A stretch of DNA of 64,000 nucleotides from Elusimicrobiota bacterium (GTDB lineage: Bacteria; Elusimicrobiota; Elusimicrobia; F11). Below are positions 1 to 64,000 of this stretch, one piece after another (position 1 is the first letter of the stretch; every line of letters starts with the position of its first letter). Under the pieces are notes generated by a model, which saw only the letters and a program-made list of their open reading frames with translations, did not search any database and was not told the DNA's origin. The translations under genes were made by a program, and so were the position numbers. The stretch is taken from positions 576,001 through 640,000 of the forward strand of contig JBGAON010000001.1 in assembly GCA_044221725.1 (NCBI GenBank). Reading direction: 5' to 3'.

Positions 1-1
1 T

Positions 2-748
2 TTCGAGACCCAGCGATGGGACCAACTTTTTTTCGTTAACCATATAAGGGGCATCAAGCAGGAGCGTGGTGGGAGCCTTTCCCGAAAAGAGCGAAATGGC
101 GGATCCGGCACGAAGCGTGCGCGGTAAGTTGTCGCCTTTGCTCGCGTATTTCAATTGCGATCCATAATTCAGGGCCGCCGCGCCCACGCGCACGCGTGAC
201 GACAATTTCATTTGCAATCCGAGATCAACGGCGGCCGCTTGGGCGGTGAATTGTTCAACGAGCGTGGAACGTAAATATTTTCCTGATATTCCCAATGACG
301 AGCGGCCTATGTTCCGTGAATAACCAAGTCCGAAAGAATAATCTTGCTGGGCGCTTACGGAGCGGGTGCCCGAATCGTCAGATAATTCAATCGAGCCACC
401 GTTATACGCGCCGAACATGAGGCCCCACGAAGATTTTCGAGACATGGGTCTGCCAATCATTAACTGGCCGCGGGATTCGTCGATGAGGCCTTGTTGATAG
501 AGAAACGACGCGCGACCGGAGCTCAACGTGCCGAGCGAAGCGGGATTGTAAACGAACGCAGAGATATCATCCGAACCGGCCGAATAAGCTTTGGCGAGCG
601 ATGTCGGTCGCGCACCTCCATCGCTGAGTAGTGACAATCCACCGGACGCGGTCCCGCCAAGCGCCACCGCGGAGAAAAACAGCGGATAAGCCGCCAAGAA
701 AATTCCGCAGAGGGCTATTTTTCGACGTTTATTTTTTAGTCGTCGCAT
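2..748 (-). CDS. PorV/PorQ-family outer-membrane beta-barrel protein, partial (runs off the left edge); paralog of 8010-9203
   Basis: Not in the ORF track. Manual translation from ATG 748 gives MRRLKNKRRKIALCGIFLAAYPLFFSAVALGGTASGGLSLLSDGGARPTSLAKAYSAGSDDISAFVYNPASLG..., nearly identical to 8010-9203, with GAR..SL..AY and YNPA.L motifs. Confidence 0.85.
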   Translation of the reverse strand, partial: MRRLKNKRRKIALCGIFLAAYPLFFSAVALGGTASGGLSLLSDGGARPTSLAKAYSAGSDDISAFVYNPASLGTLSSGRASFLYQQGLIDESRGQLMIGRPMSRKSSWGLMFGAYNGGSIELSDDSGTRSVSAQQDYSFGLGYSRNIGRSSLGISGKYLRSTLVEQFTAQAAAVDLGLQMKLSSRVRVGAAALNYGSQLKYASKGDNLPRTLRAGSAISLFSGKAPTTLLLDAPYMVNEKKLVPSLGLE

Positions 749-755
749 AGAAATC

Positions 756-3700
756 CTAATTTATGAGCGCCATTTTTCTCGTTTCGACGCCGTCGCCTTT
801 GTGGATATGAATCACATAAATCCCGCTCGATAGCTCGCTACGATTCACGGGTACCTGGTTCGATCCTCTTTGGCCGTCATGGTCCCTCTCGGATACCAAA
901 TCCCCGTTGCTGTCAAAGATCTTGATTTCCACACGCGTTGGTTGGTCAAGCTCGTAAGTAACGTAGGCCTGCGCGCCCGGAGGAAACAACGTCTTGCCTT
1001 TGCCGGGGGCACTTATATCTTTAGACCCACCTCCGCCGTCTGGTCCGACGAACACCTGCATCTCGTCTTCCGCTTGCAGTTGAGAATCGCTTGCGCGTAA
1101 ACGCAGGCGATATTTTCCTGAAAGCGGGAAGAACGCCGATGTTGTTAATGAATGGGGATCCGTGAACTGAATGGCCGTCGGACCATCAACAAAAATCCAT
1201 TTGAACGACAGTTGGTCGCTCGGCAATCCATCATCGGTGACTGTTCCGGCCAAGTCTGTATTCCCTGGTCGCGGCAATTTCTTATCCTGGCCTGCATCGA
1301 CGACGGGCGGAGTGTTTTCGGGACCAGCCGGGGGCTCAGGGACTGTGATCTGAACTTGATCCGATCCTTTCTTTAAAGAATCGTCCGCTTCCAATTCCAG
1401 CACGTAAACGCCAGGGCCCGAGAACTGCGCGAAGGTTTCCAATTTTTGATCATCGGTGAACGATACCGACCCAGGGCCGCTGATTTTTTTCCATTTGGTT
1501 GTTAACAGAGCTGGGTCCGGCCGGTTGTCGTCTCTGACGGTGCCCTTAATGTAAGCATAGGACTGCCACGGGGAAACAGTTTGATCCGGGCCAGCATCGA
1601 CGATGGGTGCTTGGTTTTCATCAACAACCACTTCCATGTCGTCGAATCCGCTTTGGTCGTCGTGACGCGCCGTTAGGCGAAGCACGTAGCGTCCCAACTC
1701 TGGGAATGTCGCTGTTGTGACGGCTTGACGCGGATCGCCAAACGCAACATCGCCAGGTCCACTTACTTTCGTCCATTCGTACGAGAGTTGTGGCGGGAAT
1801 TGACCGTCCACGGCCGATCCGTCCAACGTCACCGTACCATTCACCATGGTGTTCTTATCGGGACCCGCGTTCACACGCGGTGGCCAGAGAAACGTGATCG
1901 TGACTTCGCTCGAAGCGGATCGAGCCGAGTCGTCTCCGGTCAGTCGAAAACGATAAGTTCCTCCGGTGACGATCGTGACTTTTGCGTGAAGCTTATGAGG
2001 ATCATCAAACGTCACCGTCGCCGGGCCGCTGACGAGGGACCAGGTTACGCTGCAGGCCGCCGGAGGATTCGGATTGCCATCGTCCGTGACTGTGGCACTT
2101 TCCATTGTTGCTGTCCAAGGATAGTCGTTCCAATCAAAAACTATTGAACGATCGGGGCCCGCATAAACAACGGGTGCTTCGTTTGGCGGTTGCGGAACGC
2201 CATTGATGGTATAGAAGGCCTGATCTGTTACTTCCAATTCGCCGTCAGAGGCAACGGCTTCTAGAAGATAGGTATCGGGCGCTGAAAACACAGCGGTATC
2301 GGAATTAAGGAATTCGACGGTGCCTCCCCCTTGAATTTTTCTCCAAGTGAGCGTGACTCTCCCGGGAGGGGTGGGCAATCCATCATCAAAAAGCGTATAG
2401 GCAAGGCGGACTGGAACCCCGGCCGTTCCGGTCTGGTTCGGAATCGCCCTTAGTTGAGGGGCTTGATTGGCGCGAACGACGGTGATTTGTATGTCGTCGG
2501 AAGCGGTTGCGGCGCCATCGTTTCCTACAAGTCGTAACGTGAACACACCCTGATCCGGGAATGAAACGGTGGTATCAAGCGAGCGAGGATTGGCGATCCT
2601 TGGATACCCTGGTCCGCTAACATAAACCCACGTCGTCGTAAGCGTACCGGGATCGGTAGGCAAACCATCGTCGGTGGCAGTGCCGTGCAATGTTGCCACG
2701 CCAGGCAACTGCAGAGTTTGATCCTCCCCTGCATTCACAACGGGCGGTTCATTGACAGGTCCGGGATTGACGGTAATCGTAATGTCGTCGCTGACTGTCG
2801 CTGTTCTATTTCGTGCAGTTAATCTCAAAACATAAACGCCGGGAGCGTTAATTCTCGCCGTGTTGTCGAGCGGTCGGGGGTCGTAAAAGCGCACGTCTCC
2901 CGGTCCACTAACTTTCGACCATTCGTGCGTATCCGCCCATTCGGCGGTGCCGTGAAGATTCGCGGCCGCGGGCAACGCAATTGTTTGGTCCGGTCCCGCG
3001 TTCACCACGGGTGCTGGTGGCATAACCGAGACAATTAAATTTTTCGTTGTTCGTAGTTGGCCGTCGTCGGCGATCAATTGCACGGTGTAATCATCCGGCA
3101 TTGAGAACGTGGCGGAGGCTTGCCCATTGAATTGGTCCGTGAATTGCACGTCACCCCGACCGCTCAATTTCGTCCAAGAATGTGTCGTCATGCCCGGAAT
3201 TGCCGGTTTCCCGTCGTCGGTAATGGTGTAAGTGAAAGTCGCAGCGTCGCCAAAATTCACTGTTTGTAGCGCTGGCGAAGCGCTAACAACCGGAGCACGA
3301 TTCGCAGGTTCGTACAATTCAACAGTAAGCGAGGATCTCCCCGTAAGCAATCCGTCGGAGACTTCGAGCTCTATTCGATAGATACCGGGTTGATCGGCAT
3401 CTACCTGTGTCGAAAGCGCGTGCGCGTCACGGAACGTGAGATTGCCGAGGCCGCTTGATTTTCTCCATGTGATCGTTAACGGACCCGGAACTCCATCATC
3501 GGTAGCTGAGCCAACAAGGATGACCGTTGACGGGTAAGCGACACGTTGATTCGGGCCGGCGTTTGCCACCGGTGCTTGGTTTGGTGAAACGGTTGCCGTC
3601 ATTCTATCCGTTAGAAGTTGATTGCTTATCGGATCCAACCCACGAATTTCGAGCACGTAGGTCCCTGGGGCCGAAAAGCTGGCTGTCGTATCAATCGCCC

Positions 3701-4931
3701 GCGGATTTGACAACGTGACGGTGCCAGGACCGCTTATTTTTGACCACAGGATCGCAGTAAGGCGCGGCGTAGCTGTACCGTCCAACGAGATATTTTGTGG
3801 ATAGATAACCGACTGATCGGGGCCGGCGCTAATTGTTGCGGGTTCCACTACTTCAATTGTCACTTGGGAATTAGCGGTTCGCTCGGAATCGTCGGCCATT
3901 AAATCAAGCACATGGGTTCCCAAAGCTGAGAAAGAAGCGGTTGTGCGAAGTGCCGTGGGATTCGAAAACGTAACTTCACCAGGTCCGCTTTGTTTTGTCC
4001 ACGAAAAAGTCAAAGTGGCCGGTGGGTTCGGATTTCCGTCATCCGATGCGCTTCCGTTTAAGGATGCTAGCGTCCCAAGTATGATTGTTTGATTGGCGCC
4101 GGCGTTTACGGTTGGAGCGTCGTTCCTCGGAAGAATACGAATCGTCACGTCGGCCGAGGAGCTCAATTGCGAATCGTTCGCCGTGAATCGCATCACGTAA
4201 GTTCCCTCAGAAGAAAATTGAGCGTTGGTTTGTAACGCGTTTTCGTTAGAAAGCGATACAGATCCCGGACCTGAAACTTTTGTCCACTGAAACGTCATTT
4301 GTCCGGGGGGGGTGGGCTTTCCATCGTCGAAAGCCATTCCTATTAATGTTGTCGAGAGCGTAGGAAGATGCAACGTCGCCGGATTGGCACGTGCGCCGAC
4401 CGCGGGTGGTTGGTTGGGTTCTGGCCAATCGTCGACAATACATGGGGCTTCATGGGGACGATATCCGCGTTCAAGCATTTCTTCGTGCGCAAGCGTGGTG
4501 GGGGCGGCCGGAATGGTTTTCCAGACATAGCCCCCGATGATGATTCTCGGGTAGTCCGGAATACTGTTATCAACATAACAGTGGGGAATTTTGTAGTTGC
4601 GCGCGCTCGTGGTGAATTGGAAGGTGACGGGTGTTCGCGCTTGATCTAAGGTCGTTCCATTATATGTATGGGTTTGAGAGATATCCCGCACTTGAGCATA
4701 TACCTCGTATTGCGTGCATAGCAGGTAGGCCGCGGAATCATCCGGAGCGTCAGGAGAATCTGAAAACGGGCCGTATTGAATTTCCGAGCTGAACAGTCTT
4801 CCGCAATCGTAGGGCGAAGCGGTATTCTCCCATTCAGCTTGGACGGTCGAAGCGATCGAGAAAAATAAAGTTGCCAGAGCGATAGCCCCGGTTTTGCCAC
4901 CATTTGTAACGCCAAATTTTCCAAGCCCCAT
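756..4931 (-). CDS. Secreted surface protein with about 12 PKD-like (K319L-type) Ig repeats and a C-terminal FlgD-Ig/T9SS-sorting-like domain
   Basis: Signal peptide ending VQA; repeats of P.VNAG.DQ...G.ATDDG.P...W.K.SGPG.V.F; C-terminus ending LSSGIYVIHI...TRKMALIN. Confidence 0.85.
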   Translation of the reverse strand: MGLGKFGVTNGGKTGAIALATLFFSIASTVQAEWENTASPYDCGRLFSSEIQYGPFSDSPDAPDDSAAYLLCTQYEVYAQVRDISQTHTYNGTTLDQARTPVTFQFTTSARNYKIPHCYVDNSIPDYPRIIIGGYVWKTIPAAPTTLAHEEMLERGYRPHEAPCIVDDWPEPNQPPAVGARANPATLHLPTLSTTLIGMAFDDGKPTPPGQMTFQWTKVSGPGSVSLSNENALQTNAQFSSEGTYVMRFTANDSQLSSSADVTIRILPRNDAPTVNAGANQTIILGTLASLNGSASDDGNPNPPATLTFSWTKQSGPGEVTFSNPTALRTTASFSALGTHVLDLMADDSERTANSQVTIEVVEPATISAGPDQSVIYPQNISLDGTATPRLTAILWSKISGPGTVTLSNPRAIDTTASFSAPGTYVLEIRGLDPISNQLLTDRMTATVSPNQAPVANAGPNQRVAYPSTVILVGSATDDGVPGPLTITWRKSSGLGNLTFRDAHALSTQVDADQPGIYRIELEVSDGLLTGRSSLTVELYEPANRAPVVSASPALQTVNFGDAATFTYTITDDGKPAIPGMTTHSWTKLSGRGDVQFTDQFNGQASATFSMPDDYTVQLIADDGQLRTTKNLIVSVMPPAPVVNAGPDQTIALPAAANLHGTAEWADTHEWSKVSGPGDVRFYDPRPLDNTARINAPGVYVLRLTARNRTATVSDDITITVNPGPVNEPPVVNAGEDQTLQLPGVATLHGTATDDGLPTDPGTLTTTWVYVSGPGYPRIANPRSLDTTVSFPDQGVFTLRLVGNDGAATASDDIQITVVRANQAPQLRAIPNQTGTAGVPVRLAYTLFDDGLPTPPGRVTLTWRKIQGGGTVEFLNSDTAVFSAPDTYLLEAVASDGELEVTDQAFYTINGVPQPPNEAPVVYAGPDRSIVFDWNDYPWTATMESATVTDDGNPNPPAACSVTWSLVSGPATVTFDDPHKLHAKVTIVTGGTYRFRLTGDDSARSASSEVTITFLWPPRVNAGPDKNTMVNGTVTLDGSAVDGQFPPQLSYEWTKVSGPGDVAFGDPRQAVTTATFPELGRYVLRLTARHDDQSGFDDMEVVVDENQAPIVDAGPDQTVSPWQSYAYIKGTVRDDNRPDPALLTTKWKKISGPGSVSFTDDQKLETFAQFSGPGVYVLELEADDSLKKGSDQVQITVPEPPAGPENTPPVVDAGQDKKLPRPGNTDLAGTVTDDGLPSDQLSFKWIFVDGPTAIQFTDPHSLTTSAFFPLSGKYRLRLRASDSQLQAEDEMQVFVGPDGGGGSKDISAPGKGKTLFPPGAQAYVTYELDQPTRVEIKIFDSNGDLVSERDHDGQRGSNQVPVNRSELSSGIYVIHIHKGDGVETRKMALIN

Positions 4932-4951
4932 GTTCTCCTCCGTTTCGACGG

Positions 4952-5024
4952 TGTAAACGTCTTGTAACAGAGTAGCTTGGAGACGCGTAAGAACGCATTA
5001 AGGGCGGGTTAAAAATCGACGAAG
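4952..5024 (-). promoter_or_regulatory. Conserved bipartite upstream element, copy 1 (probable promoter plus activator box)
   Basis: 27/27 and 30/31 nt blocks shared with 13632-13704, separated by a 15-nt variable spacer. Confidence 0.7.
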
Positions 5025-5171
5025 ATTGTGACACAAATCCCTTGTAAAGAATGGTGTTTGGGTTCACATTGATCGGGTCGTTGTGTTGCGTGATATTTTC
5101 TTTCGCTATGAATAGATCTAGGAATACGAATGGGCTACTTTCGGCTTGTTTTTTCGAATCATTTTTCGCGT

Positions 5172-7736
5172 ATGAATGTTAAGAGAATACTTTCCTTATC
5201 ATTGGCCTGCCTCTTTTTTTCTTCTGCTGTGCGCGCAGACCTTTTGATTGAAACCGTCAACGCGCTTTTCGGCGATGGCGGCCTCGCAACGTACTCCAAA
5301 CTTAACAATCCTTATGGAATCGCGGCCGACAGCTTGGGTAACGTATTCATTGCGGAATATGCGGGCCATCGAATCCGAAAAATTAGGGCCGATGGGGTAA
5401 TTACAACCATCGCGGGAACCGGTTCCCCCGGCTTCTCAGGAGATGGTGGGCCCGCTTTGTCGGCCCAATTCAACCGGCCTCGCTCCATTGCGGTTGATCC
5501 CAATGGGAATGTGTATGTCGCCGATACCGTTAATTACCGGATCCGAAAAATAACCCCCGCTGGAATCATCACCACATTCGCAGGAAACGGCAGTGCCACC
5601 TATTCCGGAGATGGAGGGCCGGCAACGTCGGCAGGTTTCCCCAGTGTCTTTGCGATGGCGGCCGATACTTCCGAAAACATATATGTCGCCGATGATGACC
5701 GTGTCCGTAAAATAAATGCAGCCGGCATCGTTACCACGATTGCCGGAGGAGGTTCCATTTCCGCGCTTGATGCTCCGGCGCTATCCTGCGCCATTTCCCC
5801 TAGAGGATTGGTTTACAGAGACGGCCATCTTTATCTTTCTTCCACGTACAGCGCCCTCATCGGAGATTTAAATCTTTCCAATGGTTTTCTCGCACGCCAC
5901 GCCGGCCGCTACGGAGCAGAAGGCTTCGGCGGTGACGGAGGGCCTGCGCTGAATGCTCAATTCTATTTTCCCTATACGCTCTGCTTCAGCCCCGCTGGAG
6001 AATTGTTCATCAGCGACTATGGAAATCTTCGCGTCAGAAAAATTTCTACCGCTGGGATCATTACCACTGTTGCCGGCAACGGTTTGAGAGGACTGCCCAC
6101 CGAAGGAACTCCCGCCGCATCCGGCCGCATTGGATATCCCGAACATATCGCTTTCGGAGGCCCTCTCAATGAAGTGCTTATCATGGATATCGACAACGAC
6201 AAGGGTCATCGTGTGGATGCCAGTGGCCTTATCTGGACATTTTGTGGCAAAGGCGCTGATCCATGGAGCTTGGCCAGCAACGGCCCAGGACTTATAACGA
6301 TTACCAGCCGTAATCAACATACGCTCTGGCGACTTGGCATTGATACAGGGGTTAGATCGGTGGCAGGAGATCAAACAGCCGGGTTTTCCGGTGATGGAGG
6401 GCCAGCGGCTGGAGCAAGACTCAATATTCCCGATGTGGTCACGGTTGATGTCAACGGAAACACATTTTTTTCCGATCAAAACGCCTCACGCGTCCGCAAA
6501 GTGGACTCGGACGGTATCATCACCACTGTCGCGGGAAATGGGACAGCCGGTTATTCCGGTGACGGAGGCCCGGCCACAGCGGCCAGCATTACTGTTGCGG
6601 GACTTGCGACGGACACAGTCGGAAATCTTTATATTTCCGGAGTAGGTTACATCCGACGGGTTAACACGCTTGGAATTATTGAAACCATCGCCGGTGGCGG
6701 AACGGATTATGATTTCGACGCACCGGCTACAAGTTGCGGACTTCTGGAAGTCGATGGTTTGGCCTGTTTTAATCGTGTTTTATACGTCTGTTCAGCACGA
6801 ACCATTGTTGGAGCACTAAATCTTGACACCGGCTATATGGCGCGATACGCGGGCATGTTTGCCCAACAAGGCTACAGTGGCGATGGCGGGCCAGCGACGT
6901 CGGCCAAACTAAATTCTCCCACAGATTTGGCAGTGGACCTTAGCGGGAACCTCTATATTGCCGATTACACCAACTTTGCAATAAGAAAGGTGACACCCGC
7001 CGGAATTATTTCAACGATCGCCGGTGATGGAATAAACGGATATACCGGTGATGGCGGACCCGCGCATGCGGCTCGACTTTCCTTTATCGGTGGGTTAACG
7101 GTTGATCCTGTGGGCAATATTTTCTTGTCGGATCGCCAAAATCATCTTGTGCGCCGTATTTATCACTCCGAAGGCGGAGACGTTACGCCGCCCTCCATAT
7201 CTGGAGTGGCCGCTGGCAGTGTCACACGCACCGCCGCAACGATCACATGGACCACTGATGAGCCGTCCGATTCGCAAGTGGAATATGGCTTAACCACCGC
7301 TTACGGCACGTCGACTCCTATTAATGGCTCCCTGGTCACAAGCCATTCGATGTCTTTGAGCGGACTTTCCGCCGGTACGCTGTATCATTACCGTGTGAAA
7401 TCTCGCGACGCCGCTGGCAACTTGGCTGTTTCCGGTGATTTTACTTTCACAACAGTTTCACCCGACGTAACTCCACCGGTTATCTCTGGCGTTGGATCAC
7501 GAGACGCCACCGCACGCAGCGCGCGCATTTTCTGGACCACCAACGAACCCGCCACCACTCAAGTTCGTTATGGGCTCACCACCGCTTATGGCGCTACATC
7601 TCCTTTTGAAGCTGCCCTTGTCACCACTCACAACGTTGATTTGGTGGGGCTTACCCCGAACACGCTTTATCATTACCAAGTCGTTTCACAAGATGCCGAC
7701 TCGAATGTTGCCGCTGCACACGCACATGTTTTGTGA
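5172..7736 (+). CDS. Secreted NHL-repeat beta-propeller protein with two C-terminal Fn3-like domains; may be truncated at the C-terminus
   Basis: Signal peptide MNVKRILSLSLACLFFSSAVRA; many G.ITT.AG.G..G.SGDGGPA repeats; TWTTDEPSDSQVEYG and YHYRVKSRDAAGN Fn3-like motifs. The ORF track starts at 5130. Confidence 0.85.
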   Translation: MNVKRILSLSLACLFFSSAVRADLLIETVNALFGDGGLATYSKLNNPYGIAADSLGNVFIAEYAGHRIRKIRADGVITTIAGTGSPGFSGDGGPALSAQFNRPRSIAVDPNGNVYVADTVNYRIRKITPAGIITTFAGNGSATYSGDGGPATSAGFPSVFAMAADTSENIYVADDDRVRKINAAGIVTTIAGGGSISALDAPALSCAISPRGLVYRDGHLYLSSTYSALIGDLNLSNGFLARHAGRYGAEGFGGDGGPALNAQFYFPYTLCFSPAGELFISDYGNLRVRKISTAGIITTVAGNGLRGLPTEGTPAASGRIGYPEHIAFGGPLNEVLIMDIDNDKGHRVDASGLIWTFCGKGADPWSLASNGPGLITITSRNQHTLWRLGIDTGVRSVAGDQTAGFSGDGGPAAGARLNIPDVVTVDVNGNTFFSDQNASRVRKVDSDGIITTVAGNGTAGYSGDGGPATAASITVAGLATDTVGNLYISGVGYIRRVNTLGIIETIAGGGTDYDFDAPATSCGLLEVDGLACFNRVLYVCSARTIVGALNLDTGYMARYAGMFAQQGYSGDGGPATSAKLNSPTDLAVDLSGNLYIADYTNFAIRKVTPAGIISTIAGDGINGYTGDGGPAHAARLSFIGGLTVDPVGNIFLSDRQNHLVRRIYHSEGGDVTPPSISGVAAGSVTRTAATITWTTDEPSDSQVEYGLTTAYGTSTPINGSLVTSHSMSLSGLSAGTLYHYRVKSRDAAGNLAVSGDFTFTTVSPDVTPPVISGVGSRDATARSARIFWTTNEPATTQVRYGLTTAYGATSPFEAALVTTHNVDLVGLTPNTLYHYQVVSQDADSNVAAAHAHVL

Positions 7737-7870
7737 TGGTGGGGCCGCACGCCGTTGAGAAAAGGACAATCAAAAGAGCAGCGCGTCTTATGTTCATGCG
7801 CTTATTTGATAAATTCCCGCCGACGTTAGCTATGCAGATAGGTGCCGCGCTGCGGCACTCTTTGGAAATC

Positions 7871-7953
7871 GGGCATGTGGCGGAATGGCAGACGCAACGG
7901 ACTTAAAATCCGTTTCTCTTCGGAGAGTGTGGGTTCGACTCCCTCCATGCCCA
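7871..7953 (+). tRNA. tRNA-Leu (TAA)
   Basis: GGGCATG/CATGCCC acceptor stem, ACGGA-CTTAAAA-TCCGT anticodon arm, long variable arm, GGTTCGACT T-loop; CCA not encoded. Confidence 0.95.
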
Positions 7954-7985
7954 AAAAAAATCGGAAAGTTTTTCAAGAGGAGGGG

Positions 7986-8003
7986 CGACTCCCTCCATGC
8001 CCA
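7986..8003 (+). repeat. 18-bp direct repeat of the tRNA-Leu 3' end (att-like)
   Basis: CGACTCCCTCCATGCCCA occurs at 7936-7953 and at 7986-8003. Confidence 0.85.
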
Positions 8004-8009
8004 GTATCT

Positions 8010-9203
8010 TTAGTTTGGAATGATAATTTTCATCCCTTTCTTTAAATCGGTGGGGTCTTCCATTAAATGTTTGTTCGCTGCGTAGATCGCGTGCCAGCGG
8101 CTTTTGTCGCCGAGTTCGTTTTGCGCAATGGAACCGAGATTGTCGCCTTCCTTTACCACGTAAACCCGCGTTTCGTTCGTGCGCATCGGCATTGTGATCG
8201 TTGTGTTCTTCGCCAAAGGTACGCTGGGCTCCGGAGTTTTTGACGCGAGGGGGGAATTCGGCTTTGCGTGCGCGAAATTATCGGTTTTAAGGGCGGATCC
8301 AAACTTCATGCCAACGCTCACCGTGTGTCGTCCGCTCAGTTCGTTCAGCATCCCGAACGAATAGTCGAGCGAAAACCGATCCAACGCGAAACCGGCTCCG
8401 AAAGTAATTTCTTTCGTGTTGCTTCCCGCGCGGTATCCTCCCCGCAGTGCCAACGGTCCAATGAAAGTTTCCAATCCCAACGACGGAATGAGTTGTTTCT
8501 CGTTCACCATGTACGGCGCGTCGAGCAGGAGTGTCGTCGGGGCTTTGCCCGAGAAGAGCGAAATTGCTGTTCCGGCGCGGAGCATGCGGGGGAGATTATC
8601 TCCGGTGGTGGCGTATTTGAGTTGCGATCCGTAATTGAGAGCGGCCGCGCCCACGCGAACGCGCGATGACAATTTCATTTGCAATCCGAGATCCACGGCG
8701 GCTGCTTGCGCCGAATATTGTTCGACGAGCGTCGAGCGCAAATATTTTCCGGCGATTCCAAACGACAGCGGGCCCATATTGCGGGAATATCCGAGGCCGA
8801 GCGTGTAATCTTGTTGCGCTTTCACGGAGTGTGTGGCTCCTGAATCTTCGGTTAAATCAAGGTTGCCGCCGCTGTACGCGCCGAACATAAATCCCAGCGA
8901 GGATTTTTTCGACATTGGTTTGCCAACCATCAGTTGGCCTCGCGATTCGTCGATGAGGCCTTGTTGGTAGAGGAACGACGCGCGGCCGGAGCTTAATGTG
9001 CCGAGCGAAGCCGGATTGTAAACAAACGCCGAAATGTCATCGGAGCCAGCCGAGTAGGCTTTGGCCAGCGAGGTGGGGCGTGCGCCGCCGTCGCTCAACA
9101 GCGACAATCCGCCGGACGCCGTTGCCCCAAGCGCGACGGCGGATAAAAGCAGCGGATAAGCCGCTAAGCCGACTTTGACCAACATTTTTTTTCGACGTTT
9201 CAT
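8010..9203 (-). CDS. PorV/PorQ-family outer-membrane beta-barrel protein with a C-terminal LysM domain
   Basis: GARPTSLAKAY, YNPASL, A.DLG, LRGGY and DYSF barrel motifs; LysM motif YVVKEGDNLGSIAQNELGDKSRWHAIYAAN. Confidence 0.85.
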   Translation of the reverse strand: MKRRKKMLVKVGLAAYPLLLSAVALGATASGGLSLLSDGGARPTSLAKAYSAGSDDISAFVYNPASLGTLSSGRASFLYQQGLIDESRGQLMVGKPMSKKSSLGFMFGAYSGGNLDLTEDSGATHSVKAQQDYTLGLGYSRNMGPLSFGIAGKYLRSTLVEQYSAQAAAVDLGLQMKLSSRVRVGAAALNYGSQLKYATTGDNLPRMLRAGTAISLFSGKAPTTLLLDAPYMVNEKQLIPSLGLETFIGPLALRGGYRAGSNTKEITFGAGFALDRFSLDYSFGMLNELSGRHTVSVGMKFGSALKTDNFAHAKPNSPLASKTPEPSVPLAKNTTITMPMRTNETRVYVVKEGDNLGSIAQNELGDKSRWHAIYAANKHLMEDPTDLKKGMKIIIPN

Positions 9204-9225
9204 TTTTTAAGGTGCGACGTGTGAC

Positions 9226-12200
9226 TTAATTTACGATCACAAATTTCTTTTTGGTGACCGGCGAGCCATCTCCGAGATCCATCGTCGCGACGTACACGCC
9301 ACTGGAATACGCGCTGCGGTCCAACTGTTCCGTGTTCGGTCCGCTCGGGCGATCGCCTCGGACCTCACTGATCATGACACCGTCGCTGTTATAGATTCGG
9401 ATATGCACGTTTGATGGCTGCCGAAGTTCGTAGCTGATTTTAGGTGCGTCACCGGGCGCAAACAGTGTCTTGCCGCCCCCCGGGGCTCTTATCTCTTTCG
9501 GGCCTCCAGCTCCTGCGCGACCGACGGAAATTTCCACATCGTCCTGGCCCTGCAAAGAGCCATCCGAGGCGCTCAAGCGCAGTCGGTAAAGTCCTTCGCG
9601 GCCCAAATACACCGAGGTGTTCAACAAATGGGAATCGGTGAACTGAACGGGTGTCGGTCCACTGATAAAACTCCACTCGTAGGTCAGTTGTCCGTTCGGC
9701 AGTCCGTCGTCGGTCACCGTGCCCGCCAAGGTTGCGTATCCGGGTCCCGGAAGGTGTTGGTCCGGCCCCGCGTCGACGATCGGCGCACTGTTCGTTTTGG
9801 GAGTCGGCGCGGCTACGACGGTAACGATGATGTCGTCCGAACCGGTAAGTGCTCCATCCGTGTAAGTGGCACGCAGTTTGTAGACGCCTGGTTCGGTGAA
9901 CGAGGCGTTTTTACCGTCTTCGCTGAATTGAACTTTCGAGGCATCGCCCATCACGACACTCCATCCAACCCAACTCACTTGGTGCGGCGGATTGGGGAAG
10001 CCGTCGTCGGTAACATCCTTAACGACGAGATACGCTTGTGCGGGCAATTCAACAGTTTGTTCGTGCGTGGCGAGCGTGACAACCGGCGGCTGATTTGTAT
10101 GCGCCGCTGGATTGACAATGACAAACACCTCATCCATGGTCGCACTGTTCGTTGGATCGGTGTCAAGGTCCGTTGCGTACAGCCGGAAATGATATTCGCC
10201 CGTTGTAAGATTCGTTATCGACGGATGAAGAACAGTCGGGTCGCTAATCGTCGCTTTTTGTGTCCCCACGGTTTGAATCCATCGCAGCGCCATGCGCCCC
10301 GGAGGATTCGGCAATCCGTCGTCTTCGGCGGTGGAATCGCTAAACTGAAGGGGATCTCCGAGTGTAATGGTCTTATCCGCGCCAGCGTAAATGCGGGGGG
10401 CGTGATTAATATCGCGCACGGTCACGTTCGTGTCCGCGGACGCGGAAAGGTCGGAATCGGTGCACGTCAATCGCAGCACGTAATTTCCGATTTCGGAAAA
10501 TGTCGCTGATATCTTTTGGAATTCGCCAGACTGAGGGTCTGTCAACGTGACATTGCCGGGTCCGCTTTGTTTTGCCCACGTGCACGTAACTCGCGCCGGG
10601 GGATTCGGTAAGCCGTCGTCTTGCGCATAACCGGAAATCATTTCGAGCTGGTGAACCGTCGCAATCACCGGCTGGCTGCCATAGACGTGAGGCGGTTGAT
10701 TGTCAACCGGCGCCGGTGGAGGAAGTTCAACGTCGACCACGAGCATGGCATTGTTTACGAGTTGGGAATCGTTACCGGTCAAGAACAACGTGTAACGACC
10801 ACCGACCGGGAATTTTGCGCGTGTTCTCGGATCATCGGCATTTTCAAAGATTGTTTGTGCCGGCCCGTCGTTTTGACGCCAGTGTGCGGTGACGACACCC
10901 GGAGGGTTTGGCAAGCCGTCATCCGTTACGGACCCTTGCAGTTGCGTCCACTCGTCTCTGTGGGTGCGAATTGCTGGACCCGCATTTACAACGGGAGGTT
11001 GATTTGCCGGAGGAATTGGTCCTTGTGGCTCGACGGTAACGGTGACATCGTCTGTGGCGGTGCCGGTTCTGTTTGTTGCCGCGAGGCGTATCGTGTACGT
11101 GCCAGGCGTTGTGAACCGTGCGGTTGTCTGAAGCGCGTAATAGTCGCCGAAAGTAATTTCTCCCGGACCGTTTACTTTGGACCAATATTGACTGCTTGCG
11201 TTCGTTGCTTGTCCGTTTAGATTCGCTTGTTGGGGAAGCGTAATCGATTGGTCGGGCCCCGCATTGACCGTGGGGGCTGGGGGCAGAACTTCGACGGTGA
11301 CATTTTTGTAAGAGGTCAATTCGCCATCGTAGCCCATTAACTGAAGCACGTAATTTCCGGCGGCTGAAAAAGTTGCTTGGGTTTGTCCTTCCGTTGGATC
11401 AAAAAACACGACATTGCCCGGCCCATCTTGCTTGGACCAACTCCAGGAAGGCTTTCCAGGGACAACAGGGATTCCGTCGTCAGCCACTGTATAGGCAATC
11501 ACGGCCGGGCTATTGAAAGCCACTGTTTGAACAGCGGGAGAAGCCGTTATTTGAGGAGCGCGGTTGTTCGGAGATGAAAAAGTTACCTCAACATCGTCCG
11601 TGGTGGTCAGTAATCCGTCGGTGGCTGTGAGACGTAAAACATAAACGCCCGCGTTATCGGAATCAATGAGCGTCGATAGCGAATTCGCATTTCGAATTGT
11701 GACACGACCGGGCCCACTTATTTTGGTCCATGTGATTGTTAAGGGCCCAGGAATTCCATCGTCGGTTGCTGTCCCTTCAAGCTGAACTGTTGTGGGGTAC
11801 GTAACATTCCGATCCGGGCCTGCGTTTACGACGGGCGCCTTGTTTGGCGAAACCGTCACCGCGACGTTATCGGTTACGAGACGGTTCCCGACGGGATCCC
11901 ATCCGCGGATCTCGAGCATATACGTTCCTTCCATCGAAAAGGTCGCGGTTGTATCGAGCGCCTGACTATTGGCCCAACTGACGGAGCCTGGCCCGCTTGT
12001 TTTGTACCAACCAACGTTCGAAATCCGACCCGCTGCGGTTGCGTGCAGAGATGCGTTTGTCGGGTAGATAATGGATAGGTCCGGGCCTGCGTCGATCATA
12101 CTTTTGATGGTGACCGTCGTGTCATCGGATGCGGTTGCCGCGCCATCGTCAGCGGTAAGACGCAATTGATAGGTTCCGACAACAGGAAAAGAGGCGGCGG

Positions 12201-13611
12201 TGTCGACCGCGTTCGCGTTCGTGAACGAAACCGCTGCGGGCCCGCTCACCTGTGTCCACGTTGTTGTAACCGCTCCCGGCGGGCTGGGGAATCCATCATC
12301 GGTGACGGTTCCATTTAAATTGAGCCGGTCGTTTGGAAAGCCCGTCTGATCGGGACCAGCATCGACGGACGGTGGGGCGTTGGCCGAAATCATCACCGTG
12401 TCTTCGCTCGAAACCAAGCCGTCGCTTGCGGTGAGTTTTAACCAATACGTGCCACCGACCGTGAAATGGACGGACGTTGCAGCCGAGTGCGGATCATCAA
12501 ATGTGACGGATCCCGAAAGAGGTCCGCTGAGTTTGCTCCACGTCACTGTCAACGTCGGTGGGAGCGGCAATCCGTCATCCGTCGCGGTTCCGTTTAATAC
12601 GGCGGCGCCCGGCATGTTGATCTTCTGATCTTCGCCTGCGTTGACAACCGGGTACGAATTGCTTCGGATGAGCAGGTCATCGGTCCCGCTAAGTTGTCCG
12701 TCGTTTGCATCCAGCATCAACCTATAGGTTCCTGGAAACGAAAACGTCACTGTGGTGCGCGCCGAATGCGGGTCCGCAAATGTTGCCACGCCCGGTCCTT
12801 CAAGTTGGATCCACGTATAAGTCAATTTGCCAGGCACCGCGGGTTCTCCATCATCGGTGGCGGAGCCCGTTAACGTCACCGCATCACGATAATTGTTGAT
12901 CATTTGATCGGCACCCGCATTCACGAGCGGGCGACGGTTCTCTTCGGGCGGATAGTTCACGTCAAAATTTACGGTGTCTGACACTGTGGAAATTTGGTCG
13001 GTTGCGGTGAGTTTCAAAACGTAATGGCCGTTGCCGGAGAACGCCACGTTGGTCTCAACATCTTGTGCATTCGCAAATGCAACGTCCCCTGGTCCACTTT
13101 CGAGAGACCAACTCCAGCTGAACGACGGGTTCGGAATGATTTCATCAAACACCGATCCCTGCAGCCGAGCATGATCGGAAGAGATGGATTGGTCGGGACC
13201 AGCGTCCACAAATGGCGGCTTGTTTACGAGTGGGACCTCCCAATAGGTTTGAACTCCCGACTCGGTGAGGTGGCCTTGGGCATCCCTTGATTTGACGATA
13301 TACGAGCCAGATGCCCAGCGTTGAACAATAGTGGCAGGAATTATGTCCCCGTGGTGATAAGCCATTTGGGGCTTGAGTGGCGTATTTAGCCAGCCATTAT
13401 AAAAAGTAAGGTAGCTGCTTTGCGAATCGGCAGGAACATTGGTGTCCCACCACAGGTAAACCGCGTCCATCCCATAATATTTTCCGACTTCGTAATGAAC
13501 ATTTGAAATTATAGGTCCGTCGGCGTGCGCGAGAGTTAGCGAAAAAATGGAAGTCGCAATCAAGCCCCATAATTTGCCGCGATTTCTCAGCGTAGATTTT
13601 CCAGTATTCAT
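9226..13611 (-). CDS. Secreted surface protein with about 13 PKD-like repeats and a C-terminal FlgD-Ig/T9SS-sorting-like domain; paralog of 756-4931
   Basis: Signal peptide ending AHA; same repeat consensus as 756-4931; C-terminus YSSGVYVATM...KKKFVIVN. Confidence 0.85.
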   Translation of the reverse strand: MNTGKSTLRNRGKLWGLIATSIFSLTLAHADGPIISNVHYEVGKYYGMDAVYLWWDTNVPADSQSSYLTFYNGWLNTPLKPQMAYHHGDIIPATIVQRWASGSYIVKSRDAQGHLTESGVQTYWEVPLVNKPPFVDAGPDQSISSDHARLQGSVFDEIIPNPSFSWSWSLESGPGDVAFANAQDVETNVAFSGNGHYVLKLTATDQISTVSDTVNFDVNYPPEENRRPLVNAGADQMINNYRDAVTLTGSATDDGEPAVPGKLTYTWIQLEGPGVATFADPHSARTTVTFSFPGTYRLMLDANDGQLSGTDDLLIRSNSYPVVNAGEDQKINMPGAAVLNGTATDDGLPLPPTLTVTWSKLSGPLSGSVTFDDPHSAATSVHFTVGGTYWLKLTASDGLVSSEDTVMISANAPPSVDAGPDQTGFPNDRLNLNGTVTDDGFPSPPGAVTTTWTQVSGPAAVSFTNANAVDTAASFPVVGTYQLRLTADDGAATASDDTTVTIKSMIDAGPDLSIIYPTNASLHATAAGRISNVGWYKTSGPGSVSWANSQALDTTATFSMEGTYMLEIRGWDPVGNRLVTDNVAVTVSPNKAPVVNAGPDRNVTYPTTVQLEGTATDDGIPGPLTITWTKISGPGRVTIRNANSLSTLIDSDNAGVYVLRLTATDGLLTTTDDVEVTFSSPNNRAPQITASPAVQTVAFNSPAVIAYTVADDGIPVVPGKPSWSWSKQDGPGNVVFFDPTEGQTQATFSAAGNYVLQLMGYDGELTSYKNVTVEVLPPAPTVNAGPDQSITLPQQANLNGQATNASSQYWSKVNGPGEITFGDYYALQTTARFTTPGTYTIRLAATNRTGTATDDVTVTVEPQGPIPPANQPPVVNAGPAIRTHRDEWTQLQGSVTDDGLPNPPGVVTAHWRQNDGPAQTIFENADDPRTRAKFPVGGRYTLFLTGNDSQLVNNAMLVVDVELPPPAPVDNQPPHVYGSQPVIATVHQLEMISGYAQDDGLPNPPARVTCTWAKQSGPGNVTLTDPQSGEFQKISATFSEIGNYVLRLTCTDSDLSASADTNVTVRDINHAPRIYAGADKTITLGDPLQFSDSTAEDDGLPNPPGRMALRWIQTVGTQKATISDPTVLHPSITNLTTGEYHFRLYATDLDTDPTNSATMDEVFVIVNPAAHTNQPPVVTLATHEQTVELPAQAYLVVKDVTDDGFPNPPHQVSWVGWSVVMGDASKVQFSEDGKNASFTEPGVYKLRATYTDGALTGSDDIIVTVVAAPTPKTNSAPIVDAGPDQHLPGPGYATLAGTVTDDGLPNGQLTYEWSFISGPTPVQFTDSHLLNTSVYLGREGLYRLRLSASDGSLQGQDDVEISVGRAGAGGPKEIRAPGGGKTLFAPGDAPKISYELRQPSNVHIRIYNSDGVMISEVRGDRPSGPNTEQLDRSAYSSGVYVATMDLGDGSPVTKKKFVIVN

Positions 13612-13631
13612 CGGTTCCCCCGGTCACAATC

Positions 13632-13704
13632 TGTAAACGTCTTGTAACAGAGTAGCTTCTGCGCAGAGAAGATCGCATTAAGGGCGGATTAAAAATCGAC
13701 GAAG
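13632..13704 (-). promoter_or_regulatory. Conserved bipartite upstream element, copy 2
   Basis: Matches 4952-5024. Confidence 0.7.
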
Positions 13705-13801
13705 TTTAAGGTTTACGACGGGAGAGTGTCGTCTGTGCTTCGACTGGGTAGACCGTAAAACTGCTTGGATAGATGTAAAAAATGCGGCATTATTTGCATC
13801 T

Positions 13802-14953
13802 ATGTTGACACGTCAACTCGCTATTCCGAAAGACTCCTTCTTTTTGTTGGGTCCACGGGGAACCGGTAAGAGCACATTATTAAGACATTGGTTTCCCAAT
13901 GCGCTTTGGTTTGATCTGTTGAGCCAGCAAGAAGTTTTTAATTTGCTTCGGTCTCCTTCCTACTTCTCCGATGCTGTGCAGGCACAACCAAAAGGAACGT
14001 GGATCGTGGTTGATGAGATTCAGAAAATTCCTTCGTTATTGGACGAAGTCCACCGTCTTATCGAAACCAAACGCTACCGGTTTGCTCTTTCGGGATCGAG
14101 CGCTCGTAAATTGAAAAGAGGTGGGGCCAATATGCTGGCAGGGCGAGCGTTGGTTTACCACTTGCATCCTCTGACGTGGACCGAACTAAACGGAGGATCG
14201 ACTATTTCCAATGTGCTGCAATATGGGACGTTGCCGCGAATAATTCTCGAAAAAGATTACTCGCTAAGACACGAACGGTTGCGCGCTTATGTCGGAACCT
14301 ATTTGTCCGAGGAAATAAAAGCCGAAGCTGTCACACGCAACCTCGAATCGTTCCACCGTTTTCTCTCGGTTGCCTCATTAGCAAACGGGCAGGTAACGAA
14401 CTTATCGAACATTTCGAGAGACGCTGGAATTTCCAGATCGACGATCACTTCCTACTTCAGCATTCTTGAGGATACGCTGCTCGGCTCTTTCCTGCCCTCG
14501 TGGCAACCGCGCATGCGAATGAAGGAGGTCAACCATCCGAAATTTTATCTCTTCGATTGCGGCATTTTTCGAGCGTTAACGGATCGCGTGGATGAAAAGC
14601 CGACGCCCGAGGAAAGAGGCGTCTTGCTTGAGACACTCGTTTTTCACGAACTGAAGGCCCGCCTGGATTATGGCCGGGGCGGCGGAAGCCTGCATTACTG
14701 GCGTACACACGACGGAGTGGAAGTTGATTTTGTCTGGAAGAAAGGCAACAAACTTGTCGCCATTGAAGTGAAAGCGGCCGACGTGTGGAAGCCGGGTTTT
14801 GGAAAGGGGCTCTTAACGTTTCGGGAAAACAACAAGGCAACCACGTGTGTGGGCGTTTATCTTGGAACGAAAAAACTGGCACAGAAATTTGGTGTGGTTT
14901 ACCCTTTCGAGCAATTTGCTTCGCACCTTCGCTCGGGCACGCTTATTAAATAG
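13802..14953 (+). CDS. AAA_14 ATPase with C-terminal DUF4143 domain
   Basis: Walker A GPRGTGKS, Walker B VVDEIQ, SGSSA, PKFYLFDCG, YWRT..G.EVDFV...AIEVK. Confidence 0.85.
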   Translation: MLTRQLAIPKDSFFLLGPRGTGKSTLLRHWFPNALWFDLLSQQEVFNLLRSPSYFSDAVQAQPKGTWIVVDEIQKIPSLLDEVHRLIETKRYRFALSGSSARKLKRGGANMLAGRALVYHLHPLTWTELNGGSTISNVLQYGTLPRIILEKDYSLRHERLRAYVGTYLSEEIKAEAVTRNLESFHRFLSVASLANGQVTNLSNISRDAGISRSTITSYFSILEDTLLGSFLPSWQPRMRMKEVNHPKFYLFDCGIFRALTDRVDEKPTPEERGVLLETLVFHELKARLDYGRGGGSLHYWRTHDGVEVDFVWKKGNKLVAIEVKAADVWKPGFGKGLLTFRENNKATTCVGVYLGTKKLAQKFGVVYPFEQFASHLRSGTLIK

Positions 14954-14960
14954 ATCGATT

Positions 14961-15179
14961 TTACGATCGGGTTGTTTCGTGGCCTGACGCGTCGATGACG
15001 GGGGTGCCTTCCAATGAGGCGGCCGACTTTGATTTGTCGACGTATTTGAGAGGATCGTTTATGAAAGCTTGCTGACAAACATCGCTGCAGAAATAAAAAT
15101 CGCGGTCGCCATAGGTGGCTTTCAGCGCGTTATTTGGATTGACGCTCATGCCGCAAACGGGATCTTTTACGTTTTCCAT
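14961..15179 (-). CDS. YHS-domain metal-binding protein
   Basis: KDPVCGMSV...YFCSDVC...F..DP.KY. Confidence 0.85.
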   Translation of the reverse strand: MENVKDPVCGMSVNPNNALKATYGDRDFYFCSDVCQQAFINDPLKYVDKSKSAASLEGTPVIDASGHETTRS

Positions 15180-15183
15180 TTTT

Positions 15184-15372
15184 CTACTTTTTGTTGTGCA
15201 AGCTGGTGGTTCCGGAGCTGTAGCCCGGAGACTGGTCGAGATAACGGAACGGATTTGCGAAAAAGCGTTCTTGGCAGATCTCGCAACAAAACGAATACAT
15301 TCGGTCTCCGTATTGTCGGCTTATTACCTTCTTATTATTTAGTTCGTTTCTGCACACCAGATCGTAAACCAT
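15184..15372 (-). CDS. YHS/TRASH-like small protein
   Basis: DLVC...YSFCCEIC...F.ANP.RY; in tandem with the YHS gene; purine-rich RBS upstream. Confidence 0.65.
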   Translation of the reverse strand: MVYDLVCRNELNNKKVISRQYGDRMYSFCCEICQERFFANPFRYLDQSPGYSSGTTSLHNKK

Positions 15373-15479
15373 ATTTCTTCCCTTTTCGTTAAGTTTTGCG
15401 GCGAGCTATATTTCATACGCGCAAGTTCCGAAAAAGTGCGAGCGTCGATCGCCGTCGAGGAATTTTGTAGATTGCCGCT

Positions 15480-18215
15480 ATGGATTCTTACCGATCGAAA
15501 TCATTATTGAATTTGAAAAATCAAGCCGTTTCGTTTTTTGACTTAAACGCGCTCAAACGGGCCAACGTTGGCCACATCGAAAAACTTCCGTTCACGATAA
15601 AAATTCTGCTCGAGAATCTTTTGCGGCAAGAAGACGGCGCGAATGTCACCAAAGACGATATTGCGGCGGTCGCATCGTGGGATCCCGCCAAAGCGAGCGA
15701 CAAAGAAATTTCGTTTATGCCGGCGCGCGTGATCCTTCAAGACTTTACCGGCGTTCCGTGCGTTGTGGACATGGCGTCCATGCGCGATGCGGTCAAGCAG
15801 ATGGGCGGTGACCCAGAGAAAATAAATCCTTTGCAGCAAGTGGATCTGGTGATCGATCACTCGGTGCAAGTGGACCGGTTTGGAAGCGCGAATGCGTTCG
15901 ATGAGAACGTGAAGATTGAATATCAGCGCAATAGCGAGCGCTATTCGTTCCTTAAGTGGGGGCAGAAGTCGCTGAAGAATTTCCGCGTGGTTCCTCCGGG
16001 CACGGGTATCGTGCATCAGGTGAATTTGGAATATCTCGGTCAAGTGGTTTACTCGCGCGCGGAGAACGGTGCGTCGGTTGTTTTTCCGGATACGGTCATA
16101 GGCACCGACTCGCATACCACGATGATTAATGGCCTCGGGATTGTGGGTTGGGGTGTCGGTGGAATCGAAGCCGAGGCCGCGATGCTTGGCCAGCCAGTGT
16201 CGATGCTTATTCCTGAAGTTGTTGGATTTAAATTGCATGGTCGTTTGCCCGAAGGGGCGACCGCCACGGATCTCGTGCTCGTTGTGACGCAAATGCTGCG
16301 CAAAAAAGGGGTTGTTGGAAAATTTGTGGAGTTTTACGGCAAAGGCCTTTCGAACCTTTCTTTGCCGGACCGCGCCACGCTCGCGAACATGGCGCCGGAA
16401 TACGGAGCGACCGTTGGCTTTTTCCCAGTGGATGAAGAAACACTCTCGTATTTGAAACTCACAGGCCGTTCGGAAGAATCGATCGAGCTTGTGCGCGCAT
16501 ACACAAACGTGCAGGGTCTTTTCCGTACCGATGCTACGCCCGATCCTATTTATTCGGACACGCTCGAGCTTGATCTTTCGTCGGTAAAGCCCAGCGTCGC
16601 TGGCCCGAAGCGTCCGCAGGATCGTGTGAATTTGTCGGATGCAAAGAAATCTTTTGAAGATGCGTTGCCGACTCTGTCGAAGAAGGGCCCTCGCCCTAAC
16701 CCTCCCCCTGAAGGGAGAGGGAATCCTGTTTCTGAAGAAGGTCATCCCCTCTCCCTTCAGGGAGAGGGTGCCCCGCGAAGCGGGGCGGGAGAGGGGTTAT
16801 CCGACGGATCTGTGGTCATTGCTGCGATCACGAGTTGCACGAATACTTCGAACCCCAGCGTTTTGGTTCAAGCGGGACTGCTTGCAAAAAAAGCGTCGGA
16901 CCTCGGGCTCAAAACCAAGCCGTGGGTGAAAACAAGTCTCGCGCCGGGCTCGAAAGTTGTGATCGATTATTTGCAGGAAGCAAAATTGCTCGAGCCGCTG
17001 GAGAAATTGGGATTTTATTGTGTCGGGTACGGATGCACCACGTGCATCGGAAATTCCGGGCCGCTGCCGGATGCCGTTGAGAAACCAATCAAAGAGAACG
17101 ACTTGGTTGTTTCGTCCGTGCTGTCGGGCAATCGAAATTTTGAGGGCCGCATTCATCCGTCGGTGCGCGCGAATTATTTGATGAGTCCGCCGCTCGTGGT
17201 GGCGTACGCGCTGGCCGGCAGTATGAAGATCGATATCACGACCGAGGCCATCGGCCAAAGCAAAGAGGGGAAGCCCGTCTATTTGAAAGATATTTGGCCC
17301 ACGCAGCAGGAAGTTCAGCAAGCGGTGCGCGGTTCCGTGAAGAAAGATTTGTTCGATAAAGAATACGCGAAGGTTTTTGACGGCGACAAATCGTGGCAAG
17401 GCGTGCCGGCTCCGCAGGGAAATCGTTTCGCTTGGGAAGAGAATTCCACGTACGTTCGCCGCGCGGCATTTCTCGAGAACATCCCAAAGACACCAGCGCC
17501 CGTGAAGGACATTAAAGGCGCGCGGGTGTTGGCCTATCTTGGCGACTCGGTCACGACCGATCACATTTCGCCGGCCGGTTCCATTGCCGTCGACAGCCCG
17601 GCCGGCAAATATTTAATTGCCAAGGGCGTTCAGAAGCCGGACTTTAATTCGTACGGCGCCCGTCGCGGTAATCACGAAATAATGATTCGCGGCACGTTCG
17701 CGAACGGCCGAATAAAGAATCAGCTCGTGCCAGGCGTTGAGGGGGGCATCAGCAAGAGATTTCCCGAAGGAACTGTTGCTCCTATTTATGACGTGGCGAT
17801 GGCGTACGCGAAAGAGCACACGCCGCTCGTTGTTTTGGCCGGAAAAGAATACGGCTCCGGCTCATCGCGTGATTGGGCCGCAAAAGGAACGATGATGCTC
17901 GGAGTAAAAGCGGTTATCGCGGAGAGCTATGAGCGTATTCACCGTAGCAACCTCGTAATGATGGGCGTTCTGCCGCTGCAATTGCCAGACGGAAAAAACG
18001 CAGCGTTCTTTGGGCTCACGGGAGAAGAAACATTTGATATTTCGGGTGTCGAGTCGAACTTAACACCGCTAAAGGTGTTGAAAGTCAAAGCCACAGCGCC
18101 GGACAAGTCGGTGAAAGAGTTCAACGTCGTCATGCGCATCGATACGCCCAAAGAAATCGAATACTACCAGCACGGCGGCATTTTGCCGTATGTGCTTAGG
18201 CAAATTTTGAAGTAA
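15480..18215 (+). CDS. acnA: Aconitate hydratase A
   Basis: QDFTGVP, GTDSHT, SCTNTSNP, GCTTCIGNSG, NRNFEGR, TTDHISPAG and GSSRDWAAKG motifs. Confidence 0.97.
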   Translation: MDSYRSKSLLNLKNQAVSFFDLNALKRANVGHIEKLPFTIKILLENLLRQEDGANVTKDDIAAVASWDPAKASDKEISFMPARVILQDFTGVPCVVDMASMRDAVKQMGGDPEKINPLQQVDLVIDHSVQVDRFGSANAFDENVKIEYQRNSERYSFLKWGQKSLKNFRVVPPGTGIVHQVNLEYLGQVVYSRAENGASVVFPDTVIGTDSHTTMINGLGIVGWGVGGIEAEAAMLGQPVSMLIPEVVGFKLHGRLPEGATATDLVLVVTQMLRKKGVVGKFVEFYGKGLSNLSLPDRATLANMAPEYGATVGFFPVDEETLSYLKLTGRSEESIELVRAYTNVQGLFRTDATPDPIYSDTLELDLSSVKPSVAGPKRPQDRVNLSDAKKSFEDALPTLSKKGPRPNPPPEGRGNPVSEEGHPLSLQGEGAPRSGAGEGLSDGSVVIAAITSCTNTSNPSVLVQAGLLAKKASDLGLKTKPWVKTSLAPGSKVVIDYLQEAKLLEPLEKLGFYCVGYGCTTCIGNSGPLPDAVEKPIKENDLVVSSVLSGNRNFEGRIHPSVRANYLMSPPLVVAYALAGSMKIDITTEAIGQSKEGKPVYLKDIWPTQQEVQQAVRGSVKKDLFDKEYAKVFDGDKSWQGVPAPQGNRFAWEENSTYVRRAAFLENIPKTPAPVKDIKGARVLAYLGDSVTTDHISPAGSIAVDSPAGKYLIAKGVQKPDFNSYGARRGNHEIMIRGTFANGRIKNQLVPGVEGGISKRFPEGTVAPIYDVAMAYAKEHTPLVVLAGKEYGSGSSRDWAAKGTMMLGVKAVIAESYERIHRSNLVMMGVLPLQLPDGKNAAFFGLTGEETFDISGVESNLTPLKVLKVKATAPDKSVKEFNVVMRIDTPKEIEYYQHGGILPYVLRQILK
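16688..16796. repeat. Inverted doublet of the CCCTCTCCC-n-GGGAGAGGG repeat, in frame within acnA
   Basis: Copy A at 16688-16724 and copy B at 16744-16796; translated as PRPNPPPEGRGNPVSEEGHPLSLQGEGAPRSGAGEG. Confidence 0.85.
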
Positions 18216-18239
18216 TAAAGCAGAACCCCTCCTCTGATT

Positions 18240-18656
18240 GTATTCCCTCTCCCTTTAGGGAGAGGGTTAGGGAGAGGGAAAGATGCGGCAATTCGCAAAG
18301 AATCTGCGGAAGGATCAAACCGATGCAGAAAATCGACTTTGGTTTTTCCTGCGAAACAAGAGATTGGGCGGACACAAGTTTTATCGCCAGTTTGTTTTTG
18401 GTCCTTATATCGCTGATTTTTGTTGTCGGAGAAAAGGGTTGATCATTGAGCTCGATGGAGGGCACCATGCGGAAGCGAAACTCAAAGATGCGATTCGAAC
18501 AGAATATCTGCGAAGGCGGGGATTTAAGGTTCTCCGGTTTTGGAATAACGAAGTGATGAAGAATGTGGAACTGGTTTTGGAAGTGATTCTGAAAAATCTT
18601 GGTGCTGGGGACTCTTTCCCTCACCCTAACCCTCTCCCTAAAGGGAGAGGGGATAC
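18240..18656. mobile_element. Putative element: DUF559 endonuclease gene between 43-bp inverted repeats
   Basis: 18240-18282 and 18614-18656 are inverted repeats with 2 mismatches; mobility is inferred only. Confidence 0.6.
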
Positions 18657-18675
18657 ATTTTATTATGAAGACTGA
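18283..18675 (+). CDS. DUF559 (YcjD-like, Vsr/PD-(D/E)XK fold) endonuclease
   Basis: AK.LRK.QTDAE..LW, F.RQ..FGPYIADF, IELDG..H, GFKVLRFWN. Confidence 0.9.
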   Translation: MRQFAKNLRKDQTDAENRLWFFLRNKRLGGHKFYRQFVFGPYIADFCCRRKGLIIELDGGHHAEAKLKDAIRTEYLRRRGFKVLRFWNNEVMKNVELVLEVILKNLGAGDSFPHPNPLPKGRGDTFYYED

Positions 18676-19945
18676 CACGACTCCTCAAGACTCACTCGTT
18701 CGCGACGTCACCGCGCTTGGAACGCAAGCGCGGGTGGCGGCGCGCGTGCTGGCAATGCTTGAGGTCGATGTGAAAAATAAGGCGCTGGGCGCGATGGCGC
18801 AGGCCATTGTTGATGCAAAGAAGTCCATTGTCCAAGCAAACATGAAAGACGTGGAAGCCGCCACAAAAGCGGGGCAGAGCAAAGCGCTGATTGATCGATT
18901 GACGTTGAACGACGAACGTGTCGAAGGAATGGCCCAAGGGTTGCGCGAGATGGAGCAGCTGAACGATCCGACCGGCGAAGTCCTTCGCGAGTGGACGCGC
19001 CCCAACGGTATGCGGATTCGGCAGATTCGCGTTCCGCTTGGTGTGATCGGAATGATTTACGAAGCGCGCCCGAACGTAACAGCCGAAGCGGCCGGTTTGT
19101 GTTTGAAATCGGGCAACGCTGTTATCCTGCGCGGCGGCTCGGAGGCATACCACTCCAACAAGATTCTTATTGATCTGATTTCCGATGCTGCGTCAAAAGC
19201 CGGTGTGCCCGCGCACGCGATTCAGATGTTGCCGCCACAAGATCGGCGCAGCACAAGGATATTGTCGCAGTTGAACGGGCTCGTTGACTTGATTATCGCC
19301 CGCGGCAGCGAAGAGATGATCAAAGACGTGTCGGCCAACGCGACGGTGCCGGTTCTCGGTCACGGGAAGGGCGTGTGTCACGTTTACGTCGACAAGGCAG
19401 CCGATATGGACAAGGCCGTGAGCATCGCTTTCAACGCAAAGGTGCAACGCCCGGGCGTTTGCAACGCGATGGAATCATTGCTCGTGCACGAGCATATGAT
19501 GTGGGACATCCTGCCCAAAATTTCTGGCAAGTACATTAAGGCGGGCGTGGAGATGCGCGGCGACGATCGCGTGGTGGGCCTTATTCCGCAGGCGAAGCCG
19601 GCGGGGGAGCGCGATTGGGGCACCGAGTATCACGACAAAATTGTTTCGATTAAGATTGTTGATAGCTTGGACGACGCAATTGAGCACATCAACAAATACG
19701 GATCGGGCCACACGGACAGCATCATCACCGAAGACAAAAAGGCGGCCGCAAAATTTGAAAAGGCCGTCGATTCGTCCTGCGTAATGGTGAACGCGTCCAC
19801 GCGTCTGCACGATGGTGGCGTGTTCGGGTTCGGATCCGAGATCGGAATTTCGACACAGAAGTTGCACGCGCGCGGCACGATGGGCCTGCGCGAACTCACC
19901 ACCACGAAGTACATCGTCGAAGGCACCGGACAAATTCGCGAATAA
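18665..19945 (+). CDS. proA: Gamma-glutamyl phosphate reductase
   Basis: VPLGVIGMIYEARPNVT, VCNAME, GSEIGISTQKLHARG; ATG 18665 preferred over the ORF-track start. Confidence 0.95.
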   Translation: MKTDTTPQDSLVRDVTALGTQARVAARVLAMLEVDVKNKALGAMAQAIVDAKKSIVQANMKDVEAATKAGQSKALIDRLTLNDERVEGMAQGLREMEQLNDPTGEVLREWTRPNGMRIRQIRVPLGVIGMIYEARPNVTAEAAGLCLKSGNAVILRGGSEAYHSNKILIDLISDAASKAGVPAHAIQMLPPQDRRSTRILSQLNGLVDLIIARGSEEMIKDVSANATVPVLGHGKGVCHVYVDKAADMDKAVSIAFNAKVQRPGVCNAMESLLVHEHMMWDILPKISGKYIKAGVEMRGDDRVVGLIPQAKPAGERDWGTEYHDKIVSIKIVDSLDDAIEHINKYGSGHTDSIITEDKKAAAKFEKAVDSSCVMVNASTRLHDGGVFGFGSEIGISTQKLHARGTMGLRELTTTKYIVEGTGQIRE

Positions 19946-20518
19946 ATGAGAATCGGATTCCTCGGCGGGACGTTCGATCCGGTTCACTACGGTCATTTGC
20001 AGTTAGCGAAAGCGGCGCTCGACCAATTAAACCTCGACCACGTTTATTTTGTGCTGTCGCCGTTATCCCCGTTTAAGAAAGCTAAGAAGATTACCGCTGT
20101 GTCGGAACGCCTCGACATGTTGCGACTCGCGATTGATCGACACGATGAATTTAAAATTGGCGAATGGGAATTGAAGCGACGCGGTCCCTCGTACACCGTG
20201 ACGACGCTCGCCGATTACAAGAAAGATCATCCGAAGCATCAGCTTTTTCTTATCGTCGGATCGGACAATCTGTCGCGATTCAACGAGTGGAAAGATCACG
20301 ACAAAATTTTAAAATTGTCCACGTTGGTGGTGGGCCGACGGCCCGGAATGCCACTCGAAATCAGCAACGTGGATGGCCAAATGATGTTTTTAAAAGGTGT
20401 TTTTCCTCTCATCTCTTCGACTGAAATTCGAACCATGTTTTCAAAAGGTCAGGAACCCTCGGGATTGCCGCTCTCGGTCAAGCGTTACGTGCGAAAGAAC
20501 CATTTGTATGGATCCTAA
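19946..20518 (+). CDS. nadD: Nicotinate-nucleotide adenylyltransferase
   Basis: GGTFDPVHYGH, SYTVTT, GSDN, ISSTEIR. Confidence 0.95.
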   Translation: MRIGFLGGTFDPVHYGHLQLAKAALDQLNLDHVYFVLSPLSPFKKAKKITAVSERLDMLRLAIDRHDEFKIGEWELKRRGPSYTVTTLADYKKDHPKHQLFLIVGSDNLSRFNEWKDHDKILKLSTLVVGRRPGMPLEISNVDGQMMFLKGVFPLISSTEIRTMFSKGQEPSGLPLSVKRYVRKNHLYGS

Positions 20519-21098
20519 GAAGCTTTACAAAGTGCTTCGTGAGAAATTGAAAGAAGAACAATCGCGCAACCGGTTTGAACATTCGGTGAGTGTCGGGGAC
20601 TTGGCGGCCAAGCTTGGGGCGAAGTACGGCTGGAATCCGGATCGCGCGCGGCTGACCGGTCTTCTTCACGATTGCGTAAAAGAATGGAAACCGAAGAAAC
20701 TCAAACGTTACGCGCGCAAGAATAAATTGCGTATCCCGGCGAAGAATGTCTTGCTTCAAATATCTCCGAACATGTTGCACGCGTATGTGGGCGCGGACTT
20801 CGTGAAGAAGCAGGGTTGGATTCGAAACAGCCGCGACCTGCGGGCGATTTCGTCTCACACGTTGGGTCGACCAGGAATGACCATTGAAGAAAAAATACTG
20901 TTTGTCTCGGATTTTTCCGAGCCGAAGCGCCGCTACAAAACTGCCGATGATATTCGGAAAATCGCAATGAAAGACCTCGATAAAGCATTTCGCGAAACGC
21001 TGGCCGCGAAGATTGCGCGGCAGCTGAAAAACGCTAAGCCAATTCACCCGTTGCCGGTCGTTACATGGAACAAAATGATTTGTCGCGTGCACGCGTGA
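20508..21098 (+). CDS. yqeK: HD-domain Ap4A hydrolase YqeK
   Basis: RFEHS..V, LLHD, LHA..GA, HTLG, SD..EP.R; directly follows nadD. Confidence 0.85.
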   Translation: MDPKKLYKVLREKLKEEQSRNRFEHSVSVGDLAAKLGAKYGWNPDRARLTGLLHDCVKEWKPKKLKRYARKNKLRIPAKNVLLQISPNMLHAYVGADFVKKQGWIRNSRDLRAISSHTLGRPGMTIEEKILFVSDFSEPKRRYKTADDIRKIAMKDLDKAFRETLAAKIARQLKNAKPIHPLPVVTWNKMICRVHA

Positions 21099-22288
21099 AA
21101 ACGCAACGCGCGGTTGCGCTTTTCTTTCTTGTTCTAATTTTGGTCTCGATGGTCGGCGCCCAGCGTTCGCCCGTTGCGCTGGCCATCGACCGCGGCGAGC
21201 GCATCCCCATGATTTTGTTCGGTGTCGACGCCGCCGATGCGTCGCGGCACACCGATACGCTGATGATCGGTGTTTTTGATCCGGTGCGGAATTATTTGAG
21301 CGTGCTCTCGATTCCGCGTGACACGCGGATCGATCTCCCCGGTTATCGCTTTAATCGCGTGAACGAGATTTACGGGTACACGCTGCGGAAGACCAGCGAC
21401 ATGGTCGAAGCGTCACAGAAAGTTATTGACGGCGTTACCTACTTGTTGTCGAGCGACACGTTTCAGCCCACGATCAAATATTTTGTGCAGATCGATTTCG
21501 CGGGGTTTCGTCGCATGATTGACTTGTTGGGCGGTGTGTGGATTGTGGTGAAACAGCCGATGCATTACGACGATAATGCGGGCAACACCCACATCCATTT
21601 TGAACCCGGGCGCTATTTGCTGAAAGGCGACGATGCGCTGCGCTACGTGCGGTTCCGAGGTCCAACGGGCGATCGAGGTCGGATTTTTCGCCAACAAGAA
21701 TTTGTTCGGAGTCTGCTGCGCTCGGCCGCCAACCCGCTCACGGTTTTGCGCTTCCCGGAGTTTGTCGCGGCGCTCGATACGGCAATCAATTCAAATATGT
21801 CCGTCTGGGACATGGTTTACTTTGTCGCCGGAGCACGCCGACTCCGTTCCGCCGATATTGGCTTTTACATTCTTCCCGGGCAGATGTCGGGCGTTTATTG
21901 GTCTCCGAAAAGAGAAATGGTTCAACAAATGGCCGCCGTTTTGTTTTTGGGAAAGACGCCGGTGCTGGAAGGCGCGGCGCCAATTGCTCCGCAAGCCAAT
22001 AAAATTACGATCAAAGTGTGGAACGCTTCCGGCAAGACGGGATTTGGGTACGACGTCACAAAATTTCTCCGCAAAAGCGGATACGATGTTCTCGATTGGG
22101 GAAACTATTCCGCCGAGCAGTTGCAAACGCGCGTGATAGATCGGAGGGGGAGCATGGAAAACGCGCGCGCGGTGGCCGGAAGTTTGGGCGTTGAGAATTT
22201 TCATTCGGAACCGAACCCCAAAGCGTTGGTTGATGTGGAAGTGGTAATCGGGCAGAATTACACCGGCGTTTCAGAGGAGAAAAAATAA
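21095..22288 (+). CDS. LCP (LytR-CpsA-Psr) family protein with LytR_C domain
   Basis: TDTLM, SIPRDT, YVRFR...D.GRI.RQ and V.NASG..G motifs; GTG overlaps the yqeK stop (alternative start 21065). Confidence 0.88.
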   Translation: MKTQRAVALFFLVLILVSMVGAQRSPVALAIDRGERIPMILFGVDAADASRHTDTLMIGVFDPVRNYLSVLSIPRDTRIDLPGYRFNRVNEIYGYTLRKTSDMVEASQKVIDGVTYLLSSDTFQPTIKYFVQIDFAGFRRMIDLLGGVWIVVKQPMHYDDNAGNTHIHFEPGRYLLKGDDALRYVRFRGPTGDRGRIFRQQEFVRSLLRSAANPLTVLRFPEFVAALDTAINSNMSVWDMVYFVAGARRLRSADIGFYILPGQMSGVYWSPKREMVQQMAAVLFLGKTPVLEGAAPIAPQANKITIKVWNASGKTGFGYDVTKFLRKSGYDVLDWGNYSAEQLQTRVIDRRGSMENARAVAGSLGVENFHSEPNPKALVDVEVVIGQNYTGVSEEKK

Positions 22289-22312
22289 TCACGATTCAAA
22301 AAGGGAGCGTGA

Positions 22313-23386
22313 ATGGGAATTGATTTCGTAGGAATCCTCAAGTCCGCAGTTCAAAAAGGAGCGTCGGACATCCACATTGTGGTCGGCAAGCCCCCCATGC
22401 TCCGCATCCTCGGCGAGATTCAACCGCTCGAAGGTGCTCCGGTTTTGAAACCAGAAGATACCCAGCCGCTTATTTACTCCATTTTGTTCGATCAGCAGCG
22501 CAAACGATTTGAAGAGAAGCAAGAGCTTGATAGTTCGTTCACGCTGCCCGGGGTATCACGGTTTCGCGTGAATGTATTGATGGGGCGAAACGGAATTGAA
22601 GCCGTGTTGCGCGTGATCAACTCGACCATTCCAAAGGCCGCGGATCTGGGCTTTTCGCAAGTAATGGAAGATTTGGCGAAATTGCCTCGCGGTTTGGTGC
22701 TGGTAACGGGTCCTACCGGTTCGGGCAAGACAACGACGCTGGCGGCTTTGATTGACCTTGTAAATTCTTCTCGTAAAGATCACATTCTCACAATCGAAGA
22801 TCCGATCGAATTCGTTTACGAATCGAAGCAATGCATTGTGCGTCAGCGTGAAGTGGGAACGACAACGCAGTCGTTTGGCAATGCTTTAAAGGCCGCGCTT
22901 CGTGAAGATCCCGATGTGATTCTTGTTGGGGAACTTCGGGATTTGGAAACGATTTCGCTCGCAATTACCGCATCGGAAACCGGGCATCTTGTGTTTGCGA
23001 CACTTCATACGACGGATGCCCCGCAAACCATTGACCGCGTCATCGACGTTTTCCCGCCGCACCAGCAGCAGCAAGTTCGCGTTCAACTGGCGACCGTATT
23101 GTCGGCTGTTATCTGCCAAACGTTGATCCCCACGGCCGATGGAAAAGGACGGGTCGCCGCGCGAGAGATCATGATTGTAACACCAGCAATCTCAAACCTT
23201 ATTCGGGAAGGGAAGACGCACATGATCTATAACGCGATCGAAACGGGCGCCAAGTTCGGCATGATGTCTCTCGACAAATCGCTCGAGGATTTGGTGAAGG
23301 CCAAGAAGATTCGAATCGATGATGCGCTCGTAAAGGCGAAAGATCCGGCGAAAGTTCGACAGGCTGCCACCGGCGGAGCCTATTGA
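22313..23386 (+). CDS. pilT: Type IV pilus retraction ATPase PilT
   Basis: ASDIH, GPTGSGKTTT, TIEDPIE, ALREDPDVILVGE, TGHLV..TLH, AISNLIRE. Confidence 0.93.
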   Translation: MGIDFVGILKSAVQKGASDIHIVVGKPPMLRILGEIQPLEGAPVLKPEDTQPLIYSILFDQQRKRFEEKQELDSSFTLPGVSRFRVNVLMGRNGIEAVLRVINSTIPKAADLGFSQVMEDLAKLPRGLVLVTGPTGSGKTTTLAALIDLVNSSRKDHILTIEDPIEFVYESKQCIVRQREVGTTTQSFGNALKAALREDPDVILVGELRDLETISLAITASETGHLVFATLHTTDAPQTIDRVIDVFPPHQQQQVRVQLATVLSAVICQTLIPTADGKGRVAAREIMIVTPAISNLIREGKTHMIYNAIETGAKFGMMSLDKSLEDLVKAKKIRIDDALVKAKDPAKVRQAATGGAY

Positions 23387-24273
23387 TGGTCGAAATCGAC
23401 CGTCTTAAGCGGTTCAAAATATTTGAAGGCGCGCCAGCGTCGTTGCTGGAAAAATTGAGCGCCACGCTCACCGAGAAAAAATTCACGAGCGGTGCCGTCA
23501 TTTGCAAAGAAGGCGATGCCGGCGGTGCGCTGTATGTCATTGAAAGTGGAAAAGTGGCTGTCGAGAAAAAAGCTTTCCATGGCGAGGCCGCATCAAAAAT
23601 CATTGCGCGACTCGAGTCCGGAGAATTTTTTGGTGAAATGGCCTTTCTGCAGGGGCTGCCGCACTCGGCGACGGTTACCGCGCAAGACAACACGACACTT
23701 TTTCTTCTAACGCGTTCGTCGTTGGATGATCTGGCGAAGAAAGATGCGGCGTCGGCGCTTGATCAGGTGCTCACGGTCGCGATGGGGCTCAGCAATCGGC
23801 TGCGGTCCACCACACGCGAACTCGTAACGGTTTTTGAAGTGGCGCGGTCCGTGGCGGAAGCAAAGACCATCGACGATTTGGCCGCGAACGTGGTTGGTCA
23901 GCTTCAGCTGGATTTGGGGGCCTCTACGTCGGTAGCTTTTTATCGATGGAACATGTTTAATGACGAATATTCCCTTCTCGTATTTCGAGGTCAGAAGGGC
24001 GACCCATTCCCGAATGTTTTGTCCTCCTCGTTGGACCCACTTCCATTTGAAAAAGGAAAATACATCTTGTCTCGAATCGATATGTTGAACGATCGCCAAG
24101 GTTTGCTCGTGTATCTGGCCGAGCAACCAAACTCATTTGATGCTGGTGAGCGTCAAATGATGGACACGGTTGCCGCCGTTCTCGCGCCGGCGTTGGCATC
24201 CGCGCGTCACCGCGAGGAAGAAGAGTCGCGCGAGCGTTTGATCCGCAGCAAACAATCGGGGTATACGCTTTGA
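23386..24273 (+). CDS. Cyclic-nucleotide-binding domain protein with degenerate GAF-like C-terminus
   Basis: EGDAG..LYVI.SG.V, GEFFGEMA...PHSATV; start overlaps the pilT stop. Confidence 0.75.
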   Translation: MVEIDRLKRFKIFEGAPASLLEKLSATLTEKKFTSGAVICKEGDAGGALYVIESGKVAVEKKAFHGEAASKIIARLESGEFFGEMAFLQGLPHSATVTAQDNTTLFLLTRSSLDDLAKKDAASALDQVLTVAMGLSNRLRSTTRELVTVFEVARSVAEAKTIDDLAANVVGQLQLDLGASTSVAFYRWNMFNDEYSLLVFRGQKGDPFPNVLSSSLDPLPFEKGKYILSRIDMLNDRQGLLVYLAEQPNSFDAGERQMMDTVAAVLAPALASARHREEEESRERLIRSKQSGYTL

Positions 24274-24698
24274 GCCCGGTGGACGCGTTTAAATACGCGC
24301 GCGTTGCCGCGCGCGCGGCCGACGAAAGGCTTGGCGAAGATATTTTGGTTTTTGATGTGCGCCGCGAATCGAGTCTGGCCGATTGTTATTTGCTCGTGAC
24401 CGGAACGTCGCATCTGCACATTCGCGCGCTCGAAGATGCCGTGCGCGAGGCGCTGCGAGAGGCCGGTGCCGAACTTCGCCGCACCGATGGTCAGCGCGGT
24501 CACTTGTGGCGTGCGCTCGATTACGGGCAGCTGATCATCCATTTGATGGACCAAAAAACGCGGGAATTTTACGCGATGGAAAAACTCTGGGAACGCGGCA
24601 AGAAAGTGGAGTGGAGCAAAAAAGAGCCGGCGGCCACGAAGAGGTCCGCTCCCAAACGAAAAATCTCCCCGAAAAAACGCGCTCGAAAGAAACGGTAA
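24270..24698 (+). CDS. rsfS: Ribosome silencing factor
   Basis: DI.V.DV, TGTS..H, W..LDYG..IIH....REFY.ME.LW. Confidence 0.9.
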   Translation: MSPVDAFKYARVAARAADERLGEDILVFDVRRESSLADCYLLVTGTSHLHIRALEDAVREALREAGAELRRTDGQRGHLWRALDYGQLIIHLMDQKTREFYAMEKLWERGKKVEWSKKEPAATKRSAPKRKISPKKRARKKR

Positions 24699-24708
24699 CT
24701 TTTTTTCG

Positions 24709-26376
24709 ATGATTCTTTCCGAACTTAAACAATTAATTTCCGAAGCCACGTCGCACGCGCTCGCGTCCAAAGGCAAATCCGTCCCGGTTCCTGGTTTTGA
24801 TATCTCGACGCCGCCGCCGCGCGTGCCGGGCGACGTCGCATCCAACTTGCCTTTGATGTTGGCCAAGCAGGTGGGGGAATCTCCGAAGAAGATCGCTGAA
24901 GACATCATTAAAATTTTTCCGAAGAATGCAGCGATCGAAAAGGTGGAAGTGGCGGGCGCCGGATTCCTTAATTTCTGGCTTACCGATGCCGGATTCCAAT
25001 CGGAGCTCGCAGACTTGCTGGGATCAAACGGATCCGCTGCGCGCCACGGCACAACCGAGGCTCCGCGCGTAAAGACGCTCATTGAATTTGTATCAGCGAA
25101 TCCGACCGGGCCGCTCCATGTCGGGCACGGTCGCGGTGCGGCGCTCGGCGATTCCCTCGTTCGAATTTTGCGTTATCTCGGTCACGATGTTTCTGCCGAG
25201 TTTTATATCAACGATGCCGGTGGTCAGATTCGCAATTTGGGTTTGTCTGTCGAGGCGCGCATCAAAGAGTTGAAAGGCGAGCCGTTCCAGTTTCCCGAAG
25301 ACGGGTACAAAGGCGAATACGTGGTGGACATCGCCAAAGAAGCGATGGCATTAAAGAAGGTGTTTGCTCCCATCACGCCGACGCAAATGATCTTCACGGA
25401 ATCGGATGCCGCCGGTTATGCCAGCGCGAAGAATCTTCTCGTTATCAAGAAGACGCTCGCCGATTTTGGCGTCAATTTCGATCAGTGGTACAGCGAAACA
25501 TCGCTGCACGCGAAAAATCGTGTGCAGAAACTCATCGATGAATTGCGAAAGAAGAATTTGGTTTACGATCAGGACGGCGCCGCGTGGTTCCGGGCGTCGG
25601 ATTTCGGCGATGAGAAAGACCGCGTGTTGCAAAAAGCCAACGAAGCTCCGACTTATTTTGCATCGGACTTGACGTATCACTTGGACAAATACTCTCGCGG
25701 TTTCGGCCGCATTATCAATATTTGGGGGGCCGATCATCACGGGTACGCCCAGCGTCTGAAAGGCGCGTTGCAGGCGATGGGTCTCGATGCGACGAAACTG
25801 GAAATTATTTTCAACCAAATGATTTCGATCAAAGGCGGCCGGATGTCGAAGCGTGCGGGGAACGTGGTCACGCTTCAGGAAGTGGTGGACGACGTCGGAC
25901 GCGACGCCACGCGCTTTTTCTTCGCGCTGCGCAGCCCCGGTGCGCATTTCGAATTTGATTTGGATCTCGCAAAGAAACAAGCGAACGATAACCCCGTCTT
26001 CTATGTGCAATACGTGCACGCGCGTTGCTGTTCGATTTTTCGTGAAGCGGAGAAGCGAGGGTTTGCTGCGAAGGTCGAACATTGGGAAGCACGGAAACTG
26101 AAAGAACCTTTGTCGTCCATCGAAAAAGAAACGTTAATCCATTTGGCCAGTTTTGATCGCACCGTTGAGAATTGCGCAAAGGACAACTCCAATCATCACT
26201 TGACCGGTTATTTGCAGGAGCTCGCCGGAAAATTTCACAGCTTCTATGAGAAATGCCACGTGTTGGTGGACGACGAGTCCACGCGTTTGTTTCGCTTGGG
26301 GCTTGTTGACGCGATTCGTCGCCGCGTCGCGAAAGGTTTGGATCTGCTCGGCGTTAGCGCGCCAGAACAGCTGTAG
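24709..26376 (+). CDS. argS: Arginine--tRNA ligase
   Basis: EFVSANPTGPLHVGH, GADHHGY, MSKRAG, YVQY.HAR. Confidence 0.97.
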   Translation: MILSELKQLISEATSHALASKGKSVPVPGFDISTPPPRVPGDVASNLPLMLAKQVGESPKKIAEDIIKIFPKNAAIEKVEVAGAGFLNFWLTDAGFQSELADLLGSNGSAARHGTTEAPRVKTLIEFVSANPTGPLHVGHGRGAALGDSLVRILRYLGHDVSAEFYINDAGGQIRNLGLSVEARIKELKGEPFQFPEDGYKGEYVVDIAKEAMALKKVFAPITPTQMIFTESDAAGYASAKNLLVIKKTLADFGVNFDQWYSETSLHAKNRVQKLIDELRKKNLVYDQDGAAWFRASDFGDEKDRVLQKANEAPTYFASDLTYHLDKYSRGFGRIINIWGADHHGYAQRLKGALQAMGLDATKLEIIFNQMISIKGGRMSKRAGNVVTLQEVVDDVGRDATRFFFALRSPGAHFEFDLDLAKKQANDNPVFYVQYVHARCCSIFREAEKRGFAAKVEHWEARKLKEPLSSIEKETLIHLASFDRTVENCAKDNSNHHLTGYLQELAGKFHSFYEKCHVLVDDESTRLFRLGLVDAIRRRVAKGLDLLGVSAPEQL

Positions 26377-26403
26377 TGCCGTCACGAATTGGAGAATAAA
26401 CTT

Positions 26404-27468
26404 ATGAACAATTGGAAAGAACTAACCAACAAAGCGCTAAAGAATGAACCTATTCTGCCGGAGGAAGCGTTGGGCATTTTGCAGTCGCCGGATTCGGAGA
26501 TTATGTCCGTCGTTGCTGCGGCCGGCGAGGTTCGGCAGAAATATTTTGGCAAGCGCATGAAGCTCAATTATCTTGTGAACGTGAAAAGCGGACTTTGTCC
26601 CGAAGATTGTCAGTATTGTTCGCAATCAAAAGTTTCTGACGCGCCGATCGCGAAATATCCGCTCATGTCGCACGACGACATTATTGCGCAAGCCGAACGC
26701 GGCATGGCTGTGGGGGCGAAGCGCGCGTGTCTCGTGGCCAGCGGTCGCGGCCCGAGCAATCGCGAATTATCCGAATTTTGTTCGTCGGTAGAGGTGCTGA
26801 AGAAAAAGCATCCAAATCTGGAAGTTTGCGCGTGCCTGGGGCTTTTATCCGAAGGACAAGCCGATAAGCTCAAAGAGAGCGGTGTGCACGCCTACAATCA
26901 CAACATCAACACCAGTGAATCCCACTACGAGCGCATTTGCGCCACGCACACGTTTAAGGATCGCGTGGAGACCGTCGAGAAAGCGCAGTGCGCCGGTCTT
27001 TCGTCGTGTTCGGGCGTGCTGGCCGGAATGGGGGAAACCGATCAAGATCTTGTCGATCTTGCGTTTACGCTGCGTGGAAAGAACGTGGACTCGATTCCTG
27101 TGAATTTTCTTGTTTCTGTCGATAAAACGCCGCTCGCGGGTGTGAACAATTTGACGCCGCTCCGCTGTTTAAAGATTCTCGCTATGTTTCGTTTCGTGAA
27201 TCCGACCCCCGAAATTCGTATCTCGGGTGGCCGGGAAGTTCATTTGCGCCATCTTCAGCCGCTCGGGTTCGCAATTGCGAACTCTATTTTCATTGGTGAT
27301 TACCTCACTACCCAAGGTCAATCTCCGACGGCTGATCTCGAAATGATTCGGGATCTCGGTTACACCGTTGAAGGTCAACCCGACGATTTCTTGGCCCATG
27401 TTCTCGGCCGCCCGCGTTCGGACGCCGATCTCAAACAAAAAGAGGCGGTTCCCTCCGTTTCAAAGTAG
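26404..27468 (+). CDS. bioB: Biotin synthase
   Basis: CPEDCQYC radical-SAM motif, YNHN, IPVNFL, GDYLTT; GGAG RBS upstream of ATG 26404. Confidence 0.95.
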   Translation: MNNWKELTNKALKNEPILPEEALGILQSPDSEIMSVVAAAGEVRQKYFGKRMKLNYLVNVKSGLCPEDCQYCSQSKVSDAPIAKYPLMSHDDIIAQAERGMAVGAKRACLVASGRGPSNRELSEFCSSVEVLKKKHPNLEVCACLGLLSEGQADKLKESGVHAYNHNINTSESHYERICATHTFKDRVETVEKAQCAGLSSCSGVLAGMGETDQDLVDLAFTLRGKNVDSIPVNFLVSVDKTPLAGVNNLTPLRCLKILAMFRFVNPTPEIRISGGREVHLRHLQPLGFAIANSIFIGDYLTTQGQSPTADLEMIRDLGYTVEGQPDDFLAHVLGRPRSDADLKQKEAVPSVSK

Positions 27469-27483
27469 AGAGGAGATGCTGCG

Positions 27484-28215
27484 TTGACGCCATCCAAAGT
27501 TGTTCTTGTTACCGGCGCCAGTCGCGGACTGGGTCGCGCGATCGCTGTTGCGTTTGGTGCGGCGGGCTATGCCGTTGCCGTTAATTATTCTTCAAACAAG
27601 GTTGAAGCCGAAAAAACCACGCAGCAAATCCGTGGTGCGAATGGAACTGCCGAAATTTTTCAAGCCGACGTTCGTTCCTCGAATCAAGTAAACGCGATGG
27701 TCGTCGCGGTTGAGAAGAAATGGGGCCGAATTGATGTTCTCGTTAACAATGCCGGCAACGTGCACAACCGCACCGTCGCCAAGATGTCGGACAATGAATG
27801 GCGCGATGTGATGGCCGTGAATTTGGACGGCCCCTTTTATTGCATGCGCGCGGCAATCCCAATCTTTCGCAAACACAAATCCGGAAGCATCGTAAATATC
27901 ACGTCTTACATTGCGGTACGCGGTGCGCGCGGCGGCGCAAATTATGCGGCGTCCAAGGCGGCGCTCATCAATCTCACGAAATCGGTCGCGACCGAAGAGG
28001 GCCGAAACAACATTCGGGCGAACGCGGTCATGCCGGGGTTCCATGTGACCGATTTGAACACCGATACCTGGGCGAAACTTGAACGAGAGATTCGCGAGCA
28101 ACATTTGCTCAGCGAAATGCCCAACCGTAACGAGATGGCGAAATTTGTCGTCACCGTGGCGGAACTTCGCACGGTGACCGGCCAAGTTTTTTCCTTCGAG
28201 TCCCGGCTCGTATGA
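27484..28215 (+). CDS. FabG-like 3-oxoacyl reductase (SDR)
   Basis: TGASRGLG, NNAG, YAASK, N.V.PGF. Confidence 0.85.
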   Translation: MTPSKVVLVTGASRGLGRAIAVAFGAAGYAVAVNYSSNKVEAEKTTQQIRGANGTAEIFQADVRSSNQVNAMVVAVEKKWGRIDVLVNNAGNVHNRTVAKMSDNEWRDVMAVNLDGPFYCMRAAIPIFRKHKSGSIVNITSYIAVRGARGGANYAASKAALINLTKSVATEEGRNNIRANAVMPGFHVTDLNTDTWAKLEREIREQHLLSEMPNRNEMAKFVVTVAELRTVTGQVFSFESRLV

Positions 28216-29369
28216 AGATCGGTGTTTCCGGAATCGGTCTCGTCACGCCTCTCGGTTCGTCGCGCGAAAAAACGTGGCGCGCGCTCATCGACGGAAAAAG
28301 TGCCATTCAAAAAACGGCCGATGGCTACGAAGCCCGTATCTACGATTTCTCACCCAACGGTGCTCGCTCGCGCATGGGAGATTTTGCCATCCTCGCGGCC
28401 GCCGAAGCGCTCCGTCACGCGGGCATAGACCCAGAAGATATTCGCGGCTCGAACATCGGTTGCGCGGTGAGCCAGAGCAAACCGATCATCCATATTCCTG
28501 CATTTGAAAAAACGGTTCCCCTCCCCGTAAGGGGAACTGTCGGTTTGGACGCTTCACTCGTTCTTTCGTCCTTTTTCGGTTGGTCCTCGGAATCTGTTGT
28601 CGCGCGGGAGTTTGGTCTTGAAGGGCCGTCATCGAACGTGATTGCGGCGTGTGCGACCGGTGTTGCATCGATTCAATTGGGTGTTAATTGGATAACGAGC
28701 GGACAATGCGACATTGCGCTCGTTGGGGCGGCCGAATCAAGTTTGAATTCGTTTTATCGCGCGGGTTTCCGTCAGATGGGTGTGCTGACGGATAAATTGC
28801 CGAAGCCGTTTGACCGAGACCGCAGTGGATTCGTCATGGGCGAGGGCGCGGCCGTGCTCGTGCTTGAGAGCGAAGCGTCGCTTAAAAAACGCGCTCATAC
28901 TCCGGTCGCCTATGTTTTGAACACGGTGCTGCGGCAGTCGACGGCGGACATCTTGCGTTTTGATCCGAGCGGCGATTCGGTGGCCGAACTCATCAGACAG
29001 TGCGTGAGAAGATCTGAAATTCCTGATTACATTAACGCGCATGGAACTGGCACCGTGTTTAACGATCTCGTTGAGACGCGCGGCATAAAGAAAGCGTTTG
29101 GTGCGGGCGCGACGAACATCGCCGTCAGTTCGACAAAAGCCGCAACGGGACATTTGTTGGGCGCGGCCGGCGCGGCCGAAGCGGCGATTGCGGTGCTCGC
29201 CGTTCGTGACCACGTGGTGCCGCCAACGCTCAATTGGACGAACGCTGATCCGGAATGCGACTTGCACTACGTCCCTCAGCATTCGAAAAAACAGAAAGTG
29301 GCGGCCGCCATGTCCTTGTCCTATGGATTCGGGGGGCAAATGGGCGCCGTTCTTTTCGAGAACGTATGA
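28212..29369 (+). CDS. FabF-like beta-ketoacyl synthase
   Basis: Cys-His-His triad in AACATG, NAHGTGT and KAATGHLLGAAG; PFD..R.GFVMGEGA; SYGFGG. Confidence 0.88.
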   Translation: MKIGVSGIGLVTPLGSSREKTWRALIDGKSAIQKTADGYEARIYDFSPNGARSRMGDFAILAAAEALRHAGIDPEDIRGSNIGCAVSQSKPIIHIPAFEKTVPLPVRGTVGLDASLVLSSFFGWSSESVVAREFGLEGPSSNVIAACATGVASIQLGVNWITSGQCDIALVGAAESSLNSFYRAGFRQMGVLTDKLPKPFDRDRSGFVMGEGAAVLVLESEASLKKRAHTPVAYVLNTVLRQSTADILRFDPSGDSVAELIRQCVRRSEIPDYINAHGTGTVFNDLVETRGIKKAFGAGATNIAVSSTKAATGHLLGAAGAAEAAIAVLAVRDHVVPPTLNWTNADPECDLHYVPQHSKKQKVAAAMSLSYGFGGQMGAVLFENV

Positions 29370-30505
29370 TCAACGATGAGCTTGAAAGTGAATTGAATGA
29401 ATTTCGGGCGAAAGGTCTCGCGCGTCGGTTGCGCGTGCGCGACACATCGTCACTCATCAATTTCTCATCCAACGATTATCTCGGATTGGCGAGCGATGCA
29501 CGGGTGACCGAGGCCGCCGCGCAGGCGCTTTCAAAATTTGGCGTTGGCGGCACGGCCTCGCGTCTCATCGCTGGCACCGTTTCTGTCCACGACGAGTTCG
29601 AGAAAGCCATCGCAAGATTTTTAGCGAAACAAGCAGCGCTTTTGTTTCCGTCGGGTTATCACGTCAACACGGGCGTGATCCCGGCTCTCGTGTCAGTCAA
29701 AGATGTTGTGTTCTTCGATCGACTTTCGCACGCGTCAATTATTGATGGCGTCCGACTTTCCGGAGCTCATTTCTTCGCGTTCGATCACAACAATACCGCG
29801 GACCTTGAAGCACGATTGAAGAAGCAACGCGCAAAAGGCCGACGGGCGCTTATTGTTACCGAAGGAATCTTCTCGATGGATGGCGACGAATCTCCGATAC
29901 ATCAAATCGTTGATCTCGCACACCGGTTCGATACGTGGACATATCTGGATGAGGCGCATTCGATCGGAGTGGTGGGCCCGTCGGGCTGCGGACTCGCCGC
30001 GAACCAGCACGTGCTTGATTCGATTGATGTGCACGTCGGAACGTTGTCAAAAACATTGGGCTCCCAAGGTGGATTTGTCGCGGGCTCGCAAACTCTGATC
30101 GACTTTTTGGTCACGCGCTGCCGTTCGTTCGCGTACACAACGGCGCTTGCCCCCGCCATGGCCGCAGCGGGACTGGCCGCGCTGGAACGATTGCCGAGTC
30201 TCGATGACGAACGCCGCGAGCTTCTTTCTCATTCCGAAAGAATTCGACGTGAATTGTCTGCGGCCGGGTTTGTCTGCGGAAACAGCCGCTCGCAAATTAT
30301 TCCTGTGCTGACGCGTTCGCTCGAAGCGACGACAGCGCTTTCGGAATATTTATTGTCGAAAGGTTTTTTTGTACCGTCCATTCGTCCTCCCACCGTTCCG
30401 GTGGGGGAAGCTCGGGTTCGGCTTTCGATTTCGTTGCCCGTGCTCAAGCACACAGACGCTTTGATCAAGGCCTTCAAAGGAGGACCTGTTGTCGCACGAA
30501 GTTAA
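29366..30505 (+). CDS. bioF: 8-amino-7-oxononanoate synthase
   Basis: NFSSNDYLGL, HASIIDG, FSMDGD, DEAH, GTLSK, IRPPTVP; ATG overlaps the fabF-like stop. Confidence 0.93.
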   Translation: MINDELESELNEFRAKGLARRLRVRDTSSLINFSSNDYLGLASDARVTEAAAQALSKFGVGGTASRLIAGTVSVHDEFEKAIARFLAKQAALLFPSGYHVNTGVIPALVSVKDVVFFDRLSHASIIDGVRLSGAHFFAFDHNNTADLEARLKKQRAKGRRALIVTEGIFSMDGDESPIHQIVDLAHRFDTWTYLDEAHSIGVVGPSGCGLAANQHVLDSIDVHVGTLSKTLGSQGGFVAGSQTLIDFLVTRCRSFAYTTALAPAMAAAGLAALERLPSLDDERRELLSHSERIRRELSAAGFVCGNSRSQIIPVLTRSLEATTALSEYLLSKGFFVPSIRPPTVPVGEARVRLSISLPVLKHTDALIKAFKGGPVVARS

Positions 30506-31211
30506 CGGCGTGTTCGTTACTGGCACGGACACCGATTGCGGAAAAACCATCATTGCCGGCGGAATTGCGCGCGCGCTTTTGCACAAAGGGTACAACGTCG
30601 GTGTGATGAAGCCGGTGGCGACCTGGGGCGACCCGCGACGCGAGCCGGGCGGGCGTCAACGCTGGATATCCGACGACGCTCTTCACTTGCGCCAAGCGGC
30701 GGCCACAAGCGATTCGCTCGACCTCATTAATCCCATTTGTTTCAAAGCGGCTATGGCACCGTGGCCCGCTGCACGCCTCGAGAAGAAAGTCATCGATCTT
30801 AATCGCGTGACGAATGCCTATAAAGAGTTGTGCCGACGGCACACGTTTCTCGTCGTCGAAGGGGTGGGCGGCCTCATGGTTCCGCTGAAACGCGATTTTT
30901 TTGTTCTCGACTTAATCCAGCGCATGAAGCTTGCGGCGGTCGTCGTTGCGAACCCGGATCTTGGAACGTTGAATCACACATTGCTCACGGTAAACGCGCT
31001 TAAGCGCGCCGGTATCCCATTGTCGGGCGTTATCATTAATAACTATCAAGGAAAAACGCGCGCCGAACAAACGAATCCGCATGTGCTGCGAAAAATTTTG
31101 GATCGCAAGGTCATGGTGGTGCCTCACAACCCAAGTTTTACGAAAGAGTTTGATTCGCTCGCACGTCTGTTGGCGAAACAAGGATTGTTCAACTGGCCGC
31201 ACCTGCCGTAA
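30489..31211 (+). CDS. bioD: Dethiobiotin synthase
   Basis: FVTGTDTDCGKT, KPVA, VEGVGG, LGTLNHTLL. Confidence 0.95.
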   Translation: MSHEVNGVFVTGTDTDCGKTIIAGGIARALLHKGYNVGVMKPVATWGDPRREPGGRQRWISDDALHLRQAAATSDSLDLINPICFKAAMAPWPAARLEKKVIDLNRVTNAYKELCRRHTFLVVEGVGGLMVPLKRDFFVLDLIQRMKLAAVVVANPDLGTLNHTLLTVNALKRAGIPLSGVIINNYQGKTRAEQTNPHVLRKILDRKVMVVPHNPSFTKEFDSLARLLAKQGLFNWPHLP

Positions 31212-31891
31212 TGCTCACGCGCTTTCTTTCGCCGCGCCGCTCCCTCGTTTCGGTCGCCTCAGTTTTCTTTTTTGGGCCGTTGCTGCTCGCCGCACCCAAG
31301 CAAGTTTCCTTTAAGACGCCCGATGGCACGTCGCTCGTGGCAATTTATTCCGCGCCGTCCGCGGGGAAGGGCACAATAGTTCTTCTGCACGGTCTTGCTT
31401 CGGGAAAAGGAGAATGGACTCCGCTAATCGATGTGCTAGCCAAAAACGGTTTTGGCGCGCTGGCATACGATATGCGGGCGCCCGGAACGCCCTGGCAGAA
31501 GTTGGTGGACGATGTCGGTGCGGCCGTGCGGTATCTTGAAGAGAAACAACATCTGAAGCGGCAGGACATTTTTGTTGGAGGAGCGAGTCTCGGCGCTAAC
31601 GTAAGTTTGCGGTATGCCACACTCACCGGCGTGGGGAAAGCCGTTTTGTTGTTATCGCCGGGTATAAATTATCAAGGCCTCACCACCGAAGACGCCGTTG
31701 TGCGCGCGACGCAGCCCGTGCTCATCGTGGCGAGCGAAAGCGACACGTATGCATATACGAGTTCCGTCCGTTTGGCATCGCTTTCACCGAAAGTTGTTTA
31801 TTGGACGAGCAGAAAGGCCGGGCATGGTGTGCAAATGTTCGATGACGATTTGCTGGCCCGAATCACTCAGTGGCTTACCGCGCAAAAGTAA
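31211..31891 (+). CDS. Alpha/beta hydrolase, possibly exported
   Basis: LLHG, GASLG nucleophile elbow, Asp in SESD, GHG; hydrophobic N-terminus. Confidence 0.8.
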   Translation: MLTRFLSPRRSLVSVASVFFFGPLLLAAPKQVSFKTPDGTSLVAIYSAPSAGKGTIVLLHGLASGKGEWTPLIDVLAKNGFGALAYDMRAPGTPWQKLVDDVGAAVRYLEEKQHLKRQDIFVGGASLGANVSLRYATLTGVGKAVLLLSPGINYQGLTTEDAVVRATQPVLIVASESDTYAYTSSVRLASLSPKVVYWTSRKAGHGVQMFDDDLLARITQWLTAQK

Positions 31892-33306
31892 ACCGGCAAT
31901 TCCAACGCTGGGACAAAAGATACCTGTGGCACCCATTCACGCAGCAATACGAATGGGAGAAAGATAATCCGATCGTCGTTGCGTCCGGGAGCGGCTCTTA
32001 TTTCCGCGATGTTGCCGGAAAGAAATATCTCGACGGTGTCTCCTCTTTGTGGGTGAATCTTCACGGCCACCGCGTTCCGGCGCTTGACCGCGCGCTCAAG
32101 CAGCAAATCGCGCGAATCTCTCATTCCACGTTCCTCGGCCTTTCGCACGCGCCGGCCATACAATTGGCGCGCGAGTTGGCCGCCGCAGCGCCCCGTGGGC
32201 TCGTGCGCACGTTCTATTCGGACAATGGGGCCACCGCTGTCGAGGTTGCACTCAAGATGGCCTATCAATATTGGATCGAAAAGGATGGCAACGCGCGGCC
32301 AGAATTCTTGGCCGTCGAAGGATCGTATCACGGCGACACGATCGGCGCGGTATCGGTCGGCGGCATCGGTGCGTTCCATTCGAAATTCAAGCCGCTGTTG
32401 TTCAAAACAAATTTCGCGATGGCGCCCGCTTGCGTGCGTTGTCCATTTAATAAGACCGGTGTGCGTCAGCGCGCGCGCTGCGGCGAGATAACGAAATTGG
32501 TTCCGAAACCGGGGCAGTTTCGCGCGGAAACCGGTTGTCGTTGGGAATGCTTGAAAAGCATCGAAACAATTTTGATATCGAAAAAGAATCGCATCGCGGG
32601 GGGAATCGTTGAGCCCGTGATGCAAGGCGCCGGTGGAATGAACGTTCTTCCGCCCGGGTATGTGGCCGGGTTCCGGCGTCTCCTAACGCGGCACAGCGTG
32701 CTCATGATCGCCGACGAAGTCGCCACCGGTTTCGGTCGCACGGGCACTCTATTTGCGTCCGAGCAGGAACGCGTTTCTCCGGACATGCTGTGCGTGGCCA
32801 AAGCGCTCACCGGCGGTTATACGCCGCTTGCCGCTACATTAACCACCGAAAAAGTCTACCGAGCGTTCCGCGCGCCCTATGAAAAATTCAAAACTTTTTT
32901 CCACGGACACAGTTATACAGCGCACCCGCTTGGATGTGCGGTGGCCCGTGCCAATTTGCGGCTGATTGAATCGACGAAACTCCTTGAAAAAACACGTCGG
33001 AAAGCCCATCTTTTGAAGGATGAACTCGAACGTCTGTCCACTCTTGACCACGTCGGAAGTATCCGCCAAGCGGGCCTCATGATTGGTGTGGAATTGGTGG
33101 CCGAAAAGCCAACCATGAAACCTTATGCTTCCGCGTTGCGCATGGGCACCCGTGTTTGCAAGAGGCTGCTGGCCGACGGCATATGGCTTCGGCCTCTGGG
33201 CAATGTGGTGGTCATTATGCCGCCGGCGGTTACGAGCGATGCGGATCTGCGTCGCATCGTGCGCGCGCTTAAGGGCGCAATCCTTCATGAGTGCGGCTCA
33301 ACTTAA
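31870..33306 (+). CDS. bioA: Adenosylmethionine-8-amino-7-oxononanoate aminotransferase
   Basis: LWHPFTQ, SLWVNLHGH, YHGDT, ADEVATGFGRTG, AKALTGG, HGHSY. Confidence 0.95.
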   Translation: MAYRAKVNRQFQRWDKRYLWHPFTQQYEWEKDNPIVVASGSGSYFRDVAGKKYLDGVSSLWVNLHGHRVPALDRALKQQIARISHSTFLGLSHAPAIQLARELAAAAPRGLVRTFYSDNGATAVEVALKMAYQYWIEKDGNARPEFLAVEGSYHGDTIGAVSVGGIGAFHSKFKPLLFKTNFAMAPACVRCPFNKTGVRQRARCGEITKLVPKPGQFRAETGCRWECLKSIETILISKKNRIAGGIVEPVMQGAGGMNVLPPGYVAGFRRLLTRHSVLMIADEVATGFGRTGTLFASEQERVSPDMLCVAKALTGGYTPLAATLTTEKVYRAFRAPYEKFKTFFHGHSYTAHPLGCAVARANLRLIESTKLLEKTRRKAHLLKDELERLSTLDHVGSIRQAGLMIGVELVAEKPTMKPYASALRMGTRVCKRLLADGIWLRPLGNVVVIMPPAVTSDADLRRIVRALKGAILHECGST

Positions 33307-34396
33307 CCAACTGTTCGTCATCCTCGCTGTTGCGATGACGATTGTGGGTTTCGCGGTCGTCGGAATGCTGCACGGCAAACTCACCGCGCTCACCGTTCGA
33401 CGGAACGTGCAACAAGACGACGTTGCCAAGCAGAGCCGTTTGTTGCAGCAAGAAATTGCGTTTTACGAGGACCGTAAAACCGTCCTCGCGAAGCACGCGT
33501 CCCAGCGGCGCGTATTGTCGGAAGCCGCGCGCGGTTTTGGTGCGCTGCTCGATCCCTCGGCGATTCAAGAGAAGCTCATTCAAATATCTCGCATATTGTT
33601 TCCTTCTCAGCCGGTCATGATCTCCTACGGCCAAAAACCCGATGCGGCCGATGCGTACGTGGTGGAGCGGCGCCAACCTTTGATGGTTCCGAGCGATGCC
33701 ATGAAGGGCGTACCGATGTTGGCGGTGCCGGTGTCGGCGCAGCAATCGGTGGTTGGAATCTTGCGGGTTGGGGGCGACGGTCAGGCACCGAATGGGGGAT
33801 ACAGTCGCGACGACCTACGGCTATTGGAAATTCTTGCGAACTTGGCGTCGCTTGCGATGGACAACTGCGTACTCTTTCATCAAGTGCAGCAAACGGCGCT
33901 GCGCGATAATCTGACGGGACTCCTCACCAACCGTGCGTTCCAGGCGGAGCTCGAGCAGGCGGTGTTGGAGGCCAGCCGTTACGGCCAGCCGCTGTCGCTG
34001 ATCTTGGCCGACGTGGACCATTTCAAATTGGTGAATGACACGCACGGACATCAGGCCGGCGATCAAATTCTTCAAGGCGTCGCGCACGTCTTGGATCAAA
34101 ACGCGCGGCCCGTGGACATCATTGCGCGCTATGGCGGCGAAGAATTTGCGATTTTGCTTTTGCAAACCCCGCACCGCGAAGCGGTTCAGATGGCCGAACA
34201 GATTCGGCGCGAAATTGGCCAGCAAGTTTTTGATCTCGGAGGTCAGCGAACGTTGTCGATCACGAGCAGTTTCGGGGTCGCCACGTTTCCCGAGGATGCT
34301 ACGAGCGGTCAGCAGTTGTTTCGCCAAGCCGATCAGCGCCTCTACAAGGCGAAAGCCGGTGGGCGTAACCAAGTGCAAGCGCGGCCGGAACGATGA
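33287..34396 (+). CDS. Membrane-anchored GAF-like/GGDEF diguanylate cyclase with RxxD I-site
   Basis: N-terminal TM segment, D.LTGL, DVDHFK..ND, RPVD....YGGEEF. Confidence 0.9.
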   Translation: MSAAQLNQLFVILAVAMTIVGFAVVGMLHGKLTALTVRRNVQQDDVAKQSRLLQQEIAFYEDRKTVLAKHASQRRVLSEAARGFGALLDPSAIQEKLIQISRILFPSQPVMISYGQKPDAADAYVVERRQPLMVPSDAMKGVPMLAVPVSAQQSVVGILRVGGDGQAPNGGYSRDDLRLLEILANLASLAMDNCVLFHQVQQTALRDNLTGLLTNRAFQAELEQAVLEASRYGQPLSLILADVDHFKLVNDTHGHQAGDQILQGVAHVLDQNARPVDIIARYGGEEFAILLLQTPHREAVQMAEQIRREIGQQVFDLGGQRTLSITSSFGVATFPEDATSGQQLFRQADQRLYKAKAGGRNQVQARPER

Positions 34397-35508
34397 GCGG
34401 AATTTTTTTGCCAGCCTACGTCGGAATCGTGACGGTTGCGATTCTCGTCTATGTGATTGTGATTCGAATCAAAATGAGCCGCCTGCAACAAGCGCTCGCT
34501 GGCGGTGACCGAGCACACTTCGATGAGTTGAAGAAAAGGCACATGGTCTTAAAAGACTCCGTGGCGATCGCGGAGCGCGAGGAACAGCGTTCGCTCCAAA
34601 TTTACGGGGTCGCAAAATCACTGGCCGAATCGCTCTCTTGGAAGGATATGGCACCGCGGTTGTCGCAGGGAATTCAGAAGATCTTCGGTGCCTATGAATT
34701 TTTGTTGTACGCGCGGGAGGAATCCGGACACTGGACACAGCTGCAGCGACGCGGCAATTGGAGCAAAGAACCTCCCGTATCCGATATCGATCGGGCGCTG
34801 CCCGGTTTCCTGCACGCGCCACAGGTACAAGAAATTGTGCCAATTCAGCTCGTGCCCGTTTATTCGGACGTGGGCGGGACGCGGCGACAAACCGGAGCGC
34901 TCTTTTTGAAATCCGATAAGAACGCTTCGCAGGAAAACTTGGACGCGGCCGAGGAATTCGGCGCGCAGTTGGGCGTGGCGTTGTCGAAGGCGCTTCTGTT
35001 CAATCAAATGGAAATGCATTCGCGCCAAGACGGATTGACAGGGACATTGCGACGTCAGGCGTTCATGGACCGGCTGAACGAAGAATTGAAACGCGCCGCT
35101 GCGTTTCGAACACCGTTCAGCTTGCTGATGGTCGACATTGACCATTTTAAAGCCGTGAACGATGGGCACGGTCACGCGGCCGGCGACGCCGTGCTAGCGC
35201 GCGTTGGCGAAATATTAAAGGAATCGTTCTATGAGACCGATGTGGTGGGTCGCTACGGTGGAGAAGAGTTTATTGTTCTTTTGCCTCGCGCCGATGCGAT
35301 CGGCGTCGTTCGCAAAGCCGAAGCGCTGCGGCAACGTTTTGAATCGGAGATTATTCCATCAGGATTTGAAAATTTGAAGATCACCGTGAGCATCGGGCTC
35401 GCTCATTTCTCGAAGGATGGGAAAACCGGGGAAGACCTTATTGCATCCGCCGACCGTGCTTTGTACCGAGCCAAACAAACCGGCCGCAACCGCGTTGTAG
35501 CGGCTTAA
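34393..35508 (+). CDS. Membrane-anchored GGDEF diguanylate cyclase without RxxD I-site
   Basis: N-terminal TM segment, DIDHFK..ND, YETD....YGGEEF. Confidence 0.9.
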   Translation: MSGIFLPAYVGIVTVAILVYVIVIRIKMSRLQQALAGGDRAHFDELKKRHMVLKDSVAIAEREEQRSLQIYGVAKSLAESLSWKDMAPRLSQGIQKIFGAYEFLLYAREESGHWTQLQRRGNWSKEPPVSDIDRALPGFLHAPQVQEIVPIQLVPVYSDVGGTRRQTGALFLKSDKNASQENLDAAEEFGAQLGVALSKALLFNQMEMHSRQDGLTGTLRRQAFMDRLNEELKRAAAFRTPFSLLMVDIDHFKAVNDGHGHAAGDAVLARVGEILKESFYETDVVGRYGGEEFIVLLPRADAIGVVRKAEALRQRFESEIIPSGFENLKITVSIGLAHFSKDGKTGEDLIASADRALYRAKQTGRNRVVAA

Positions 35509-35861
35509 CGTTCCTCGTCAAACTTACCGAAGAAATTCTGAAAACCCGCGAGCACCGCTTTTGTTGCGATAGGAAAAACTTGCTTAATAATGAGAGCACC
35601 GACCAAACCCATGATACGACCGGTCCAACCGCCCTTTTTCTTGCTCGAGGTCACAGCGCCGAAAATTTGCCGGCCGAACTTGAATGCCGCGATGCCGGAG
35701 AATATACCGCCAAGAATCCAACCCGGGTGTTTGAGAAAATTCATTGGTGATACGTGTGAAAGCGCTGCATCGCGTAGACCAGCGGTGCTGTCGTGCAGAC
35801 GTTTCTTTTTGATTTCGGTGTCGGATTTAAGTTCGGAGATTCGGATTGGGGGGAAGATCAT
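35505..35861 (-). CDS. Hypothetical membrane protein (YqjK/DUF3618-like partner)
   Basis: Coupled to the upstream YqjE-like gene; HP-hydrophobic segment. Confidence 0.55.
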   Translation of the reverse strand: MIFPPIRISELKSDTEIKKKRLHDSTAGLRDAALSHVSPMNFLKHPGWILGGIFSGIAAFKFGRQIFGAVTSSKKKGGWTGRIMGLVGALIIKQVFPIATKAVLAGFQNFFGKFDEER

Positions 35862-36196
35862 GACGAGAGTCGGCTTAGCCAGCGTGCCACATACCCGCCC
35901 AAGCCGAGACTAATCACCCCATAGACCGCCCCGATAATAAGGAGGGACCACGCGGCGGAACCGGTCACGTGCGAAAGCCAGATGCCAAAAGCAATGCTCA
36001 CCAACACAAATGCGGTAAGGCCCGACACGATCGCGAAGAAAATCATCAGCACGAACATAAGGCTCGATAGCGCCATCGCTGTCATCTGGGCTTGCAGCAA
36101 GCGTAACACGCTGGCCGCGTAATCGATCGCGTCGCGCACGACGCGGCGTAGTTGATCGATCAGTGAACCCGTTTGGTTGGAGGACTCTTCCTTCAT
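35858..36196 (-). CDS. YqjE-like (Phage_holin_3_6) membrane protein
   Basis: Amphipathic N-terminal helix followed by two TM helices; AGGA RBS. Confidence 0.6.
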   Translation of the reverse strand: MKEESSNQTGSLIDQLRRVVRDAIDYAASVLRLLQAQMTAMALSSLMFVLMIFFAIVSGLTAFVLVSIAFGIWLSHVTGSAAWSLLIIGAVYGVISLGLGGYVARWLSRLSS

Positions 36197-36277
36197 ATTC
36201 CTGTGTATAGTATAGCTTTGGAAAATCAGATAACATGATTTTTCTTCAGAACAAAATCCCGAGAAAAGGACACGAAC

Positions 36278-36895
36278 ATGAAAAAGTTTCCGCTTTTGAT
36301 GTTGGCCTCAGCGTTGGTGGTTTCAATTCCATTTTCTTCCTTTGCCGAATCAAAAAAGGAGAAAACTCCCGCCATGACAAAGACGTCGCAGAACCCAACC
36401 GCCGTATTTGAAACGAGCCTTGGTAATTTTACCGTCGAACTGTTCCAGCAAGATGCGCCGAAGACCGTCGAGAACTTCGTTGGTCTAGCGAAGGGAACAA
36501 AAGAGTTCACGGACCCTAAAACCGGCTTGAAAGTGAAACGCCCGTTGTACAACGGACTTGTTTTTCACCGCGTCATTCCGGACTTCATGATCCAAGGTGG
36601 CGATCCTCTCGGCAATGGCACCGGCGGTCCGGGCTATCAGTTCGAAGATGAATTTAATTCGCCGCGCACGTTCGACAAACCCGGAATTTTGGCCATGGCC
36701 AATGCAGGACCAAACACCAATGGCAGCCAATTCTTCATTACCGTTGCCGCAACGCCGTGGCTGAACAAGCATCACACAATTTTTGGTCAGGTTACACAGG
36801 GCTATGACGTCGTCGAAAAAATCAGCAAAGTTCAACGCGACGGGAACGATCGGCCGCTGACGCCGGTTACAATCACGAAAGTCACCATTAAATAA
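36278..36895 (+). CDS. Exported cyclophilin-type peptidyl-prolyl isomerase
   Basis: [38 protein letters not shown]; signal peptide. Confidence 0.95.
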
Positions 36896-36905
36896 GGAGA
36901 GTTTT

Positions 36906-37487
36906 ATGAGCTTAGTTCAAAAATCAGCACCAGAATTCAAAGGGAAAGCCGTGGTTGGTCACGAATTCCGTGATATCTCGCTTTCGCAATACAAAGGGAA
37001 ATGGGCCATTCTTTTTTTCTATCCGCTCGATTTCACGTTTGTTTGTCCGACCGAAATTGTCGACTTTTCCGACAAAGTAGAGGAATTTAAGAAGTTAAAT
37101 GCCGAAATAATCGGTTGTTCCGTCGATAGCCATTACACCCACCTTGCCTGGATTAACACGCCTAGAAAAGAAGGCGGCTTGGGCGAAATCAAATATCCGC
37201 TGCTTTCCGACCTGAATAAAGATATCGCCCGTGATTATGGCGTTCTTGCGGACGGTGGTCTCGCACTGCGCGGTCTTTTCATCATTAATCCGAAGGGTCA
37301 AATCGTATATGAAGTGGTACACGACCTCGCCGTCGGTCGGAATCCGGATGAAACTTTAAGGGTACTCGCTGCGTTCCAACAGGTGGAGAAAACAGGCGAA
37401 GTTTGCCCTTCCAGCTGGAAACCAGGCGCGAAAACAATGAAGGCTGACCCCGTCGGAGCGAAAGAATACTTCGCGGGCGTGAAATAG
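36906..37487 (+). CDS. ahpC: Typical 2-Cys peroxiredoxin (AhpC/Prx1)
   Basis: [22 protein letters not shown]. Confidence 0.93.
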
Positions 37488-37519
37488 ATTAAGCATTAAA
37501 ATTTTTTAGGAGGTGCATT

Positions 37520-37549
37520 ATGGGTCCGAAAAGTCCTTGCGGGTGCTAA
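37520..37549 (+). CDS. Putative 9-aa micropeptide MGPKSPCGC
   Basis: AGGAGG RBS at 37508-37513, 6 nt before the ATG; lies upstream of the operon terminator. Confidence 0.45.
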   Translation: MGPKSPCGC

Positions 37550-37570
37550 ACCCCCAATAGAATTACCACC

Positions 37571-37620
37571 GAAACGGCCTTCTCGCTGAATGATTGGCGA
37601 GAGGGCCGTTTCTTTTTGTT
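37571..37620 (+). terminator. Intrinsic terminator
   Basis: GAAACGGCCTTCTCGC / GCGAGAGGGCCGTTTC stem followed by TTTTTGTT. Confidence 0.85.
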
Positions 37621-37645
37621 CTAACACCGAGTAAGATCACGTTTT

Positions 37646-38839
37646 ATGAGGATTCCCGCATTTGTCGTTTGTTCCGCGCTGCTTTTGACCTCCGTTGCGC
37701 TCGCGGCCAGCGAGCAAATTCCTCCGTTGCCTGGGTATGTGGTTCATTTCGATTTTTTTGAAAACGAGCAGGAAGGAAAAGATCTCATCCATTTCGCGAA
37801 GAGTGCCGGCGCTAAGGTCATAAACCTCGTCCCGCCGGCTCACGTCTGGGAACGCCCCGACGTTTTGTCCGTGTTGGACAACCTTGTTCAATACATTGCG
37901 GATTCGGATCTCAAGTTGGTTATCACACGCATTGACGCTTCGTACCTTCCCGACCGCCACGGTCGACGCGAAAACTACCTTTACAAGAATATTTTGAATC
38001 GGCCCGGCGTCCTTTCCGATGGGCGAGCGACAAACAGTTGGTTTCTCTCGACGGTGGGCGTTCAATCCTACGATCAATGGATGGAAGACGAAACCCGGTT
38101 CTATGCGAAGCGCTACAGTTACTTGTTGAATTTGATTGGGTTTAATCTCGGACCGTTTAGCGAACCGTTTGTTTCCCAGCGCGGAGGATTTCTTCAGTAC
38201 GACGCAACAACAGGGTTCTATGAATTAACACAATACACCGCCGAGGCCAAAGCGTTGTGCGGAACGTCGTCGCCGACGCGGCAGCAATTGGCGCGGACAA
38301 TAAATGATTGGTTCGTCGGGCGATACGAAGCCTGCCGGAAAATCTGGAAAACAGAATCCGACCGCAAAGATGTTCCGTTTATCCTGCAATTTAGCGGGTT
38401 TGATGAAGAGAAATTTAAGCTGGGCTATCCGGAATACGCGGCATTTAACCGGATGGATTGGGTGTCGCGCGCGGACGCGATCGGGCTATCAATTTACCTT
38501 AACGGAGGATACGCTGATTTGGGGCGGTCGTCGATTGAGGCGATGGTCCGCCATCTGCAGACGGATTATAATTTTCGTAAGCGCGTTTTTGTTCTGGAAG
38601 GCGGCGTCGAAAATCCAACACCGGTTTTTGACAAGGAAAATATCTCGTATTTCGCTACCATTGCGCTACCCCTAAAACCTGTCACTTATATTTACGAATT
38701 CTTAAAGGATCCTTTTTATGCAGATAACGAACCGAATTCCGGCCGCCTTCTCAAAAGCGATGGTACGCCACGCGCTGACCTTGTTCGTTTCCTAAAGAAA
38801 AAGATGAAAGATGTCCGCAAACGTGCAACGCCTACGTAA
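37646..38839 (+). CDS. Exported putative glycoside hydrolase (TIM-barrel, GH-A-like)
   Basis: Signal peptide; FSEP and FVLEGG are candidate catalytic Glu motifs; first gene of the polysaccharide operon; family not determined. Confidence 0.5.
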   Translation: MRIPAFVVCSALLLTSVALAASEQIPPLPGYVVHFDFFENEQEGKDLIHFAKSAGAKVINLVPPAHVWERPDVLSVLDNLVQYIADSDLKLVITRIDASYLPDRHGRRENYLYKNILNRPGVLSDGRATNSWFLSTVGVQSYDQWMEDETRFYAKRYSYLLNLIGFNLGPFSEPFVSQRGGFLQYDATTGFYELTQYTAEAKALCGTSSPTRQQLARTINDWFVGRYEACRKIWKTESDRKDVPFILQFSGFDEEKFKLGYPEYAAFNRMDWVSRADAIGLSIYLNGGYADLGRSSIEAMVRHLQTDYNFRKRVFVLEGGVENPTPVFDKENISYFATIALPLKPVTYIYEFLKDPFYADNEPNSGRLLKSDGTPRADLVRFLKKKMKDVRKRATPT

Positions 38840-41800
38840 ACACCTCTCTGTTACTTTTCTTTCGATCCTATTTACGACCGCCGCGTTCGGTGCACCGACC
38901 TGGCTCGATTCGGTCTCGAAAGGACCATCGGTTCTCGTTCTGTACGACGGTCCGGATATCGAAAGCAACCCCGGTCGTCTCGACGCAAATTATCTCGCCA
39001 ATCTGCTCGGTCATTTCACAGCGCATCGATCGGTAAGGTCGCTCGACGCTTATACGCCGGGGGAACTTAAGGCGTTTGATGTCGTCTTCACAATCGTCTA
39101 TCAGAAGAAATACCGCGTCCCACAAAATTTTCTCAATGATGTGGCCACCGGCGGAAAGCCTTTTTGTTGGCTCGGCAACCAAGTGGGGCAGCTGAACCGC
39201 GTTGGAATGCTTGAACGTCACGGACTGAGATTTGATCGATTCTTTGAAAATTCTCCGGCGCGGAACGTTATCTATAAAAGCCGCACGCTCGTTAAAGGTG
39301 ATCCGGATATCAATCTGTTGAAGATCGTCGATTCGGCAAAGGTGAATGTTCTTGCGAATGCCACCGGCGCGAATGGGTGGACCGCGCCCTATATTTTGCG
39401 CGACCGAGATTTCTGGATTGTGACCGATTCACCGTTCTCTTATTCGAGCGAGAACGATCGGTATCTCGCGTTCGCCGACGTGTTGCATGACATTCTTGGT
39501 GTTAACCATCCAGAAGGCCATTCGGCGTTGCTTCGGCTTGAGGATCTGAATCCAATGTCGGACCCGGAGCAGCTGAACGCCATGTTGCGTGTCATTCGCT
39601 CGAATCGAATTCCGTTTTCGTTTGGCATGGTTCCTTTTTATGTGAATCCGGCGCAGCATCTGTTTGAACCGATGGGCGAACGTCCTCTTGTCGTGCAAGC
39701 ATTAAAAGACATGGTTGATGCCGGCGGTTCGCCAGTGTTGCATGGCGACACGCATCAATACCGCGGCGTGACGACAGACGACTACGAGTTTTGGGACAAC
39801 ATCGCCGATCGCGCGGTCAAGCGAGATTCCGATCCGTACGTCGTGCGAAAACTTGAAGACGCGCTTAAAGAATGCGTGCTCACGGAGCTTTACCCGGTCA
39901 CCTGGGAAACCCCGCATTATGCTGCATCGGCTCTCGACTACCACGTGTTCAAGCGATTTTTTGGCACCACGTACGAGCGTCGACTCACGTCCAATCGGTT
40001 GGGATCGGACCAGTTTTTCCCCTATCCCGTCATCGACATGACCGGCCAATTCGTGATTCCCGAAAGTCTTGGATATGTCCAAATCGAAAATCCGCGCGTG
40101 GAACCGCTGTTGGCGAACGCCGAAGCGGCGCTGGTTGTGCGCGACGGGTACGCAAGTTTTTTCTTCCATCCATTCCTTAAGCCACAGTTGCTAAACACGC
40201 TGATCAACGGCATTGAGAACATGGGTTACAAGTTCGTGAGCTTGGCCGAATTTCCGAACCGTGTGCAACACAAAGGCTATCTGACGACGAATGTGAACGG
40301 CGACTACACGCTGGGCGGAGATGGTCGGTACGTAACCGAAATCGTTCGGAGCAAAAAAGGAGGTGTCCTCAGCCAAAAAACGAAGGAAGTGTCACCCAAA
40401 GACCGTGTGCAACTGAAAGTGGTCCTACGGCCTGGCGAGACTTATGTGGCCTACCGGCACGCGGTTCGAGCGCCAAATTTGGTGGAGCGATTGTTCCGCT
40501 TGGCGAAAGGCGATCTGAGCGTGATCAATCAGCGTTGGGAAAATCTTTTTGCGTCCGAAGAGTTTCCCGAAGATCGCACGGTTGCGCTGTTCTGGAACGA
40601 TGCGGCCAAAGGCGACGAGGCGATTGATCAAAAAAGTTTTGACACGATGCTTCAGGTTGTTGGTTACGAGGTGAACCGGGTATCAATTCGCTCCATTCAG
40701 GATCAGGAAATTGGCAAGTTCTCACTGCTTGTGATACCGGCGGCATCCGCACGCCATCTGGGAGCGAAAGATGTGGAAGCGATCTACCGAGCGGTCGAGG
40801 CGGGGATTGTGCTTGTCACCGATGGGGAATCGGCATTGTCCAAAGCGCTTGGTTTCGAAATGGGCCACGACATTCGCGTAAATTTCGTCCAAAACCATTT
40901 GTTTCCCACGCAGGAACTGCGCTGGCCCGACACTCCGTCCGTGCCATGGATTGCTCACGTTTCCGATGAGAACGATGTCGTTTTGTTCTCGGAACGGGAG
41001 GATCAGAGGCCGCTCGTTGTAAATCGTTCGCTCGGCGAAGGCCGTGTGCTCTTTTTCGCGCCGTACTTTGATGCCTTGTCGGGTGAGGGATACAGTCGTT
41101 TTCCGGATGTGCCGTATCTGCTCGTAAACGAGTTTCGCGTGCGGCCCATTTTGCGACGCGCCGCGGCCGAGGCCTATTTTGATCCAGGATATCGGCAAAA
41201 TATCAGTGTTGAACAGCTCGGGCGCTATTGGCGCAAGTACGGAATTCGGGTCATTCACGTGGCGGCGTGGCATTTTTACGACAAGTATTCGTACGATTAC
41301 GAACGACTGATTCGTGTCGCCCATCAAAACGGAATTCTCGTGTACGCGTGGTTCGAGTGGCCGCACGTGAGCCAAAAATTTTGGAATCAGCACCCGGAGT
41401 GGCGCGAAAAGAACGCGCTGTTGGCCGACGCGCACCTGGATTGGCGTTACTTAATGAATTTTCAGAACCCAAAATGCTTTGAGGCCGTGGTCGGCGATGC
41501 GAAACTATTGCTTTCAAAGCTCGATTGGGACGGCGTAAACCTCGCGGAGTTTCATTTTGAGGCGGGTTCTTCACCGCAGGATGCCAGCAAATTTACGCCG
41601 CTTAACAACGAATCGCGTGCATTGTTCGAAAAAGAATACGGTTTTGATCCACTCGAGCTTTGGAAAAATGGATCGCCAAATTCTTTGACGACAAACGACG
41701 CTGCGTTGCAAAAATTTTACGCGTTCCGCAAAGATCAAAATCACATTTTATTTCGCAAGATTGCCAGGGAACTGCAGCAGGTTCGGAACGATAAATCAAA

Positions 41801-42824
41801 ATCGCTCGAGTTTGTCGTAACAATGTTTGATGTGTTTGGTCATCCACAGTTGTCGAATCGCTTGGCAATCGACGGGCCGCGCACGCTCGATGTGATCAAC
41901 ACTATGCACGCGACGCTGCAAGTGGAAGATCCGGCCGTTGAATGGTCAAAAACGCCGGACCGTTACGCGCGGCTTGGCGAACGCTACCGCGCAATGAATC
42001 TAAAAAACCCGTTCATGATCGACATCAATGTGTTGGACGTTCATCCCTCCAATCAACCGGGTTTTGCGACGGCCGTACAGTCGGGCACCGAGCTTTTGCA
42101 ACTGTGGCAAGCGGCGTCGAAATACGCGCGTCGTGTCTGCCTTTATTCCGAATCCACGATCAGCGAATCCGACTGGGAGCTTTTGCCCTACACAATGGCC
42201 GCTGACGCGTCGGTCAATCGCGACGGAGACAATTGGATCGTGAACAGCGAGGATTCGGTCATTCTGGAACTTACGCGTCCTTTTAAACGCGTGTTTGTCG
42301 ATGATCGCCCGTGGTTTTGCGTCACCGGCCAATCGATTTTGCTGCCCGCCGGCGAGCATCGTGTTTCGCTTCAACCGAACCTGCGTTCATGGCTCGATAC
42401 GACGCAGTTGGAGACGCGACTTCTTTCTTTATCGGGCGAATTGCTAGGAAGTGAACCGCGCAAGCACGGACTTGAAGTGGAATACCGTTCAACGGGGCGC
42501 GCCGCGTTGCTTTTTAACAAACAGCCGTTGTTTACCTATGTGGATGACGAATCCATAAAACTGCCCACGATTAAAGGTCAAGACGGGTTTGTTGTTTTGG
42601 CGCCCGCCGGTCAGCACCGTTTGCGGATTGTGACGGAATCAAACTTTCTATTCTTTTTGAACTACACAAGCATGGTATCGGCGTCGTTAATTGTCATTTT
42701 TGGCGTGGCGTCTTCCGGGCTTTTGTTGCTGGCATTTGTTGCTATTAAAATTAGTCGCAAGACGCGGCCGATGCGTCGGAAGTTTCGACAAACGTTGTCC
42801 AAGGGGCCTATTAAAAAATCATGA
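38811..42824 (+). CDS. Large DUF2334 (YdaL-like) polysaccharide deacetylase fused to a putative glycoside-hydrolase-like barrel, with C-terminal TM anchor
   Basis: LRLEDL.P, LHGDTH, WETPHY and FFFHPF motifs; second half GILVYAW...WDGVNLAE. Confidence 0.7.
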   Translation: MSANVQRLRKHLSVTFLSILFTTAAFGAPTWLDSVSKGPSVLVLYDGPDIESNPGRLDANYLANLLGHFTAHRSVRSLDAYTPGELKAFDVVFTIVYQKKYRVPQNFLNDVATGGKPFCWLGNQVGQLNRVGMLERHGLRFDRFFENSPARNVIYKSRTLVKGDPDINLLKIVDSAKVNVLANATGANGWTAPYILRDRDFWIVTDSPFSYSSENDRYLAFADVLHDILGVNHPEGHSALLRLEDLNPMSDPEQLNAMLRVIRSNRIPFSFGMVPFYVNPAQHLFEPMGERPLVVQALKDMVDAGGSPVLHGDTHQYRGVTTDDYEFWDNIADRAVKRDSDPYVVRKLEDALKECVLTELYPVTWETPHYAASALDYHVFKRFFGTTYERRLTSNRLGSDQFFPYPVIDMTGQFVIPESLGYVQIENPRVEPLLANAEAALVVRDGYASFFFHPFLKPQLLNTLINGIENMGYKFVSLAEFPNRVQHKGYLTTNVNGDYTLGGDGRYVTEIVRSKKGGVLSQKTKEVSPKDRVQLKVVLRPGETYVAYRHAVRAPNLVERLFRLAKGDLSVINQRWENLFASEEFPEDRTVALFWNDAAKGDEAIDQKSFDTMLQVVGYEVNRVSIRSIQDQEIGKFSLLVIPAASARHLGAKDVEAIYRAVEAGIVLVTDGESALSKALGFEMGHDIRVNFVQNHLFPTQELRWPDTPSVPWIAHVSDENDVVLFSEREDQRPLVVNRSLGEGRVLFFAPYFDALSGEGYSRFPDVPYLLVNEFRVRPILRRAAAEAYFDPGYRQNISVEQLGRYWRKYGIRVIHVAAWHFYDKYSYDYERLIRVAHQNGILVYAWFEWPHVSQKFWNQHPEWREKNALLADAHLDWRYLMNFQNPKCFEAVVGDAKLLLSKLDWDGVNLAEFHFEAGSSPQDASKFTPLNNESRALFEKEYGFDPLELWKNGSPNSLTTNDAALQKFYAFRKDQNHILFRKIARELQQVRNDKSKSLEFVVTMFDVFGHPQLSNRLAIDGPRTLDVINTMHATLQVEDPAVEWSKTPDRYARLGERYRAMNLKNPFMIDINVLDVHPSNQPGFATAVQSGTELLQLWQAASKYARRVCLYSESTISESDWELLPYTMAADASVNRDGDNWIVNSEDSVILELTRPFKRVFVDDRPWFCVTGQSILLPAGEHRVSLQPNLRSWLDTTQLETRLLSLSGELLGSEPRKHGLEVEYRSTGRAALLFNKQPLFTYVDDESIKLPTIKGQDGFVVLAPAGQHRLRIVTESNFLFFLNYTSMVSASLIVIFGVASSGLLLLAFVAIKISRKTRPMRRKFRQTLSKGPIKKS

Positions 42825-44080
42825 TCTCGTCGGTGGTTATAGAAATATTGTTCATTGTGAGTGTTATCTTCATTTGGCTCATGCTGGTGTACCAGTTTGT
42901 TTTGTGTACCGCTGGCTTCCTATACAGTCAAGATGCGGCCCGGGAGAAACGGCGGTTGGATGCGCGTCCGCTGAACGTCGACGGCGTGTCAATCTTAATT
43001 CCAGCGCACAACGAAGAAATCGTTATTGAAGAAACCGTAAAAAGTTTGTTTGCGCTCGATTATCCGAAGGGCAAGCTGGAAGTGTTCGTGATTGACGATG
43101 CATCAACCGACCGTACACCGGAAATTTTGGACGAACTCACGAAAAAATTCAGCGGTCTTCGCGTGCTGCACATTCCGAAAGGCGAAGGGGGAAAAGGAAA
43201 GGCGGCCGCACTGAATCGCGCGATTCCGCTGACCAAGTACGAGCTCATTGCGATCTTTGATGCGGACAACCAACCGGAACCGCGATCGCTCAAGTATCTT
43301 GCGGCGCAATTCGTGCTCGATCCAACGTTGGGCGCGGCGCTCGGAAAATTTCGGACGTTAAACAAAAATAAGAACATTCTCACGAGGTTCATCAACATCG
43401 AAGGTTTAAGTTTTCAATGGATTGTTCAGGCGGGTCGCTGGAAGTTGCTAAAGATCGCCACGCTTTCGGGAACAAACTTTATTATTCGTAAAAAAGTGCT
43501 CGAAGATGTGGGCGGATGGGACATGGAAGCGTTAACCGAAGACGCTGAAATTTCGCTGCGCATTCTCGAAGAGGGGTATCACATAAAATTTGTTCCATAC
43601 GCGGTCACGTGGGAACAAGAGCCGGAGAATCTGAGCACGTGGTTTCGCCAGCGCGTTCGCTGGGCCCGTGGCAACTTTTATTTGATGAGGAAATTTCTGT
43701 CCAGCATTGGCCGGGCGAAAAACAAGGCGCTCGCGACCGAGATGATTTACTTTTTGGCGCTTTATTACGTATTTGTTGGGGCGCTGATGATTTCCACGTT
43801 GCTATTTTTGTTGGGCCTGTTTAGTGTGATTTTTATTCAGGTTCCGGGCCCGTATCTTGAAGTCTGGTTATTGGCTTACTCGCTGTTCGTTTCTGAGATC
43901 ATGATTATGTTATCGCGCGAGGAGCACGAAGATTCGATTTCGAATATTTTCTTTACGATGGCCACGTACTTTACGTATTCGCAGTTATGGCCTTTTGTTG
44001 TGGCGCGCGCGTTCTATCTCGAATACATTAAGAAAACGGAACGCAAGTGGGACAAAACGCGTCGCTTCGCGCAGTCGTAG
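42821..44080 (+). CDS. Processive GT2 polysaccharide synthase (YdaM/IcaA-like)
   Basis: IPAHNEE, DD.STD, KA.ALN, DAD, TED, QRVRW and TM helices. Confidence 0.9.
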   Translation: MISSVVIEILFIVSVIFIWLMLVYQFVLCTAGFLYSQDAAREKRRLDARPLNVDGVSILIPAHNEEIVIEETVKSLFALDYPKGKLEVFVIDDASTDRTPEILDELTKKFSGLRVLHIPKGEGGKGKAAALNRAIPLTKYELIAIFDADNQPEPRSLKYLAAQFVLDPTLGAALGKFRTLNKNKNILTRFINIEGLSFQWIVQAGRWKLLKIATLSGTNFIIRKKVLEDVGGWDMEALTEDAEISLRILEEGYHIKFVPYAVTWEQEPENLSTWFRQRVRWARGNFYLMRKFLSSIGRAKNKALATEMIYFLALYYVFVGALMISTLLFLLGLFSVIFIQVPGPYLEVWLLAYSLFVSEIMIMLSREEHEDSISNIFFTMATYFTYSQLWPFVVARAFYLEYIKKTERKWDKTRRFAQS

Positions 44081-44081
44081 C

Positions 44082-45521
44082 TTAGAAGTCGACTCCCAGT
44101 TCCTTCGCAAGCGTTGGGGCAATAATTTCGTTTGTGGTTGGTTTTTCGTTGAGCGTTGCACCAAAACCTTTTCCGTAGAAAAAAAGTGGTACCGCAGCAT
44201 CGTAATCGTAGGTCGATCCGTGGCTCGTGCCCGAAACCTTTTCTGTGACGAGAACGCCTTCCTTCATGCGGAAAGTTAAGTCGCCCGATCGTCCGGGGCA
44301 GTTGCTACGCTGAAATGTGTTGCTGAACTTGTCTTGTTGGATAAGCGGATTGTTTAAATACACCATCTCAACGTCGGGCAACGTTTTCATTTCGGTCTGA
44401 ATTCGCAGCAAGAAACTTCCCCAGTCCAATTTCTTTTGTTGAACCAATTCTTTGTTGAAATAAATATCCGGGAATGAAACCCGCATGATCCATTTTGTAC
44501 CGGGGGCGGGATAAATACTTTGGCACAACGTTTCGAGTCTGCGCGAAAATTCGGCCACGAGGATGCGTTTGGCTCCCATGCGGCGACCCTCGATACTTTC
44601 GGGAATCGGTAGAACGCCGTGATCGGACGTGAGCGCCAACACAAAATTGCCGGCCGTCTTCTTCGAAATTACTGCGATCAGCTCGTTCAGCATCTGGTCG
44701 AGTGCCAATATTTGCTCGCGCATCTGTCCGCCGTTCGGCCCGTACAAATGGCCAATGTAATCGGTCGCCGAAAAACTGACCGCGAGAAGATCGGAATGAT
44801 CGTCTTCTCCGAGATGTTTTTCTTCAAGCGCATTTTTCGCTAGTTCGAACGTGGCACGGTCGGTGGAAAATGAAGCGGGATTGAGCGGAAGGGGATGGTT
44901 GGCATTAAATTTATCAAGCCAGGCCGAAACACTTGGGTACGCTTTTGACGACACAAATCCTTTCGCTTTCTTGTTGTACCACACCACGGCGTCCGCTTTC
45001 TTCCCGCCCAGCATGATAGCCGCCCGATCTTTATAAGAAATCGCAACGACCGTGGCGCTGGAGTCTGTTGTCTTTAACGCGTCCCCCAACGTCAACCCGC
45101 GTAACTGACCTGGACCCATTTCGAAATCTGGGTCGTCAATTGAGAGCACCGTTTTTCCGGTCGATCGATCGAACCAATCATTTCCAATAATGCCGTGCAC
45201 GCTCGGTGGTTGGCCGGTGATAATCGTCGCGTGGCCGGGCGCGGTTTCGGTCGGGACGTGATTCAGTTTCGCGTGCGTGTATTGCGTGCCTCTTGTCCCC
45301 AGCGCGCGAAAGCCGCCGGTGAAATCTTTCGCGTAGCGGTCGAGATAATCGGCCCGGAATTGGTCGATGACGACGATCACGGCGAGGCGGGGGGCGGCGT
45401 GGAGCGTCGAGCAGAAGAATAAAAAGAAGGCGAACAACCGTATTCCCTCTCCCTTTAGGGAGAGGGGGCCCGAAGGGCGGGTGAGGGAAGGCGGTAAAGA
45501 AAAGGAAAGTTTGTTGGTCAT
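44082..45521 (-). CDS. Alkaline phosphatase superfamily protein (PafA-like phosphatase/phosphodiesterase)
   Basis: VIDQFR.DY, T.TAPGHA.I (Thr nucleophile), KDRAA, D..GH.YGP, TSDHG, HG..Y.YD. Confidence 0.85.
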   Translation of the reverse strand: MTNKLSFSLPPSLTRPSGPLSLKGEGIRLFAFFLFFCSTLHAAPRLAVIVVIDQFRADYLDRYAKDFTGGFRALGTRGTQYTHAKLNHVPTETAPGHATIITGQPPSVHGIIGNDWFDRSTGKTVLSIDDPDFEMGPGQLRGLTLGDALKTTDSSATVVAISYKDRAAIMLGGKKADAVVWYNKKAKGFVSSKAYPSVSAWLDKFNANHPLPLNPASFSTDRATFELAKNALEEKHLGEDDHSDLLAVSFSATDYIGHLYGPNGGQMREQILALDQMLNELIAVISKKTAGNFVLALTSDHGVLPIPESIEGRRMGAKRILVAEFSRRLETLCQSIYPAPGTKWIMRVSFPDIYFNKELVQQKKLDWGSFLLRIQTEMKTLPDVEMVYLNNPLIQQDKFSNTFQRSNCPGRSGDLTFRMKEGVLVTEKVSGTSHGSTYDYDAAVPLFFYGKGFGATLNEKPTTNEIIAPTLAKELGVDF

Positions 45522-45562
45522 CTTTCCCTCACCCTGCCCTCTCCCTAAAGGGAGAGGGGATA
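45440..45562. repeat. Gene-less inverted doublet of the DUF559-flanking repeat
   Basis: 45440-45466 is identical to 18240-18266; 45522-45562 is nearly identical to 18614-18655. Confidence 0.9.
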
Positions 45563-45577
45563 TAAATTGAGAACCGT

Positions 45578-46192
45578 TTAATATTTGACCGAGCAGCCGT
45601 AGGATTGCGTGATCGGTGTTGAAACTTTCTTGCCGCTGGTGATTTCTGTGAGCGCAGCGTCGACGTAGTTCTTTGCGCCTTTTATGTCGGCGACTTTGGT
45701 GCTGCGTTTGTCGTCGATCGCACCTTTGTAGACGAGGTTTCCGCTCGCGTCGATCACGAACATGTGTGGCGTGGTTTTTGCGTCGTAGGATTTACCGGTG
45801 GTTCCGTTCTCGTCGATGAGAAACGCCGTGGGCGCCGCCTTTTCGCTGGCAATCGCTTTGTTCCATTCGGCCGGTGTCACGTTGCCTTCTTTTCCTTTGG
45901 CCGATGAATTGATCGAGAGCCACACAACTCCTTTGTCGGTCCATTTCTTCTGGAGCGCCTGCATGTTGCCGCTGTCGTAATGTTTCCGCACGAACGGGCA
46001 ACTGAAATTCGTCCACTCGAGCACGACGGTTTTGCCTCTGTATTCGGAAAGAGAATGCGGTTTGCCATTCGTGTCGATCAGAGTAAAGTCCGGTGCTTTT
46101 GCGCCAATTTCGGGAACCTCGGCGCGAACGCCGGCGGCGAACAACACGGACGACATTAAAAACATAGACATGGTTTGTTTCATTTTGCGCAT
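45578..46192 (-). CDS. Exported AhpC/TSA-like redoxin
   Basis: AP.FTL.D, W.N..CPFV, TTPH.FV, C-terminal GCSVKY. Confidence 0.85.
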   Translation of the reverse strand: MRKMKQTMSMFLMSSVLFAAGVRAEVPEIGAKAPDFTLIDTNGKPHSLSEYRGKTVVLEWTNFSCPFVRKHYDSGNMQALQKKWTDKGVVWLSINSSAKGKEGNVTPAEWNKAIASEKAAPTAFLIDENGTTGKSYDAKTTPHMFVIDASGNLVYKGAIDDKRSTKVADIKGAKNYVDAALTEITSGKKVSTPITQSYGCSVKY

Positions 46193-46204
46193 GGGAAAAA
46201 CTCC

Positions 46205-48109
46205 TTATTTGATTTTCGAAATAGCATCCAAAACAATTTGCTGTGTGAGCACATCCGGAAGCGGGGAAGGCGCGCTGCTTGGATCCGACGGATAGAACAC
46301 ATAAAAGGGTACGCCGTTTCTTCCGAATTGTTCGAGCGCCTTCGTAATTTTCTCGTCGTGCGACGTCCAGTCGCCTTTTAAAAGCGTTACATTTTTTTCG
46401 CGAAACGCCTTTTGCACGTTGTCGGTGTTGAGAATAAGTCTTTCGTTCACTTGGCACGTGAGGCACCACGCGGCAGAAAAATCCACGAACACAGGGCGTC
46501 CATGGGCGCGCTCGTCTTGAATGCGTTCTTCCGAATAAACCTGCCATTGTTCGGACGCGGTCGATTTGTGGCTCAGTTGCAGTGACAGCACCCACGCGAG
46601 CCACGCGGCCGTGCCCAAAAGCAGAATACCCATGATTCTTTTTAATTTGATCATCCACGGGCCCGGCTTTGGAACAAACTTCAAAAACACCGGGAACGCC
46701 GAAAGAACAATGTAGGGGAAGGCCATGCCAACGCCAAGCGACGTAAAGATTGCTATCGCTGCGGGCCAACTCTGTGTCAGCGCGAAGCCGAGCGCCGACC
46801 CCATGAAAGGGGCCGTGCACGGTGTCGCCACAATTGTCGCGAGCACACCGTTTAGATAGGACCCGAAATAACCGGTGGCGGAATTTGTGTCGGCTAGTCT
46901 TAAAAAAGAGGTGCCCACCTCGAACAATCCCATCATGTTGAGGCCGAGAAAAACAAAAAGCATCGCTAGCCCGCCCACAATGTACGGATTTTGAAGTTGA
47001 AAGCCCCAGCCAAGTTGGGCCCCGCCCGCACGGAAGAGCAACAGTGCGCCGGACAAAAGCCAGAACATATTGACGATTCCGAGAGAGAACACAAGCGCGT
47101 GCAGCAGCGCGTGACGCGAGCCGCTTTTCGCGTGCGACACAAAGCCGAGCACCTTGATGGAGAGTACCGGCAACACGCACGGCATGAGATTGAGAATGAG
47201 GCCACCAACGAACGAGAACACCAGCGCGAAGAGAAACGAAATGTTGGTCGTGGGAGCGCTCAGCGGTTTCGGGGCCACGACTGGCACGTCAATGGCCAAA
47301 GCGGTTTCCGTGGGCACACCGCGCCACCCGGAAGTATTGATGAGCACACCGCGCAACTGTTTGGCGGTTTCGGTCGACGCTTCCGACTTCACGAGTTCAA
47401 GCGCGTACGCGCTGTCCGATTTTTCGAAGGTTTGCGGTGCGGCGTACGCGATCACGTCGGGATCCTCGGCAAAAAATGAAAGGTCGCTAGCGGCGAGTTT
47501 TGAGTTGGCCGGCGGTGTGACGAGAACGCGGTAGCCTTTGGACATCGCTTTGGCGGTGATGGACCATTCTGAATTCTCGAGTGGCCACTGGGCTCGCGTA
47601 TCGTTGAAGCGGGGCCCCCAGGTTTTGTCTTTCTTTGCGGGTTCAATTTTTATCGGAAGGGTTAATGCCACGTCTCCTTCGCCCGGAATACATTCCACTT
47701 CGCATTCGAGCCAATTGACGTGAGCGTTCAGCGTCACCGGTTTTGAATTGGTGACGACGCTGGGGGGCGTGATCGGAACCATCAGCAAAACGTCTTCTTC
47801 GTAGCCGTACACCACGACCGGCGGGACCATAAACTTTTTGGGGACCGGCCAACGAATTTCGCCCGCTTTGTATCCGTCGGGCAGTTTCCACTGAATCTGA
47901 GTGGCTTCGCCGGATTCGCCCGGATTTTTCCAGTACGTGTGCCAATGAGGCGCCATTTCGAGCCGGACGGCCACCCAGAATGGGGTGCCGGGTTGAATTG
48001 CGGTGTCCTCCGAAACGAGTGTCGCCTTTACGTGCCCTCCTATTTTCAGCGCGTGCGAAGACGGAACGCCGAGCAGCAGGATCAGCAGCAAAAATGAAAA
48101 TTTTTTCAT
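46205..48109 (-). CDS. DsbD/ScsB-type thiol-disulfide transporter
   Basis: WHTYWKNPG, CEVEC, PCVLP, TPCTAP, WCLTC. Confidence 0.9.
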   Translation of the reverse strand: MKKFSFLLLILLLGVPSSHALKIGGHVKATLVSEDTAIQPGTPFWVAVRLEMAPHWHTYWKNPGESGEATQIQWKLPDGYKAGEIRWPVPKKFMVPPVVVYGYEEDVLLMVPITPPSVVTNSKPVTLNAHVNWLECEVECIPGEGDVALTLPIKIEPAKKDKTWGPRFNDTRAQWPLENSEWSITAKAMSKGYRVLVTPPANSKLAASDLSFFAEDPDVIAYAAPQTFEKSDSAYALELVKSEASTETAKQLRGVLINTSGWRGVPTETALAIDVPVVAPKPLSAPTTNISFLFALVFSFVGGLILNLMPCVLPVLSIKVLGFVSHAKSGSRHALLHALVFSLGIVNMFWLLSGALLLFRAGGAQLGWGFQLQNPYIVGGLAMLFVFLGLNMMGLFEVGTSFLRLADTNSATGYFGSYLNGVLATIVATPCTAPFMGSALGFALTQSWPAAIAIFTSLGVGMAFPYIVLSAFPVFLKFVPKPGPWMIKLKRIMGILLLGTAAWLAWVLSLQLSHKSTASEQWQVYSEERIQDERAHGRPVFVDFSAAWCLTCQVNERLILNTDNVQKAFREKNVTLLKGDWTSHDEKITKALEQFGRNGVPFYVFYPSDPSSAPSPLPDVLTQQIVLDAISKIK

Positions 48110-49935
48110 GAAAAGGTTTTTAGCTTTTTTTGAACTTCGCCCAGACGTTTTGTGAGATCACTGACCTTGGAAACGTCTTGGTGCGTTTCCGGGTTTCCGA
48201 GAGCTTCCATTATTTGTGTTTCTTCCTTGGTCAATTCGTCTTTCTCGCTCAGCAGTGACTTGCCTTCGCGTTGCGCTCGGTAACGGGCGTTGCGTTCCTC
48301 GGCTTCTTTTCGCTTTTGTTCTTTTGATTTGCGTCCACCGCTGGACGGCGCGGAGCTCGTCCCGGCTAGATCGTCAGTCTTTTTGACGGGCGCAGCAGGA
48401 TGATGCGCCGCCTCTATTCTCTCTTCGCTCCGAAACAGTTCCGCCTCTTCGCCCTCTTCGAGCGACTTCTTGTGCAGGAAATAATCGTATCCGCCCGGAT
48501 ACAATGTCACCTTGCCTTGATTCACATGCAACACGTTGTCAACGAGTTGCCTCAAGAAATAGACGTCGTGGCTGATCACGCACAGCGTTCCTTCGTACGC
48601 TTTCAGCGCTTCAATTAGTCGCTCAACGCTGGCGATATCCAAGTGCGTGGTTGGTTCGTCCATTAGTAACAGATTCGGAGGGTCAAGCAACAATTTCGCG
48701 AGGCCGAGGCGACTTTTTTCTCCGCCGCTCAGTACCTCCACTTTCTTGAATGCCATGTCACCATGGAAAAGAAAACTTCCAAGCACGGTGCGGATCGTTG
48801 TTTCCGAATGCGCCCGGCGCGTGTCGCAACCTTCTTGAAAAACGGTGCGGCCTTCTTTGAACATTTCGGCGCGGTGTTGCGAGAAATAGCCGACCTCCAC
48901 ATCAAAGCCGAGTTTTCGTTCCCCAGACTGGAATGGAATTTGCCCGGCCAAAAGTTTTAACAGCGTGGATTTCCCGGCGCCGTTCGGACCCACGAACGCG
49001 ATTTTTTGCCCGCGCTCGAGTGTGAGATCAAGTCCGTCGTAGACGAAGCGTTTGCCGTCGTACGATTGCCGAATGTTTTTCAGAACGAGCACGTTGTGTC
49101 CGCTGCGCTTTGGTTGGGGGAACGAAAAGCCCACGGTTTTCTGTTCGTCGGGCAACACGATCCGCTCCATGCGCTCCAAATATTTGATTTTGCTTTGAAC
49201 GCTCGCGGCCAATGACGCTTTTGCTCGGAACCGGCTGATAAAGATTTCGAGATCTTCAATTTCTTTCTGCTGGCGCTTCCAAGCATTTAAGAGATCTTCT
49301 TCTTCCTTTTTGCGCTGGGCGAGATAGTCTTCGAACGAGCCGTGGTAGGTTTTTAGTTTCGCTTCGCGTACTTCGACGATGCGGTTCGTAACCGAATTAA
49401 TGAATTCCCGGTCGTGGGATATGAGAAACAGCGCACCGCGATACGATTGCAAATGGTTTTGGAACCACAACAGCGACTCGAGGTCCAGGTGGTTCGTTGG
49501 CTCATCCAGCATCAGCAGGTCCGGTTCATCAAGCAATAGCCGCGCGATCATTACACGCATTTGCCATCCGCCCGAAAGTTCGGAGACGGGGCGTTGAAAA
49601 TCCGTTACCTTGAAACCCAATCCCATAAGGATTTTTTTTGCCTGCGCTTCACGGCGGTTGTCGGCAACATCGTCTCCGATCGTCTCTTCAACGACACTTT
49701 TGCCGGAATGATTTGGTGTTTCTTGTGGCAGGTAACCGAAGCGCACGCCGGACCTGAGCGCCACTTCACCGTTGTCGGGTTGTTCGGCGCCCATGATGAT
49801 TTTAAAAAGTGTGGACTTGCCGGCGCCGTTCGGCCCCACGAGCGCAAAACGGTCTCCGGTGTTGATTTGAAGCGAAATATCTTCAAACAGGGTTTGTGCG
49901 CCAAACGATTTGCTGATGTTGCGGAGCGTGATCAT
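48106..49935 (-). CDS. ABC-F family ATPase
   Basis: Two ABC domains (GPNGAGKST twice, LSGG, DEPT) and no TM segments. Confidence 0.92.
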   Translation of the reverse strand: MITLRNISKSFGAQTLFEDISLQINTGDRFALVGPNGAGKSTLFKIIMGAEQPDNGEVALRSGVRFGYLPQETPNHSGKSVVEETIGDDVADNRREAQAKKILMGLGFKVTDFQRPVSELSGGWQMRVMIARLLLDEPDLLMLDEPTNHLDLESLLWFQNHLQSYRGALFLISHDREFINSVTNRIVEVREAKLKTYHGSFEDYLAQRKKEEEDLLNAWKRQQKEIEDLEIFISRFRAKASLAASVQSKIKYLERMERIVLPDEQKTVGFSFPQPKRSGHNVLVLKNIRQSYDGKRFVYDGLDLTLERGQKIAFVGPNGAGKSTLLKLLAGQIPFQSGERKLGFDVEVGYFSQHRAEMFKEGRTVFQEGCDTRRAHSETTIRTVLGSFLFHGDMAFKKVEVLSGGEKSRLGLAKLLLDPPNLLLMDEPTTHLDIASVERLIEALKAYEGTLCVISHDVYFLRQLVDNVLHVNQGKVTLYPGGYDYFLHKKSLEEGEEAELFRSEERIEAAHHPAAPVKKTDDLAGTSSAPSSGGRKSKEQKRKEAEERNARYRAQREGKSLLSEKDELTKEETQIMEALGNPETHQDVSKVSDLTKRLGEVQKKLKTFS

Positions 49936-49943
49936 GAGCGGAT

Positions 49944-50942
49944 TTATTTCGTACGGGATTTAACGGCCGCGTTCGCGAGCGAGGTGAGCTTCCCGATCGC
50001 TTCATCCACTGTGCGGGTTTTAAGTCCCGCATCGGTGGAGAGCCAGATGCGATGGGCCGGCAAAACTTTTCGGACCTGTTTCACATGGGCCAGGATATCT
50101 TTCGGTGTTTCGATTGCGTGGTTGTGCGAATTCACCACGCCGACCGTCAGGTCTTTGTCTGTGGGGAATTTGCGAAGCGTTGGCAACGCACGGAAATTTG
50201 AATTGATCATTTCGATATGAAAATTCTGAACCGGCAGCTTTCGAAGTTGCGGCCAACAAAGGCTCATGTCGCCGACGCCGAGTCGCAAAATATAATACGC
50301 CCGACCCTTCTTTAATAGTTCCTTGAGAGCGTCCATCGCCAGCGACAGCTCAGTCGCGTTGCCGGGAATGGCGAGTTCGTCGATTTGAATGATCTTTGCT
50401 CCGGCTTCAATTAGGTAGCCGCTTTCTTTGGTCAATACGTGTGTAAGGTCGCGGCACAATGTTTCGCGCGACTCGTAGTATTCGTTGAAGGTCCAACTCA
50501 TTAGTGTGTAGGGGCCTGTCAGGACCGCCTTCACCGGTTTGTGCGTCAGGCGTTGCGCGTATTTCCAATGGTCCAAAATGAGTTGGCCTTTCCATTCTAT
50601 TTTGGATTTGATGATGGGCTTGTGCGTGAAACGATTTCCGTAGCTGCGCACGATGCCGCCATCGCTAAAGCCGTCGATCCGCTTAGCGAAATAGTTAATG
50701 AGGTCGCTGCGGTACATCTCACCATCAACGAGCACATCCAATCCCATTCGTTCTTGCTGGCGGACCCAAATCTCGGTCGAAAGTTTCTCTTTTCGCTCGA
50801 GTTCGGCCGCTTGTTGGATTCCTTTCGATACGCGGTAGCGCATTTCAACAAGTTCCGTTTGTTTGGGCAGCGAACTGGCGGCGCACGCCGGAAACAACGG
50901 AAGGTTCAGTAACGATTTCTTAGTGGGTGCCGATGGTTTCAT
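49944..50942 (-). CDS. MetE C-terminal-half homolog lacking zinc ligands
   Basis: QE..GLDVLVDGE.YR.D, K.VLTGP.T, IIQIDE, D.GLKTR; ATG 50942 preferred. Confidence 0.8.
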   Translation of the reverse strand: MKPSAPTKKSLLNLPLFPACAASSLPKQTELVEMRYRVSKGIQQAAELERKEKLSTEIWVRQQERMGLDVLVDGEMYRSDLINYFAKRIDGFSDGGIVRSYGNRFTHKPIIKSKIEWKGQLILDHWKYAQRLTHKPVKAVLTGPYTLMSWTFNEYYESRETLCRDLTHVLTKESGYLIEAGAKIIQIDELAIPGNATELSLAMDALKELLKKGRAYYILRLGVGDMSLCWPQLRKLPVQNFHIEMINSNFRALPTLRKFPTDKDLTVGVVNSHNHAIETPKDILAHVKQVRKVLPAHRIWLSTDAGLKTRTVDEAIGKLTSLANAAVKSRTK

Positions 50943-51930
50943 GGGAAGAGAGCACTTCGTCACGGACGTCTCGTAAAATTTGAAGTTTTCGGAGCGCCTT
51001 TGGCCGCGGCACGAATTCAAGACCGGTGGAGGGCGTGAGGAAAATTCGGGAAGCGGTTGTTTTTTCCCGCCAGCGCGAGACCGCGGTTGAAAGTTTATGC
51101 GCTTGCTCCTCAAGCGTGTTTCGGGAATTCACGATGCCCAGCCCGATTTCTTTCGTGCCGGGCTTGTTCAGCATCTGTGCAAACAAGGCGTCACCGTCCC
51201 AAGTGAAGTCGAGCACGATTTGCTGCACGGGCAATTCATCAAGCAAGCGCCAAAGCTTGGCAAGCGGCCCGAACCCCAGCGATACGGCAAACGTTACGGC
51301 GGGACCCTTCGGTATCATTTTTTCGAAATTCTTCTTCGCCCAGGCGAAAGTGTCGGGGTTCGTAACGAGTGACGGCTCGTCAATCTGGATTGTTTTTGCT
51401 CCGACTTTAACCAGCGCCGCAATTTCTTCGCGGATCACATCGACAAAAAAATCGTTCCGCTTGATCGTTGCCCCATAGTTTTTCGCTGTCGCGTCCGTGT
51501 GCAACGCGAGGGTCATCGGACCGGTCACAACGGCGCGCACCGGTTTGCTTGAAATGCTTTGGGCGTATTGGTACTCGGCGGCGATGACGGGGCCTTTGAA
51601 TCGCGGCGTCGACGTGAACCTCGGCTGTCGATAATAAAAGTTGGAATTGAAGTACGGCATGAGTCCGCCGCGTTCAATGCCGGCGACGTTTTTGCAGAAG
51701 TGCGAAATCGGGTCCTGCCAGCTGACGAGTCCATCCGTTACTTCGTCGATTTGGGCGTTGATTTGTTCGTGAACAATCTCTTGGATCACCGATTGCTCAA
51801 CGTCACGAAACGCGTGCGCCGAAATTTGTTTCGATTCAAAATGCGCGTGCCCCCGGCGATAGCGCTGTTGATCTTTCTCCTCGCCGATACGCGGGTAACT
51901 TCCAATATTCGCGACCAAAATATCCGTCAT
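50920..51930 (-). CDS. MetE N-terminal-half homolog (split methionine synthase subunit)
   Basis: GSYPRIG, YF.SNFYYR.P, TGP.T, IQIDEP, GIV..RN. Confidence 0.8.
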   Translation of the reverse strand: MTDILVANIGSYPRIGEEKDQQRYRRGHAHFESKQISAHAFRDVEQSVIQEIVHEQINAQIDEVTDGLVSWQDPISHFCKNVAGIERGGLMPYFNSNFYYRQPRFTSTPRFKGPVIAAEYQYAQSISSKPVRAVVTGPMTLALHTDATAKNYGATIKRNDFFVDVIREEIAALVKVGAKTIQIDEPSLVTNPDTFAWAKKNFEKMIPKGPAVTFAVSLGFGPLAKLWRLLDELPVQQIVLDFTWDGDALFAQMLNKPGTKEIGLGIVNSRNTLEEQAHKLSTAVSRWREKTTASRIFLTPSTGLEFVPRPKALRKLQILRDVRDEVLSSHETIGTH

Positions 51931-51983
51931 TGCCGACGGAGATTAGTAGAAATGGATTCGCGGGGCGAGTATAATTCTTCGCT

Positions 51984-52271
51984 ATGAAAACAATTGATTT
52001 TGATGTGAATGGAAAAAAGGCCAATGGTGTTGAAATTCCGCTGCCCAAGGCGCCGCTGGTTTTGGCGTCGGGGCCCGGCGGGTTCGTGATGTGCGGTTAT
52101 TTGAACGTTGAAGTGGCCGAGAAGCTGGAGGTCGCGGCGGCTATGGTGCGCGGCGTTTCCACGGTGGACGATTTGCTCAAGGCAAATGTTGTGAGTTGCA
52201 CAAAAGCGGCCGCGGCCAAAGGCGTGACGGCCGGAATGACCGGCAAAGAAGCACTCGCGAAACTTTTGTGA
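51984..52271 (+). CDS. YunC (DUF1805) family protein
   Basis: GFVMCGYLN...AA.V.GV....DLL...G...GMTGKEAL. Confidence 0.85.
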   Translation: MKTIDFDVNGKKANGVEIPLPKAPLVLASGPGGFVMCGYLNVEVAEKLEVAAAMVRGVSTVDDLLKANVVSCTKAAAAKGVTAGMTGKEALAKLL

Positions 52272-53659
52272 CGGAAATTCGCATCGATCGGCTCGCGCTC
52301 GATGGCGATGGGATTGGGCGGCTGGCCAACGGCCAGGCCGCGTTCGTCCCATACGGTTTGCCGAATGAAACTGTCCAAGCTTCTGTTCTGATTCAGAAGA
52401 AGAACCACTCCCGCTGGCTCCCGAAGAAAATCGTAACGCCATCGCCCGATCGTATTGCTCCCAAGTGCCCGTATCACTTTGATGTCGGTCGCAACGCGCT
52501 CGCGTGCGGCGGCTGTGATTGGCAACACATGCCCACCGCGGTGCAGGTGAGAAACAAGCGTCAGCTCGTGGTTGAAACTTTTGAGCGTTTGGGTGGCGTG
52601 AAAAATCCGCCCGTCAAAGAAATGATTTCGTCGCCTCAGGAATGGCGTTACCGCAACAAAGTGCAAGTGCCGTTCGGTCGCGACGGCAAACATGTTATCG
52701 CCGGCTTTTTTGCGCCGGGCAGCCACACAATCGTCGACTTTGATGATTGCCTGATTCAACCCGAATTTTCTGTCGACATCGTTCGGTTTGTGAAGATGTG
52801 GGCCAACGCGAGCCCGTGGGCGCCGTACAATGAAGACAAACGCGTGGGTTGGATTCGTCATTTGCTGGTGCGCACAAACGAGCGCGGCCAAGCCCTTGTG
52901 ACGCTCGTGACCGCGTCGGAATTTTTTCGGGATCGGGATGCGTTCGTGTCCGCGCTACGAAAAAAATTTCCAAACGTGGTCGGAATTCACCAGAACATTC
53001 AGAAAGCGCCGACCCACGTGATCTTGGGGCCCAAGTGGATACGGCTTTGGGGCGCCGACACGATTGATGAAACGATGCTCGGAATTCGACTGGCCTGTTC
53101 GGCCGGCTCGTTTTTCCAGGTGAACAAATTTGCGGCAGAGCTTTTGTACAAGAAGGCGATCGAGGAAACGGCGATTACGAAGGATTCTCATGTTCTGGAT
53201 ATTTACTGCGGCGGCGGAGCGTTGACGCTGGCGGCCGCGCGATTGGCTCGGCATGCGACCGGCGTGGAAGCGGTGCCTTCCGCCATTCGCGATGCCAAAC
53301 GAAACGCGGTGCAAAACAATATTCGAAATGTTGATTTTATGGAGGGGGATGCGGCGTGGGTAATGCAGGACATTGCCAAAAACCGTCAATTTAGAAGTGG
53401 GCCCTGGATAAAAGATTTCCAGGGCGACGGCCTGTTGGTGCTTCTTGATCCTCCCCGCTCGGGGTGTGAGCCGCGCGTGTTGGATGCGCTTTTGCGTTTA
53501 AATCCGTTGCGCATCGTTTATGTCTCATGTCATCCGGCCACACTCGCTCGCGACGTGAAGCATTTATCACGCCAATATAAGCCGACATCCATCACGCCCG
53601 TCGATTTGTTTCCGCAAACCTCGCACATCGAAACCGTATGCCGACTGGAACGTCAGTAA
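52268..53659 (+). CDS. rlmD: 23S rRNA m5U1939 methyltransferase
   Basis: TRAM domain, CGGCDWQH, YRNK, SFFQVN, DPPR.G, YVSC.P.TLARD, FPQT.HIE; GTG overlaps the yunC stop. Confidence 0.92.
   Translation: MTEIRIDRLALDGDGIGRLANGQAAFVPYGLPNETVQASVLIQKKNHSRWLPKKIVTPSPDRIAPKCPYHFDVGRNALACGGCDWQHMPTAVQVRNKRQLVVETFERLGGVKNPPVKEMISSPQEWRYRNKVQVPFGRDGKHVIAGFFAPGSHTIVDFDDCLIQPEFSVDIVRFVKMWANASPWAPYNEDKRVGWIRHLLVRTNERGQALVTLVTASEFFRDRDAFVSALRKKFPNVVGIHQNIQKAPTHVILGPKWIRLWGADTIDETMLGIRLACSAGSFFQVNKFAAELLYKKAIEETAITKDSHVLDIYCGGGALTLAAARLARHATGVEAVPSAIRDAKRNAVQNNIRNVDFMEGDAAWVMQDIAKNRQFRSGPWIKDFQGDGLLVLLDPPRSGCEPRVLDALLRLNPLRIVYVSCHPATLARDVKHLSRQYKPTSITPVDLFPQTSHIETVCRLERQ
53398..53429 (-). repeat. CGTC-tagged palindrome in frame within rlmD
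   Basis: Minus strand CGTCGCCCTGGAAATCTTTTATCCAGGGCCCA; 8-bp stem. Confidence 0.5.
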
Positions 53660-56600
53660 AAATTTCCGGAATGCCGCGCGGTGCGCTGGCGTGGTGGCTC
53701 CTTCAGAACAAAAGCGATAAGAAAAGGCTCGTCGTGCTGCCCGCCGAAGAAGAGGTGATGAGCCTCGTCGACGATATGCGCGCGCTTTTTAAAATTCCCG
53801 ACGCGGGCCTGCCGAAGCCGTTCCTTATCGAAGGGTACACGAGCGACGATGAGCCGGAGCGACTGACGGCTCTTTACCAGTGGACATTTGGCAAAGCGAT
53901 GTTGCTCGTCGCGTCAAAAGAAGGATTAGCGCTTCCGGTCGATCGACCGGACGACCTGCGGCGACGCACATTCAAACTAAAACCCGGCATGACGATTGGC
54001 CGATCGGCGTTCGAAGAAATGCTTTCGAGCGCTGGCTACACGCGCAACGAACGAACCGAGCAGGTGGGCGAATATTCGATTCGCGGTGATGTGGTCGACA
54101 TTTGGCCGACGCGCTTGGGCGCGATTCGGCTCACTTGGAATTTCGACACGCTCGAAGCGATTCGCACGATCGACATGCACACGCTGCGGTCGGAGGAATT
54201 TCTTGGCGAAGCCACGCTTTATCCGATAACGGCCGGAACCGGCGCAACCCTTGAGGACTACAGTCCCTCTCCCCAACGGGAAGGGGGCCGGGTGAGGGAC
54301 GGCGCTGAGGATGACGGAGAGATTGTCTTTGTCGAACCCGGCGAAAACAGTCACCCAGAATTTCAACCGCTGCCCGCCATCGGCGGTAGCATGGACCGCC
54401 TCCGCGATCAACTCACAAATTGGCACGACGACGATTGGAAGGTCACCCTTTTCTGTCACAACCGCGGCGAACGGGAGCGTCTTGAAGAATTGCTGATCGA
54501 TCCCCTCACCGCTGCTCGGGGCGCGCGGCCACCCTGGCTTCCTCCTATTATTATAGGGGAGCTTGAACACGGGTTTGCAAGCGACCAATTGCGCTTGGCC
54601 GTGCTGCCGAACAGCGAGATCTTCGGCCGCTTCCGCAAGCGTGTGCGATTACCGAAGTTTGAGGGCGGCGGAGCTTTGGGTTCCGCGCTCGATGTTCGGC
54701 CGAACGATTATCTCGTGCATGAGAAACACGGCATTGGGCGGTATCAGGGGCTGCGGTCGCTCAAAGTCGGAAAAGTGACCTCGGAGTTCCTCGCGATCGA
54801 ATACAAAGGCGGCGACAAACTTTACGTTCCTATTTTTGAGATTCAGCAGGTGCAAAAATACTTGGGCGCGGAAGGAAAGCGCCCGGCGCTCTCAAGTTTG
54901 GACACGGCCGCCTGGGAACGCATCAAGTCCAAGGTTAAAGAAGACGTCGCGAAATTGGCCGCGGATCTGTTGCGCAAAGCAGCAAAACGCTCCGTGCGGC
55001 CCGGTTATGCGTTTCCGCCGCGCACGCATTTGGAAGACGAATTTTCGGCGAGCTTTATGTACGAGCTCACGCCCGATCAGAAGAAAACACTCGATGAAGT
55101 GGAACAAGACATGATGGCGCCCAAGGCGATGGATCGCTTGATATGTGGCGACGTGGGTTACGGAAAAACCGAAATTGCGATGCGCGCGGCGCTGAAGGCG
55201 GCGCTCGCCGGCAAGCAAGTCTGTCTTTTGTGTCCGACGACGATTCTTGCCGAACAGCACGCGCGAAATTTTGCCGAACGCATGGCCGATTACCCGGTGA
55301 CCGTGAAATTTATTTCGCGGTTTCAAGAAAAGTCGGAACAAAAGAAAATTCTCGAGCTGGTCGCCAAAGGAGGCGTCGATATCATTATAGGTACGCACCG
55401 GCTTTTGTCGGCCGATGTGACGTTCGCCAACGTCGGACTTTTGATTATCGACGAGGAACACCGATTTGGCGTGAAGCAAAAGAACAAACTGCTCGCGCTG
55501 CGCGAAACCGTGGATGTGTTGTCGTTGACCGCGACGCCGATTCCGCGAACGCTCGCATCTTCGCTGGCCGGCATCAAAGATTTGTCGGTGATCGAAACGC
55601 CGCCCGAAGGCCGGTTGCCGATCTCGACCCATGTCGGACTTTTTGATGAAGATCTCATGGCGAAAGCCGTGCAACAAGAATTGGACCGCGGCGGACAAGT
55701 TTTTTACGTGCACAATCGTGTGAAGACGCTGCAAGCCCGAAAAACGTGGCTCGAGGGAATTTTGCCATCCATCCGCATTTCCATGGCCCACGGGCAGATG
55801 AAAGAAGACGAACTTGAATCCGCCATGCACGATTTCTTGCACAAAAAAGTCGACGTGCTCTTAGCCACCACGATTATTGAATCGGGATTGGATATACCAT
55901 CGGTCAACACGCTGATCGTCGAAGAAGCGGAAGAATTGGGGCTCGCCCAGCTCTATCAATTGCGTGGCCGCGTCGGTCGTTCGAAAATGCGTGCGTATTG
56001 CTATTTGTTTTATGCAACGGGTGGACTTACAACCGATGCGAAAAAACGATTGGAAGCGCTGAAAGAATTCACGGCGCTTGGAAGCGGTCTGCGTCTTGCA
56101 ATGCGGGATATGGAAATTCGTGGCGCCGGAAACTTGCTCGGACCACAGCAGCACGGCAACATGGCCGCGGTCGGTATCGAAACCTACAGCAAGCTGCTAA
56201 ACGAAGAGATCCACAAAATTCAAGGCGAAGCGCCCGAAGAAGCGGCCGGCGGACCGCTGTTTGAACTGTCCCTTTCGGCTTACATTCCCGACGACTATAT
56301 GCCGGCGGAGTCCGAGCGTGTGCACATGTACAAACGAATTTTGTCGGCGAACGCCGTTGATCTTCAAAAAATTAAAGAAGAACTGGTGGACCGGTGCGGG
56401 CCGCTCGTTCCGCCAGTAAAACTTTTGTTTGATACAGCAGCGCTGCGGCTCATCGCACACGACAAGGGCGTGAGCGAGGTGCATGAAGAGTCCGACGGCA
56501 TCCTCATTTATTTCCGTCCAAACTTTAAATTGCCCGAGGCTTCGTTCAATCGGTTGTTTTCAGCAAAACCGACCGAGCTTACGTTGATTCCCGGGCCGCC

Positions 56601-56718
56601 CACCGGCGTGCGCGTGTTATTTCAGCCGGAGGAGGACGGACTGGATGCGCTGGGCCGGTTTCTGAGATTCGTTTTTCCGGCTGAAGACGTTTCGAAGAAA
56701 TCCGGAGCCCGGCCGTAA
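53638..56718 (+). CDS. mfd: Transcription-repair coupling factor
   Basis: VH..HGIG.Y, GDVGYGKTE, DEEHRFGV, TATPIPRT, QLRGRVGR, D.EIRGAGN; short N-terminal region. Confidence 0.95.
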   Translation: MPTGTSVKISGMPRGALAWWLLQNKSDKKRLVVLPAEEEVMSLVDDMRALFKIPDAGLPKPFLIEGYTSDDEPERLTALYQWTFGKAMLLVASKEGLALPVDRPDDLRRRTFKLKPGMTIGRSAFEEMLSSAGYTRNERTEQVGEYSIRGDVVDIWPTRLGAIRLTWNFDTLEAIRTIDMHTLRSEEFLGEATLYPITAGTGATLEDYSPSPQREGGRVRDGAEDDGEIVFVEPGENSHPEFQPLPAIGGSMDRLRDQLTNWHDDDWKVTLFCHNRGERERLEELLIDPLTAARGARPPWLPPIIIGELEHGFASDQLRLAVLPNSEIFGRFRKRVRLPKFEGGGALGSALDVRPNDYLVHEKHGIGRYQGLRSLKVGKVTSEFLAIEYKGGDKLYVPIFEIQQVQKYLGAEGKRPALSSLDTAAWERIKSKVKEDVAKLAADLLRKAAKRSVRPGYAFPPRTHLEDEFSASFMYELTPDQKKTLDEVEQDMMAPKAMDRLICGDVGYGKTEIAMRAALKAALAGKQVCLLCPTTILAEQHARNFAERMADYPVTVKFISRFQEKSEQKKILELVAKGGVDIIIGTHRLLSADVTFANVGLLIIDEEHRFGVKQKNKLLALRETVDVLSLTATPIPRTLASSLAGIKDLSVIETPPEGRLPISTHVGLFDEDLMAKAVQQELDRGGQVFYVHNRVKTLQARKTWLEGILPSIRISMAHGQMKEDELESAMHDFLHKKVDVLLATTIIESGLDIPSVNTLIVEEAEELGLAQLYQLRGRVGRSKMRAYCYLFYATGGLTTDAKKRLEALKEFTALGSGLRLAMRDMEIRGAGNLLGPQQHGNMAAVGIETYSKLLNEEIHKIQGEAPEEAAGGPLFELSLSAYIPDDYMPAESERVHMYKRILSANAVDLQKIKEELVDRCGPLVPPVKLLFDTAALRLIAHDKGVSEVHEESDGILIYFRPNFKLPEASFNRLFSAKPTELTLIPGPPTGVRVLFQPEEDGLDALGRFLRFVFPAEDVSKKSGARP
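54264..54300. repeat. Single degenerate copy of the DUF559-associated repeat, in frame within mfd
   Basis: TCCCTCTCCCCAACGGGAAGGGGGCCGGGTGAGGGAC, read as SPSPQREGGRVRD. Confidence 0.7.
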
Positions 56719-56779
56719 TTTCGTCAAGTCGGAGCGCCGAATTGAAAACTTTTTTCAAATTGTTTCTAATCGTTGACGC

Positions 56780-57730
56780 ATGATTAACGTTTCCAACCTA
56801 ACCAAACGGTTTGGTGCCACGCTGGCCGTGGACGGAATTAGTTTTGAAATTCCGCAAGGTCAGGTGGTCGGTTTCCTTGGTCCGAACGGCGCTGGGAAAA
56901 CCACCACCATGCGGCTTCTGACCGGTTATCTTCCTCCGGACGAAGGTTCGGCTCAGCTGATGGGTTTGGATGCTCTCACGCAATCGCTCAACATTCGCCG
57001 CCATTTGGGTTACCTGCCCGAAAACAATCCGCTTCCCGATGACATTGAAGTAACCGATTACCTGCACTTTGTTGGACGCTTGCGCGGCTTGCACGACGAC
57101 AACGCACGGCTCGCGCGCGTGAAAGCGGTTCTTAAATTGGCTTCGCTGCACGCTGTCGTCGGAAAAAAGCTCGGCGAACTTTCGAAAGGCTATCGTCAGC
57201 GCGTCGGCTTGGCGCAAGCGATGATTCACGATCCCGACATTTTGATTTTGGACGAACCCACCTCGGGCTTGGACCCGAATCAGGTGCAAGAGGTGCGCGG
57301 CCTCATCGCGGATTTGAAAAAACAGAAAACCGTTATTCTCTCCACGCACATTCTCAGTGAAGTGCAACACACGTGTGACCGCGTCCTTATTATTAGCAAA
57401 GGGAAAGTGGCGGCCGATGGCACGCCGACGGACCTGGCTGGGTCGCTGCAAAACGTGAACCGACTGTACGTGTCTCTCCGGGGGCCACAAGAAGATGTGG
57501 CGCGCGAGTTGCAAAATTTGTCCGGCGTCAAACGGTTTGTTCCACAAGTGGCGGATCCTGAAGCGGCCGCCGAATTTCTGTTGGAGTCGGACGCCACTCA
57601 CGATCTTCGCGAAGACGTGTTCAATTTGGCCGTGAAAAATCGCTGGCCGATCCTCGGCCTGCAGCAGAAACGTCTGAGCCTCGAAGAGGTTTTTCGCGCG
57701 CTCACGCAGGCGGAGGCCCCTCGTGCTTGA
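56780..57730 (+). CDS. ABC transporter ATPase (GldA-like)
   Basis: GPNGAGKTT, LSKGYRQR, LDEPTSGLDP. Confidence 0.9.
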   Translation: MINVSNLTKRFGATLAVDGISFEIPQGQVVGFLGPNGAGKTTTMRLLTGYLPPDEGSAQLMGLDALTQSLNIRRHLGYLPENNPLPDDIEVTDYLHFVGRLRGLHDDNARLARVKAVLKLASLHAVVGKKLGELSKGYRQRVGLAQAMIHDPDILILDEPTSGLDPNQVQEVRGLIADLKKQKTVILSTHILSEVQHTCDRVLIISKGKVAADGTPTDLAGSLQNVNRLYVSLRGPQEDVARELQNLSGVKRFVPQVADPEAAAEFLLESDATHDLREDVFNLAVKNRWPILGLQQKRLSLEEVFRALTQAEAPRA

Positions 57731-58451
57731 TAAACGCGTCATTTTCGCGATGGCGAAGCGCACGTTTCGCCAAGCGGTGGAATCGCCGATTGCCTACGTG
57801 GTGGCCATGCTGTTCTACGGATTCATCGGGAGTTTTTTTGGTCTCAACTACTTTTTGAACAACCAGGGTTCCATCGAGGGCGTGGCACAGATTGCGCCAT
57901 GGATTCTGTGGTTCGTAATCCCAGCGCTCACGATGGGGCTTATCTCTGAGGAGTTTCGACTTGGCACGTTTGAGCAGTTGGCCACGCTTCCGCTGCGCGA
58001 TTGGGAAATTGTTCTTGGAAAGTTTCTGGGTTTTGCAGGGTTGGTCGTTGCTCTGATTGCGGGTCTTTGTTTTTATTTGTGTGTTGTTGTTTTGACGGTT
58101 CAGAAAACTCCCGGCATCGACTGGGGAGCGACCTTCGGGGTCCTAATCGGTCTTTTGCTCGTGTGTTTGTCGTTTGGAGCCATGGGCATTTTCGCGTCAT
58201 CGCTCACCAAGAATCAAGTGGTCGCGCTCATTCTCGGAATGATTTTTTGCACAACGATCTTTATGCTGGGACAACTCTCGGGCGCTTTGCCGGGTCCCTT
58301 ATCGCGGCTTGCTGATTTTGTTGGGGTGCTCTCGCATCTCGAAACAGTGGCGCGCGGCGTGTTCGATTTTCGTGACCTGTTTTATTTCGTGTCGCTGATC
58401 TTTGTGTTCCTGTATTTCACGGTTCAGCGGCTCGCAACGAGGAGATTTTAA
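57723..58451 (+). CDS. ABC-2 permease (GldF-like)
   Basis: SPIAY, P.LTM....EE...GT.E.L.T.P, LT.NQ.VA. Confidence 0.85.
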   Translation: MLDKRVIFAMAKRTFRQAVESPIAYVVAMLFYGFIGSFFGLNYFLNNQGSIEGVAQIAPWILWFVIPALTMGLISEEFRLGTFEQLATLPLRDWEIVLGKFLGFAGLVVALIAGLCFYLCVVVLTVQKTPGIDWGATFGVLIGLLLVCLSFGAMGIFASSLTKNQVVALILGMIFCTTIFMLGQLSGALPGPLSRLADFVGVLSHLETVARGVFDFRDLFYFVSLIFVFLYFTVQRLATRRF

Positions 58452-58453
58452 TC

Positions 58454-59980
58454 GTGGCCGAATCTCACGTTCAGCAGAAGCGGCGCGAATTCAAAGTTTT
58501 CTCGTGGGCCGGGGCTGCGCTTGTTGCTGCAATTTTTATCGGTCTCAACTACATTGTGAGCTTTCTGCCGTTGCGACTCGATCTCTCTGCGGGCGGTGCC
58601 TATTCGATCTCGCGAGGTTCCAAAGAAATCCTCAGGAAATTGGACGACACACTCACGGTCAAAGTGATGTTTTCGGAGCAGCTGCCACCCGTCTACAAGC
58701 TGAATGAGAAATATCTCACCGATTTGCTCTTTGAATATCGCCGCGCGTCCGGTGGAAAGATCCATATCGAGTATATGGATCCAAGCCGATCCCAGAAAGA
58801 CAAGAGCGAAGCTCTGTCGAGCGGAGTGGCGCCGGTGCAACTGGATGTGCGCGAGCGGGATAGGCGTGAAGTAAAGGAATGCTTCATGGGCGTCGCGTTC
58901 TATTACGGCGACAAGCGCGAAGCGATTTCCGTTGTGCAGGATACCGACAATCTCGAATACGAAATTTCCGTGCGCATTAAGCGGCTTATTGATCCAACGA
59001 AATTATCGATTGGCGTGGTCACGAACGGCGAGGCGGAAACAATGGCCAGCAAATCGCTGGAATCGTTGGCGTCGCCGCTGCGTGAACTTTACGACATTCA
59101 AGAAATTGACCTAACACAGCCGCGACCGCTGCCCGTCAAAGCGCTGTGGATTATCGGTCCAGCAAAGCCGTTCGATGCACCGGCGATGGCGAATCTGCGG
59201 GCGTTCCTGAGCTCGGGCGGCGTGGTCGGCATCATGCTGAATCGGCAGTCGACGCCGATCGGACAATTTCGCGCGTCGCCGCTCGATCCTGGTTTTAACG
59301 ACTTCCTGGCCGAGTGGGGGCTTTCGCAACGCGCGGGACTTGTCGTTGATCCACGCTGTGACCGGATTCAGATTCAGGCCACCCAAGGCGCTTTCCGAAT
59401 GATCAATATTGTGGATTATCCGTATTTCCCGTGGGTTTCCGATTTGGACCGGAAACATCCGGCGACGAAAGGCTTGGACGGCGTATCGCTGCCGTTCGTA
59501 TCACCGATCGATATAAACGCGAAAGCAGGAATAACTTACACGGCGCTGGCGCGCACATCGAACTTGAGTTACCTGGACGAGCGGCCGATGGACTTAAATC
59601 CACTGCAGACGCGGGTTCCGCCGCTGGGGGCGCCCGGCGGCCCGTTCAATGCGGCCGTGTTGGCAGAAAAGGGAACTTCACGCTTGATTGTGATTGGCAC
59701 GTCCCACTTTATTGAGTCCGATTATCCGGCGCGTCCGACCAATTACAGTATGTTCGTTAATTTGTTGGATTGGTCCGTGCAGGATGAAGCGTTGATTCAG
59801 ATTCGCTCGAAAGGCTTTGCGCGGCGTCCGCTTCGCGAGCTGCCGCCGGGGCTGCACCTGGTGCTCAAATATTTGATGTTGTTTTTCCTGCCCATTGCGT
59901 CCGTGGTGATTGGACTTATTGTTTGGCAGCGTCAGAAAACTCGCCGTAGACTTTTACCGCTCGACTACCAGGAGAGTTAA
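58454..59980 (+). CDS. GldG-like ABC auxiliary protein
   Basis: R.DLS....YS.S..S..IL..L, LEY.I, N..DW and TM anchors at both ends. Confidence 0.8.
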   Translation: MAESHVQQKRREFKVFSWAGAALVAAIFIGLNYIVSFLPLRLDLSAGGAYSISRGSKEILRKLDDTLTVKVMFSEQLPPVYKLNEKYLTDLLFEYRRASGGKIHIEYMDPSRSQKDKSEALSSGVAPVQLDVRERDRREVKECFMGVAFYYGDKREAISVVQDTDNLEYEISVRIKRLIDPTKLSIGVVTNGEAETMASKSLESLASPLRELYDIQEIDLTQPRPLPVKALWIIGPAKPFDAPAMANLRAFLSSGGVVGIMLNRQSTPIGQFRASPLDPGFNDFLAEWGLSQRAGLVVDPRCDRIQIQATQGAFRMINIVDYPYFPWVSDLDRKHPATKGLDGVSLPFVSPIDINAKAGITYTALARTSNLSYLDERPMDLNPLQTRVPPLGAPGGPFNAAVLAEKGTSRLIVIGTSHFIESDYPARPTNYSMFVNLLDWSVQDEALIQIRSKGFARRPLRELPPGLHLVLKYLMLFFLPIASVVIGLIVWQRQKTRRRLLPLDYQES

Positions 59981-60922
59981 ATGGCCAAAAAATTCACAAT
60001 CCTTGCGGGAATTCTGTTTGTGGTCGTTGCCGCTGCCGTGTATCTCAGGTTTTTTGGTCGAACAATGTCCAAATCCGAAAATCCTCTCGCGAAATACAAA
60101 GTCGAAAAGATCAACCGGTTTTCGCTTGAATTTGCGGGGAATAGTTTTGAGTTTGAGAAAACCCCCGCCGGCTGGTTTGTGACGAAGCCATTGCGCGACA
60201 ATGCGGATGAAAAATATGTCGATGAGATTACGACAGCCATGCAGAGCGTGACCATTGGGAATCCCATCTCGGAGAATCCTTCGAAGCACGAGCAGTTTGA
60301 AGTAAACAAGGAACGAGGGGTTCATATGCAGGTGTTTGTTGAAGGCGAGACAAAGCCGGCGCTGGACGCTATCATCGGGAAAATGGCGGACACGTACGGG
60401 AAATCCTATTTTCGATTCGAAGGCAAGACGCCTGTTTTCATTGCCAACGGTATTGCTGATTTTTATCTGCGTCGCGAACTTAAGGGAATGCGCAGCAAGA
60501 AAATGTTGCCCAATTTAGCGGATGTCGAATCGTTAATGATTTCACACGAAAAAACCAATCTCGACTTGGTACGTTCCAGTGCGACTTGGACGCGTCGGAA
60601 TAGCTCCAATGTTATTGCTGCCAGCGTTATGCAGGGGTTGATTGAAAAACTCGATGGCCTGAGCGCCGTCGATTTTGTGAAGCCCGAGGGGCCAACGGAA
60701 ACGGATGGATATGGATTCGCAAAGCCTTTTCTGCACGTTACGGCCGTGATCTCGGGCCGAACTGCTTCTTTTGTGGTGGGAACAAAATCTCCAAGAAAGA
60801 ACCCGGAAGACGAGGCCGCCGTTTATCGATTTGCGAAGATTGATGGGCGGGACGCAATCCTCATTGTGCGGGAAGATTCGGTCACAGAGATCATAAAGGA
60901 CCTAAAGACGCTCGCCAAATAG
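59981..60922 (+). CDS. DUF4340-like periplasmic protein
   Basis: Follows the GldG-like gene; N-terminal TM; W....P....AD, YGF..P, G...P repeats. Confidence 0.65.
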   Translation: MAKKFTILAGILFVVVAAAVYLRFFGRTMSKSENPLAKYKVEKINRFSLEFAGNSFEFEKTPAGWFVTKPLRDNADEKYVDEITTAMQSVTIGNPISENPSKHEQFEVNKERGVHMQVFVEGETKPALDAIIGKMADTYGKSYFRFEGKTPVFIANGIADFYLRRELKGMRSKKMLPNLADVESLMISHEKTNLDLVRSSATWTRRNSSNVIAASVMQGLIEKLDGLSAVDFVKPEGPTETDGYGFAKPFLHVTAVISGRTASFVVGTKSPRKNPEDEAAVYRFAKIDGRDAILIVREDSVTEIIKDLKTLAK

Positions 60923-60930
60923 TCCGAGGT

Positions 60931-61008
60931 TGGGGTGACCAACGGGACTTGAACCCGCAGCCTCGAGGTCCACAACCTCGCGCTCTAACCAATTGAGCTA
61001 TGGCCACC
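60931..61008 (-). tRNA. tRNA-His (GTG)
   Basis: GGTGGCCATAGCTCAATTGG...TTGTGGA...GGTTCAAGTCC...GGTCACCCCA, with G-1 and encoded CCA. Confidence 0.95.
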
Positions 61009-61189
61009 AAATAAAAGCGCCGGTGAAAGCCAGGCTTTTCACCGGCGACGTGGCAGAGTGTAGCAAAACTTCCGCCGGGCAGAACGCGGTGAAGAGCGGT
61101 GGGCGCTAGTACCTTCAAAGATTTGGTGATTCGAATGTTGCTCAAAACCTCCTCAATTAACAGGTCGTTTTTTATAGGAGCCTTGGACC

Positions 61190-61218
61190 TTGACAATATA
61201 ACTATATAGTAATATGCT
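61190..61218 (+). promoter_or_regulatory. Sigma70 promoter with palindromic operator
   Basis: TTGACA-17 nt-TATGCT; ACTATATAGT palindrome in the spacer. Confidence 0.75.
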
Positions 61219-61230
61219 CAGTTGGTAATT

Positions 61231-61551
61231 ATGGCGATTCCTCTGGCTTGGATAAGAGCTTGTGCTAAAAATGAAGATTATGAAGTTTCTTCACATGCAG
61301 ACGATGAGGCTCAAGATGAGAACATTTCTATCGATGATATCGAGGCTGTATTAATGAACGGAGAAATTTTAGAACAGTATCAACCTGGGGGAAGGAGAAA
61401 AGATCCGTGCTGCTTATTGAGCGGAACTGGATTAGATAACCGGCCCATACACGTTGTTATTGCACAAACAAAGTATGGTATGAGAATTGTTACAACGTAT
61501 CTCCCAAAGCCACCACAGTTCATTGATCCAAAAACTAGGAGTAAAAAATGA
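61231..61551 (+). CDS. DUF4258 putative toxin
   Basis: S.HA..E......I...DI......GEI.E.Y, L..G.....PIHVV, IVTTY.P; alternative TTG start at 61222. Confidence 0.8.
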   Translation: MAIPLAWIRACAKNEDYEVSSHADDEAQDENISIDDIEAVLMNGEILEQYQPGGRRKDPCCLLSGTGLDNRPIHVVIAQTKYGMRIVTTYLPKPPQFIDPKTRSKK

Positions 61552-61793
61552 TTAAGAAATCCTACGCTGACTGCCATGTTTGTGGCGGAAAAGTAAAAGA
61601 GCAACACGTTGATAAAATTTGCCGACGTGGTGGCCAAATCATCGAAATTATTCAGAACGTTCCAGCAGGTGTTTGTGAGCAGTGTGGAGAGCGTTATTAT
61701 TCGGTTAAAGTATTGAAAGCCATTGATGCCTTAATTAGCTCGCATAAGATTTCTAAGCGTCGTATTGAAGTGCCTATCGTTGAATATGCCTGA
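61548..61793 (+). CDS. YgiT/MqsA-type zinc-finger antitoxin
   Basis: CHVCGG...NVPAGVCEQCGE. Confidence 0.85.
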   Translation: MIKKSYADCHVCGGKVKEQHVDKICRRGGQIIEIIQNVPAGVCEQCGERYYSVKVLKAIDALISSHKISKRRIEVPIVEYA

Positions 61794-62067
61794 GAGTCTT
61801 AAAAAGAAAACCCAGATGCCATTGTCCTCTTCGGTCCTGGATGCACTGATTGAGTTGCCGTTGTCTTCTCAGTTAGCTACTTTAAGGAAATTAAAGGGAA
61901 TTTCTCAGGAAAAAATGGCCTCGGATCTGAAGGTGAAACAAGGGTACTTGTCTAGACTCGAGAATGGACTTTCGGATCATCGCTTAAGCAGTTACCAAAA
62001 AGAAGCAAAGTATTTAGGCGTCAGAATTATTGCCTTGCCGTTTGGGGCTAAAATAGTTTCCAGATAA
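61786..62067 (+). CDS. XRE-family helix-turn-helix protein
   Basis: LRKLKGISQ..MA......Q.YLSRLENG. Confidence 0.8.
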   Translation: MPESLKKKTQMPLSSSVLDALIELPLSSQLATLRKLKGISQEKMASDLKVKQGYLSRLENGLSDHRLSSYQKEAKYLGVRIIALPFGAKIVSR

Positions 62068-62141
62068 TTTTCACCCGTCACTCAACCGTCACTGAAAAAG
62101 TGACCGGAAAATCTAGAGTGAAAATGACTGATAATCAGAAC

Positions 62142-62214
62142 GGGTCGCTAGCTCAACTGGCAGAGCAGGTCCCTCTTAAGGACAAGGTTGGGAGTTCGAT
62201 TCTCCCGCGGCCCA
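62142..62214 (+). tRNA. tRNA-Lys (CTT)
   Basis: GGGTCGC/GCGGCCC acceptor stem, CTCTTAA anticodon loop, GTTCGATT T-loop. Confidence 0.92.
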
Positions 62215-62524
62215 AGCTTCATTTTTACATGAAAAACCAGGTGGCACCCAATACCGCGCCACCTGGTTAGGTTTGACTATCGATTCGTTGCCGTAAAGTC
62301 GAAGTCCTCTATTTCTTTGTTCTTCGAGGAACTCCGTTTTTTGTTCGATTTTTTGTTGCCACCGCTCATTCGTTTCTTCGAACGGTGGGACGATTGATTC
62401 TTTCGCATAGATCCTCCTTCGATTTTTTTTGACGCTCCTTTTTGTTACGTGATCGTATATGGATAGTTCAGAGCCTGAGAATAGTTGTAACCGAGTGTTT
62501 CGCTCATCCATCTAACCGGTATGG

Positions 62525-63049
62525 ATGGAATTGTTCCCTATGAGTGAACTTTTGTTTGAAACATTGCAAAAGGACATTCGCACGCGGCAACAGCGCATCG
62601 AAAAGCTGGATACGAAGGTTCTCAAGTTCACGCGCGGCTTAATCCGAGACGAGACGAAGAATTACGAATCGTTGGTTGATAATGAGTACTTTTTAAAAAT
62701 TAGCCAACCCGGTTTTACGGAGCTTTCGACGCTTGATCAGCTGATGTATTTGGCGTTGTGGTTTTGTGAACGCAGTCGCAGCGCTTCAGATAATCGGTTC
62801 TCGTTCGAATGCCAAAAAGAAGTGAACGGACAGGTGGTGACATTCCTTGTGTCGTTGCAGATTGGGGAACAGAAATTTAACGTAGCTCTGGAATACGGCG
62901 CAAAAAAAGAAAAGCAAGAAACACTCGAAAAATCCGGTCTTCCTGTGCTGAACTACACGCCGATGGAATTGTGGCGCCGTCCACTGGAAATCGCCGAAGA
63001 GGTGTTTGATTTCTTGGATAAACTGGCGGAGTCCATATCTCCATCCTAG
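62525..63049 (+). CDS. Hypothetical protein with degenerate DUF559/restriction-endonuclease-like C-terminal domain
   Basis: Q.EV....V.FLV...VALE.G...G..VL.YT..ELW..P...AEEV. Confidence 0.5.
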   Translation: MELFPMSELLFETLQKDIRTRQQRIEKLDTKVLKFTRGLIRDETKNYESLVDNEYFLKISQPGFTELSTLDQLMYLALWFCERSRSASDNRFSFECQKEVNGQVVTFLVSLQIGEQKFNVALEYGAKKEKQETLEKSGLPVLNYTPMELWRRPLEIAEEVFDFLDKLAESISPS

Positions 63050-63055
63050 GACCCT

Positions 63056-63808
63056 ATGCCTGCCCATTTTTTTCTGATCGAAGACCTCGGGTTGTTTATT
63101 TCGAATCTCGAGTTGCGCGGTTATACGCGCGTGCGGTCGGATTCGTTGATCGAATATCATAAGACGATCTCGGGTGTATTGACGAAGTACTACGCGTATT
63201 CGTCGGTTGCCAGTCCGGACGCGCCCATCCAAGTTCGCGTGACGTACAAATTATTGGGCGATGGCAAGGCGCTTCAAAAGCTGGCCAAGAAGCTCAAGGA
63301 ATTAAACTACCGGTACCGCAAGACGTTGCCGGGCTGGAAAACAAAACGTGAACCATCCAAAAGGCGCCGAGATTTCCATTGGCACAATCTTGAATCCTTT
63401 TTGAATCATCACAGCGAACTGATCGCGTGTTTTAAGTACGAAGGCGACAATCGCCTCACCGAGGGAAATTATTCGTTTAATTTGCAGGTGGCGAGCACGC
63501 CCAAAGAGCAAGCGATTTGTCTCGACTTTATTCGCGCTATCGCCGAGGCGCACGCGCCGTACGGAATTGTTCGCCGACGCCGAGAGGCGGATCGCCCCAT
63601 ACAACAACGGAATGGCTGGATTCGCCGTTACGCGCAGTTGCACAAAAAGCGCGGCTGGGGCCCGCTTGAAATCGCGCGCGAGATTCAAAAGGAACTGCGC
63701 AACGGGACCTGGAACGAGCGCACGCGGTTTCAATTCAATATCGCGAACAACACGATCTGCAAAATTGCCGGACTAAAAATTCCTCGACAGCACTCCCACT
63801 TCAACTGA
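63056..63808 (+). CDS. Hypothetical basic protein
   Basis: 250-codon ORF with AGGA RBS, directly after 62525-63049. Confidence 0.6.
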   Translation: MPAHFFLIEDLGLFISNLELRGYTRVRSDSLIEYHKTISGVLTKYYAYSSVASPDAPIQVRVTYKLLGDGKALQKLAKKLKELNYRYRKTLPGWKTKREPSKRRRDFHWHNLESFLNHHSELIACFKYEGDNRLTEGNYSFNLQVASTPKEQAICLDFIRAIAEAHAPYGIVRRRREADRPIQQRNGWIRRYAQLHKKRGWGPLEIAREIQKELRNGTWNERTRFQFNIANNTICKIAGLKIPRQHSHFN

Positions 63809-63868
63809 CGAAGGCGACGAAATAGCGTTTTCGTTATTCGGTGGAAAATCAGCGACTAAACTGGTCGC

Positions 63869-64000
63869 ATGAAAAACCATCGAATGCTCTTCTCCCTGAT
63901 TCTCATAAGTGCCATCGGTTCGGTTCGAGCCGAAGATCTGCTCGTGGATAACTTCAATTATCCCGACGGCCTTATAACCAACGAATATGCGTTTTGGAAT
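63869..64000 (+). CDS. Secreted protein, partial (runs off the right edge)
   Basis: MKNHRMLFSLILISAIGSVRA-EDLLVDNFNYPDGLITNEYAFWN, open to the window end. Confidence 0.6.
   Translation, partial: MKNHRMLFSLILISAIGSVRAEDLLVDNFNYPDGLITNEYAFWN

Follow-up and report, generated by a model that had tools for sequence, protein, structure and literature searches.

Why does a small nuclease-like gene sit between two copies of a repeat that is dispersed through the same genome? The question is raised by a locus of an Elusimicrobiota bacterium (GenBank assembly GCA_044221725.1, contig JBGAON010000001.1), of which we analysed a 64,000-nucleotide stretch (positions 576,001 to 640,000), here called the window. 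A sequence-only reading of the window had described a DUF559 gene bracketed by inverted repeats and had proposed a nuclease that recognises its own hairpins and spreads them. DUF559 is a widespread family without demonstrated function. The repeats follow the BoxC/PIT/TMECO pattern, which according to the accessible text of Holder et al. 2015 (PMC4666352) has been known since the 1990s, was found in more than 260 genomes in one survey, is linked to local instability and has no known partner protein. Pairing the two makes both questions, that of the repeat's partner and that of DUF559, testable in E. coli K-12.

Anatomy of the cassette

When the locus was re-measured, the 43-bp inverted repeats with two mismatches reported around the DUF559 gene between acnA and proA were present: of the 43 positions of 18240-18282, 2 deviate from 18614-18656 read in reverse complement, and the extended arms span 45 nt at 96%. 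The features are as follows.

15480..18215, plus strand: acnA (aconitase), upstream host gene
18240..18282, plus strand: left repeat, a BoxC/TMECO type-A unit pointing into the gene (from sequence and published pattern), with C arm 18245-18253, loop 18254-18257, G arm 18258-18266, TTA, and purine tail 18270-18278
18283..18675, plus strand: DUF559 gene (YcjD-like, Vsr-like fold), 130 aa (from ORF, Pfam and fold)
18614..18656, minus strand: right repeat, a BoxC/TMECO type-A unit in inverted orientation that lies within the 3' end of the ORF
18665..19945, plus strand: proA-like aldehyde dehydrogenase family gene, downstream host gene, which we take, with the earlier reading, to be proA

In each arm, a hairpin of 9 bp, a spacer of 3 nt and a purine tail of 9 nt follow one another, with the tail pointing into the gene. 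The earlier reading described each repeat as a hairpin; the conserved feature is not the hairpin alone but the hairpin together with a mirror third strand. The ORF at 18283-18675 reads through the right repeat, as also described before. This repeat encodes the C-terminal tail of the protein, and the stop of the ORF overlaps the start of the proA-like gene at 18665. The purine tail of the left repeat resembles a Shine-Dalgarno sequence and is plausibly the ribosome-binding site of the DUF559 gene here; the distance from tail to aligned gene start ranges from 2 to 143 nt in homologues, which argues against such a role in general. The right hairpin scores as terminator-like, and a promoter scan of 18100-18800 returned no promoter. 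In the lowest-energy DNA fold of the left arm, calculated with ViennaRNA, which models no triplex, the C arm pairs with the tail and not with the adjacent G arm. PADLOC gave weak and partial matches only, so no defence system was assigned.

Identity of the repeat

Both arms fit the TMECO pattern CCCTCNCCC-N3-6-GGGNGAGGG-N3-GGGNGAGGG exactly, with a type-A TTA loop. Judged by this pattern, the repeat flanking the DUF559 gene is a member of the BoxC/PIT/TMECO triplex motif, which supports the likeness to enterobacterial boxC elements noted in the sequence-only reading. In the accessible text of Holder et al. (PMC4666352), TMECO is equated with BoxC and PIT; an isolated TMECO strand, an E. coli oligonucleotide, folds as a triplex in vitro, but no stable triplex was found in duplex DNA or in vivo, and no mobility gene was found near the motifs. 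That text contains no word starting with 'nuclease' or 'ycjD'. With the repeats described there, ours shares the pattern, the dispersed singlets and the inverted doublets; unlike them, it frames a DUF559 gene, sits in frame in genes and occurs in subtypes matched to paralogues. The literature searched, for the most part the text of openly accessible papers, yielded neither a link between DUF559/YcjD and BoxC/PIT/TMECO nor a report of binding, cutting or transposition in this system. In Rfam, no family corresponds to the repeat; sub-threshold matches to miRNA hairpins were rejected as an identity.

Does the tail behave like a third strand? Hairpins alone were sought near 104 DUF559 loci, which avoids circularity, and of the 136 hairpins found, the 78 with any G-rich tail were kept. 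In 68 of these 78, the tail mirrored the purine arm of its own hairpin perfectly, with G answered by G and A by A or T, whereas 2000 permutation draws gave 33 on average and 44 at most; as the 78 rows are related sequences, the result reads as covariation across subtypes and not as 78 independent events. Where the hairpin arms are asymmetric, the tails are mirror and not direct copies. The predicted third strand follows purine-motif triplex (mirror) rules.

The DUF559 protein

Residues 2-106 of the window protein match PF04480 (DUF559) with E 1.3e-39 and 134.9 bits against a cut-off of 20.6. The protein also matches the YcjD model PRK09767 (E 1e-27, below its equivalog cut-off) and the N. gonorrhoeae NGO0050 structure 3hrl (E 2e-39). 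No solved structure comes closer than the latter, a putative endonuclease; next in rank is the catalytic domain of the homing endonuclease I-Bth0305I (Foldseek E 2.6e-5, TM 0.68-0.75), and Vsr scores lower. We know of no function for YcjD or NGO0050.

The catalytic-type residues D, E-x-DG and H noticed before were located as E16, D45, E56, D58, H62 and D69. The spacing E16-D45-D58-H62 equals that of E73-D102-D115-H119 in Caulobacter VsrA, residues which have been mapped in VsrA onto the Vsr active site. With respect to Vsr (E25, D51, H64(D), H69, D97), the equivalents E16, D45, D58 and H62 are assigned by spacing and not by superposition; D69, two residues further along than in VsrA, is the likely fifth residue. 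The window protein thus keeps the Vsr-type residue set intact and is predicted to be active. Between congeners, the DUF559 gene showed pN 0.24 and pS 0.96 (saturated), which indicates purifying selection, though the gene evolves faster than its neighbour (pN 0.11). Its GC3 is 0.45 against 0.61-0.70. One 151-nt contig from an RNA library falls within the gene at a depth of 2.9 and was not counted as expression.

Dispersed copies and a second paralogue

All five further copies listed by the sequence-only reading (16688, 16744, 45440, 45522 and 54264) were found in the window, where they are arranged as follows.

16688..16796, no strand assigned: tails-out doublet, in frame in a variable linker of acnA
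45440..45563, no strand assigned: gene-less doublet between two minus-strand genes
54264..54298, plus strand: single, more diverged unit, in frame in mfd

Hence three of the five lie in frame, two in acnA and one in mfd. The acnA doublet combines one short-spacer unit with one unit that carries an extra stem-loop, and the doublet at 45440..45563 has the same orientation as the cassette and near-identical ends. Across the window's own genome (G000), 31 hairpin matches were obtained, a few of them terminator-like, compared to 1 in a Markov simulation. More in-frame units were seen in long ORFs at G000:C1:296508-296573, C2:134996-135135, C3:187521-187544, C5:288487-288574 and C3:504414-504532; the hosts are, by eye, queG-, dnaX-, cobA/hemD- and prpD-like genes and an ORF of 2240 aa, and 15-50 residues are added. 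At G000:C4:568190-568593, one inverted unit is followed by five type-2 units in tandem with a 71-nt period, a BIME-2-like layout. Elsewhere in the window, the genes at positions 1-13611 are large and rich in internal repeats, by eye of PKD-like and NHL-like type, and a stretch of about 300 nt occurs there twice on two occasions, the copies being separated by 8.47 kb.

Contig C2 of G000 carries a second DUF559 gene (G000:C2:137447-137755). It is 47% identical to the window paralogue, and the repeats around it belong to another subtype, whose loop is long and whose tail differs. Upstream of it are several decaying repeat fragments, and in the region G000:C2:137047-138116 (L001) about 209 nt of this gene, together with flanks, recur in tandem as a truncated copy. 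Strict patterns found 16 copies of the first subtype (T1) and 19 of the second (T2) in G000, both dispersed, and no mixed-subtype doublet among 32 loci. The DUF559 genes are the only genes of G000 enclosed by an inward pair; one self-overlapping left-arm match was a pattern artefact.

As the sequence-only reading had stated for the window, no transposase flanked by the repeat was found in G000 among the Y1, IS110, rve and DDE families. We rejected several candidate movers: the sole Y1 transposase gene has its own 39-nt terminal repeats, rve and DDE_Tnp_1 matches lie at least 15 kb from any unit and are not framed by the motif, and the same lack of framing applies to two small GIY-YIG genes. 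IS110 gave no match in G000. The Y1 gene (G000:C4:572548-575874, L004), with its 39-nt terminal inverted repeats, has a duplicated 21-nt terminator-like sequence on both sides. One small GIY-YIG gene (G000:C3:719300-719950, L177) has its own short hairpins and lies between 37-nt direct repeats, one of which resembles a tRNA 3' end by eye. G000 also holds 21 NTS-like units; neither small GIY-YIG gene is framed by them, and they are possibly orphan repeats of an Ssn system.

Gene and repeat subtype across the phylum

Four congeners were compared with subtype patterns drawn from gene flanks, so that flank copies are included in the counts.

G000: framed genes T1 and T2; T1/T2/T4 counts 16/19/0
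G001: framed genes T1 and T4; T1/T2/T4 counts 22/1/37
G002: framed gene T2; T1/T2/T4 counts 0/10/2
G003: framed gene T4; T1/T2/T4 counts 0/1/4

A subtype was present in 4-37 copies where its own gene was present and in 0-2 copies where it was absent. The flank sequence of DUF559 and the dispersed subtype, which the sequence-only reading had suggested comparing across genomes, thus co-vary in these four congeners, though subtype orphans exist elsewhere. With only a T2-framed gene, G010 carries 30 T1 copies and G004 carries 9; without any gene, G005 has 21 T2 copies and G008 has 4; G018 has 15 T3 copies and no T3-framed gene. Conversely, T3-framed genes occur with few strict copies in G022 (0) and G029 (1). 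Weak PF04480 matches in G013, G023, G025 and G018 belonged to larger proteins that lack the motif, and we left them out of the cognate genes.

The cassette is orthologous at acnA-proA in G000 and G001, and the cassette-free site that had been proposed as a comparison was found in relatives: the junction is short and lacks the cassette in G004 (where the genes overlap), G006, G007, G008 and G011. In G003 (L035), the slot is taken by an NTS-like hairpin pair and in G002 (L037) by another repeat, presumably of a CGTC type. Three repeat systems (DUF559 cassette, NTS-like pair and CGTC-type repeat) are therefore seen at one slot in four congeners. The doublet in acnA recurs in G001, where the order of its two unit types is exchanged, is absent in G006-G008 and persists as a decayed remnant in G002, which has no T1 gene.

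In a survey of 301 genomes of the phylum with a completeness of at least 90% (counts read off tables), 59 had a DUF559 gene. At least 20 generic motifs were found in 26 of the 59 gene-positive but only 5 of the 242 gene-negative genomes, although Fisher values overstate the association since the genomes are related. Seen from the repeat, 26 of the 31 repeat-rich genomes (at least 20 motifs) had the gene, against a base rate of 59 in 301. With a threshold of at least 10 motifs, the numbers were 33/59 and 12/242; reversed-pattern controls reach 9. Units with an inserted stem-loop escape both the strict detector and the generic pattern, which explains the low counts of many gene-positive genomes. 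Five gene-less genomes are repeat-rich: these orphans, 95-99% complete, have 28-64 repeats and no DUF559 gene even at E 0.01.

Homologues in other phyla, E. coli and Neisseria

Is the arrangement peculiar to this phylum? From more than 584 loci in a GTDB scan we used the best 80, which favours a close subfamily; 75 of them had full flanks. Within these best loci with full flanks, the strict motif occurred within at most 300 nt in 53/75 and formed an inward pair in 31/75 (controls: 1/143 distal windows, 0/750 shuffles). Allowing for an inserted stem-loop, the relaxed motif flanked 74/75 and formed an inward pair in 51/75 (controls: 6/184 and 3/194). Some more distant homologues are unflanked (L021, L162, L165). 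On the protein tree, the subtype changes 15 times, a value reached by 2 of 500 shuffles, most of which gave 18-23. Of the 101 forks of this weakly resolved tree, 57 are open; five doubtful motif calls of 7 nt were removed by hand, and L110 was relabelled T1. The 15 changes indicate that the subtype is labile; the two G000 paralogues fall in different tree groups. The tree carries a modest signal and is no proof of gene-repeat co-evolution.

In E. coli, ycjD is a DUF559 gene with a BoxC unit about 170 nt downstream. In strain FDAARGOS_1291, the 3' end of ycjD extends across an inverted BoxC that is intact there but from which 12 nt have been lost in K-12. By gene family and repeat, ycjD is the same cassette as that of the window, though a different hairpin lies upstream of it. 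A preprint on ycjD/eefRABCD (10.1101/2024.08.01.606150) notes the 12-nt difference at the 3' end, but its accessible text does not note the repeat. In an N. gonorrhoeae record (L182), the gene of the 3hrl-type protein NGO0050 has BoxC-like units upstream and downstream, direct and not inverted as in the window cassette.

The published pattern gave 23 copies in K-12, equal to Holder's count, and the ycjD region is present in 3374 of 5426 E. coli genomes. In a sample of 60 spread rows, with one small record excluded, 37 rows with ycjD had 13-33 places (median 23) and 22 chromosomes without it had 3-20 (median 5), with 16-20 places in 3 of these 22; the places include one non-repeat match, and the comparison rests on few independent losses. 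Exact BoxC counts were 33 in SX23, 23 in K-12, 16 in FDAARGOS_1291, 11 in O157:H7 and 2 in LF82, so that O157:H7 kept 11 copies without ycjD.

How copies arise

Outside 44 cassettes, we found no excess of target-site duplications compared to swapped pairs, in agreement with the sequence-only reading, to which none had been visible. Polymorphic sites were examined in E. coli by comparing 32 SX23 loci (L184-L229) with 15 K-12 windows (L213-L227) chosen to cover suspected differences. Thirteen distinct sites could be aligned, 2 of them shared by both strains and 11 different. At 8 of the differing sites, K-12 has in place of BoxC a sequence that we take to be REP/BIME-like from its motif; in the remaining three, BoxC lay beside an extra REP, a terminator-like hairpin was replaced, or there was a plain gap. 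None of the 11 differing sites was a clean insertion, and each may reflect a gain or a loss of BoxC. BoxC insertions in BIME regions were reportedly described in a 1997 Genetics paper. Taken together, the E. coli sites and the acnA-proA junction suggest replacement at permissive slots shared by several repeat systems. In Logan contigs of the likely source sample (8 of 20 listed runs), neither an empty allele nor an excision joint was found; apparent joints at 85% likeness were rejected as they came from repeats of other organisms.

The gene itself is present in mostly 1-3 copies per genome, and DUF559 was found in only 27 of 72,556 plasmid records, mostly chromids or chromosomes, and in 3 of 50,697 phage records. 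The earlier picture of an autonomous cassette plus non-autonomous copies therefore holds in so far as the gene-less doublets resemble the cassette ends, but 'autonomous' overstates the mobility, given the low copy number, the orthologous position at acnA-proA in two congeners and the near-absence from plasmids and phages. In three relatives, with Pfam confirmation, the repeat-framed DUF559 domain is fused in frame into HsdS-, HsdM- and HsdR-type subunits; such cassettes in three type I restriction-modification subunits imply that the whole cassette relocates at times. The fusions seen were L160 (G288), L168 (G186), L172 (G261) and L174 (G101), three assigned by Pfam and L174 by eye.

A partner of the repeat or a bystander?

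We consider it quite probable that the DUF559 protein is a partner of the repeat in some way. With more reserve, we lean towards the reading that the gene and its two inward BoxC/triplex repeats are one cassette, whose protein recognises and nicks its own subtype, and that host repair keeps and occasionally copies the units. Built on the observed anatomy, gene-repeat association, subtype matching, residue set, mirror covariation and lack of target-site duplication, this reading would involve recognition, cutting and spreading by an active enzyme. The substrate may be the single strand in its folded form, a hairpin joined by the third strand, as it becomes exposed during replication, transcription or DNA uptake. 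The enzyme would nick the cognate subtype, and recombinational repair would then replace 50-300 nt at permissive sites without a clean insertion. In this way, host repair would keep units and doublets and occasionally copy them into new sites, and the gene would be inherited mostly vertically in 1-3 copies, rarely relocating and sometimes in frame into other genes.

But why should a gene whose product would spread the repeats be so sedentary itself? Low copy number, vertical inheritance at acnA-proA, purifying selection, the few plasmid (27/72,556) and phage (3/50,697) records and the lack of target-site duplication would also fit a protein that recognises the repeat, as SsnA does NTS, but serves the host, for example by trimming incoming or looped single-stranded DNA, tuning recombination or curbing repeats, which themselves multiply by host recombination and slippage. 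SsnA offers a precedent, as it modulates transformation and spreading of NTS by it is not shown in the accessible text of Chenal et al. 2025 (PMC11893778). We regard such a domesticated role as a serious but unlikely alternative, since by itself it leaves unexplained why a subtype is dispersed mainly beside its own gene, why gene-less doublets copy the cassette ends and why whole cassettes sit in frame in unrelated genes. Still less likely appears a passenger, a Vsr-like mismatch-repair nuclease whose repeats serve as ribosome-binding site or terminator or were captured with the gene, without being its substrate. The SD-like left tail and the terminator-like right hairpin would suit it, and so would Caulobacter VsrA, a DUF559 protein with the same residue spacing, an SOS phenotype and a proposed role in T:G repair (PMC12907096); but in the accessible text, its authors leave the activity of VsrA uncharacterised, G000 (94% complete) gave no match to PF00145 despite its two DUF559 genes, and a repair role predicts neither the 51/75 inward pairs nor the subtype matching.

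The least probable explanation in our view is a MITE-like element mobilised in trans, through some further transposase or through recombination at REP sites, with DUF559 as cargo between the repeats. Repeat-rich genomes without the gene speak for it, and the swap of BoxC for REP/BIME-like sequence at 8 of 11 polymorphic E. coli sites could reflect another enzyme. Against it stands the inventory of families searched in G000: the only Y1 transposase has 39-nt terminal repeats of its own, IS110 is unmatched, rve and DDE matches keep at least 15 kb from any unit, the motif frames neither of the two small GIY-YIG genes and no other gene lies inside an inward pair.

Returning to the cassette with a nicking enzyme, a bolder version is conceivable, although we think it doubtful: DUF559/YcjD nucleases might read a three-stranded DNA fold, each tuned to its own subtype. 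They would then drive a gene-plus-repeat system that evolved independently of RAYT/REP and Ssn/NTS and is the third of its kind; needing no transposase, it would spread through replacement by nick and repair and compete with the other repeat systems for genomic slots. If this held, DUF559 would be the first example in bacteria of a natural protein that partners an intrastrand DNA triplex. If the cassette reading is true, it would define a family of structure-specific nucleases of about 106 aa with natural specificity variants, explain why core proteins (acnA, mfd, dnaX-like) contain repeat-derived peptides and allow the Caulobacter VsrA phenotype to be read in another way. As G000 harbours two paralogues and two subtypes in one cell, a 2x2 cross-specificity assay is possible.

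Comparison with known systems

With Vsr and Caulobacter VsrA, the window protein has the fold class and the positions of catalytic residues in common, VsrA being a DUF559 protein itself. Unlike for Vsr, neither a linked nor a genomic C5 cytosine methylase (PF00145) was found for the window gene in G000 (94% complete). For VsrA, Matthey et al. 2026 (PMC12907096) report an SOS response in cells without cytosine methylase and propose T:G mismatch repair; the accessible text does not characterise the activity and describes no flanking repeats of vsrA. The closest characterised fold is the EDxHD homing endonuclease I-Bth0305I, an example of how a domain of the Vsr-like kind can power selfish spread through cutting and repair (Taylor et al. 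2011, PMC3239194, accessible text). In contrast to I-Bth0305I, the window protein is a single 106-aa domain without N-terminal NUMOD/HTH, intron or intein, and unlike EDxHD homing endonucleases, DUF559 has no conserved homing site and its neighbouring genes vary. Insertion sequences and MITEs with target-site duplication differ as well, as no excess of such duplications was found outside the cassettes.

The likeness to RAYT/REP (REPIN) systems comprises a low-copy chromosomal gene framed by its own repeat, non-autonomous inverted doublets and rarity on plasmids and phages (in part from PMC11893778 and PMC5581495). Unlike there, no HUH/Y1 transposase (PF01797) lies between the repeats and there is no GTAG tag; without this domain, no strand-joining chemistry is known for the DUF559 protein. 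With Ssn/NTS, the cassette shares its layout: the gene of a small nuclease with a single domain lies between hairpin repeats that are also scattered over the genome, and every homologue has a repeat variant of its own. Even the strength of association is similar: in the accessible text of Chenal et al. 2025 (PMC11893778), 42% of Ssn genes are framed on both sides and 81% of repeat-rich genomes have the gene, compared to 51/75 and 26/31 for DUF559. That text does not mention DUF559 or Vsr. The differences concern the protein, since Ssn is a GIY-YIG nuclease (cd10448) and the window protein has a Vsr-like PD-(D/E)XK fold outside GIY-YIG; the repeat, as NTS is unrelated in sequence and the mirror third strand belongs to the window repeat; and the activity, which is proven for Ssn (PMC11893778, accessible text) and predicted for DUF559. 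By analogy, the locus is thus best read as an Ssn/NTS- or RAYT/REP-like system on a Vsr-like fold that is a member of neither, and Ssn/NTS, rather than RAYT, is the closer analogue.
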